From an uncultured Acidobacteriota bacterium (GTDB taxonomy: Bacteria > Acidobacteriota > UBA6911): a stretch of 37,262 nucleotides of DNA. The notes under the pieces are model-generated. The model was not told the origin of the DNA. It made no database searches and saw only the letters and a program-made list of their open reading frames with translations. Each line of letters begins with the position of its first letter. Within the stretch, counting starts at the first letter, position 1. Both the position numbers and the translations under genes were made by a program. Below are positions 1 through 37,262 of the stretch, in pieces. The stretch is taken from assembly GCA_964637825.1 (NCBI GenBank), contig CAZWXG010000005.1, positions 1 to 37,262 of the forward strand, in the 5' to 3' direction.

Positions 1-2
1 AG

Positions 3-632
3 TGGGGGGACGACGTCTGGATCAACGATCCCTACGGCCGCAACTTTGCCGGGCTACCGCCAGCCAAGTCCGGCGACTTCGCCTGGGTTCAACACATGGT
101 CAAGTCCATGGCCCGCAAGACCGGGCGCATGGCCGTGGTGCTTCCCCATGGCGTGCTGTTCCGCATGTCCAAGGAGGGCGAGATCCGCCGCAAGCTGCTG
201 GAGATGGACCTGCTCGAAGCGGTGATCGGTCTCGGCCAGAACATTTTCTACGGGACCGGTCTCGCGCCCTGTGTACTGGTCTTCCGGGACAGCAAGCCCA
301 AAGCCCACCGCCAGAAGGTGCTGTTCATCGACGCATCGAAAGAGTTCAAGACCGGCCGCGCCCAGAACGAACTGCTGCCCGAACACGTGGACAACATCCA
401 TCGCTGGTACGAGGGCTATCAGGATGTCGAAGGGGTCTGCCGGGTGGTCACGCTCGGCAAGATCCGCGAAAACGATTTCAACCTGAATATCCCCCGCTAC
501 GTGGAGCCGGTGATCGAGGAGGAATCGATGACCATCCACCAGACCATCGCCAATCTCAAGGATTCGCTGCAGGCGGCGTATGCGGCCGAGGATCGGCTGA
601 AAGATTTGCTGGTTCGGGAAGGCCTGTTGTGA
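3..632 (+). CDS. hsdM: Type I R-M N6-adenine DNA methyltransferase subunit (HsdM paralogue 1); 5' end lies outside the window
   Basis: Frame 3 is open from the window edge (WGDDVWINDPYGRNFAGLPPAKSGDFAWVQHMVKSM...) to TGA 630-632. Track ORF 96..632 is only the part from an internal Met. It has C-terminal HsdM hallmarks: AVVLPHGVLFR, GLGQNIFYGTGLAPCVLVF, VLFIDAS, NDFNLNIPRYVEP. It is colinear with the next gene, about 45% identical over about 165 residues in a hand alignment. Confidence 0.9.
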   Translation, partial: WGDDVWINDPYGRNFAGLPPAKSGDFAWVQHMVKSMARKTGRMAVVLPHGVLFRMSKEGEIRRKLLEMDLLEAVIGLGQNIFYGTGLAPCVLVFRDSKPKAHRQKVLFIDASKEFKTGRAQNELLPEHVDNIHRWYEGYQDVEGVCRVVTLGKIRENDFNLNIPRYVEPVIEEESMTIHQTIANLKDSLQAAYAAEDRLKDLLVREGLL

Positions 633-2215
633 AGGAAAACATTTCTCAATCCCAACTCGAATCCTATCTCTGGGGTGCCGCCACCTTGCTGCGTGGTTAC
701 ATCGACGCCGGCGACTACAAGCAGTTCATCTTCCCGCTGCTCTTCTACAAGCGCCTTTGCGACGTGTACGACGAGGAGATGTCCGATGCGCTGAATGAAT
801 CCGGCGGCGATCAGAAATACGCCGCGCTTCCTGAGCAGCACCGCTTCCAGATCCCGGAGGACGCCCGCTGGAGGGCCACCCGCACCAAGGTCAAAAACGT
901 GGGCAGGGCCATCCAGGACGCCCTGCGGGCGATTGAAACAGCCAACCCCGACACCCTGTACGGTGTTTTTGGTGATGCCCAGTGGACCAACAAGGACCGT
1001 CTGCCGGACCGAATGCTGCGCGAGCTTATCGAGCACTTCAGCTCGCGGACGCTTTCGCTCGCAAACTGCCCGGAGGATGAGTTGGGCGTGGGTTATGAGT
1101 TTCTGATCAAAAATTTCGCTGACGATTCCGGTCACACCGCTGCGGAGTTCTATACCAACCGCACCGTAGTCCATCTGATGACCGAGATGCTCGAACCCAA
1201 ACCGGGTGAGTCGATCTATGATCCCACCTGCGGTTCGGCGGGCATGCTGCTCTCCGCCGTCGCCCACCTGAAGCGGCAGAACAAGGAGTGGCGGAACCTG
1301 CGGCTATTCGGCCAGGAGCGCAACCTGCTCACCTCGGCCATCGGTCGGATGAACCTGTTCCTGCACGGCATCGAGGACTTCCGCATCGTCCGGGGCGATA
1401 CCCTGGCCAATCCCGCCTTTGTCGAAGGCGACCGGCTCATGCAGTTCGATGTGGTCCTGGCCAATCCGCCGTACTCCATCAAGCAGTGGGACCGCGATGC
1501 CTGGTCCGCCGATCCGTGGGGCCGGAACATCTACGGCACGCCGCCCCAGGGCCGCGCCGACTATGCCTTCTGGCAGCACATCATCAAGAGCATGAAGGCC
1601 AAGAGCGGCCGCTGCGCCATCCTGTTTCCGCATGGCGTGCTCTTCCGCAACGAAGAGTCGGCCATGCGCGAGAAGCTGGTCGCCCACGACGTGGTGGAGT
1701 GTGTGCTGGGCCTCGGTCCCAACCTCTTTTACAACTCGCCCATGGAAGCCTGCGTCGTCATCTGCCGGATGAACAAGCCCAAGGAGCGCAGGAAAAAGGT
1801 GCTCTTCATCAACGCGGTGAACGATGTGACCCGCGAGCGGGCGCAGAGCTTCCTCACCGACGACCACATCCAGCGCATTGTCGCCGCCTACCAGGCTTTC
1901 GGTGACGAGGACGGCTTTGCCCGGGTGGTCGGCAATGACGAGATCCGGGAGAAAGCCAGCAATCTCAGCATCCCGCTCTACGTGCGGGCGGACAACATAA
2001 ACGGCAATGGCAACGGCGCGGCCGAAACGGTCAGCCTCAAGCAGGCCATTGCGAACTGGCAGGAAAGCTCGATGGCATTGCGGGAGTCGATGGACGGTCT
2101 TTTTAAGGTACTTGAAAAAGGACTGTCCGCAGATGGGCGCAGATTAAAAACCGATTCAGAAAATCTGCGTGAATCTGCACAATCTGCGGATTCAATAGGG
2201 AGAACAGCTCAATGA
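629..2215 (+). CDS. hsdM: Type I R-M N6-adenine DNA methyltransferase subunit (HsdM paralogue 2), full length, 528 aa
   Basis: GTG 629 overlaps the upstream stop (GTGA), with GGGAAGG 8 nt upstream. The N-terminal domain reads SQLESYLWGAATLLRGYIDAGDYKQFIFPLLFYKRL (HsdM_N-like). Motif I is DPTCGSAGML and motif IV is LANPPYS. C-terminal matches are FPHGVLFR and NLSIPLYV. Codons 2-628 of track ORF 2..2215 are out-of-frame read-through of the upstream gene. Confidence 0.93.
   Translation: MKENISQSQLESYLWGAATLLRGYIDAGDYKQFIFPLLFYKRLCDVYDEEMSDALNESGGDQKYAALPEQHRFQIPEDARWRATRTKVKNVGRAIQDALRAIETANPDTLYGVFGDAQWTNKDRLPDRMLRELIEHFSSRTLSLANCPEDELGVGYEFLIKNFADDSGHTAAEFYTNRTVVHLMTEMLEPKPGESIYDPTCGSAGMLLSAVAHLKRQNKEWRNLRLFGQERNLLTSAIGRMNLFLHGIEDFRIVRGDTLANPAFVEGDRLMQFDVVLANPPYSIKQWDRDAWSADPWGRNIYGTPPQGRADYAFWQHIIKSMKAKSGRCAILFPHGVLFRNEESAMREKLVAHDVVECVLGLGPNLFYNSPMEACVVICRMNKPKERRKKVLFINAVNDVTRERAQSFLTDDHIQRIVAAYQAFGDEDGFARVVGNDEIREKASNLSIPLYVRADNINGNGNGAAETVSLKQAIANWQESSMALRESMDGLFKVLEKGLSADGRRLKTDSENLRESAQSADSIGRTAQ
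2126..2190 (+). promoter_or_regulatory. Array of five GCAGAT/ATCTGC motifs at about 10-bp spacing, able to form a nested hairpin, just upstream of the dinD SD and start
   Basis: TCCGCAGAT (2126-2134) and GCGCAGATT (2137-2145) lie on the top strand. Inverted copies are AATCTGCG (2162-2169), AATCTGCA (2172-2179) and AATCTGCGGA (2181-2190). 2126-2134 is the perfect reverse complement of 2182-2190. 2137-2145 pairs with 2162-2170 at 8/9 positions plus a G:U. The function is not established. Confidence 0.45.
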
Positions 2216-3084
2216 AACCAGAAACCGTTCAGAAACTGCAAAGCCGGTTTGACGCCCTGAGCCAGACCCTACCCGACGAAGGTATTGAATTCTGGTTCGC
2301 CCGCGATCTGATGGAACCTCTCGGCTATGCCCGCTGGGAAAACTTCCTGACCGCCATTAAGCGCGCCATAGAGTCTTGTGAAACAACGGGTTACAAAGCG
2401 GACGATCATTTTCGTGGCGTCACGAAAATGATCGAGATCGGCAAGGGTGGCCAGAGACCGGTGGAAGACTTCATGCTCACCCGCTACGCCTGCTATCTGA
2501 TAGCCCAGAACGGCGACCCACGCAAGGAACCCATCGCTTTTGCGCAGAGCTACTTTGCCATCCAGACCCGCAAGCAGGAACTGATCGAGGATCGGATGCG
2601 CCTGCAAGCCCGGCTTGATGCGCGGGAACGGCTGCGGGAGTCGGAAAAAACGCTATCCCAGAACATTTATGAGCGCGGCGTTGATGATGCCGGTTTCGGC
2701 CGGATTCGGTCCAAAGGAGATGCGGCGCTCTTTGGCGGGAATACAACCCAGGTGATGAAGGATCGCTACGGAATCACCAAAACACGCCCACTGGCCGACT
2801 TCCTACCGACCCTGACCATAGCCGCGAAAAACCTGGCCACCGAGATGACCAATCATAACGTACAACAGGAGGATCTGTGGGGCGAACACGCCATTACCAG
2901 CGAGCATGTGCAGAACAGCGTGAGTGTGCGCAACATGCTTGGACAACGCGGTATCAAGCCGGAAAAACTTCCACCAGAAGAGGACATCAAGAAGTTGGAA
3001 CGTCGGGTGAGATCTGATGAAAAACGACTGGAAAAACAGTCGGGAAAACTGCCTGTTCACATTCTCAAGGATGAAGAGAAATGA
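2212..3084 (+). CDS. dinD: DinD-family protein (DNA-damage-inducible protein D homologue), R-M-linked
   Basis: ATG 2212 overlaps the hsdM stop (ATGA), with AGGGAG at 2197-2202. Recognisable similarity to E. coli DinD along the N-terminal two thirds: ARDLMEPLGYARWENF, IESCETTGYKADDHF, MLTRYACYLIAQNGDPRKEPIAFAQSYFAIQTRKQEL, LFGGNTTQVMK. Confidence 0.85.
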   Translation: MKPETVQKLQSRFDALSQTLPDEGIEFWFARDLMEPLGYARWENFLTAIKRAIESCETTGYKADDHFRGVTKMIEIGKGGQRPVEDFMLTRYACYLIAQNGDPRKEPIAFAQSYFAIQTRKQELIEDRMRLQARLDARERLRESEKTLSQNIYERGVDDAGFGRIRSKGDAALFGGNTTQVMKDRYGITKTRPLADFLPTLTIAAKNLATEMTNHNVQQEDLWGEHAITSEHVQNSVSVRNMLGQRGIKPEKLPPEEDIKKLERRVRSDEKRLEKQSGKLPVHILKDEEK

Positions 3085-5408
3085 TCAAGCGAATTAATGT
3101 GCTAAAAGGAGTCGGCCGTTTTTCCGCACTGAACCCCATGCGAGGCACGGAAGGCAATTTTTCCAGTTTGAACGTGATTTACGCGAGCAATGCATGTGGG
3201 AAAAGTACCCTGTGCGATGTGTTCCGTTCTCTTGGTACCGGCAACCCCGCTTATGTAATCGGCCGAAAAAGACTTGGATCAGACGTGCAGCCAGAAGTTG
3301 TCGTTTTGCTAGAAGGTGGACAAGCAACCCGTTTCCATGACGCTCATTGGCATGAGCGTGATAATTGTCCGCCGATTCATGTCTATGATGACCGTTTTGT
3401 AGCAGAAAATGTTTTCATCGGGCATCACATCAGCGTTGATCAGCGCCGTAACTTATATGGGCTGGTAATCGGCGATCAAGCCATCGCATTGAAACAGGCT
3501 GTCGATACGGCAGAGCAGCAACTAAGCAACGCCACCGCTGAGGTCAATACTGCGCAATCAAACCTCACAAAGCTCATTCCCACTGGTCACACCATAGACT
3601 CGTTCAGAAATCTTGCCTCTGTAGATGATGTGGACACCAAAATCGATGAAGCAGCCAGCGATTTGAGGACAGCCGAACAAATAAAAACAAAAGCGGCTGC
3701 CATTCGGGCTCGCAGGCCACTGGCTACATTACCGATAGCTGAAGTTCCAGAGACATTGGATTGGGTATTGAGCTCGACACTCGATACAGCTTCTTTGGCT
3801 GCGGAAAAAAAGATCAGGAATCACCTCGCCGCCACCTCTCGAGGGCTTGCATTAAGCTGGGTCAAACAAGGTTTCGATGCTCAAAGCAGTACAGCTTGCC
3901 CACACTGTGGGCAGGATATGCAGGGTCTGGATATTCTGGATGCATATCGTTCGTTTTTCTCCGGCGAACTGCAAGCGCAGGAACAGCTTCGGGAATCAAC
4001 GAAGTCTGCTGTCCAGGGCGCATTTGGTGAAGCTGCGCAAAATCAGATTAGGCAAACCCTCACCTCTCACAAGACCGAACAGGACTGGTGGAAGGACGCT
4101 GCTGGTTTTGAATTTGTGTTACCGGAAATTGATGACATTGAAACCATAATCGCTTTGCTGCAAGCCGCTCATCAGGCGATAGATTCTGCATTGGCACGAA
4201 AGCAGGCAAACCCGGGAAGCGAAGCCCCCCTGACCGCTGAAGAGTCCGCCGCAGTAACTTCTTGGAATGAGAAGACTGCCGCACTAAAAGCGTACAATGA
4301 AGCTTTGACTAAGATAAACGGTGAACTACAAAATCGCCAGGCTAATGCTGGAGTGATTGATCTGTCACCGTTACAGCAAAGATTGACTGGATTGAATGCT
4401 GCCAAGAAACGGCATGAGCAGGTGACCGTAGATGCTTACGCAGCATACGATGTGGCTACCCGTCAGAAAACGACAGCTCAACAGGAGAAGCAACGAGCCA
4501 ACGAAGCGCTTCGTGAGCAATCCAATCAACTTTTCGAGCGTTATGGCGCACGAATTAATGAATTCTTGACGCTTTTTGGTGCGGATTTCCGAATTGTCAG
4601 TGACGGGGTAACCTTCAGGGGTGGTCCATCCGGTCAACTCGCGATCGAGCTAAGAGGAGAACGGGTTTCTGCTACACCAGAATCTGCGTCTGACCCATCT
4701 CAAGTTTCCCTAGCAAATACGCTCAGTGGCGGCGATCGCAGCGCATTGTCCCTCGCATTTTTCCTGGCCAAGGTGGAAATGGCGTCCGATGCAGGTAGAT
4801 CAGTCGTAGTTTTCGACGACCCCTATCATAATCAGGATCGCAGTCGCCGCCAATGTACTATCGAAAGAATTCATCACCTTGCCGGAATTGTTAATCAGTG
4901 CTTTGTGTTTTCGCATGACCTCGAATTCGCCCGAGCGGTTGAGAGGCGCCCCGGGACGCAAGCGAAGACCTTCGTCCTCAATCCACTCATTGCCCCGGCA
5001 ACCCTCGAAGCGCAGCCGTTTCCGCCTCTTCCCAGTCAAGCCTATTTGAAGAACTATCATCTCCTGCATAATTATTCGGAGAATCCCGCCGATCATCTTC
5101 AGCGCCTCAAAGAGGTAGCAGATACGCTTCGTATCATCTTGGAGGAGTACCTGCACCTTAAATTTCCTAAAGCATGGGTAGAGAACGATTGGCTGGGTGA
5201 CATGATTCGTAAAATTCGCGAAGCACAAACCGGAACGCCGCTATCACATTGCCAACCCTTGGTTGAGGAGCTTGCGCATATCAATACGTACAGCCAGCGT
5301 TTTCATCACGGCGGGACTGGCGAGGTCGCCGACGAACCAGAAGTCAGGGAGCTTAAGACTTATGTAGATAGAACTCTGAAAGTGATTCACGCGGGAGGGA
5401 ATATATGA
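3081..5408 (+). CDS. AAA_13-type ABC/SMC-like ATPase with coiled-coil insert and CxxC hook; RloC/PrrC-like candidate anticodon nuclease
   Basis: ATGA overlap with dinD. P-loop ASNACGKST (aa 35-43). Long helical, Q/A/E-rich insert (aa about 130-500) carrying CPHC (aa 273-276, nt 3897-3908). ABC signature LSGGD (aa 548-552). Walker B VVVFDDP (aa 575-581). H-loop FVFSHD. C-terminal domain of about 130 aa with LRIILEEY (R-x3-E) and downstream His residues (HINTYSQRFHHG), resembling the PrrC/RloC nuclease-domain arrangement as I recall it. Confidence 0.72.
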   Translation: MIKRINVLKGVGRFSALNPMRGTEGNFSSLNVIYASNACGKSTLCDVFRSLGTGNPAYVIGRKRLGSDVQPEVVVLLEGGQATRFHDAHWHERDNCPPIHVYDDRFVAENVFIGHHISVDQRRNLYGLVIGDQAIALKQAVDTAEQQLSNATAEVNTAQSNLTKLIPTGHTIDSFRNLASVDDVDTKIDEAASDLRTAEQIKTKAAAIRARRPLATLPIAEVPETLDWVLSSTLDTASLAAEKKIRNHLAATSRGLALSWVKQGFDAQSSTACPHCGQDMQGLDILDAYRSFFSGELQAQEQLRESTKSAVQGAFGEAAQNQIRQTLTSHKTEQDWWKDAAGFEFVLPEIDDIETIIALLQAAHQAIDSALARKQANPGSEAPLTAEESAAVTSWNEKTAALKAYNEALTKINGELQNRQANAGVIDLSPLQQRLTGLNAAKKRHEQVTVDAYAAYDVATRQKTTAQQEKQRANEALREQSNQLFERYGARINEFLTLFGADFRIVSDGVTFRGGPSGQLAIELRGERVSATPESASDPSQVSLANTLSGGDRSALSLAFFLAKVEMASDAGRSVVVFDDPYHNQDRSRRQCTIERIHHLAGIVNQCFVFSHDLEFARAVERRPGTQAKTFVLNPLIAPATLEAQPFPPLPSQAYLKNYHLLHNYSENPADHLQRLKEVADTLRIILEEYLHLKFPKAWVENDWLGDMIRKIREAQTGTPLSHCQPLVEELAHINTYSQRFHHGGTGEVADEPEVRELKTYVDRTLKVIHAGGNI

Positions 5409-6568
5409 GTTCCCTGAAGCCCGGCTGGAAGATGGTGAAGTTCGGCGAGGTGGTGAAGAACGCCAACCTCGTGGAGCGTGATTCCGAGGTAAATGGCGTC
5501 GAAAGAATAGTCGGGCTTGAACACATCGACCCCGAGAATCTGCACATTCGGCGCTGGAATTCCGTAGCAGATGGCACCTCGTTTACTCGCAAATTCGTAC
5601 TGGGCCAGACTCTCTTCGGCAAGCGCCGGGCCTATCAACGCAAGGTCGCCTATGCCGAGTTTGAAGGCATTTGCTCGGGGGACATCCTGACGTTCGAACC
5701 GAAGAATAGAAAGGTTCTACTGCCCGAGCTTCTGCCATTTATCTGCCAGAGCGATGCCTTTTTTGATCATGCACTTGGCACCTCAGCCGGTTCGCTGTCA
5801 CCGAGAACCAGTTGGACCGCATTGCAAGATTTTGAATTCCCGCTGCCACCGCTTGATGAACAGAAGCGCATTGCCGAGATCCTGTGGGCGGCGGATGAGG
5901 CGGTGGAGCAATGGCGATGCGTTTATTCAGTTCTAAACATATTGATATCCGTTCACAGAGTGGAATTTTTCTCCAGAAAGAATTGGCCAACAAAGAAGCT
6001 GAAAAACCTATTTTCCGTTCAACTTGGAAAAATGCTGTCACCAAAGGCCAAAACGGGAAATTCATCATTTCCATACTTGGCCAATTACAATGTCCAATGG
6101 GATCGTATTGATCTGGAAAAGGTCCAGGAAATGGACTTCTCTGAAAAAGAGCGTGAGAAGTTTGCACTGGCCCCAGGAGACATTCTTGTCTGTGAAGGGG
6201 GCGAGGTAGGACGCAGTGCAATATGGCATAGGGAAATTGCAAATTGCTACTACCAAAAGGCACTGCATCGACTTCGGCCTATTTCCCATTTCTCATCGGA
6301 AGTAATGCTGCAATTTATGATGTGGGCTGACAGGAAAGGATTATTCAAAGCTCTTACAGGACATTCCACCATAGCCCATCTAACTGCAATCAAATTTAAA
6401 GAAATGGATGTGCCTGTACCGTCTGATAAAGAACAAGCCCTCGTGGAGCTACTTTTCAGGGAGTTGAAGGCGGCGAGGCCCATAATATCAGAGCAAATCG
6501 CTAAGACGACGGAACTGAAGCAGTCGTTGTCATGTGGCCTGCTTAGTAATGGAGTTTGCCATGTTTAA
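5405..6568 (+). CDS. hsdS: Type I R-M specificity subunit HsdS (two target-recognition domains)
   Basis: ATGA overlap with the upstream gene, with GGGAGGG 5 nt upstream. TRD1 reads GWKMVKFGEVV...GDILTFEP. The central conserved helix reads LPPLDEQKRIAEILWAADEAVEQ. TRD2 reads WPTKKLKNLFSVQLGKMLSP...GDILVCEGGEVGRSAIW...YYQKALHRLRP. The distal conserved helix reads VPSDKEQALVELLFREL. Confidence 0.92.
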   Translation: MSSLKPGWKMVKFGEVVKNANLVERDSEVNGVERIVGLEHIDPENLHIRRWNSVADGTSFTRKFVLGQTLFGKRRAYQRKVAYAEFEGICSGDILTFEPKNRKVLLPELLPFICQSDAFFDHALGTSAGSLSPRTSWTALQDFEFPLPPLDEQKRIAEILWAADEAVEQWRCVYSVLNILISVHRVEFFSRKNWPTKKLKNLFSVQLGKMLSPKAKTGNSSFPYLANYNVQWDRIDLEKVQEMDFSEKEREKFALAPGDILVCEGGEVGRSAIWHREIANCYYQKALHRLRPISHFSSEVMLQFMMWADRKGLFKALTGHSTIAHLTAIKFKEMDVPVPSDKEQALVELLFRELKAARPIISEQIAKTTELKQSLSCGLLSNGVCHV

Positions 6569-9515
6569 CGAAGAAAACACTGTCGATCAGATGGTTCTCG
6601 ACACGCTCTGCGGCGGCGTGACTTCGAACATGGTTGCCGAAGAGCTTGCGAGCTACGGCGGCGAAGTCAAAAGCTGGCGCTTCGTGTCCACCGAGGAGCT
6701 GCCCCGTCAGCACTCCGACGTGCTGGTGGAGTCGATGGTGCGCGACGCCCTCATCCGCCTGAACCCGGAAATCAAGGCCCAACCTGACCGCGCCGACGAG
6801 GTGCTCTACCGCCTGCGGACCATTCCGCTGTCGGTGCAGAGCGAAGGCCTGGTGCGGGCCAACGAACTGTTTGCCGAATGGCTGCGGGGCGAGAAGTCCA
6901 TGCCCTTCGGCGAGCGCGGCGAACATACGCCGGTGCACCTGATCGACTTCGAGAATCTCAGCAACAACGATTACGTGGTCACCAACCAGTGGGTCTATCC
7001 GATCAAGGAAGGCGGCCGCCGCTTCGACATCATTATGCTGGTCAACGGTATCCCGGTGGTGGTCGGCGAGGCCAAGACGCCGGTGCGCCCGGCGGTGACC
7101 TGGGTGGACGGGGCCAGTGACATCCACAACGGCTACGAACAGAGCGTGCCGCAGATGTTCGTGCCCAACGTCCTCTCCTTTGCCACCGAGGGCAAGTGCT
7201 ATCGCTACGGCTCGGTGCGCATGCCCATCGATATCTGGGGGCCGTGGCACGAGGGCGAGAACAAGGCCGAGGGGACGATTGCGGACGTGCAGCGCTCCAT
7301 CCGCTCCATGCTGCGCCCCCATGTGGTGCTGGACATCCTGCAGAACTTCACCCTGTTCGCCACCGACAAGAAGCACCGGCGCATCAAGATCATCTGCCGC
7401 TATCAGCAGTACGAAGGCGCTAACCTGATGGTGGCCCGCGTGGTCAAGGGCTATCCCAAGAAGGGCCTGATCTGGCACTTCCAGGGCTCGGGCAAGTCGC
7501 TGCTGATGGTATTCGCGGCGCAGAAGCTGCGGATGCACCGCAAGCTCGGCAACCCCACGGTGATGATCGTGGTGGACCGCATCGACCTGGACACCCAGAT
7601 CACCGCCACCTTCAACGCCGCCGATATTCCGAACATGATCGGAGCCGCCACCCGGCAGGAGCTGCAAGGCCTGCTGGCGGCCGATACCCGCAAGATCATC
7701 ATCACCACCATTCACAAGTTCGGCGAGGCGGACGGCCGCCTGAACGAGCGTTCGAACATCATCGTGATGGTGGATGAGGCGCACCGCACCCAGGAAGGCG
7801 ACTTGGGGCGCAAGATGCGCGACGCGCTGCCTAACGCCTTTCTCTTTGGTCTGACCGGTACGCCGATCAACAAGCGGGACCGCAACACCTTCTGGGCCTT
7901 CGGCGCGGACGAGGATGAGCAGGGCTATATGAGCCGCTACTCGTTCCAGGACTCGATCCGGGACAAGGCCACGCTGCCGCTGCATTTCGAGGCGGTAGAC
8001 GTGAAGCTGAACATCAACAAGGACGCCATTGACGAAGCCTACTCCCAGATGACCGATGAGCTGAGCGAGCTGGATCGTGACGACCTGGCCAAACGGGCCG
8101 CCAAGATGGCGGTGCTGATCAAGGCCCCGGTGCGGGTGAACGCCATCTGCCAGCACATCGTCAAGCACTTCCAGGAGAAGGTGGAGCCGAACGGCTTCAA
8201 GGCCCAGGTGGTGACCTTCGACCGGGAGTGCTGCGTGCTCTACAAGAAGGCCATGGACGAGTTGGTCGGCCCGGAGGCCAGCGCCATCGTCATGCACACC
8301 CAGGGCGGAAAGTCCGATCAGTACGCGGAATGGAAGCTGGCCAAGGACGAGGAGGAAAAACTCCTCGACCGTTTCCGCGATCCGATTGACCCGCTCAAGT
8401 TCCTGATCGTCACCTCCAAGCTCCTGACTGGCTTCGATGCGCCCATTCTGCAGGTGATGTACCTCGACAAGCCGATGAAGGATCACAACCTGCTGCAGGC
8501 CATCTGCCGCACCAACCGTGTCTACCCCGGCAAGACCCACGGCCTGATCGTGGATTACCTGGGCATCTTCGATGACGTGGCCACGGCCCTCGATTTCGAT
8601 GAAAAGGCGGTGCAGAAGGTCATCACCAATCTGGACGAGCTCAAGAAGGAGCTGCCCGGCGTGGTGGCGAGATGCCTGGCGTTCTTCCCTGGCGTGGACC
8701 GCACCGTTGGCGGCTACGAGGGGCTGATCGCGGCCCAGGATTGCCTGCCGGATAACGAGACCCGGGACAAGTTCGCGGCGGAATACTCGGTGCTCTCCCG
8801 TCTGTGGGAGGCGCTGTCTCCCGATCCCTGTCTCGGCCTTTATGAAAAGGACTACAAGTGGCTGACCCAGGTCTATGAGTCGGTGAAGCCGCCGAGCGGC
8901 AACGGCAAGCTGCTCTGGCACGCCCTGGGGGCCAAGACCATCGAGCTGGTGCATGAGAACGTGCATCTGGAGACGGTGCGCGACGATCTGGACACCCTGG
9001 TGATGGACGCCGAGGTCCTCGAAGGGCTGCTCGATGCCAAGGACCCGGACAAGAAATCCAAGGAAATCGAGATCAAGCTCATCGCCCGCCTGCGCAAGCA
9101 CAAGGACAATCCGAAGTTTGTCGCCCTGGGCGAACGCCTCGAAAAGCTCAAGGAGCGGCACGAACAGGGCCTGCTCCACAGCCTCGACTTCCTCAAGGAG
9201 CTGCTGACCCTGGCCAAGGAGGTCGTCCAGGCCGAGAAGCAGGTGGACCCGGTCGATGAACAGGCCAAGGCCAAAGCGGCCCTGACCGAACTGTTCGCCG
9301 AGGTGAAGAACGGCAAGACGCCGATGGTGGTCGAGCGGATCGTGACCGACATCGACGAGATCGTGCGCCTGGTCCGGTTCCCCGGCTGGCAAAACACCAA
9401 GGCCGGAGAGCGCGAGGTCCAGAAGGCCCTGCGCAAAGTGATTTACGTGAAGTACCAGGTCAAGGATCAGGATCTGTTCGACAAGGCGTTCGGATATATC
9501 CGGCAGTACTATTGA
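6561..9515 (+). CDS. hsdR: Type I restriction enzyme R subunit HsdR (SF2 helicase/endonuclease)
   Basis: ATG 6561 is preceded by GGAG (6551-6554, 6-nt spacer) and overlaps the hsdS stop by 8 nt. The alternative upstream start 6534 has no SD. Nuclease-type N-terminal region (FDIIMLVNGIPVVVGEAK). Helicase motif I FQGSGKS. Motif II MVDEAHRTQ. LFGLTGTPI. Motif VI-like LQAICRTNR. C-terminal helical domain. Confidence 0.93.
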   Translation: MFNEENTVDQMVLDTLCGGVTSNMVAEELASYGGEVKSWRFVSTEELPRQHSDVLVESMVRDALIRLNPEIKAQPDRADEVLYRLRTIPLSVQSEGLVRANELFAEWLRGEKSMPFGERGEHTPVHLIDFENLSNNDYVVTNQWVYPIKEGGRRFDIIMLVNGIPVVVGEAKTPVRPAVTWVDGASDIHNGYEQSVPQMFVPNVLSFATEGKCYRYGSVRMPIDIWGPWHEGENKAEGTIADVQRSIRSMLRPHVVLDILQNFTLFATDKKHRRIKIICRYQQYEGANLMVARVVKGYPKKGLIWHFQGSGKSLLMVFAAQKLRMHRKLGNPTVMIVVDRIDLDTQITATFNAADIPNMIGAATRQELQGLLAADTRKIIITTIHKFGEADGRLNERSNIIVMVDEAHRTQEGDLGRKMRDALPNAFLFGLTGTPINKRDRNTFWAFGADEDEQGYMSRYSFQDSIRDKATLPLHFEAVDVKLNINKDAIDEAYSQMTDELSELDRDDLAKRAAKMAVLIKAPVRVNAICQHIVKHFQEKVEPNGFKAQVVTFDRECCVLYKKAMDELVGPEASAIVMHTQGGKSDQYAEWKLAKDEEEKLLDRFRDPIDPLKFLIVTSKLLTGFDAPILQVMYLDKPMKDHNLLQAICRTNRVYPGKTHGLIVDYLGIFDDVATALDFDEKAVQKVITNLDELKKELPGVVARCLAFFPGVDRTVGGYEGLIAAQDCLPDNETRDKFAAEYSVLSRLWEALSPDPCLGLYEKDYKWLTQVYESVKPPSGNGKLLWHALGAKTIELVHENVHLETVRDDLDTLVMDAEVLEGLLDAKDPDKKSKEIEIKLIARLRKHKDNPKFVALGERLEKLKERHEQGLLHSLDFLKELLTLAKEVVQAEKQVDPVDEQAKAKAALTELFAEVKNGKTPMVVERIVTDIDEIVRLVRFPGWQNTKAGEREVQKALRKVIYVKYQVKDQDLFDKAFGYIRQYY

Positions 9516-9665
9516 GCGGCGCTATGGATGGTTTCAAGCCCACATTCACCCTCACCAACCGACAGATCTCCCCGATCGCCCGCATCGAGCGGGCGCGGGC
9601 GGTAACGCCGCTTTCCAGGTTCGCGCGCCCTCGCGCCTTCGGGTGCAAAGAAGAGGTGTCCAGGG

Positions 9666-10736
9666 ATGAGAAAGAACAAAAAACAGAAGAGCCTTGGAAA
9701 AAAGGAGCTTTCGATCATCCGTTCCTCTGCCGCCGAATATCTGACCTTTGTCGCGGCCAGCGGCAGCGGTGGCGTTGAGGCGGTCTATGCCGACGAAAGC
9801 ATCTGGCTGACCCAGAAGATGATGGGGGTGCTTTACGATGTTGAGACCCACACCATCAACTACCACCTGAAAAAGGTGTTCTCCGACAGCGAGTTGCAGG
9901 AGGATTCAGTTATTCGAAATTTTCGAATAACTGCCGGCGACGGCAAGAACTACAACACCCTGCACTACAAGCTGCCTGCCATCATCGCCGTGGGGTACAA
10001 GGTCAACTCAGAGCGTGCCGTGCAGTTTCGCAAGTGGGCCACGACCATCATTGAGGAGTACACCATCAAGGCCTACGTCATGGACGACGAACGCATCAAA
10101 AGCGGCGGCTCCATCCTCACCGAACAGTACTTTGAAGAGCAGTTGCAGCGCATCCGGGAGATCCGCCTCTCCGAGCGCAAGTTCTACCAGAAAATTACCG
10201 ACATCTACGCCACCGCCATCGACTACGATTTCACCGCCCAGGCCACCATGCGCTTTTTCGCCACCGTACAGAACAAGCTGCACTGGGCGATCCACGGCCA
10301 GACGGCGGCGGAGGTCATCGTCAACCGCGCCGATGCCAAAAAACAGCATATGGGCCTGGCCACCTGGAAGGATGCCCCAAAAGGGAAAATCCAGAAGTTC
10401 GACGTCAGCATAGCCAAGAACTACCTGACCGAAGAGGAAATGGCGCAGCTGGCCCGGCTGGTGAACGCCTATCTCGATGTGGCCGAAGACATGGCCCTGC
10501 GCAAGATCCCCATGACCATGCAGGATTGGGAAACCCGCTTGAATCGCTTTATTGCCGCCACCGACCGCGAAATTCTTCAGGATGCCGGGAAGGTGACGGC
10601 GGAGATCGCCAAGGCCCACGCCGAAAGCGAGTTCGAGAAATACCGCATCGCGCAGGACCGGCTGTTTGAAAGCGACTTCGACCGGATGGTGAAGCAGATC
10701 GAATCAGCCGGAGATGAAAAACCGGATGAAGAATAG
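9666..10736 (+). CDS. rhuM: RhuM-family protein (virulence_RhuM / R-M-associated)
   Basis: 356-aa ORF. Family-typical stretches: WLTQKMMGVLYDVETHTINYHLKKVF, NTLHYKLPAIIAVGYKVNSERAVQFRKWAT, LSERKFYQKITDIYATAIDYD, FFATVQNKLHWAIHGQTAAE, YLTEEEMAQLARLVNAYLDVAE. Confidence 0.85.
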   Translation: MRKNKKQKSLGKKELSIIRSSAAEYLTFVAASGSGGVEAVYADESIWLTQKMMGVLYDVETHTINYHLKKVFSDSELQEDSVIRNFRITAGDGKNYNTLHYKLPAIIAVGYKVNSERAVQFRKWATTIIEEYTIKAYVMDDERIKSGGSILTEQYFEEQLQRIREIRLSERKFYQKITDIYATAIDYDFTAQATMRFFATVQNKLHWAIHGQTAAEVIVNRADAKKQHMGLATWKDAPKGKIQKFDVSIAKNYLTEEEMAQLARLVNAYLDVAEDMALRKIPMTMQDWETRLNRFIAATDREILQDAGKVTAEIAKAHAESEFEKYRIAQDRLFESDFDRMVKQIESAGDEKPDEE

Positions 10737-10740
10737 CCCT

Positions 10741-10837
10741 GCCGACTTGGGGGCTGACTTGAGGTGTGACTTGGGGGGCAACTTGCGACAAACTCGCGAC
10801 ATGGCCTGCGACACCGAGCTGTGATATGAGCTGCGAC
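10741..10837. repeat. Degenerate tandem repeat with 12-13-nt period (about 8 units) between rhuM and fic
   Basis: The units read gccGACTTGGGG / gctGACTTGAGG / tgtGACTTGGGG / ggcAACTTGCGA / caaaCTCGCGAC / atggCCTGCGAC / accgaGCTGTGAT / atgaGCTGCGAC. There is no start codon in the repeat frame. Confidence 0.6.
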
Positions 10838-10966
10838 ATCTCAGAGCCGCCAGGCGGGCACAAGCCGAGGGTGGCGAAGCCGGGTTTTGGCAGTTCGATT
10901 GGGCGAAAATGGATATCTCCATAATGGTACCTCGCAAATGGGTGTAAATGGGCGTAACATTGGTTC

Positions 10967-12016
10967 ATGCTGCGGACTGAAACCATCCGGATCACCCCTG
11001 AGATCCTGAGCCTCATCGCGGGGATCGACGAGTTCAAGGGCGCCTGGCGCGCGTTGCGCAACCTGGCGCCGGAGCGCCTGTCGGCCCTGCGCCGCGTGGC
11101 CACCATCGAGAGCATCGGCTCCTCCACCCGGATCGAGGGGAGCAAACTGTCCGACCGGGAAGTGGAGCGGTTGCTCTCGAACCTGGAGATCAAATCCTTT
11201 GCCACCCGCGACGAGCAGGAGGTGGCCGGCTATGCCGAACTGATGGACCTGGTGTTCTCGTCCTGGCGGGACATCCCGTTCTCCGAGAATCACATCAAAC
11301 AGTTGCACCAGATCCTGCTGCGCTACAGCGAAAAGGACATCTGGCATCGCGGCAAATACAAGACCCACCCGAACAGCGTCGCCGCCTTCGATGAGACCGG
11401 AGCACAGATCGGTATCGTGTTCCAGACCGCTGCGCCCTTCGACACCCCCCTCCTGATGACGGAACTGGTCGCCTGGGTGAAACGGGAGCGCGATGCGGCC
11501 CGACTGCATCCGCTCCTGATCATCGCCCTGTGCGTCGTCGTTTTCCTCGAGATCCACCCGTTCCAGGACGGTAACGGCCGGCTCTCCCGCGTACTGACCA
11601 CGCTCCTGCTCCTCGAGGCCGGGTACGCCTATGTGCCTTACAGTTCCCTGGAAAGCGTGATCGAAGGGAGCAAGGAAGCCTATTACCTGGCGCTCCATCA
11701 AACCCAGGGCACGATCCGCACCGGGTCGCCGGACTGGCAGCCGTGGCTCCTGTTTTTTCTCCGTTCCCTGGCCGAGCAGGTAAGGCGCCTGGAGAAGAAG
11801 GTCGAGCGCGAGAAGGTCGTCCTGGCCGCCATGCCGGAACTGCAACTTCAGATCGTCGAGTTCGCCCGCGAACACGGCCGCGTCACCATCGGGGAGGCTA
11901 TCAGGCTGACCAGCGCCAGCCGCAACACGCTGAAAGTGCATTTCCGTGCACTGGTCGAACGCGGCACGCTGAACCGGCACGGCGCCGGCCGCGGGGTTTG
12001 GTACGACCTGCGCTGA
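10967..12016 (+). CDS. fic: Fic-family protein (AMPylase-type) with N-terminal inhibitory helix and C-terminal wHTH-like domain
   Basis: Canonical Fic motif HPFQDGNGRLSR. Upstream STRIEG matches the (S/T)xxxE(G/N) inhibitory motif, a class II arrangement. The C-terminal segment IVEFAREHGRVTIGEAIRLTSASRNTLKVHFRALVERG looks like a winged helix. Confidence 0.9.
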   Translation: MLRTETIRITPEILSLIAGIDEFKGAWRALRNLAPERLSALRRVATIESIGSSTRIEGSKLSDREVERLLSNLEIKSFATRDEQEVAGYAELMDLVFSSWRDIPFSENHIKQLHQILLRYSEKDIWHRGKYKTHPNSVAAFDETGAQIGIVFQTAAPFDTPLLMTELVAWVKRERDAARLHPLLIIALCVVVFLEIHPFQDGNGRLSRVLTTLLLLEAGYAYVPYSSLESVIEGSKEAYYLALHQTQGTIRTGSPDWQPWLLFFLRSLAEQVRRLEKKVEREKVVLAAMPELQLQIVEFAREHGRVTIGEAIRLTSASRNTLKVHFRALVERGTLNRHGAGRGVWYDLR

Positions 12017-12074
12017 ACGATCGATCCGTCAAGTCCAACCCCCGTTCAGGGATTGAATCAAGGAAAGAGTTTTC

Positions 12075-12383
12075 ATGGACACTGACGATTTGAGTGAAAA
12101 ATCCTGGGCCCTCGTCGTCCTTGCCGCCTGCGTCTCGGATACCCTGAAAAGCGAGCTGGGTGCCATGGCCAGCCGGTTTCGGTCCGAGGACGAATGGCTG
12201 CGCGGGGTTCGGGCCCATATGGAAAGGATCGCCGAAAATCCGGAGGCGTATGTGGAATATTGGGATCTTGAAAACGAGGAGGGGGTCACGCCGGAACTGA
12301 TGGCGCGCTGTGCGGCCGACCTTTGCCGCCGGGTGGATGAAATCCTGGTGCTGCCGATGAACCGGCGCGGGGCCGGGGCCTAG
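12075..12383 (+). CDS. Hypothetical acidic 102-aa protein
   Basis: ATG is preceded by AAGGAAAGAG. Codon usage looks coding and the ORF is co-directional with fic, 58 nt downstream. I recognise no family motif. Confidence 0.5.
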   Translation: MDTDDLSEKSWALVVLAACVSDTLKSELGAMASRFRSEDEWLRGVRAHMERIAENPEAYVEYWDLENEEGVTPELMARCAADLCRRVDEILVLPMNRRGAGA

Positions 12384-12402
12384 GAGGCCGGCCGGTCCGC
12401 GC

Positions 12403-12431
12403 ATGAAAGCCGGGGCGGATTGGGGTATGAT
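12403..12431 (+). promoter_or_regulatory. Candidate sigma70-type promoter for the antiporter gene
   Basis: ATGAAA (12403-12408), 17-nt spacer, TATGAT (12426-12431), 27 nt before ATG 12459. Motif match only. Confidence 0.3.
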
Positions 12432-12458
12432 GGTATTTTTTCGGGCTTGCGGGGGACT

Positions 12459-13430
12459 ATGCTGATCGCGGTGGTGGCCATTGTCGTGGGGCTGGGGCTG
12501 CTGGTCTGGAGCGCGGACTGGTTCGTGGACGGGGCGGCGGCGCTGGCGCGCCACTTCGGGCTGCCGGCGCTGCTGATCGGGATGGTGATCGTGGGGTTCG
12601 GCACCTCGGCGCCGGAACTGGTGGTGTCGGCCATCGCCTCGATGGAGGGGAACCCCGGGATCGCGCTCGGCAACGCCTACGGCTCCAACATCACCAACAT
12701 CGCCCTCATTCTCGGGCTGACGGCGCTGGTCAGCCCCATCGCCGTCCATTCGAGCGTGCTGCGGCGGGAACTCCCGGTGCTGGCCGCCGTCACCGGGCTC
12801 GCCGCCTGGCAGGTGTGGGACGGGGAGATCACCCGGCTGGACGCGATGGTCCTGCTCCTGGTCTTCGGCATCCTGGTCGCCTGGTCGGTGCGCGAGGGGC
12901 TGCAGCGAAAGGCCGACGACTTCGGGCAGGAAATGGAGCGGGAACTCGGCATCCACCCCATGCCCCCCCGCCGGGCGGCCTTTCGCCTCCTCGTGGGCCT
13001 CGCGGTGCTGATCGCCAGTTCCCGCGCGCTGGTCTGGGGGGCGGTGGAGATCGCCCACCGTTTCGGCGTCAGCGACCTCGTCATCGGCCTCACCATCGTG
13101 GCCGTGGGCACCTCCCTGCCGGAACTGGCGTCGTCGCTCGCCGCCGCCCGCCGCAACGAACACGATATCGCACTGGGGAACATCATCGGCTCGAACCTGT
13201 TCAACACCCTGGCGGTGGTCGGCCTCGCCGGGGCGATTCACCCCCTGGCGGTCCCGCCCGAGGTCTTCTCCCGCGACATCCTGGCGATGTCGGCCCTGAC
13301 CCTTTCGCTATTCGTCATGGGTTACGGCTTCTGGTGCCCGCGCCGCATCAACCGCTACGAAGGGAGCCTGCTGCTCGTCGCCTACATCGGCTATAACGCC
13401 TGGCTGCTCCGGAGCGCATTCGCCGGCTGA
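12459..13430 (+). CDS. yrbG: CaCA-family calcium/sodium antiporter (YrbG-like)
   Basis: Two alpha-repeats, GFGTSAPELVVS...GNAYGSNITNI and AVGTSLPELASS...GNIIGSNLFNT. About 10 hydrophobic segments. ATG 12459 (MLIAVVAIVVGLG) is preferred over the upstream TTG/GTG-type ORF start at 12420. Confidence 0.88.
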   Translation: MLIAVVAIVVGLGLLVWSADWFVDGAAALARHFGLPALLIGMVIVGFGTSAPELVVSAIASMEGNPGIALGNAYGSNITNIALILGLTALVSPIAVHSSVLRRELPVLAAVTGLAAWQVWDGEITRLDAMVLLLVFGILVAWSVREGLQRKADDFGQEMERELGIHPMPPRRAAFRLLVGLAVLIASSRALVWGAVEIAHRFGVSDLVIGLTIVAVGTSLPELASSLAAARRNEHDIALGNIIGSNLFNTLAVVGLAGAIHPLAVPPEVFSRDILAMSALTLSLFVMGYGFWCPRRINRYEGSLLLVAYIGYNAWLLRSAFAG

Positions 13431-14350
13431 TTCCTCATCGCCTCGAGGACGGCGGCGACCGTGATGTTTCCCAGGCGGCCGGCCCCGTCCCGGAGGATGG
13501 TCACGCTCTCCCCGAGCGGGGCCCACTGCGCCGGCGCCGTCGGCCCGAACAGGGCCACGGTCGGGACCCCCAGCGCGGCACTGAGATGGGTCACCCCCGA
13601 ATCGTTCCCGACAAAAAAGCGACAGCGGGCCAGGATGCCGGAGAGCGGCCCCAGCGCGACCCCCTCGCACAGCAGCGACCCCGGGACTGCCTCGGCAATG
13701 CGCCGCCCCAGCCCCGCCTCGGCCGGGCCTTCCATGAGGATGAGCTCCAGATCGTTCCGGCGCGCCAGGAGGCGGGCCAACCCGATGAAATTTTCGGGGG
13801 GCCAGCGCTTCCCCGCCGACCCCGCCCCGGGGTGCAGCATCGCGAGCGCCTTCTGGCCGTCCCACCCTTGCTCCCGGAGCCAGCGCCCACCCGCCTCCAG
13901 CGCCGCGGCGCCCGGTCGGATGCCTGCGGGGGGCAGCTCTCGCGTCAGCAGAGGGGGGAGAGCGAGGGAATCGGCGAAGATGCGCGCGACGTGGCGCGTC
14001 TCCCCCGGCTCCGGGCGCCAGGGGGCGATGCGCGCCCCGGGGTGGAGGGAGCGCAGGTTGCGGACGAAGTCGGGGTTCGCGCTTCCGGTCCAGGAGACGA
14101 CCCGGTCATAGCTCTTCCAGAAACGGGTGTCCTCCTCCGAAGGGGGAGCGGGACGGTGGAGGCGGTGGAGCGGAAAGGCGGAAAGGGCGAGGACCCTTTC
14201 CGCGTACGGCGCGAGCAGCGGGCCCGGCAGGCCCGCGTCGCACGCCAGGGTGATCTCCGCCCCGGGCTCCGCCCGGCGGAGGGCCCCCAGCGCCGGGAGG
14301 GACAGGATGACGTCCCCCAGGGCGCCGGGGTGAAGGGCCAGGACGCGCAC
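13391..14350 (-). CDS. Glycosyltransferase family 9 (heptosyltransferase-like)
   Basis: GTG 14350 (VRVLALHPGALGDVILSLPAL) overlaps the apbC stop by 1 nt. GT9 hallmarks: HPGAGSAGKRWPPENF, FVGNDSGVTHLSAALGVPTVALFGPT. The rest of track ORF 13391..15244 is antisense or out-of-frame to apbC. Confidence 0.8.
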   Translation of the reverse strand: MRVLALHPGALGDVILSLPALGALRRAEPGAEITLACDAGLPGPLLAPYAERVLALSAFPLHRLHRPAPPSEEDTRFWKSYDRVVSWTGSANPDFVRNLRSLHPGARIAPWRPEPGETRHVARIFADSLALPPLLTRELPPAGIRPGAAALEAGGRWLREQGWDGQKALAMLHPGAGSAGKRWPPENFIGLARLLARRNDLELILMEGPAEAGLGRRIAEAVPGSLLCEGVALGPLSGILARCRFFVGNDSGVTHLSAALGVPTVALFGPTAPAQWAPLGESVTILRDGAGRLGNITVAAVLEAMRNQPANALRSSQAL

Positions 14351-15432
14351 TATTCGATGACGACCCCGACGTTCTGGGCGTTGGCGATGCTCACCTGGGC
14401 GGCCACCTGCCGGGCGATCTGGCGGAAGGCCTCGGCGGCGGTCGAGTCGGGGGCCAGGGCCGTCACCGGCTTGCCCGCGTCCCCCCCCTCGCGCAGCGCC
14501 ACGTCGAGCGGCACCTCCCCGAGAAAGGGAACCCCGTAGCGGGAGGCCGTGGCGGCGCCGCCGCCGTGGCTGAAGATGTGGGTCCGCTCGCTGCATTTGG
14601 GGCACTGGAAATAGGACATGTTCTCCACGATCCCGAGGATCTCCACGTGCACCTGCCGGAACATGGCGATCGCCTTGCGCGCGTCCTGCAGCGCCACGTC
14701 CTGCGGCGTGCTGACGATGACGGCACCCATGAGGGGAACCGTCTGGGTCAGGCTGAGCTGGACGTCGCCGGTGCCGGGCGGGAGATCGACGAGGAGGTAG
14801 TCCAGTTCCCCCCAGTCCACCTGGCGGATGAACTGCTGGATCACGCTGTGCAGCATCGGACCGCGCCAGATCAGGGGCTGGTCGTCGCGGTCGGTCAGAA
14901 AGCCCATCGACATGACCCGCACGCCGTAGTTCGACAGGGTCTGGATCCGGTCGCCGACCGCCCGGGGCCTCCCCTCGATCCCCATCATCAGCGGCACGTT
15001 CGGCCCGTAGATGTCGGCATCGAGAATCCCGACGGCGGCCCCGGTCTGCGCCAGGGCCACGGCGAGGTTTACGGTCACGGTGGATTTGCCCACCCCCCCC
15101 TTGCCGCTCCCCACGGCGACGATGTTCTTCACTCCCGGGACCGACTGCTTCCCCTCCCCCGCAGCCCCCCGGGTCACGGCCGCCGACATCGTGATCCGGA
15201 CGTCGCTGACTCCGGGCACCGCGAGCACCGCCTCGCGCGCCCACTGTTCCATCTCCTTTTTGACCGGGCAGGCGGGGGTGGTCAGTTCGATCGTGAAGGA
15301 GACGGTGCCACCGTCGATCTTCAGGTTCTTGATGAAATGGAGGCTGACGATGTCCTTGTGGAGATCCGGGTCCTCGACCTGCTTCAGGGCATCCAGGATA
15401 TCCTGTTCACGGGGCGCTCTATCATTCGACAT
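14350..15432 (-). CDS. apbC: Mrp/ApbC/NBP35-family Fe-S cluster carrier ATPase
   Basis: N-terminal DUF59-like region (DPDLHKDIVSLHFI...ELTTPACP). Deviant Walker A VGSGKGGVGKST. YLLVDLPPGTGD. CPKC pair in YFQCPKCSERTHIF. Confidence 0.92.
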   Translation of the reverse strand: MSNDRAPREQDILDALKQVEDPDLHKDIVSLHFIKNLKIDGGTVSFTIELTTPACPVKKEMEQWAREAVLAVPGVSDVRITMSAAVTRGAAGEGKQSVPGVKNIVAVGSGKGGVGKSTVTVNLAVALAQTGAAVGILDADIYGPNVPLMMGIEGRPRAVGDRIQTLSNYGVRVMSMGFLTDRDDQPLIWRGPMLHSVIQQFIRQVDWGELDYLLVDLPPGTGDVQLSLTQTVPLMGAVIVSTPQDVALQDARKAIAMFRQVHVEILGIVENMSYFQCPKCSERTHIFSHGGGAATASRYGVPFLGEVPLDVALREGGDAGKPVTALAPDSTAAEAFRQIARQVAAQVSIANAQNVGVVIE

Positions 15433-15498
15433 AACACGATCCTTTTCAAAAAATGTGTAGGGTTGGAGCCACCGGGGGATTCCCCGGAAGGAGGAGGG

Positions 15499-16374
15499 TC
15501 AACTCGCGTCGAGGAGCTCGGCCATCGCCGCGCCGATATCGGCGGGACTCGACACCACGCGCACGCCCGACCGCTCGAGCGTTTCCATCTTTTCGGCCGC
15601 GGTCCCCTTCCCCCCCGATATGATCGCGCCCGCGTGCCCCATGCGTCTTCCGGGAGGCGCGGTCCGGCCCGCGATGAAACCCACGACCGGCTTGGTCATT
15701 CTCTCCCGGATGTACCGCGCCGCCTCCTCCTCCGCCGTCCCCCCGATCTCCCCCACCAGGACCACCGCGTGCGTGCCGGGATCCCCTTCGAACAACTCGA
15801 GGGCGTCGACAAAGCGGGTGCCGATGACCGGGTCCCCCCCGATGCCGATGCACGTGGACTGCCCGATGCCGCGCAGGGAGAGCTGATGCACCGCCTCGTA
15901 GGTCAGCGTCCCGCTGCGCGACACGACCCCGACGTGTCCTTCCCGGAAGATGCGGCCCGGCATGATCCCCGCCTTGCATTTCCCCGGCGAGATGACGCCG
16001 GGACAGTTGGGTCCGATCAGGCGGCTCCCGGAGCCCGTGATCAGCGCCATCACCCGCGTCATGTCCAGCGTCGGGATCCCCTCGGTGATGCAGATGATGA
16101 GCGGGACTCCCGCGGCTGCCGCCTCCAGGATGGCGTCAGCCCCGCGCGCGGCGGGGACGAAAATCAGCGTCGCCGTCACCCCCTCGGCCGCCACCGCCTC
16201 CTCGACGGTGTCGAACACCGGGACCCCGTCAAACTCCGTCCCCCCCTTGCCGGGGGTAATCCCCGCGACGACTTTCGTGCCGTATTCCAGGCATTGCCGC
16301 GCATGGAAGGAGCCTTCCCGGCCCGTGATCCCCTGAACCGCCAGCCGCGTATTTCCGTCCAACAGAATCGTCAC
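15499..16374 (-). CDS. sucD: Succinyl-CoA synthetase alpha subunit
   Basis: GTG start. [45 protein letters not shown] (catalytic His). Confidence 0.95.
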
Positions 16375-16401
16375 CGCAACCTCCTCTCCCCGGGAGACCG
16401 G

Positions 16402-17559
16402 TCATCCCGCCAGGGCGACCGCCTTCTCCGCCGCCTCCTTCATCCCGTCCGCAACCGTGAATGCGAGCCCCGAATCGAGCAGCATGCGCCGCCCCTCGTC
16501 CACGTTGGTCCCTTCGAGCCGGACGACGACCGGAATCTTCGCTCCGGCTTCCCGCACGGCCTCCACCACCCCCCGGGCCACCAGGTCGCAACGCACGATC
16601 CCGCCGAAGATATTGATGAGCACCGTCCCGACGTTGGCGTCGGAAAGGAGAAGCCGGAACGCGTTCCGGATCTGGTCCGCCGACGCCCCGCCGCCGATGT
16701 CGAGGAAATTGGCGGGATTCCCGCCGGCGATCTTGATGATGTCCATCGTCGCCATGGCCAGACCGGCCCCGTTGACCATGCAGCCGATGTTGCCGTCGAG
16801 ACGGATGTAGTTGATCCCCAGGCGGGAGGCCTGGATTTCCAGGGGCTCCTCCTCGTCGAAATCGCGCAGCGCCTGCAGTTCCCGGTGGCGGTAAGCCGCG
16901 TTGTCGTCGAGCACGATCTTGGCGTCCAGGGCGCACAGCGCGCCCGATTCGGTCAGAAGCAGCGGGTTGATTTCCACCAGCGAGGCGTCGACCTCTTCGA
17001 ACACCCGATAGAGCGCGCCGATGATGCGGGTGGTTTCTGTCAGCAGGCCGCCCGCCAGGCCCAGGTGGAAGGCGAGTTTTCTCAGCGCGTAGGGCTGCAG
17101 CCCGACGCGGGGGTCGACAAGCTCCCGGAAGATCAGCCCGGGGGTCTCCGCCGCGACCTTTTCGATGTCCATCCCGCCGGCAGGGGACGCCACGATGACG
17201 GGGCGCCGGCTCCCGCGGTCGACGAGGATTCCCAGGTAGTACTCCTTCCGGATCGGGAGCGCCTCTTCCACCAGCACCCGCCGCACGATGCGCCCCCCGC
17301 CCCCGGTCTGGCGCGTCACCAGCGTCATGCCGATCATGGCGCGGGCGATCTCCTCGGCCTCCGCGGGGGAGGCAGCCAGTTTGATCCCGCCCCCTTTGCC
17401 CCTGCCGCCGGCATGAATCTGCGCCTTGACCGCTACCTTGCCCCCGAACCGCGCCGCGATCTCGTAGACTTCGTACGGGTTCGAGGCCGACTCCCCCCGG
17501 GGGACAGGCACCCCGAACCGCGCCAGTATCTGCTTGGCCTGATATTCGTGAATGTTCAC
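16402..17559 (-). CDS. sucC: Succinyl-CoA synthetase beta subunit
   Basis: GTG 17559 (VNIHEYQAKQILARFGVPVP) is preceded by GGGAGG. KAQIHAGGRGKGGGIK. GNIGCMVNGAGLAMATMD. The part of the track ORF upstream of 17559 has no family similarity. Confidence 0.95.
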   Translation of the reverse strand: MNIHEYQAKQILARFGVPVPRGESASNPYEVYEIAARFGGKVAVKAQIHAGGRGKGGGIKLAASPAEAEEIARAMIGMTLVTRQTGGGGRIVRRVLVEEALPIRKEYYLGILVDRGSRRPVIVASPAGGMDIEKVAAETPGLIFRELVDPRVGLQPYALRKLAFHLGLAGGLLTETTRIIGALYRVFEEVDASLVEINPLLLTESGALCALDAKIVLDDNAAYRHRELQALRDFDEEEPLEIQASRLGINYIRLDGNIGCMVNGAGLAMATMDIIKIAGGNPANFLDIGGGASADQIRNAFRLLLSDANVGTVLINIFGGIVRCDLVARGVVEAVREAGAKIPVVVRLEGTNVDEGRRMLLDSGLAFTVADGMKEAAEKAVALAG

Positions 17560-17870
17560 GCGACCTCCCGTTCCCGGCGAGCGCCCCTGTGGATTTCTCG
17601 GGATCTTCTGTTGATGTAAAGGATTGCCGGAATCCGGGAATCGCTCCGCCAACCGCGCCATTGTATGGCGAAGGCGGCAGGGGATCAATGAAAAGATTCC
17701 CCGCGGCCCGGGGCCCGTCCGCGCCGCGAACAGGCCTTTCACCGGGGGCCGCGGTGGCATAGAATGAAGTCAACGCATCCTGATCTGATCCGGAACCGGA
17801 GGACCTGCACCGTCCCCGCCGATCCGGCCCGCAGCGCATGAAGAAAGGTGAACTCCGTGGAGGATGGACC

Positions 17871-20012
17871 ATGGAAGATACCTATTCTCTTTTGTTCGCG
17901 GGGCTCGCCCCCGCCGAATGGAGGCTCTGTTCCGAACACTTCTCCCGCTCGGGCCACCGCGTGGCCGCCGCCGCGAATCTGGACGAAGCCGTCGAAAGGC
18001 TGAACGGCGGGGACATCGACCTGGTCTACCTGCGTTCCCGGGACGGCGGCGGCGGGGCGACGATGATCGCCGGGCTCGCGGGCTCGCCCCCGGCCCTCCC
18101 CGTGGTGCTGGTGTGCGATCACGCGGACGAGGGATCCATCCTGGACCTCTGGCGCGCGGGGGCGGCCGACATCCTCTTCCCCCCCCTGACCCCGGAGGCC
18201 CTCGATGCCAGCCTCCGCCGCTCGACGCGACGGCTCTCCCCGCGCGGGGAAACCAACCCTTCCCTCCCCAAGGGGCGGCTGTTTTACCTGGACGAAACCG
18301 GGGAGGAGCGCTGGGTCTCCCTCACCCCCCCGCGGTTCACGCTCGGGCGCGGCGGCCACAACGACCTGACGCTCAACCATATCTGCATTTCCCGTTCCCA
18401 CGCCGAGGTGGTGGTGCGCAAGGAGGGGTACCTGCTGCGCGATCTCGGCAGCAAGCTCGGGACCTTCGTCAACGGCGTGCGCGTGGAGGAGGCCCTGCTG
18501 GCCAACGGGGACGAGATCCAGCTCGGCGGCACGCAGGGGATCGGCTTCACCTTTCACGTCGCCGACATCCTGGGATCGCTCCTGGGGAGCTCCGACCCCG
18601 GAAGAGTGGCGGGGCTGTCCATGGGCAGTTTCAGGGACCTCGGCAAACTCTTCGCCGCTTTCCGGACCTTGAGCTCCATTGCGGTCCTGGACGACCTCCT
18701 GTCGCTCGTCGTGGATACGGCGATCGAACTCACCATGGCCGAGCGCGGTTTCATCATGCTCCGGGAGCTTGACGGTTCGCTGGAATTCCGATGCGCCCGG
18801 AGCCGCCACAAGCATCCGCTGGACGGGTCCTGCTTCCAGACCAGCCGCAGGATCCCCGAGGAGGTCCACCGGACCGGCCGCCCCATCTTCATCAAGGACC
18901 TGGCGCACGGCACGGGCGCCGAATGGCACGACAGCACGCGCCAGATCGGGTTGCACAGCATCTCCTGCGTCCCGCTCCGCTATGTCCCCCTGCACGACGA
19001 CGCGAACCCGTCCACCGCCCGGTGCGCCGAAATCATCGGCGTCCTCTACCTGGACAGCGCGAGCGTCGGCGCGCGGCTGACGAGCACCCGGGTGGACGCG
19101 CTCGAGACGCTGGCGATGGAAGCGGCCATGGCGATTTACAACGCGAAACTCTATAAGGATCTGCAGGACAAGCGCCGGATGGAGGAACAACTGGCGCTCG
19201 CCCGGGAGATCCAGCAGACCCTGCTGCCGCCCCCCGTCCGGGACCGGGGATATGTCCTGGCGTGCGGCCACAGCCTCCCCTGCTACGAGATCGGGGGGGA
19301 TTACTTCGACTACTTCGACCTGGACGGGGACTGCTTCGGCTTCGCCCTCGGGGATGTGGCCGGCAAGGGGATGCCGGCGGCCCTGATCGCTTCCCTGGTG
19401 CAGGGGCTGTTTTCGGCCCAGGGACATCTCGACTCCCCGCTGGAGGCCGTCGTCGCCTCCATCAACCGCAACCTCGCCCTGAGGGGGATCGGCAACCGTT
19501 TCGTCACCTCCTTTTTCGGGATCCTTTGCCCCGACGGCAGCTGCCGCTACGTCAACGCCGGGCACAACCCGCCGCTCCTCCTGCGCCGCGACGGTTCCAT
19601 GGAGCAGCTGACCGCCGGGGGGATGGTCCTCGGCCTCTTCCCCGGCGAGGAGTACCGGTCGGCGTGCGCGCGCTTCGGGCCGGGAGACCGCCTCGTCCTT
19701 TTCACCGACGGCATCGTGGAAGCCCAGGACCGGGCGGGGAAGGAATTCGGGCTCGACTGCCTGGTCTCCGTTCTGCGGGCCCATGCCCGGCTTCAGGTCC
19801 CCGAGATGCTGGCGGCGGCGCAGGCGGCCGTGCTGGCCTTCTCCGAGGGGGTCGCTCAGCTCGACGACATCACCATGTTGATCCTTGAATTCCGGGGAGG
19901 GGCCGACAAGGAAGAACCGTGCCAGGTCGGAAACCGTACCTTCCCGGTCCGGGCAGGGGATGGAAGCGAGCGGGGGGTTGGTAGCGCTACGGGGAATCGA
20001 ACCCCGGTTTGA
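17871..20012 (+). CDS. Multidomain signalling protein: degenerate receiver-like domain, FHA, GAF and PP2C/SpoIIE-type phosphatase
   Basis: ATG 17871 has GGAGGA 6 nt upstream (alternative ATG 17838 has no SD). FHA reads TLGRGGHNDLTLNHICISRSHAEV...GTFVNG. The GAF-like middle reads VVDTAIELTMAERGFIMLRE...GVLYLDS. PP2C/SpoIIE reads LALAREIQQTLLPPP, GGDYFDYF, GDVAGKGMPAAL, LFTDGIVEA. The last 34 nt overlap tRNA-Glu on the other strand. Confidence 0.85.
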   Translation: MEDTYSLLFAGLAPAEWRLCSEHFSRSGHRVAAAANLDEAVERLNGGDIDLVYLRSRDGGGGATMIAGLAGSPPALPVVLVCDHADEGSILDLWRAGAADILFPPLTPEALDASLRRSTRRLSPRGETNPSLPKGRLFYLDETGEERWVSLTPPRFTLGRGGHNDLTLNHICISRSHAEVVVRKEGYLLRDLGSKLGTFVNGVRVEEALLANGDEIQLGGTQGIGFTFHVADILGSLLGSSDPGRVAGLSMGSFRDLGKLFAAFRTLSSIAVLDDLLSLVVDTAIELTMAERGFIMLRELDGSLEFRCARSRHKHPLDGSCFQTSRRIPEEVHRTGRPIFIKDLAHGTGAEWHDSTRQIGLHSISCVPLRYVPLHDDANPSTARCAEIIGVLYLDSASVGARLTSTRVDALETLAMEAAMAIYNAKLYKDLQDKRRMEEQLALAREIQQTLLPPPVRDRGYVLACGHSLPCYEIGGDYFDYFDLDGDCFGFALGDVAGKGMPAALIASLVQGLFSAQGHLDSPLEAVVASINRNLALRGIGNRFVTSFFGILCPDGSCRYVNAGHNPPLLLRRDGSMEQLTAGGMVLGLFPGEEYRSACARFGPGDRLVLFTDGIVEAQDRAGKEFGLDCLVSVLRAHARLQVPEMLAAAQAAVLAFSEGVAQLDDITMLILEFRGGADKEEPCQVGNRTFPVRAGDGSERGVGSATGNRTPV

Positions 20013-20053
20013 TGGCTGAGAACCACCCGTCCTAACCCCTAGACGATAGCGCC
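19979..20053 (-). tRNA. tRNA-Glu (anticodon CUC), CCA encoded
   Basis: Hand-folded cloverleaf: GGCGCTA-TC-GTCT-AGGGGTTA-GGAC-G-GGTGG-TTCTCAG-CCATC-AAAC-CGGGG-TTCGATT-CCCCG-TAGCGCT-A-CCA. 7-bp acceptor stem (G1:U72 wobble), 4-bp D stem, 5-bp anticodon stem, anticodon CTC, canonical T loop. Confidence 0.85.
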
Positions 20054-20145
20054 GTAACCGGCAGGCATAGTACCAAAAACCCCCGGCGCGCGTCAACGTG
20101 CCAAATGAGGGGGTGCATCCGCGGACGCTGGGGTATAATCAGAGC

Positions 20146-21123
20146 ATGAACGGAAGAGGAAACAGGAGGGTGGTCCTGGCATTTCCGCGCGGGTTCTGCG
20201 CGGGGGTGGTCCGCGCCATCGATATCGTGAAACTCGCCCTGGAAGCCTACGGGCAGCCGCTGTACGTCCGCCGCGAGATCGTGCACAACAAGTTCGTCGT
20301 CAACGGGCTCCACGAGAAGGGGGTCATTTTCGTCAACGAGCTGGACGAGGTGCCGGCGGGGAGCCGCGTCATCTTCAGCGCTCACGGCGTCCCCCCCGAG
20401 GTCTGGGACGAGGCGGCGGCCCGCCGGCTGAAGGTCATCGACGCCACCTGCCCGCTGGTGACCAAGGTGCACAACGAGGCCGTAAAATACGCCCGGTCGG
20501 GCTATGCGATCGTTCTCATCGGCCATTCGGATCACGACGAAGTCATCGGCACCCTGGGCGAAGCCCCCGGCAACATCACCGTTCTCGACCCGGAAGACGA
20601 CATCGAAAAACTGAAGATTGCGGATCCCGCCCGGATCGTCTACCTCACCCAGACCACCCTGAGCATCAACGACACCCGGAGGATCGTGGAGAAGCTGCGG
20701 TGGCGGTTCCCCCGCATCAAGGCCCCGAATTCCGAGGATATCTGCTACGCGACCCAGAATCGCCAGGCGGCGGTGCTGGAACTGACGAAAAAGGCGGAAT
20801 TGATCCTGGTCGTGGGTTCCGCCAACAGCTCCAATTCGCGCCGCCTGGTCGAGGTGGCCCAGAGCGCCGGGGTGCCCGCCCACCTTATCGACGACATCGA
20901 GGACATCCAGCTCGGCTGGCTCCGGGACGTGGAAACCATAGGGTTGACCGCCGGCGCCTCCGCCCCGGAGGACCTGGTCGAGAGGGTGGTGCTCTATCTG
21001 AACCGCCTGGGGTACCCCCACGTCGAATCGGACGGCGGCATCGTCGAGCACGTCCAATTCTCGCTCCCCCCGGAACTGGCCGAGGCCGCTGCGGCCCATC
21101 ACCCCCGCCGCGCCCTGGAATGA
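20146..21123 (+). CDS. ispH: 4-hydroxy-3-methylbut-2-enyl diphosphate reductase
   Basis: LAFPRGFCAGVVRAIDIV, IVHNKFVV, IFSAHGVPP, DATCPLVTKVH, LIGHSDHDEVIGT, ICYATQNRQ, VVGSANSSNS. ATG 20146 gives the usual short N-terminus. The track start GTG 20098 is less likely. Confidence 0.93.
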   Translation: MNGRGNRRVVLAFPRGFCAGVVRAIDIVKLALEAYGQPLYVRREIVHNKFVVNGLHEKGVIFVNELDEVPAGSRVIFSAHGVPPEVWDEAAARRLKVIDATCPLVTKVHNEAVKYARSGYAIVLIGHSDHDEVIGTLGEAPGNITVLDPEDDIEKLKIADPARIVYLTQTTLSINDTRRIVEKLRWRFPRIKAPNSEDICYATQNRQAAVLELTKKAELILVVGSANSSNSRRLVEVAQSAGVPAHLIDDIEDIQLGWLRDVETIGLTAGASAPEDLVERVVLYLNRLGYPHVESDGGIVEHVQFSLPPELAEAAAAHHPRRALE

Positions 21124-21151
21124 GGAAAAGCCCGCCCGGGGATGTCCAAGG

Positions 21152-21180
21152 TTGGAAAAAGGATGCACTTGGGCTATAGT
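21152..21180 (+). promoter_or_regulatory. Candidate sigma70-type promoter upstream of hpnA
   Basis: TTGGAA (21152-21157), 17-nt spacer, TATAGT (21175-21180), about 97 nt before ATG 21278. Motif match only. Confidence 0.4.
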
Positions 21181-21277
21181 TTCCTGTTTATCGTTTCGTT
21201 AAAGAGGAAGACATCCACCGGACTGCGGCGGTAACATTGAAAATGAAAGGGATAGCCTTCTTCGGGTAAGCGGCTCC

Positions 21278-22318
21278 ATGAACGAGGAAATCACTTTTGT
21301 CACGGGCGCAACCGGCTTCATCGGAAGCCATGTCGTGCGCAAGCTTTTGCTCCGGGGGGACCGGGTGAGGGTGCTGGCCCGCAACTCCAGCCCCAGGTCG
21401 AACATCGAGGCGTTCGGATGCGAGATCGTCATCGGCGACCTGAAGGACTCCATGTCGCTGCTGCGGTGCGTCCGGGGCTGCAGCCGCGTTTACCATATCG
21501 CCGCCGATTACCGCCTGTGGGCCCGCAACCCCCAGGAAATCTATGACAACAACGTGGGCGGCACGCGCAATCTCCTGTCCGCCTGCTGCGAAGCCGGGGT
21601 GGAGAAGGTCGTCTACACCAGCTCGGTGGGAACGATCGGCATGCGCAAGGACGGCGTCCCCGCCGACGAAGACACCCCCGTCAAGCTCGACGACATGATC
21701 GGCCACTACAAACGCTCCAAATTCATGGCCGAACAGGTGGCCGGGGAATTCGCCACCTCAGGGCTCCCGGTCGTCATCGTCAACCCGACCACCCCCGTCG
21801 GCGCGGGAGACATCAAGCCGACGCCGACCGGGAAGATCCTCCTCGATTTTCTCAGGGGAAGGCTCCCCGCCTACGTGGAAACGGGGCTGAACCTGGTGGC
21901 CGTGGAGGACGTGGCCGAGGGGCACCTCCTGGCCGAAACCAGGGGCCGGGTCGGGGAACGCTACATCCTCGGAGGCGAGAACTGGAGCCTCGAGGAGATC
22001 CTGGACGCCCTGGCGAAGCTCTGCGGGAGGCGGGCCCCCCGCTTCCGGATTCCGTGGACCGTCGCCCTCATGGCCGGTACTTTGGATAATTTCATCACCG
22101 GGACCCTGCTGCGGCGCGAGCCTTCGATCCCGCTCGAGGGGGTAAGGATGTCCCGTTACAAAATGTACATCAGCTGCGAAAAGGCGCGCAGGGAGTTGGG
22201 CTACCACCCGCGGCCGGTCGAGAAGGCGCTCGGCGAGGCCGTCGACTATTTCCGCTACGACTGGCAGCCGGCCTCCGCGCAGGGTCGTGTTTCGAAACTG
22301 CGCTCCGATACCATTTGA
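21278..22318 (+). CDS. hpnA: Hopanoid-associated sugar epimerase-type NAD-dependent epimerase/dehydratase (HpnA-like)
   Basis: Rossmann motif VTGATGFIGSHV. HIAADYRLW, DDMIGHYKRSKFMAEQ (YxxxK), GDIKPTPTGKILLDFLRGRLPAYVETGLNLVAVEDVAEGH, ERYILGGEN. These are the stretches I recall as diagnostic for HpnA. Confidence 0.8.
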   Translation: MNEEITFVTGATGFIGSHVVRKLLLRGDRVRVLARNSSPRSNIEAFGCEIVIGDLKDSMSLLRCVRGCSRVYHIAADYRLWARNPQEIYDNNVGGTRNLLSACCEAGVEKVVYTSSVGTIGMRKDGVPADEDTPVKLDDMIGHYKRSKFMAEQVAGEFATSGLPVVIVNPTTPVGAGDIKPTPTGKILLDFLRGRLPAYVETGLNLVAVEDVAEGHLLAETRGRVGERYILGGENWSLEEILDALAKLCGRRAPRFRIPWTVALMAGTLDNFITGTLLRREPSIPLEGVRMSRYKMYISCEKARRELGYHPRPVEKALGEAVDYFRYDWQPASAQGRVSKLRSDTI

Positions 22319-22372
22319 CGTCCGGGTCTGCCCTGGCAGGCAAAGAACGACAGAGGCGAACGACAGAAAGCG

Positions 22373-23458
22373 ATGATGTCCCAGAACCGGCAGTTTCCGA
22401 GCAACGGTCAGGAGATGCGCGCCGCCGTTTACCGCGGCCCCGGGGAGATCTCCGTGGAAAATGTCCCGGTCCCGGCCATCCTGGACGGGGAGATCCTGGT
22501 GCGGGTGCGGGCGTGCGGCGTCTGCGGCACGGACCTGAAGAAGATCGAATACGCTCTCGTCCCCCCGCCGCGCATCTTCGGCCATGAAGTCGCCGGGGTC
22601 GTGGCCGGGGTGGGGGCCGCGGTCAAGGGGTACAAGGTCGGGGACCGGGTGGCCACCCACCATCACATCCCGTGCGGGGAGTGCTTCTACTGCGAAAGAA
22701 AGCTCTTTTCCCAGTGCGCGTTCTACCGGCGCACCGGCACCACCGCCGGGTTCGAGCCCGCCGGGGGAGGGTTCGCCGAGTATGTCCGGGTCATGGACTG
22801 GATCGTGGCCGGGGGGACCGTGCCGATCCCGGACCACGTCAGCTTCGAGGAAGCCAGCTTCCTCGAGCCGCTCAACACCTGCCTGAAGGCGCTGGAAACG
22901 GCGTCCCTCGAGCCGGGGGAGGTGGTGGTGGTCTACGGGCAGGGGCCGGTCGGGCTCCTGATGATGCAGGCCGCCCGCGCGGAAGGGGCCCGCGTCCTGG
23001 GGCTGGATTTCCTCGAGGCGCGGCTGGAAATAGCGCGGGAGCTGGGGGCGGAGGCCGCCCTCGACCCGGCCCGGGACGACATCGGCCGGGCGGTCGCCGG
23101 CATGACGGACGGCAGGGGGGCCGACCTGGCCATCGTGGCCGCGGCCAGCCCGGAAGCGGTGGCGGACGCCCAGCGCATCGTCCGCCGGGGGGGGCGCGTC
23201 CTGCTTTTCGCCCAGACCGTGCCCGGCGAGAGGATACCCGTCGACGCCTCGAGCATCTGCATGGAGGAAAAGAGGCTCATCGGCAGCTATAGCGCTTCGG
23301 TGGAACTCCAGGGAAAAGCGGCGCAGATGATTTTCGAAGGAAGGATCAACGTGGCCCGGCTGATCAGCCACCGGTTCCCCCTGGAACGTCTCCCGGAGGG
23401 AATACGGCTTGCATCACACCCCTCTGCCCGTTCGCTAAAAATCGTGATACAACCATGA
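22373..23458 (+). CDS. Zn-dependent medium-chain dehydrogenase/reductase (alcohol/polyol dehydrogenase family), copy 1
   Basis: Catalytic Zn ligands in CGVCGTDL and GHEVAG. Structural Zn site CGECFYCERKLFSQC. Rossmann motif VYGQGPVGLL. The start is uncertain: ATG 22373/22376, or ATG 22415 (MRAAVYRGPG, the usual MDR N-terminus, but its AGGAG abuts the ATG). Confidence 0.85.
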   Translation: MMSQNRQFPSNGQEMRAAVYRGPGEISVENVPVPAILDGEILVRVRACGVCGTDLKKIEYALVPPPRIFGHEVAGVVAGVGAAVKGYKVGDRVATHHHIPCGECFYCERKLFSQCAFYRRTGTTAGFEPAGGGFAEYVRVMDWIVAGGTVPIPDHVSFEEASFLEPLNTCLKALETASLEPGEVVVVYGQGPVGLLMMQAARAEGARVLGLDFLEARLEIARELGAEAALDPARDDIGRAVAGMTDGRGADLAIVAAASPEAVADAQRIVRRGGRVLLFAQTVPGERIPVDASSICMEEKRLIGSYSASVELQGKAAQMIFEGRINVARLISHRFPLERLPEGIRLASHPSARSLKIVIQP

Positions 23459-24516
23459 GAGAATTGATGAAGGTAAGCAGAGAGAAAATGACCGCCGCCG
23501 TCCTCTACGGGAAGCGGGATGTGCGCATCGAGCAGATCCCCGTCCCCCGCATAGGGAAAGGCGAGGTCCTGGTCAGGATCAAGGCGGCGCTCACCTGCGG
23601 AACGGACCTGAAGGTCTACCGCCAGGGATTCCACGCGCGCATGATCGTCCCTCCCTCCGTTTTCGGACACGAGCTTGCGGGTGTCGTCGAGGAGGTGGGC
23701 GAGGGGGTCGAAAGCTTCTCCCCCGGGATGCGCGTGGTCAGCGCCAACTCCGGCCCGTGCAACGAATGCTTCTTCTGCCAGAAGCACCTGGCGAACCTCT
23801 GCGAAAACCTCCAGTTCATCAACGGCGCCTACGCCGAATACATCAAGATCCCCGAACGGATCGTGCGCCAGAACCTCCTGATCCTGCCCGACAGCGTCGC
23901 TTTCCAGGAAGCGGCGCTGGTGGAACCCCTGGCCTGCGTCATCAGGGCGGCGGAGGAGACCGGCATCGAGGAGGGGGACACCGTCGTCGTCATCGGCGTG
24001 GGACCGATCGGCCTGATGTTCGTCCAGGTCCTGAAATCGATGGGCGCGCGCGTCATCGCGCTGGGCAACCGCAAGACCCAGTTGTCCATGGCCGGGGCGA
24101 TGGGGGCCGACCACGTCGTGGACTCCACCCACTCGAACGTGGTGGAGCAGGTGCGCAGGATCACGTCGGGGCAACGCGGAGCCGATGTCGTCATCGAGGC
24201 GGTGGGCATCAGGGAAACCTGGCAGCAGGCGATGGGCATGGTCCGTCGCGGGGGAACCATCAACCTGTTCGGCGGCTGCCCCTCGGGCACGCACATCCCG
24301 CTGGACAGCACCCTGATCCACTATTCCGAAATCACGATCAAGGCCAACTTCCACCATACGCCGCGTCACATCCGCGAGGCCCTGGAAGCCATCCACCGGG
24401 GGAAGGTGAACGCCCGCAGCCTGATCACGGGCGAGGAGCAGCTGGCCGCGCTCGGCAGCGTCCTGGAGCGGCTCCTGAACCGCAACGGGGACCTCAAAAT
24501 CGCCATCATCCCCTGA
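23455..24516 (+). CDS. Zn-dependent medium-chain dehydrogenase/reductase, copy 2 (paralogue of the upstream gene)
   Basis: ATGA overlap with copy 1. Alternative starts are 23467 and 23488 (MTAAVLYG). LTCGTDL, GHELAG, structural Zn site CNECFFCQKHLANLC, Rossmann motif VIGVGPIGLM. Confidence 0.85.
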   Translation: MRELMKVSREKMTAAVLYGKRDVRIEQIPVPRIGKGEVLVRIKAALTCGTDLKVYRQGFHARMIVPPSVFGHELAGVVEEVGEGVESFSPGMRVVSANSGPCNECFFCQKHLANLCENLQFINGAYAEYIKIPERIVRQNLLILPDSVAFQEAALVEPLACVIRAAEETGIEEGDTVVVIGVGPIGLMFVQVLKSMGARVIALGNRKTQLSMAGAMGADHVVDSTHSNVVEQVRRITSGQRGADVVIEAVGIRETWQQAMGMVRRGGTINLFGGCPSGTHIPLDSTLIHYSEITIKANFHHTPRHIREALEAIHRGKVNARSLITGEEQLAALGSVLERLLNRNGDLKIAIIP

Positions 24517-24556
24517 GCGGCCGCGGGTCGCACGCCCGGGATCCCCGGAGAAGCGC

Positions 24557-25441
24557 ATGACACCGGAATTGATGGAGTCTTACCGGTCCGCGGAAGCCAT
24601 AGCCCGCAGCCGGAGCAATTTCTATTATTCGTTCATCGTCCTCCCCGCGGAGAAGAGGCTCGCCTTTTGCGCCGTTTACGCCTTCATGCGCCATGGCGAC
24701 GACATTTCCGACGAGGAGGGCGGGACCGGGGACAGGAGGGAGCGCCTCCGCCGGTGGCGGCTGCAGCTCGACACCGCCGCCTCGGGCCGCGATTCGGCCA
24801 GCCCGATCCTCCCCGCCTTCCGCGACACGCTCCAGAAGTTTTCCATCCCGGCGCAATATTTCCACTGGATCCTCGACGGCACGGAGATGGACCTGGAAAT
24901 CAGCCGGTACGAAAGCTTTGAGGAACTGTACCGCTACTGTTTCCGGGTGGCCTCGGCCGTCGGCCTGGTCTGCCTCCGCATCTTCGGGGCGAGCGGGGAA
25001 CGGGCCGAGAAACTCGCCGAACGGTGCGGCATCGCCTTCCAGCTGACCAACATCCTGAGGGACGTCAGGGAGGACGCCGAACGCGGGCGCATCTATCTGC
25101 CGCTCGAGGATCTCCGGCGTTTCCGCTACGCTCCCGAGGAACTCGCGGCCGGGGTCCTGGACGACCGGTTCCGCGCGCTGATGCGACACCAGGCCGAGCG
25201 GGCCCGGGAGTATTACCGCCAGGCGCGGGAACTGATCCCGCTGGTCGAGGTGTCGAGCCGCCCGGCCCTGTGGGCCATGATCGAGATCTACGAGCGGATC
25301 CTCGAGCGGATCGCCGAGCGGCGGTTCGACGTCTTCGGCGACCGCATACGCCTCTCCGCGCGGGAAAAGGGCGCCGTCGCCCTGAAGGCCATCGCCATGC
25401 GCGCGGCGAACCGCGCGGGATTCGCCCTGCCGCGCGGCTGA
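24557..25441 (+). CDS. Squalene/phytoene synthase family protein (HpnD/CrtB-like head-to-head prenyl synthase)
   Basis: SNFYYSFIVLPAEKRLAFCAVYAFMRHGDDISD (first Asp-rich motif), YRYCFRVASAVG, GIAFQLTNILRDVREDAERGRIYLP (second Asp-rich region). GGAGAA 4 nt upstream of the ATG. Confidence 0.75.
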   Translation: MTPELMESYRSAEAIARSRSNFYYSFIVLPAEKRLAFCAVYAFMRHGDDISDEEGGTGDRRERLRRWRLQLDTAASGRDSASPILPAFRDTLQKFSIPAQYFHWILDGTEMDLEISRYESFEELYRYCFRVASAVGLVCLRIFGASGERAEKLAERCGIAFQLTNILRDVREDAERGRIYLPLEDLRRFRYAPEELAAGVLDDRFRALMRHQAERAREYYRQARELIPLVEVSSRPALWAMIEIYERILERIAERRFDVFGDRIRLSAREKGAVALKAIAMRAANRAGFALPRG

Positions 25442-25607
25442 CGCCCGCGCCGCCCAAGAAGGTCTTGTCCCGTCCGGCGCGTTGTGCGAAAATGCGTGTC
25501 TTTTGAAGGACTTGGGATTTCGACAATCACGCGGGCCCCGACGGCGCCCGGCGGGCCCCCTTCCGAATTCAGGATAGCGCGGGGCTCAAGGATTCCTGGA
25601 ATAGATC

Positions 25608-26981
25608 ATGATCGTCTGCAAATTCGGCGGCACTTCAGTTCAGGACGCGGACGCGCTCCTGCGCCTGGCCGGGATCATCCGGTCGCGGCGGAACCAGCAG
25701 CCCATCGTGGTTTCCTCGGCGATGGGGAAGACGACCAACAACCTGCTCGAGGTCGCCCGCACGGCGGCGCGGGGGAAGAAGCCGGAAGCGCTGGACCTGC
25801 TGGCGAAAATCAGGGACCGGCACCTCAGGGAAGCGCAGAGGCTCGGTATCGCCGTCGCGGAAGACCAGGTTTCCGAAACGATTCACACCTACTTCAAGGA
25901 AATGAGAGACCTGGTCCGCGGCCTCGCGGCGCTGGGGGAGCTGACCCCGCGCATCACCGACGCCATGGCCAGTTACGGGGAGCGGCTGTCCACCCTCATC
26001 ATCGCCCGGCTGCTGGAAAACGAAGGGTTGCCGGCCGAACTGATGGACGCCCGGGAATGCATCGTCACCGACGACCATTTCACGCGGGCGGCCCCCCTGT
26101 TCGACCTGACGGACGCCGCCATCGTGGAGCACTTCCGCCCGGTGCTCAGGAGCGGGAAGATCCCCGTCTTCCAGGGGTTCATCGGGCGCACGCGCGACGG
26201 GATCACGACCACCATCGGTCGCGGCGGCTCCGATTTCACGGCCGCCATCGTGGGGGCGGCGCTCGACGCCGAGGACATCCAGATCTGGACCGACGTGGAC
26301 GGGATCATGACCACCGACCCGCGCATGGTCGAGCATGCCCGGCGCATCCGGGTCATCTCGTTCGACGAAGCGGCGGAACTGGCCTATTTCGGCGCCAAGG
26401 TGCTGCACCCGGCCACCATCATCCCCGCGGTCCGGAAAAAGATCCCCGTCCACGTGCTCAACAGCTCCAAGCCGGACCACGAGGGGACCCTGATCACCGA
26501 CGAGGCGCCCTGCTGCGACAACCCGGTCAAAGCCATCGCCTACAAGAGCGGGATCACGGTCGTCAACGTCACCTCGACCCGCATGTTGATGGCCTACGGT
26601 TTCCTGAAGAAGATTTTCGAAATCTTCGAACAGCACAGGGTGCCGGTGGACGTGGTCGCGACCAGCGAGGTATCCGTGTCACTGACCGTCGACGAGACCT
26701 CGAACCTGTGGGACATCGTGACGGATCTCAAGAAGATCGGCGAAGTCAACATCGAGGGGTCCAAGTCGATCGTCTGCTGCGTCGGCGACAACGTGCGCAA
26801 CGTCCCCGGCCTGCCCCACATCGCCTTCAGCGCGCTGCGCGACATCAGGATCCAGATGATTTCCCAGGGGGCCTCGGCCATCAACATCACCTTTGTCATC
26901 GACGACGACCGGCTCCCGGAAGCGGTGCGCAGTCTGCACGACGCCTTTTTTCAAAAGGTCGACCCGCGGATATTCGAGTGA
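25608..26981 (+). CDS. lysC: Aspartate kinase (monofunctional, LysC-like)
   Basis: MIVCKFGGTSV, VVSAMGKTTN, GRGGSDFTAA, IWTDVDGIMTTDPR, EAAELAYFGAKVLHP, and C-terminal ACT-type repeats. Confidence 0.92.
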   Translation: MIVCKFGGTSVQDADALLRLAGIIRSRRNQQPIVVSSAMGKTTNNLLEVARTAARGKKPEALDLLAKIRDRHLREAQRLGIAVAEDQVSETIHTYFKEMRDLVRGLAALGELTPRITDAMASYGERLSTLIIARLLENEGLPAELMDARECIVTDDHFTRAAPLFDLTDAAIVEHFRPVLRSGKIPVFQGFIGRTRDGITTTIGRGGSDFTAAIVGAALDAEDIQIWTDVDGIMTTDPRMVEHARRIRVISFDEAAELAYFGAKVLHPATIIPAVRKKIPVHVLNSSKPDHEGTLITDEAPCCDNPVKAIAYKSGITVVNVTSTRMLMAYGFLKKIFEIFEQHRVPVDVVATSEVSVSLTVDETSNLWDIVTDLKKIGEVNIEGSKSIVCCVGDNVRNVPGLPHIAFSALRDIRIQMISQGASAINITFVIDDDRLPEAVRSLHDAFFQKVDPRIFE

Positions 26982-27018
26982 CGGGCCGCCCCGCCGGAGG
27001 CCAAAGGAGGGTTCGCGG

Positions 27019-27723
27019 ATGAGAATCGCATTGCTCGGCTACGGCAAAATGGGGAAGATGGTGGAGGCGATCGCCGTCCGGGAAGGGTGGGACGTCGGTC
27101 CCCGGCTGGACGTCGAAGACAACCCCGGGGGGCGCGGCATCACCGTCGATTCCATGAAGGGGGTGGATGTCGCCGTCGAATTCAGCCAGCCGGAAGCGGT
27201 GATGGCGAATATCGAGGCGGCCGCCCGCGCGGGGGTCAACCTCGTGGTGGGCACCACCGGGTGGACGGCCGGCCGCGAGCGGGCGGAGCGCCTCGTCGCG
27301 GATTCGGGCATCGGCCTGATCCACGGCGCCAACTTCTCGCCCGGCATGAACCTGTTCTTTGAAATCGTCGCCCACGCTTCGCGCCTGGTCGGGATGATCC
27401 CCCGGTACGACGCCTTCATGCTGGAGGAGCACCACCGGGAGAAGAAGGACGCGCCCTCGGGGACGGCGCTCGACCTCCGGGACCTGATGCGGCCCCACCT
27501 CGGAGACCACGACATCTCCATCGCCACCGTCCGTGCGGGGTTCATTCCCGGCACCCACGTGATCGGGTTCGACAGCGAAGCGGACACCCTCCTGCTGGAG
27601 CACCGCGCGCGCAGCCGCCAGGGTTTTGCGGAGGGGGCGTTCCTGGCGGCGCGCTGGATCGCGGGGAAAAAGGGAATGTACGATTTTCGCCTGGTCTTTC
27701 GTGAAATCGTGGGACTGCCCTAG
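27019..27723 (+). CDS. dapB: 4-hydroxy-tetrahydrodipicolinate reductase
   Basis: ATG 27019 has AAAGGAGGG upstream. LLGYGKMGK, VVGTTGW, and the diagnostic EEHHREKKDAPSGTA. The upstream part of track ORF 26893..27723 overlaps lysC and is discarded. Confidence 0.9.
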   Translation: MRIALLGYGKMGKMVEAIAVREGWDVGPRLDVEDNPGGRGITVDSMKGVDVAVEFSQPEAVMANIEAAARAGVNLVVGTTGWTAGRERAERLVADSGIGLIHGANFSPGMNLFFEIVAHASRLVGMIPRYDAFMLEEHHREKKDAPSGTALDLRDLMRPHLGDHDISIATVRAGFIPGTHVIGFDSEADTLLLEHRARSRQGFAEGAFLAARWIAGKKGMYDFRLVFREIVGLP

Positions 27724-27758
27724 GCCCGGGGCCGGGCCCGACGTGGAGGAAACCTATC

Positions 27759-28655
27759 ATGGCCGATCTGACAGCACTCGCGGGTTGCGGCACCGCCCTG
27801 GTTACGCCGTTTACGTCCGCCGGCCGCGTGGACGAGAGTGCCCTGGCGGCGCTGGTCGACCGGCAGATCCGCGAGGGCATTCACTTTCTCGTACCCTGCG
27901 GAACGACGGGCGAAAGCCCGACGCTCACGCATGACGAACACCTCGCGGTCGTGGAGGCGACGGTGCGGGCCGCCGCCGGGCGGGTGCCCGTCGTGGCGGG
28001 CGCCGGCGGCAACGACACCGCGAAGGTGATCGCGATGACGGCGGAACTCGAGCGGATCGGGGCCGACGCCGTCCTCTCGGTGTCTCCCTACTACAACAAG
28101 CCGACGCAGGAGGGGATCTACCGGCACTACCGGGCGCTGGCCGAGTCGACCGGCCTCCCCGTCATCGTCTACAACGTGCCCGGCCGCACCGGCTCGAACG
28201 TCCTGCCCGACACCCTGCTGCGGCTGGCCGAGGTCCCCCGGATCGCCGGGGTCAAGGAGGCGAGCGGCGACATGTCCCAGATCGGGGAGATCTGCACGAG
28301 GGCGCCGGAGGGGTTCCGCATCTTTTCGGGCGACGATTCCCTGACCCTCCCCCTCATCGCTTCCGGGGGGCACGGCGTCATTTCCGTGGCCTCCAACGAG
28401 GCGCCGGGGCCGATGGCCCGGCTGGCCAGGGCCTGCCTCGAGGGGGACTGGGAGCAGGCGCGGCGGCTCAACCGCACCCTGTACCCGCTGATGAAGGTCA
28501 ACTTCGTCGAATCGAGCCCGATTCCGGTCAAGGCCGCCCTTGCCATGATGGGGTTGATCGAGGAGGTCTACCGGCTGCCGCTCTGCCCGATTTCGGACGG
28601 CGCCCGCGCACGGGTCTCCGCCGTCCTGGAATCCCTGGGGCTGCTCCGGGGATGA
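27759..28655 (+). CDS. dapA: 4-hydroxy-tetrahydrodipicolinate synthase
   Basis: GGAGGA SD. ALVTPF, VPCGTTGESPTLTHDEH, SPYYNKPTQEG, VYNVPGRTG, GVKEASGD (Schiff-base Lys context). Confidence 0.93.
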   Translation: MADLTALAGCGTALVTPFTSAGRVDESALAALVDRQIREGIHFLVPCGTTGESPTLTHDEHLAVVEATVRAAAGRVPVVAGAGGNDTAKVIAMTAELERIGADAVLSVSPYYNKPTQEGIYRHYRALAESTGLPVIVYNVPGRTGSNVLPDTLLRLAEVPRIAGVKEASGDMSQIGEICTRAPEGFRIFSGDDSLTLPLIASGGHGVISVASNEAPGPMARLARACLEGDWEQARRLNRTLYPLMKVNFVESSPIPVKAALAMMGLIEEVYRLPLCPISDGARARVSAVLESLGLLRG

Positions 28656-28701
28656 CGAGCCCGGGACGCGGCCGCACGAACATTTACCGTTGAGAGGAAC
28701 T

Positions 28702-30003
28702 ATGGCTCTGGTTTACCCGTTCCGCGCATACCGTTACGATCCAGGGGTGGTGGGGGATCTCGACCGGGTGGTCGCCCAGCCCTATGACAAAACCACGCCC
28801 GGGATGCAGGACCGGTACTACCAGGCCTCCCCCTACAACGTCGTGCGCATCACCCTGAACCTCGAAAAGCGCGGCGACCCGGAGACCGGCTACCCGGACG
28901 CGGGCGCCACCTTTCGCCGGTGGATCGGGGAGGGGGTGCTGGTCGAGGACAGCCGGCCGGCCTTCTACCCCTATTACCAGGAGTACACCATCGACGGCCA
29001 GACGCGGCTGCAGCGCGGGTTCATCGCGCTGCTGGACCTCGGGCGGTCGCAATCGGCCATCATCCCGCACGAGCACACCCTGGCGGCGCCGAAGCAGGAC
29101 CGGCTCAACCTGATGCGCAGCCTGGAGGGGAACGAGGACCTCATCTACATGCTCTACGCCGACGAGGCCCGCACGGTGGACCGGGTCATGGACGCCGCCG
29201 TCTCCGGCAAGAGGCCCGAAATCGAAGTCACCGACGAATACGGCGCCGTCCACCGCCTCTGGGCGATCACCGACCCGCAGGCGCTCGACACGATCCGCGC
29301 CGCCATGAGCGCCCGCGACCTGTTCATCGCCGACGGGCACCACCGCTTCGAAACCTCGGTCAATTTCATGAACGAGTGCGCCGCGAAAGGCTGGCGGCCG
29401 GAGGGGATGGAATCGTTCGACAAGCGCATGGTCACCTGCTTCAACAGCGACTCCGGGGTGACGATCCTGGCCACCCACCGGCTGCTGCGCGACCTCGACG
29501 GCTTCGATCCCCGGTCCCTGCTGGAGCGCCTGGGGGAGCATTTCACGGTGGAGCCGGCCCGTTCGGCCGCGGAGCTGTGGGAGGGGATGAGGGCGGGACA
29601 AAACGACCATGTCTTCGGCTTTTACGCCGGCAGCGCGGCGGGGTTCCACCTGCTGCGGATGAAGCCCTCCGCGATGGACACCGGGGCCCTGCGCCGGCAC
29701 CCGGAGGCTTTCCGGGACCTGGACGTCAGCATCCTCCACTCCCTGATCCTGGAGCAGCACCTGGGAATCGACGAGCGGAAACTGGCCGCGCAGTCGCACA
29801 TCGACTACGAGCGCGGCAGGGACGCGGGCGTCCGGAAAATCGACGAGGGGGGGTACCAGGCGGCCTTTTTCCTGAACCCGACCTCGGCCGCCGCCATGCA
29901 GCGCATCGCCTCCCTGGGGGAGCGCATGCCGCAGAAATCGACCGATTTCTATCCCAAGCTCCTCACGGGGCTGCTCTTCATGAAAATGAAGATCGGAAAG
30001 TGA
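28702..30003 (+). CDS. DUF1015 domain-containing protein
   Basis: ATG 28702 (MALVYPFRAYRY) has GAGAGGA upstream. Family-typical AQPYD, IIPHEHTLAAPKQDRLNLMR, FIADGHHRFETS, PQKSTDFYPKL. Confidence 0.85.
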   Translation: MALVYPFRAYRYDPGVVGDLDRVVAQPYDKTTPGMQDRYYQASPYNVVRITLNLEKRGDPETGYPDAGATFRRWIGEGVLVEDSRPAFYPYYQEYTIDGQTRLQRGFIALLDLGRSQSAIIPHEHTLAAPKQDRLNLMRSLEGNEDLIYMLYADEARTVDRVMDAAVSGKRPEIEVTDEYGAVHRLWAITDPQALDTIRAAMSARDLFIADGHHRFETSVNFMNECAAKGWRPEGMESFDKRMVTCFNSDSGVTILATHRLLRDLDGFDPRSLLERLGEHFTVEPARSAAELWEGMRAGQNDHVFGFYAGSAAGFHLLRMKPSAMDTGALRRHPEAFRDLDVSILHSLILEQHLGIDERKLAAQSHIDYERGRDAGVRKIDEGGYQAAFFLNPTSAAAMQRIASLGERMPQKSTDFYPKLLTGLLFMKMKIGK

Positions 30004-30006
30004 CCG

Positions 30007-30064
30007 GGCGCGATCGGCCTCCCGCCCGCCCGACGAACCCGCGGGGCCGGCTGCCGATCGCGCC
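30007..30064. repeat. Perfect 12-bp inverted repeat (GGCGCGATCGGC ... GCCGATCGCGCC) with a 34-nt spacer, in the DUF1015/ctaB intergenic region
   Basis: 30007-30018 is the exact reverse complement of 30053-30064. An inner CCCGC/GCGGG pair lies within the spacer. It sits between stop 30003 and start 30081. Confidence 0.6.
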
Positions 30065-30080
30065 GGGGGGCGCACGCGGG

Positions 30081-30983
30081 ATGAATCCTCCGGGTAAGAT
30101 GATCGCGGCCGGGGCGCGCACCCGGGTCCGGGTTCTGGAACTCGTGGAACTCGCCAAGCCCCGGCTCACCTCCCTGGTCCTGTTCACCACCCTCTCCGGC
30201 TTTTACCTCGGGTGTCCCGGCCCGGTCCCGCTCGTGCCCCTGTTCCATACCCTCGTCGGGGCGGGGCTCCTGGCGGCGGGCGCCGGCGCGTTCAACATGA
30301 TCGCGGAGCGACGGCGCGATGCCCTGATGAGCCGCACCCGGGAACGTCTCCTCGCCTCGGGCCGGCTCGCGCCGGGCCGGGCGCGGTGGATCGCCGCCAT
30401 CCTCTCATCCGCCGGGCTCGCCCAGCTCTTCCTGCTGGTGAATGCCCTCACGGGCCTCCTCGCGCTCCTCGTGATCGCCGGTTACCTCCTGGTCTATACC
30501 CCGCTGAAAACCCGGACATGGCTCTGCGTCCCCGCCGGCGCCGTTTCGGGGGCGCTCCCCGTCGTGATCGGGTGGGCGGGGGCCGCGGGCAGCGTCCCGC
30601 CGCAAGCCTGGATCCTGTTCATGATCGTGTTCCTCTGGCAGTTCCCCCATTTCCACGCCATCGGCTGGATGCACCGGGACGACTACGCCCGGGCCGGGAT
30701 CCCGATCCTGCCGGTCATCGACCCCGACGGCGGGAGGACGGGGCGCCAGGTGCGCCTGATCGTCCCCGCCCTCCTCGGCTGCTCCCTGCTCCCCGCCGCC
30801 GCCGGGATGGCGGGGACGGCGTACCTGGCCGGCGCCCTCCTCCTGGGAGCCGGGTTCCTGGTGCGCGCCCTCCGCTTCGCCCGCTCGCCCGACCCGGCCT
30901 CGGCGCGCCGGCTTCTCGGGGCTTCCGCCTTCTACCTCCCCCTGCTCCTGGCCCTCGCGGCTTTCGACAAGACGGCCGGCTGA
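30081..30983 (+). CDS. ctaB: Protoheme IX farnesyltransferase (heme O synthase)
   Basis: UbiA-family membrane protein: ELAKPRLTSLV, NMIAERRRDALMSRTRERLLASG (Asp-rich motif), FLWQFPHFHAIGWMHRDDYARAGIP. The alternative in-frame ATG is 30099. Track ORF 28920..30983 upstream of this overlaps DUF1015 out of frame. Confidence 0.85.
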   Translation: MNPPGKMIAAGARTRVRVLELVELAKPRLTSLVLFTTLSGFYLGCPGPVPLVPLFHTLVGAGLLAAGAGAFNMIAERRRDALMSRTRERLLASGRLAPGRARWIAAILSSAGLAQLFLLVNALTGLLALLVIAGYLLVYTPLKTRTWLCVPAGAVSGALPVVIGWAGAAGSVPPQAWILFMIVFLWQFPHFHAIGWMHRDDYARAGIPILPVIDPDGGRTGRQVRLIVPALLGCSLLPAAAGMAGTAYLAGALLLGAGFLVRALRFARSPDPASARRLLGASAFYLPLLLALAAFDKTAG

Positions 30984-31123
30984 CCCCCGCGGGGGCGCGC
31001 CCCGGTCGCAGAATACACGGGCGCGGAAACACCTTTTGGCATTATAATCACCGTTGGGGGAGGACGCCCCCAAGGACCCGGGAAGGCGCGAGCAGCGGCA
31101 ACCCAGCAACAGGAGGTGGATCG

Positions 31124-31510
31124 ATGTATCCTGCGGATTATGTCTACAGCAAAGACCACGAGTGGATCCTCGTCGAGGGGGAGATCGGGACCATCGGGAT
31201 CACGGAATATGCCCAGCATGAACTCGGGGACGTGGTGTTCGCGGACCTGCCCGAGGTGGGAGACACCTTCGAGGCGGGCGACCCCTTCGGCTCGGTGGAA
31301 TCGGTCAAGGCGGTGTCGGAGATCTTCTGCCCCGTCGCAGGAGAGGTGGTGGAGGTGAACCCCCTGCTGGCGGAAAAGCCCGAACTCATCAACGAGTCCC
31401 CCCACCGGGAGGCCTGGATGATCAAGATCCGCATCACCCGCCCGGAGGAACTGCGCGGGTTGCTCAGCGCCGGGGAATACGCCGAATACCTGCAGGAACA
31501 GTCCGCCTGA
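31124..31510 (+). CDS. gcvH: Glycine cleavage system H protein
   Basis: AGGAGG 7 nt upstream. YSKDHEWI, GITEYAQHELGDVVF, and the lipoyl-lysine motif ESVKAVSEIFCPVAGEV. Confidence 0.93.
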   Translation: MYPADYVYSKDHEWILVEGEIGTIGITEYAQHELGDVVFADLPEVGDTFEAGDPFGSVESVKAVSEIFCPVAGEVVEVNPLLAEKPELINESPHREAWMIKIRITRPEELRGLLSAGEYAEYLQEQSA

Positions 31511-31590
31511 CGACCACGGAGACCCGACAGCCTGGAGGCCGTCCTCCGGCCCGGCCCGGGATTGACTCCGGGGAGGTCCCGATACAAAAT

Positions 31591-32139
31591 ATGTCTGCAA
31601 CGTCAAAAGGAGCGCATCGGGGTATGGTCGATCCGTCGGAAGAGGAAACGCAGAAGAAGACCGGTTGGGGCAAGGCGGCGAAGGTTTCCCTGGGCGTGCT
31701 GGGGGGGTTGTCGCTGCTGATGGGCTATATCAGCGCCGCCGGGATGAAGGAATCGGAAATCGAGGCGGAGGCGCGCAAACCGGTCGACGACTTCTTTTCC
31801 GCGCTCAACGCGCGGGACCTGGAGCGGGGGCGCCGCACGCTCCACTACCCCCACGTCCAGATCGCGGGGAGCGATGTCAGCATCCTCCACGATCCCGAGT
31901 CGTTCCAGATCGATTTCCAGTCGCTCGCCGGCGAGGGGTGGACCTACAGCACCCTGGATTCCTGCACGATGCGCCAGTTTTGCGAAGACAAGGTTCACTT
32001 CGAACTGCAGTTCAGCATGCACCAGGCCAACGACTCGCGCTACGCCACCTACCAGGCGCTCTGGATCGTGACCTGCCAGGACGGGGCCTGGGGCGTCCAG
32101 TGCCGGTCGATCTTTCCCAGCGGCCTCCGGTTTTCCTGA
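31591..32139 (+). CDS. Hypothetical protein with an N-terminal membrane anchor; the C-terminal part looks NTF2/SnoaL-like
   Basis: One hydrophobic segment (VSLGVLGGLSLLMGYISAAG) is followed by VDDFFSALNARDLE...ALWIVTCQDGAWGVQ. The fold guess is weak. The alternative start is ATG 31624. Confidence 0.5.
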   Translation: MSATSKGAHRGMVDPSEEETQKKTGWGKAAKVSLGVLGGLSLLMGYISAAGMKESEIEAEARKPVDDFFSALNARDLERGRRTLHYPHVQIAGSDVSILHDPESFQIDFQSLAGEGWTYSTLDSCTMRQFCEDKVHFELQFSMHQANDSRYATYQALWIVTCQDGAWGVQCRSIFPSGLRFS

Positions 32140-32145
32140 GCCCAT

Positions 32146-32171
32146 CCGCCGGGGGGTCTCCCCCCCGGCGG
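32146..32171. terminator. GC-rich hairpin between convergent genes (possible bidirectional terminator)
   Basis: CCGCCGGGGGG (32146-32156), tctc loop, CCCCCCGGCGG (32161-32171): a perfect 11-bp stem. It lies 7 nt after stop 32139 and 8 nt before the minus-strand stop at 32179. There is no clear U-tract. Confidence 0.5.
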
Positions 32172-32178
32172 GCCGGGG

Positions 32179-33651
32179 CTACCCCAGTTTGTTCAGCGCC
32201 TCGGCAAACCCGCGAAACGCCCCCTGCCCGGGGAAAACGCTCTCGAGGATCCTGGGCGCGATGCGCAGGGTCTGCTCCGTCGTCAGGCAGTATTCCATGG
32301 CGGCGAACCGGCCCCGGAATTCCCGGACCTCGGCCGCCCTCGACTTGTTCCTCACGATGATGTCGGCCATGAGCCCCGCGAGTTCGCCGAAATCGGGCTC
32401 CTTCATCCCGAACCGCGTCATCTCCTGGACCCCCATGCGGATGCCGCTGGGATGGTAGAAGGTGGCGTCGCCGGGAAGGGCCTGGTAGTTGGTGATGACG
32501 TTGTTCGCCTCGAGCCGGGAGGCGACCTCCTTGGCATCCCCGAACCGCTCGACGCGGATGAGCACCTGGTGGGTGCGCGTATACCCCTCCTCTTCACCCC
32601 CCTCGACGGGGATCCCCGCGGCGGCGCAGGCCGCGGCGAACGCCCGCGCGTTGGACAGGACCTGGGCCTGGTATTCGGCCTTGAACGCGTTCATTTCCAT
32701 GGTCGCGGCGAGCATCCCGAGTTGGGTGCCCAGGTGATGGTTGCTGGTGGAACCCGGGAAGGTGCGGCCGACGATGTCCGACCAGAGCTTCCGCCAGGGG
32801 GACCCTTCGGGGATCTTCGCCGCGATGATGCCCCGCTGGGGCCCGAAGAAGGTCTTGTGCGTCGACCCGGTCACCACCAGCGCGCCCTCGCCCAGGGGAT
32901 CCTGGAACTCCGCCCCGAGGATTCCCATGACATGGGCCGCGTCGTACATCACCAGCGGGCGGTATTCGGGCACGGTATGGAGGAAGGTCTTCAGCTGCCG
33001 GATGGGCTCGGGGTGCAGAAACATGCTCTTGCCGAAGACGATCAGCGCCGGCCGGTTCCGGTCCACCAGCTCGATCATCTTTTCGGCGTCGATCTTGTAG
33101 AGGTTGCGCGCGTCGGCGGGGAAATTGACGATGTGGTCCTCGGCGAAATTGTACAGGGCGCCGTACGGCTGCGCCGACAGGTGGCCGCCGTAATTGAGGT
33201 CGTTGTTCATGACGCAGGCCAGGCGCCCGGTCGGACTCAGGGATGGGAACCCGGCGGGCTTCGCCGAGAGGAATTTGACCAGCCCCTTGAAGACGATTTC
33301 GTTGGCCATCTGGCCGCTCACCGGGCGCGTTTCCACGTCGCTCGCGCCCACGAACTCGGCGAATTCGGCCTTCAGGCGTTCTTCCATCCGGTAGATGAAA
33401 TCGGCCCCCTGGTAGTAATAGACCTGGTCCCCCTTGAGGGCGCCGCTCCCGGCCAGCGACTCCAGCTCCTTCTTGAGCGCCGTCTTGTGTTCGGCGTACC
33501 GCCCGGAGGGGTCCCCGATCTCGCACAGCTTGACCAGGAGCGAGGGGGTGTTTTCCGAGGGGATGAGGTTGAAGCATTCCCGCTGGCGCCAGAGGTTGTT
33601 CTCCACAATTCTGTCCGCGAGTTCACCGAGCTTGTGTTCTAACGCATTCAT
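32179..33651 (-). CDS. Divergent serine hydroxymethyltransferase-family PLP enzyme (490 aa)
   Basis: ATG 33651 (MNALEHK) has GGAGA upstream. SHMT-like landmarks: NLIPSENT, RYAE...YYYQG (with an insertion of about 17 aa relative to the canonical NKYAEGYPGKRYYGG), RPVSGQMAN, YGGHLS, DAAHVMG, GSTHKTFFGPQRG (PLP Lys). Confidence 0.75.
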   Translation of the reverse strand: MNALEHKLGELADRIVENNLWRQRECFNLIPSENTPSLLVKLCEIGDPSGRYAEHKTALKKELESLAGSGALKGDQVYYYQGADFIYRMEERLKAEFAEFVGASDVETRPVSGQMANEIVFKGLVKFLSAKPAGFPSLSPTGRLACVMNNDLNYGGHLSAQPYGALYNFAEDHIVNFPADARNLYKIDAEKMIELVDRNRPALIVFGKSMFLHPEPIRQLKTFLHTVPEYRPLVMYDAAHVMGILGAEFQDPLGEGALVVTGSTHKTFFGPQRGIIAAKIPEGSPWRKLWSDIVGRTFPGSTSNHHLGTQLGMLAATMEMNAFKAEYQAQVLSNARAFAAACAAAGIPVEGGEEEGYTRTHQVLIRVERFGDAKEVASRLEANNVITNYQALPGDATFYHPSGIRMGVQEMTRFGMKEPDFGELAGLMADIIVRNKSRAAEVREFRGRFAAMEYCLTTEQTLRIAPRILESVFPGQGAFRGFAEALNKLG

Positions 33652-33730
33652 GGTCGTTCTCCAGTTCCCGGGCCGCGGGCCCGCAACCTGCGCGGGGCCG
33701 CCGGCCGGGACGTTTGGCCGCAATCGCGGG

Positions 33731-34549
33731 TCAGGGGTTGGGTTGGATCGTCTTCAATCTCTCCGCCACCGGGGCGATGTCCGCGCGGCTGGACAGGTCC
33801 AGCACCGAACCCCGGAAGGCGAGGGCGCGGATCGGTTCGCCGAGCGTGTTCATGGCGTACTGGACCGCATCGGTCAGTTCGAGTTCGCCGCGCGCCGAGG
33901 GCGCGATGCGCCGGCAGGCTTCGAAAATGGCCGGGGAAAAGACCCAGCAGTTCATGCTGACGTAGACCGGCAGGCCCAGCTCCCGGACGGCGTCCGCGCT
34001 CGGCTTCTCGATGATGCGCTCGAGCAGGCCGTCAGGGCCCGCCTTGGCGACCGCGAATTTGAGCACGCGCTCCTCGGGGATGTTGCCGGAAGCCACCAGG
34101 GCCTCCCGTTCGAAAAGCGCGATCCCGGACCGGTCCAGGCGTCCCATGGCCGCGAGGGTTTCCACCGGGTAGTAGTTGTCCGAGTTGAGCAGCAGGAACA
34201 GGTCCCCCCCGGCGAAGCCTTCGGCCGCCAGCACGGCATCGGCCGTTCCCAGGGGTTTTTCCTGGATGGCGAATTCGACCGCGATCCGGCGGGGGGGGGA
34301 CTCGGTCCCGTAATACTCCCGGATCAATCCGTGCTCGGGGCCGATGACGAGGCACGCGCGGCGGTAGCCGGCATCCGCGAGCGCGCTCAGGACGTAATCC
34401 AGGAAGGGGCGCCCGATCGGGATCATGGCCTTGACGCCGGCGTCGGCCACCTCGCTCTGGCCCCGTTCGAGCGGGGCGGAGCCGTCCCGGGAGCGCATCC
34501 GCGTCCCCAGCCCGCGCGCCATGATCACCGCCTTCTCCACTCGATCCAT
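33731..34549 (-). CDS. Sugar-phosphate nucleotidyltransferase family protein
   Basis: N-terminal AVIMARGLGTRM (GxGTR signature), MIPIGRPFLDYVL, EKPLGTADAV, LLLNSDNYY. GAGGGGG upstream of the ATG. Confidence 0.75.
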   Translation of the reverse strand: MDRVEKAVIMARGLGTRMRSRDGSAPLERGQSEVADAGVKAMIPIGRPFLDYVLSALADAGYRRACLVIGPEHGLIREYYGTESPPRRIAVEFAIQEKPLGTADAVLAAEGFAGGDLFLLLNSDNYYPVETLAAMGRLDRSGIALFEREALVASGNIPEERVLKFAVAKAGPDGLLERIIEKPSADAVRELGLPVYVSMNCWVFSPAIFEACRRIAPSARGELELTDAVQYAMNTLGEPIRALAFRGSVLDLSSRADIAPVAERLKTIQPNP

Positions 34550-34617
34550 GCGCCTGCCCCCTCAGCAAGACCCTAATCATAGCACTCGATGGCGGCGGGG
34601 TTGAGTCCAAAGAAAAT

Positions 34618-36714
34618 TCAGACCTCGCGGGCGGTGCGCACTCCCGCGCCGATGGCGTCGGCGATCAGGAGGGGGTCCTTGCAGTCCCCGATCGCGTACA
34701 CCTCCGGCACCCTCTCCCCGAGCTCCTTGAGGAGCCCGTCGACCCGCGCGAGCGGCAGGGCGGAGACGATGGTGTCGGCCCCGAGCGTCAGCCGTTCCCC
34801 CTCGCGGGTGACAAGGGTCAATCCCCGGTCGCTGATCCCGACGATCTCCCGGACCCCGCTGTAGAGTTTCACCCCTTTTTTCCCGAACCAGAGCATCAGG
34901 TGCCCGAGCAGGGCGTCGACCATCCCCTCGCCGATCGTCTCCTTCTGTTCCACGATCGTCACTTCCCTGCCGCGCTTGGCCAGGAACTCGGCCAGTTCGC
35001 ACCCCTGGATGGCCCCGCCGATCACGATCACCCGCTTCCCCATCGGCATGTAAAAGCGGGAAAGGTTCCGCAGAGTTTCGGGCTTGAAGAACTTCAGGAA
35101 GAACTTCAGCCGCCGGTGGAGCACCGCGCCGCTGAGGACGATGGAGCTGTCCGCACCCGGTATTTCGGGCGCGACGGAGGCCCCTCCCGTCGCCAGGAAC
35201 ACGACGTCGGGCTTGATCGCCTCCACCGTGTCGAGGTTCACCTCGCGCCCCAGGACCACCTTCACCCCCAGTTGCTTCAACTGCCGCTCGAAATAGCGGA
35301 TGAGGAGCGACAGGTCCTCGGGATGGGACCCCTTGACCATGGAGGCGAGCGGCAGCAGCCCCCCGAGGGCCGGGGCCTTCTCGTAAAGGGTGACCGTGTG
35401 CCCGCGCAGCGCCGCGACCCTGGCGGCCGACATCCCGGCGGGACCGCCCCCGATCACCAGGACCCTTTTCTTCCTGGCCGCCGGCTCGATCGTGTTGTAG
35501 GGGGTGCCCAGCAGGCCGTTGATCCTGCAGCGGCGGCTCCCCAGGCAGTTGTCGCAGGCGGTGCAGGGGGCGATGTCGTCCATCTTCCCCGCGGCCACCT
35601 TGTTCGGGTATTCCGGGTCGGCCAGCAAACGCCTCGTCATGGCGATAAAATCGACCTTCCCCTCCCGCAGCAGCTGTTCGCCGAGATCGGCGTCGAGCCG
35701 GCCGACCACCGTGACCGGGATGCCGACGACGGCCTTGATCCCCGCCGCCATCCGGATATTGGCGCCGATCCCCCTGCGGCTGGTATCGTACTCCGGGGGG
35801 AAGGACTCGATCGGGACGGGGGGCTCCGGGTAGAAGAGGGCTTCGGGGAGATAAGCCCCCACGTGGTAGCCGAGCCAGTGGCTCCGGACCTGGATGGCAT
35901 CGGCCCCCGCCTGCTCGAGCAGCCGGGCGATGGCGCGGCTGTCCTCGTGGGTGAGGCAGCGGCGGTTATCCACGCCGGCGGCCTGGCCGATTTCCATCCC
36001 GTTCAGGATCATGGAGACCGGGAAATCCCCCCCGGCGCGCTTCTTGACCGCGCGGATCACCTCCATGGCGAAGCGGGCCCGGTTTTCCACGCTCCCGCCG
36101 TAGGCGTCCTCCCGGCGGTTCCAGTACGGGGAGAAGAAATTGTGCAGCAGGTGGCTGCTGGCGGCGTTGATGTCCACGCCGTCAAACCCCGCCTTGCGGG
36201 CCCGGAACGCGGCGCTGGCGAACTTGTCGACGACCTGTTCGATCTCCTCGACGGTGAGCGCGTGCGGAGCCTGGTTGTGGAAGTCGCTCTCCGCGTCGAG
36301 CGTCACGGGGGAAGCGCCGATCGGCTCCCCCTCGAAAAAGGGCTCGGGGGCGAAGGGGAGCTTCGCCTGCCAGGGGCCGTCATGGTTCATCTGCATGAAG
36401 GTGGGGCAACCGTGCCGGTGGATCACCTCCACCAGTTCGCCGAGCCCCTGGATGTACCGGTCGTCGTCGATGCGGTACCGTTCCTTCCACCGCACCCCCA
36501 GGGGGTAGTCGATCGTGGGGGACTCCACGATCAACAGCCCGACGCCCCCCCGGGCGATCCCCTCGTAGAAGGCGAGAACCTCCGGCCGCATATGCACGTC
36601 GTCCTCGTGCCACATCAGCATCCCGGCCCCCGACTTGACGATCCGGTTTCTCGTTTTCACGGACCCGATGCGGCCGGGTTCCATGAGCTTTTCATACCTG
36701 GAGCTGTGGCTCAT
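34618..36714 (-). CDS. Old-yellow-enzyme-type NADH:flavin oxidoreductase fused to an FAD/NAD(P)-binding domain (2,4-dienoyl-CoA reductase-like)
   Basis: OYE part: IVKSGAGM, QMNHDGP, GFDGVDINAASSHLLHNFFSP, NRREDAYGGS. Fe-S-type Cys cluster CTACDNCLGSRRC. Two dinucleotide folds: VLVIGGGPAGM and VIVIGGAIQGCE. ATG 36714 is preferred to GTG 36735. Confidence 0.85.
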   Translation of the reverse strand: MSHSSRYEKLMEPGRIGSVKTRNRIVKSGAGMLMWHEDDVHMRPEVLAFYEGIARGGVGLLIVESPTIDYPLGVRWKERYRIDDDRYIQGLGELVEVIHRHGCPTFMQMNHDGPWQAKLPFAPEPFFEGEPIGASPVTLDAESDFHNQAPHALTVEEIEQVVDKFASAAFRARKAGFDGVDINAASSHLLHNFFSPYWNRREDAYGGSVENRARFAMEVIRAVKKRAGGDFPVSMILNGMEIGQAAGVDNRRCLTHEDSRAIARLLEQAGADAIQVRSHWLGYHVGAYLPEALFYPEPPVPIESFPPEYDTSRRGIGANIRMAAGIKAVVGIPVTVVGRLDADLGEQLLREGKVDFIAMTRRLLADPEYPNKVAAGKMDDIAPCTACDNCLGSRRCRINGLLGTPYNTIEPAARKKRVLVIGGGPAGMSAARVAALRGHTVTLYEKAPALGGLLPLASMVKGSHPEDLSLLIRYFERQLKQLGVKVVLGREVNLDTVEAIKPDVVFLATGGASVAPEIPGADSSIVLSGAVLHRRLKFFLKFFKPETLRNLSRFYMPMGKRVIVIGGAIQGCELAEFLAKRGREVTIVEQKETIGEGMVDALLGHLMLWFGKKGVKLYSGVREIVGISDRGLTLVTREGERLTLGADTIVSALPLARVDGLLKELGERVPEVYAIGDCKDPLLIADAIGAGVRTAREV

Positions 36715-36853
36715 GCGCGTCACCTTTCGATCCACTGGTTACGGGTTCAAAGAGGTGACATTATATATCCAGCAACGCCATTTCGGACCGGAAATCGAGC
36801 ATATTGAGTTCCCTGTCATCCGCAGGCAGAATGAGGGGGGGAGGGACGAAGGG

Positions 36854-37262
36854 ATGGAGCGACGCCTCAGGATCGGGATCATCTCGGACACGCACGGAGT
36901 GCTCCGCCCGGAAGCGGTGGAGGCGCTCGCGGGGGTCGCCCACATCGTCCATGCCGGCGACATCGGCGACCCGGCGGTGCTGGAGGCGCTCGGGAGGATC
37001 GCCCGGGTGACGGCCGTCCGCGGCAACGTGGATCGGGGTCCCTGGTCGCACCCGCTGCCCGAAACCGCCATGATGGAAGTCGCCGGGAGGCTGCTCTACA
37101 TCCTCCACGACCTTTCCCGCCTCGACCTGCAGCCCCGTGCCGCCGATGTGGCGGCCGTGATCTTCGGGCACTCCCATGTTGCAGGGGCCGAGAGGCGGGA
37201 CGGGGTACTCTACTTCAATCCCGGGAGCGCGGGCCCGCGGCGGTTCGACCTGCCGGCCACCG
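36854..37262 (+). CDS. YfcE/MJ0936-type metallophosphoesterase; 3' end outside the window (not in the supplied ORF track)
   Basis: My own translation of frame 2 from ATG 36854: MERRLRIGIISDTHGVLRPEAVEALAGVAHIVHAGDIGD...VRGNVDRG...LLYILHD...VIFGHSHVAG...YFNPGSAGPRR. This carries the full DxH / GD / GN / H / GHxH motif series. The frame is open to the window end. A G-rich SD (GGGGGGAGGG) lies upstream. Confidence 0.8.
   Translation, partial: MERRLRIGIISDTHGVLRPEAVEALAGVAHIVHAGDIGDPAVLEALGRIARVTAVRGNVDRGPWSHPLPETAMMEVAGRLLYILHDLSRLDLQPRAADVAAVIFGHSHVAGAERRDGVLYFNPGSAGPRRFDLPAT

Follow-up and report, generated by a model that had tools for sequence, protein, structure and literature searches.

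PacII-type restriction-modification (R-M) systems are Type I systems in which the core genes follow the order M1-M2-S-R, and additional open reading frames (ORFs) have been reported in exactly the slots that are occupied in the locus described here (PMC5100572). Placement of defense genes within Type I operons is a known phenomenon, from which a set of single-gene candidate families, designated PDC, has been defined (Payne et al. 2024, preprint, 10.1101/2024.01.29.577857); dinD and RhuM domains have likewise been reported between Type I core genes (PMC9881135). [quoted passage not shown] 39. The window that we analyzed is a stretch of 37,262 nucleotides from an uncultured Acidobacteriota bacterium (contig CAZWXG010000005.1), and its first 9,515 positions hold an operon that combines these elements.

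Organization of the operon

The first-pass annotation of the window proposed that two genes are inserted between hsdM and hsdS of a Type I R-M operon. Profile searches confirmed this layout and assigned families to the six operon genes and to the two genes that follow them.

3..632, + strand: hsdM1, 3' part (last 209 codons; the remainder lies upstream of the window edge)
629..2215, + strand: hsdM2, M2, m4C-type methylase subunit (HsdM_N and N6_Mtase)
2212..3084, + strand: DinD-family gene, Bro-N plus C-terminal region (NF008573; PADLOC candidate PDC-S13)
3081..5408, + strand: RloC-family ABC ATPase, putative anticodon nuclease, 775 residues (AAA_13)
5405..6568, + strand: hsdS, two target-recognition domains (Methylase_S, two stretches)
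6561..9515, + strand: hsdR, restriction/translocase subunit (HsdR TIGR00348, 503.8 bits)
9666..10736, + strand: RhuM-family gene (Virulence_RhuM, E 2e-106; PADLOC candidate PDC-S05, E 1.4e-149)
10967..12016, + strand: Fic-family gene, SoFic-like (Fic, E 6.3e-17; PADLOC SoFic, E 1.3e-46)

All six frames from hsdM1 to hsdR are open, with no internal stop codon, and the five start/stop overlaps that had been claimed within positions 1 to 9515 are each present at the following coordinates.

629-632: GTGA, the hsdM1 stop overlapping the GTG start of hsdM2
2212-2215: ATGA, hsdM2/dinD
3081-3084: ATGA, dinD/ATPase gene
5405-5408: ATGA, ATPase gene/hsdS
6561-6568: ATGTTTAA, hsdS/hsdR, with the hsdR ATG at 6561 and the hsdS stop TAA at 6566-6568

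The start of hsdM2 at GTG 629 was placed by alignment to homologs: position 2 of the PADLOC model aligns with residue 5 of the product, which in turn aligns with residue 12 of the PacII M2 subunit (7vru_B). The frame is also open upstream of this codon, and the 737-residue ORF at 2..2215 is therefore an artifact. The ATG of hsdR is preceded by GGAG at 6551-6554, and the alternative starts at 6534 and 6549 would still overlap hsdS. Equivalent junctions occur in related loci of other phyla, such as L001 (M1, 5849-7366; M2, 7363-9003; cargo gene, 9000-10004; ATPase gene, 10001-12328; S, 12325-13512) and L125-L143, and this recurrence argues that the overlaps are more than chance. The genes of the operon are probably translationally coupled, as their overlaps suggest. 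Scans of the locus for promoters and terminators returned nothing above chance.

PacII-type R-M core

The hsdM1 fragment covers positions 139 to 310 of the N6_Mtase profile (E 1.3e-47) and is 91 to 95% identical to the full-length M1 proteins of L001, L042, L125, and L137. Its own motif IV falls outside the window, and the NPPF type was read from the full-length orthologs of L001-L005, L018, L027, and L042; the best PDB match of the L001 protein is PacII M1 (7vru_A, 607 bits). By these relationships, hsdM1 encodes the M1 (m6A, NPPF-type) subunit of a PacII-type system. In hsdM2, the AAEF motif (1139-1150, + strand) and motif IV, NPPY (1463-1474, + strand), follow the M1/M2 definitions of PMC9613975 and PMC5100572, and the product matched PacII M2 best (7vru_B, 654.9 bits, versus 444.7 bits for M1). 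The best PDB match of HsdS was the PacII S subunit (7vru_C, E 1.6e-46), and its PADLOC match was Specificity_I (E 1.8e-114). HsdR comprises HSDR_N, SWI2_SNF2, and T1R_D3-like domains and is 84 to 98% identical to HsdR of related loci. The hsdM1-hsdM2 pair does not reflect a duplication; such a pair typifies the m6A/m4C Type I systems of the PacII type, in which the methylase is a heterodimeric M1M2S complex, a point that the first-pass annotation had not noted. Sequence comparison thus shows M1 (NPPF), M2 (NPPY), and S to correspond to the subunits of that methylase, and the operon would be expected to confer m4C/m6A methylation and restriction.

RloC-family ATPase and its C-terminal domain

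The product of the gene between dinD and hsdS matched AAA_13 (107 bits) and PDC-S06 (E 1.4e-60), and its motifs and C-terminal residues were located as follows.

3180-3209, + strand: Walker A
about 3474-4574, + strand: coiled-coil insert
3897-3914, + strand: CPHCGQ zinc hook
4722-4742, + strand: ABC signature
4803-4823, + strand: Walker B/D-loop
4905-4919, + strand: H-loop
5031..5405, + strand: C-terminal all-helical domain (residues 651-775), putative anticodon-nuclease domain
5130-5132, + strand: R684
5142-5144, + strand: E688
5283-5285, + strand: N735
5304-5309, + strand: H742/H743

These motifs are the operational criteria for RloC (PMC2610378). BLASTP aligned the protein over its full length with RloC ortholog no. 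39 (E 2e-69, 27% identity), with all motifs in register, and Walker A, CPHCGQ, the signature, DDP, SH, and R684-x3-E688...N735...H743 were invariant in 21 homologs. Members of the family carry the JGI name "wobble nucleotide-excising tRNase." By sequence, the ATPase is an RloC-family protein; of the earlier designation "RloC/PrrC-like," the first half stood and the second was lost, the PADLOC PrrC model giving no match to the protein. The R. ferrireducens ortholog also matches PDLC04895 best, so PDC-S06 evidently includes bona fide RloC orthologs, and the "candidate" label understates what is known of this gene. The third-position GC content (GC3) of the RloC-family gene was 0.34 to 0.48 in nine of nine loci, compared with 0.58 to 0.85 for hsdM2 and hsdR and 0.54 to 0.85 for hsdM1, matching the remark on rare codons and low expression in PMC2610378.

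The AlphaFold2 model of the ATPase (pLDDT 81.6) gave SMC/Rad50-like Foldseek matches, with strong similarity limited to the head and coiled coil. The C-terminal domain (pLDDT 85.8) had as its best PDB match the HEPN protein 2hsb (TM 0.60/0.64), a statistically weak similarity (E 0.71). Of the profile matches anticipated for the two inserted genes, those to the AAA_13 and DinD families were obtained, and a search with the C-terminal domain alone returned no Pfam or PADLOC match. R684, E688, N735, and H743 are conserved down to 46% identity, and R684/E688 and N735/H743 align with the R..E and N..RFHH of ortholog no. 39. Mutation of the equivalent triad of G. kaustophilus RloC abolishes both nuclease activity and toxicity (PMC2610378). 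The spacing of E688 to H743 (54 residues) or H742 (53 residues) lies just outside the stated RloC range of 36 to 52.

Conserved core and variable cargo

The arrangement M1-M2-RloC-S-R recurs in L001-L005, L018, L027, L042, and L125-L143, which span several phyla. This synteny shows that M1-M2-RloC-S-R is a conserved core, of which the RloC-family gene is a regular operon component in this clade. The junctions of the core are slots for variable defense cargo, which in sister loci includes IetA, ORF6N/PDC-S05, DUF4062, Schlafen-AlbA_2, PDC-M11A/B, and PRTase; in L042, the S|R junction is duplicated beside inserted cargo. The RhuM-family gene, which starts 150 nucleotides after hsdR, and the Fic-family gene are further cargo like DinD. 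The Fic-family gene is the last of the island, and ordinary metabolic and housekeeping genes begin at 12420.

DinD-family gene and its association with RloC

Assignment of the other inserted gene to the DinD family held, with 382.6 bits against NF008573 (cutoff 242) and 35% identity to full-length E. coli DinD (E 4e-52); Bro-N (E 1.8e-10) and PDC-S13 (E 4.3e-118) also matched. No E. coli-type LexA box was found near dinD, and the overlap with hsdM2 leaves this gene without a separate promoter region. Its relatives were surveyed in a sample of the best 80 of at least 352 matches, which is skewed to close relatives, includes many short contigs, and left 65 informative loci. Within these best 80, the subfamily was at least 84% conserved across phyla and lay in Type I, Type III, BREX, and DUF6079 loci, mostly next to Type I, Type III, or BREX subunit genes. 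The insertions typically have overlapping start/stop junctions. DinD is a cassette of extreme conservation and independent mobility, which occupies here the variable M2|RloC slot. Tentatively, it might be an autonomous accessory module, a DNA-binding protein of the Bro-N type that, by analogy with E. coli DinD, may affect RecA or the processing of DNA breaks.

The first-pass annotation had gone further, suggesting that DinD could be a sensor and the ATPase its effector, and had named co-occurrence of dinD and AAA_13 genes above chance as the yardstick. No such excess was found: DinD was absent from all 36 genome loci holding ATPase relatives, and an RloC-family gene was present in only 2 of the 65 informative DinD loci and in 1 of 34 immediate downstream positions (both among the best 80 of at least 352 matches). 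In I. pacificus W11-5 and in metagenomes, the genes for ATPase relatives with 93 to 94% identity directly follow hsdM2, with no DinD in the slot. DinD is at least 84% identical among relatives, whereas the ATPase ranges from 45 to 94%, indicating that the two have not coevolved. Two independent adjacencies were detected, one in L042, which has the same DinD-ATPase arrangement (DinD 90% and ATPase 77% identical), and one in L047, in which a DUF6079 gene is followed by DinD, a gap of 360 nucleotides, and an RloC-family gene of 838 codons; a local functional interaction is therefore possible. A dedicated DinD-RloC pair is not supported.

Interpretation of the locus

We consider that positions 1 to 12016 are the right-hand part of a chromosomal defense island built on a PacII-type operon, with an embedded RloC-family gene and independent DinD cargo (probability of roughly three in four). 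In the mechanism that we propose, HsdR would act as the restriction/translocase subunit beside the M1M2S methylase, and the RloC-like protein, if it resembles PrrC of EcoprrI and RloC of G. kaustophilus and A. baylyi, would be an anticodon nuclease that is weakly expressed and stays latent. Its Rad50-like zinc-hook ATPase region may sense DNA breaks, failure of the linked restriction enzyme, or both; the nuclease would then cut tRNA anticodon loops and stop translation, providing a backup layer of the abortive-infection type. The DinD cassette would have landed in the M2|RloC slot without entering into a partnership with RloC.

An unlikely alternative is that the AAA_13 protein serves the R-M complex as an accessory ATPase of the SMC/Rad50 type, perhaps sensing DNA ends or loops and thereby modulating restriction or its alleviation, and that its C-terminal helical domain is noncatalytic. 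The tight retention of the gene between M2 and S, as if it encoded a subunit, is in keeping with this view, as are the confinement of strong fold similarity to the head and coiled coil, the weak HEPN match, the lack of Pfam or PADLOC matches to the isolated domain, and the slightly long triad spacing. Against it stand the invariance of R684, E688, N735, and H743 in 21 homologs, the alignment of these residues with a listed RloC ortholog, and the loss of both nuclease activity and toxicity when the equivalent triad of G. kaustophilus RloC is mutated; the persistently low GC3 is also what a toxic gene with restrained expression would show.

Control of a translation-arresting ATPase by DinD, as a sensor of DNA damage or restriction status layered on R-M, appears more improbable still. 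The ATGA overlap of the two genes, its recurrence in L042, and the second adjacency in L047 speak for it, together with the reported response of RloC to DNA breaks and the activity of E. coli DinD, which reportedly acts on RecA filaments and inhibits them. It is contradicted by the near-complete separation of the two genes in both surveys, by close ATPase relatives that directly follow hsdM2, by unrelated cargo in the same slot of sister loci, and by the lack of coevolution. The least probable reading treats the embedded genes (DinD, RhuM, Fic, and perhaps RloC) as selfish hitchhikers or addiction modules that spread and persist by exploiting the R-M operon and contribute no defense function themselves. 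The conservation of DinD across phyla and host systems, its cassette-like junctions with overlaps at both ends, and the duplicated S|R junction of L042 agree with selfish spread; the PDC families are candidates only, and the preprint that defined them discusses a selfish benefit of embedding (10.1101/2024.01.29.577857). Yet embedded systems that have been tested do defend, PrrC being the classic case, and HEC-01 to HEC-04, also embedded candidates, are described as phage defenses in the same preprint. Sister-locus cargo moreover includes recognized defense proteins (IetA, retron-type PRTase, and Schlafen-like), and selfishness and defense are compatible.

Comparison with known systems

The locus shares with PacII-type systems (Morgan et al. 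2016, PMC5100572; 7VRU/7VS4, PMC9613975) two paralogous M genes in the order M1 (NPPF), M2 (NPPY, AAEF), S, and R, with PacII M1, M2, and S as the closest PDB entries to the respective subunits. It also shares the presence of extra ORFs between core genes, which were reported for 6, 2, and 1 of the 10 characterized systems. The published work gives no identity for these ORFs; here, and in a clade spanning several phyla, the M2-S ORF is an RloC-family gene. E. coli DinD, which is SOS inducible, belongs to the same family by NCBIfam equivalog score, but its gene stands alone in the chromosome between yicC and yicG, whereas dinD is embedded here.

The embedding of defense genes in a Type I operon is a layout already known. 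PDC-S13 (DinD-like), PDC-S06 (AAA_13), and PDC-S05 (RhuM/ORF6N), matched here at E 4e-118, 1e-60, and 1e-149, are defined by nesting in or directly after Type I R-M genes, and all three accessory genes sit in this way. As in EcoprrI, a gene for an ABC ATPase plus a nuclease, putative in this case, lies inside a Type I hsd operon and adjoins hsdS, and a backup that fires once restriction fails is a plausible common logic by analogy. PrrC, however, has 341 to 416 residues and neither coiled coil nor zinc hook, both of which are present in the 775-residue ATPase, and EcoprrI is a Type IC system, whereas the host system here is of the PacII type (M1M2). The ATPase falls inside the RloC size range (658 to 897 residues) and shares with RloC an ABC ATPase head interrupted by a coiled coil that bears a CXXC zinc hook, the C-terminal R-x3-E...H triad, and the low-GC3, rare-codon character. 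RloC is rarely linked to R-M (8 of 73; PMC2610378), whereas in the clade described here it is a Type I operon gene, flanked by M2 and S.

Organization of the operon

The operon consists of six genes, all with open frames, and the island continues past hsdR with two more.

3 to 632, + strand: C-terminal 209 residues of an HsdM (hsdM1), cut by the window edge
629 to 2215, + strand: complete HsdM (hsdM2)
2212 to 3084, + strand: DinD-family protein (NF008573, 382.6 bits; Bro-N)
3081 to 5408, + strand: AAA_13 ATPase, 775 aa
5405 to 6568, + strand: HsdS
6561 to 9515, + strand: HsdR
9666 to 10736, + strand: RhuM, continuation of the island past hsdR
10967 to 12016, + strand: Fic protein, SoFic-like, continuation of the island past hsdR

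The hsdM1/hsdM2 junction is a GTGA overlap (629 to 632), ATGA overlaps are present at 2212 to 2215, 3081 to 3084, and 5405 to 5408, and hsdS overlaps hsdR by 8 nt (ATGTTTAA, 6561 to 6568); the hsdR ATG is preceded, at a distance of six bases, by a GGAG Shine-Dalgarno sequence. The first-pass annotation had placed its five overlap junctions at exactly these positions, and its description of Type I restriction-modification (R-M) genes with two inserts between hsdM and hsdS was borne out by the reading frames and the family matches. From the overlaps we infer, reasonably, that the six genes form one translationally coupled unit; the argument stays with the overlaps because a pattern scan of 1 to 12.5 kb for promoters and terminators gave nothing above shuffled expectation. 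A mechanically called ORF in frame 2 (2 to 2215, 737 aa), which overlaps the hsdM1 frame, was rejected as an artefact, since the GC-rich hsdM2 frame happens to be open 5' of the real GTG start at 629.

Ordinary housekeeping genes occupy the window from 12.4 kb on, in a chromosome of 65 to 70% GC. Scans for tRNAs and Rfam families found only an unrelated tRNA-Glu(CTC) (19979 to 20053, - strand), which overlaps the last ~34 nt of a + strand ORF (17838 to 20012) encoding a response-regulator/FHA/GAF/SpoIIE phosphatase; the real stop or start of this ORF may differ. Both window extremes of composition, a GC content of 0.74 and an AT skew of -0.29, fall at 30001 to 31000, around a - strand ORF (30405 to 31109) with a GC3 of 0.74, below that of its neighbors.

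A methylase core of the PacII type

PacII-type systems are two-methylase (m6A/m4C) Type I R-M systems with the conserved gene order M1-M2-S-R (Morgan et al. 2016, PMC5100572). In the PacII M1M2S methylase (7VRU), M1 (NPPF/AGEF) forms m6A and M2 (NPPY/AAEF) forms m4C (PMC9613975). The hsdM2 product of the window, encoded upstream of S, carries NPPY (motif IV, residue 279) and AAEF (residue 171), and its top PDB match was PacII M2 (7vru_B, 654.9 bits versus 444.7 for chain A). The part of M1 in the window lies entirely past motif IV. In related loci (L001 to L005, L018, L027, and L042), the complete M1 genes, 78 to 93% identical to that part, all encode NPPF, and the L001 orthologue matched PacII M1 best (7vru_A, 607 versus 481.9 bits). 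The top PDB match of hsdS was PacII S (7vru_C, E = 1.6e-46), and S and R belong to the PacII-type subgroup, in the published order. These motifs and chain matches led us to drop two other explanations of the tandem hsdM genes, a duplication and a remnant of a second R-M system. Additional ORFs have been documented between M1 and M2 in 6 of 10 PacII-type systems, between M2 and S in 2, and between S and R in 1 (PMC5100572). Because of the M1, M2, and S matches and this gene order, the backbone is, as judged by homology, a known non-canonical Type I subgroup, PacII-type M1M2S/R, in which extra genes between M2 and S are on record.

Assignment of the ATPase to the RloC family

RloC has been defined by ABC ATPase motifs, a coiled-coil insert with a CXXC zinc hook, a length of 658 to 897 aa, and a C-proximal Arg-X3-Glu-X36-52-His triad (PMC2610378). 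RloC excises the wobble nucleotide of tRNA and has an ATPase that responds to zinc and DNA. Alignment of 21 homologues of the ATPase, down to 46% identity, revealed invariant Walker A residues (G40/K41/T43), a putative zinc hook (C273-P-x-C276-G-Q, reading C273-P-H-C276-G-Q in the window), signature residues S549/G551/D552, the D579-D580-P581 and S611-H612 motifs, and R684, E688, N735, and H743. Among plasmids, tblastn retrieved a 770-aa AAA ATPase from Rhodoferax ferrireducens T118, which matches entry 39 of Table S1 of Davidov and Kaufmann by length, organism, and helicase-like flank. The window ATPase aligned with this RloC orthologue over its full length (231 bits, E = 2e-69, residues 1 to 772 versus 1 to 770 by BLASTP), with every motif in register: the ABC ATPase motifs, the R..E and N..RFHH of the C-terminal domain, and the R684-x3-E688...H743 triad, in which the Glu-to-His spacing (53 residues to H742, 54 to H743) is marginally beyond the stated 36 to 52.

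An AlphaFold (AF2) model of the ATPase (pLDDT 81.6) predicted an SMC/Rad50-like head and a long coiled coil, in which long helices (132 to 498) surround the putative zinc hook in an insert of ~365 aa. Foldseek matched the model to SMC/Rad50 heads with coiled coils (top match 5xei, E = 4e-9). Modeled separately, residues 641 to 775 formed a five-helix domain (pLDDT 85.8) whose first PDB match was the HEPN protein 2hsb (TM 0.60/0.64, rmsd 3.2), with several further HEPN proteins among the matches. The RloC nuclease domain is said to have been classed as a HEPN-type fold by Anantharaman and colleagues in 2013; the resemblance is weak as support because all E-values were ≥0.7.

The C-terminal domain alone had no match in Pfam or PADLOC, a PDB sequence search with the whole ATPase returned only matches to the Rad50 signature region, and the PADLOC PrrC model gave no match even at an E-value of 10. 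The best PADLOC match, for both the window ATPase and the R. ferrireducens orthologue, was model PDLC04895 of the candidate family PDC-S06. Since the published orthologue behaves identically, the missing PADLOC "RloC" match is uninformative, and we dropped it as evidence against RloC. The first-pass annotation had labeled the ATPase RloC/PrrC-like. The RloC half of that label held, on the motifs and the full-length similarity, and PrrC membership was ruled out by size, the coiled-coil insert, and the PADLOC search. Of the profile searches it had suggested, those for AAA_13 and DinD (NF008573) gave matches, and the C-terminal domain by itself gave none. Taken at the level of sequence, the ATPase belongs to the RloC family; its anticodon nuclease activity is putative.

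A conserved core with swappable cargo

A genome scan limited to one genome per species located ATPase relatives at 36 loci. Relatives of at least 64% identity with enough flanking DNA (L001 to L005, L018, and L027, from Geopsychrobacteraceae, Halobacteroidaceae, Chlorobiota, and Desulfobacteraceae) had M1, M2, the ATPase gene, S, and R in this order, with the single exception of L015, in which the ATPase gene follows an EcoEI-type HsdR. A DinD homologue was absent from 36 of the 36 loci, even with matches up to an E-value of 1 admitted. In relatives 93 to 94% identical to the ATPase (found by exact-protein look-ups, among them Isoalcanivorax pacificus W11-5 and numerous metagenome contigs), hsdM2 directly overlaps the ATPase start, with no DinD. 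The cargo at the gene junctions differs from locus to locus, as follows.

Cargo of related loci (L001 to L027, genome loci; L125 to L141, exact-protein look-ups)
L001, junction: 334-aa protein
L027, junction: IetA and an ORF6N/PDC-S05 protein
L018, junction: DUF4062 and Schlafen-AlbA_2 proteins
L003, between S and R: PDC-M11A/B
L018, between S and R: PRTase
L125 (6273 to 6500), L137 (3693 to 3920), L138 (2129 to 2356), and L141 (659 to 886), between M1 and M2: 75-aa ORF
L131 (1268 to 1639), between M1 and M2: 23S_rRNA_IVP (four-helix-bundle) gene
L003, L004, and L018, between M1 and M2: DUF4062-HATPase_c_4-HTH gene

The 75-aa ORF is conserved in several close relatives, overlaps both neighbors, and has no Pfam match; M1 and M2 of the window overlap directly, with no gene between them. 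Thus, gene order shows the predicted RloC-family gene to be fixed between M2 and S, and the junction cargo to be swappable.

Codon composition sets the same gene apart. In the window, GC3 is 0.78 to 0.87 for M1, M2, and R, 0.63 for dinD, 0.47 for the RloC-like gene, and 0.53 for hsdS. The RloC-like gene has a GC3 of 0.34 to 0.48 in the window (3081 to 5408) and nine related loci (L001, L002, L003, L005, L018, L042, L125, L131, and L137), in which hsdM2 and hsdR range from 0.58 to 0.85 and hsdM1 from 0.54 to 0.85. Because the dip recurs whatever the GC3 of M and R, it is a trait of the RloC gene family; a recent recombinational swap of the dinD-rloC-hsdS segment was accordingly dropped for rloC, the dip being present in nine of nine related loci. 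Rare codons and poor initiation signals were remarked by the RloC authors to predict low RloC expression (PMC2610378), and the low GC3 agrees with this and fits weak expression of a toxic effector. The hsdS products are 34 to 89% identical among loci, as is usual for specificity subunits.

The I. pacificus W11-5 locus (L125, CP004387.1, 1233380 to 1251707), M1-M2-RloC-S-R without DinD, looks like part of an integrated element: YagK_YfjJ_C, an AlpA-type HTH, an AAA_22 protein, and a divergent BrxR/WYL regulator lie upstream, and a 720-aa N6_N4_Mtase gene and an 883-aa gene lie directly 3' of hsdR. In the metagenome locus L042, the first 34 hsdR codons (14353 to 14454) directly follow hsdS, an 881-aa DEAD/ResIII helicase ORF comes next (14426 to 17071), and a complete hsdR restarts at 17077 (locus 14353 to 20046); the S/R junction looks as if duplicated by cargo insertion.

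DinD in methylation-based defense loci

The DinD-family assignment was confirmed by the NF008573 equivalog cut-off (382.6 bits against 242, residues 2 to 280) and by full-length similarity to E. coli DinD (35% identity, E = 4e-52). A search with this protein gave more than 8000 matches, and the best 120 were all at least 84% identical and came from several phyla (Synergistaceae, Desulfarculus, Chromatiaceae, Rhodocyclaceae, and Wallbacteria among the sources); identity within the ATPase family ranges from 45 to 94%. Metagenome loci were analyzed for the 80 top-ranking DinD matches among 352 or more that were confirmed, and 65 of these 80 were informative, their contigs extending 1 kb or more beyond DinD to one side. 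A Pfam scan of immediate neighbors identified mainly Type I genes (N6_Mtase/HsdM_N, Methylase_S, and EcoEI_R_C), Type III genes (N6_N4_Mtase upstream, ResIII/RE_endonuc downstream), BREX genes (BrxC upstream, Eco57I/MmeI_Mtase downstream), DUF6079, and RhuM. The inserted gene often overlaps both of its neighbors, by 4 nt or 1 nt, and 16 of 34 downstream junctions are overlaps of these lengths. Type I core genes have incidentally been reported with dinD/RhuM domains between them (PMC9881135).

A RloC-family gene was near DinD in 2 of the 65 informative loci (L042 and L047), a sample taken from the top 80 among 352 or more matches. Only L042 repeats the arrangement of the window (identity to the window of 93% for M1, 91% for M2, 90% for DinD, 77% for the ATPase, 34% for S, and 92% for R). 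L047 (2648 to 10308) is a second, independent adjacency in a different context: a DUF6079 protein (1276 aa), DinD, a 360-nt gap, and an 838-aa AAA_13 protein, directly after which the contig ends. The varied R-M and BREX neighbors, the spread and conservation of DinD, and the rarity of a RloC neighbor indicate that DinD is a promiscuous cassette of methylation-based defense loci, as far as gene neighborhoods can tell.

E. coli DinD is under SOS (LexA) control and acts on RecA filaments. No LexA box (CTGT-N8-ACAG, up to one mismatch) was present in 1 to 12 kb of the window, a search that used the E. coli-type consensus and a region from which the operon promoter is excluded by the window edge. 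The DinD gene of the window begins inside the end of hsdM2, with no intergenic region ahead of it; SOS (LexA) regulation was not indicated for it under the E. coli-type consensus. Literature searches yielded neither a DinD-RloC link nor a tested DinD-like defense gene. In E. coli TW14425 (L124, NZ_CP127265.1, 2188852 to 2201079), dinD is shortened (603 nt versus 825 nt) and adjoins an ISEc53 transposase and a ClbS/DfsB gene, and a reverse-transcriptase-family gene lies between slmA and pyrE; the neighborhood of E. coli dinD may be an insertion hotspot.

Proposed mechanism and alternatives

We consider it probable (about 0.75) that the locus combines a PacII-type R-M system with a latent RloC-like nuclease as a back-up and with DinD, RhuM, and Fic as independent modules. 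The R-M enzyme would methylate a bipartite site, with m4C on one strand and m6A on the other, and restrict unmodified DNA. The RloC-like protein would be a latent anticodon nuclease, whose Rad50-like zinc-hook ATPase region may respond to DNA breaks, to lost restriction, or to both, by analogy with PrrC-EcoprrI and Acinetobacter baylyi RloC (PMC3874168, PMC12707154). Once active, it would halt translation as an abortive-infection back-up, and DinD, RhuM, and Fic would act as independent accessory modules.

The first-pass annotation had instead proposed DinD and the ATPase as a dedicated sensor-effector pair and had looked to the co-occurrence of the two genes for support. The adjacency of the window and its two metagenome counterparts agree with such a pair, but adjacency of dinD to an AAA_13 gene is not conserved: DinD is missing from all 36 ATPase loci and from the relatives 93 to 94% identical to the ATPase, and only 2 of the 65 informative DinD loci (a subset of the top 80 among 352 or more matches) have a RloC-family gene. 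We therefore regard a dedicated pair as quite unlikely. It is improbable, although slightly less so, that the ATPase is a non-nuclease accessory ATPase, a reading to be set beside the in-register C-proximal triad and the weak HEPN resemblance of its C-terminal domain. That the swappable cargo is purely selfish seems very unlikely. We also consider unlikely a more elaborate proposal, in which the PacII-type enzyme of this multi-phylum clade has the RloC-family protein as an obligate component, physically associated with it and latent until released by anti-restriction proteins or DNA breaks, and DinD cassettes modulate the RecA/break signal. Were it true, the clade would have in this protein an RloC equivalent of PrrC-EcoprrI, kept latent by M1M2S/R; the moment at which break-sensing effectors or restriction alleviation fire would be tuned by the DinD cassettes of R-M and BREX loci; and the DinD-RloC adjacency of the window would be functionally meaningful, though not obligatory.

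Under the preferred reading of a PacII-type system backed up by RloC, the locus is a clean example of layered defense, with a two-methylase Type I system, a putative break-sensing tRNA nuclease, and swappable slots. Every element is of a described kind (PacII-type Type I, RloC, and embedded defense candidates). Three points are modestly new: the M2/S ORF of a multi-phylum PacII-type clade is, by its sequence, probably RloC; the top match of a bona fide RloC orthologue is the main PDC-S06 model, PDLC04895; and the DinD-RloC pairing gave a negative result. The M2/S ORF of related M1-M2-S-R loci can now be named RloC-family, the unnamed M2/S ORFs in two systems of PMC5100572 being a separate set, and the PADLOC candidate PDC-S06 is thereby tied to a characterized family. 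The clade is a natural system for a question posed in the RloC literature, namely if a linked restriction enzyme controls RloC in the way known for PrrC. Adjacency and translational coupling in defense islands are by themselves no sign of a functional pair, and the extreme conservation of DinD makes its occurrence in R-M and BREX loci worth a study of its own.

Comparison with known systems

Like prrC, the ATPase gene of the window is embedded in a Type I hsd locus, between hsdM2/dinD and hsdS, and this embedding is kept in related loci. Unlike PrrC (341 to 416 aa, with a PrrC box and no coiled-coil insert), the window ATPase (775 aa, insert of ~365 aa) is about twice as large. It has the RloC motifs and full-length homology in common with RloC, from which it differs by a Glu-to-His spacing of 53 to 54 rather than 36 to 52; RloC itself was described as R-M-linked in 8 of 73 cases (PMC2610378). 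E. coli dinD stands alone between yicC and yicG, whereas the window gene overlaps hsdM2, and the embedded-candidate label PDC-S13, from the concept of "guilt-by-embedding" (10.1101/2024.01.29.577857), fits the DinD protein of the window.
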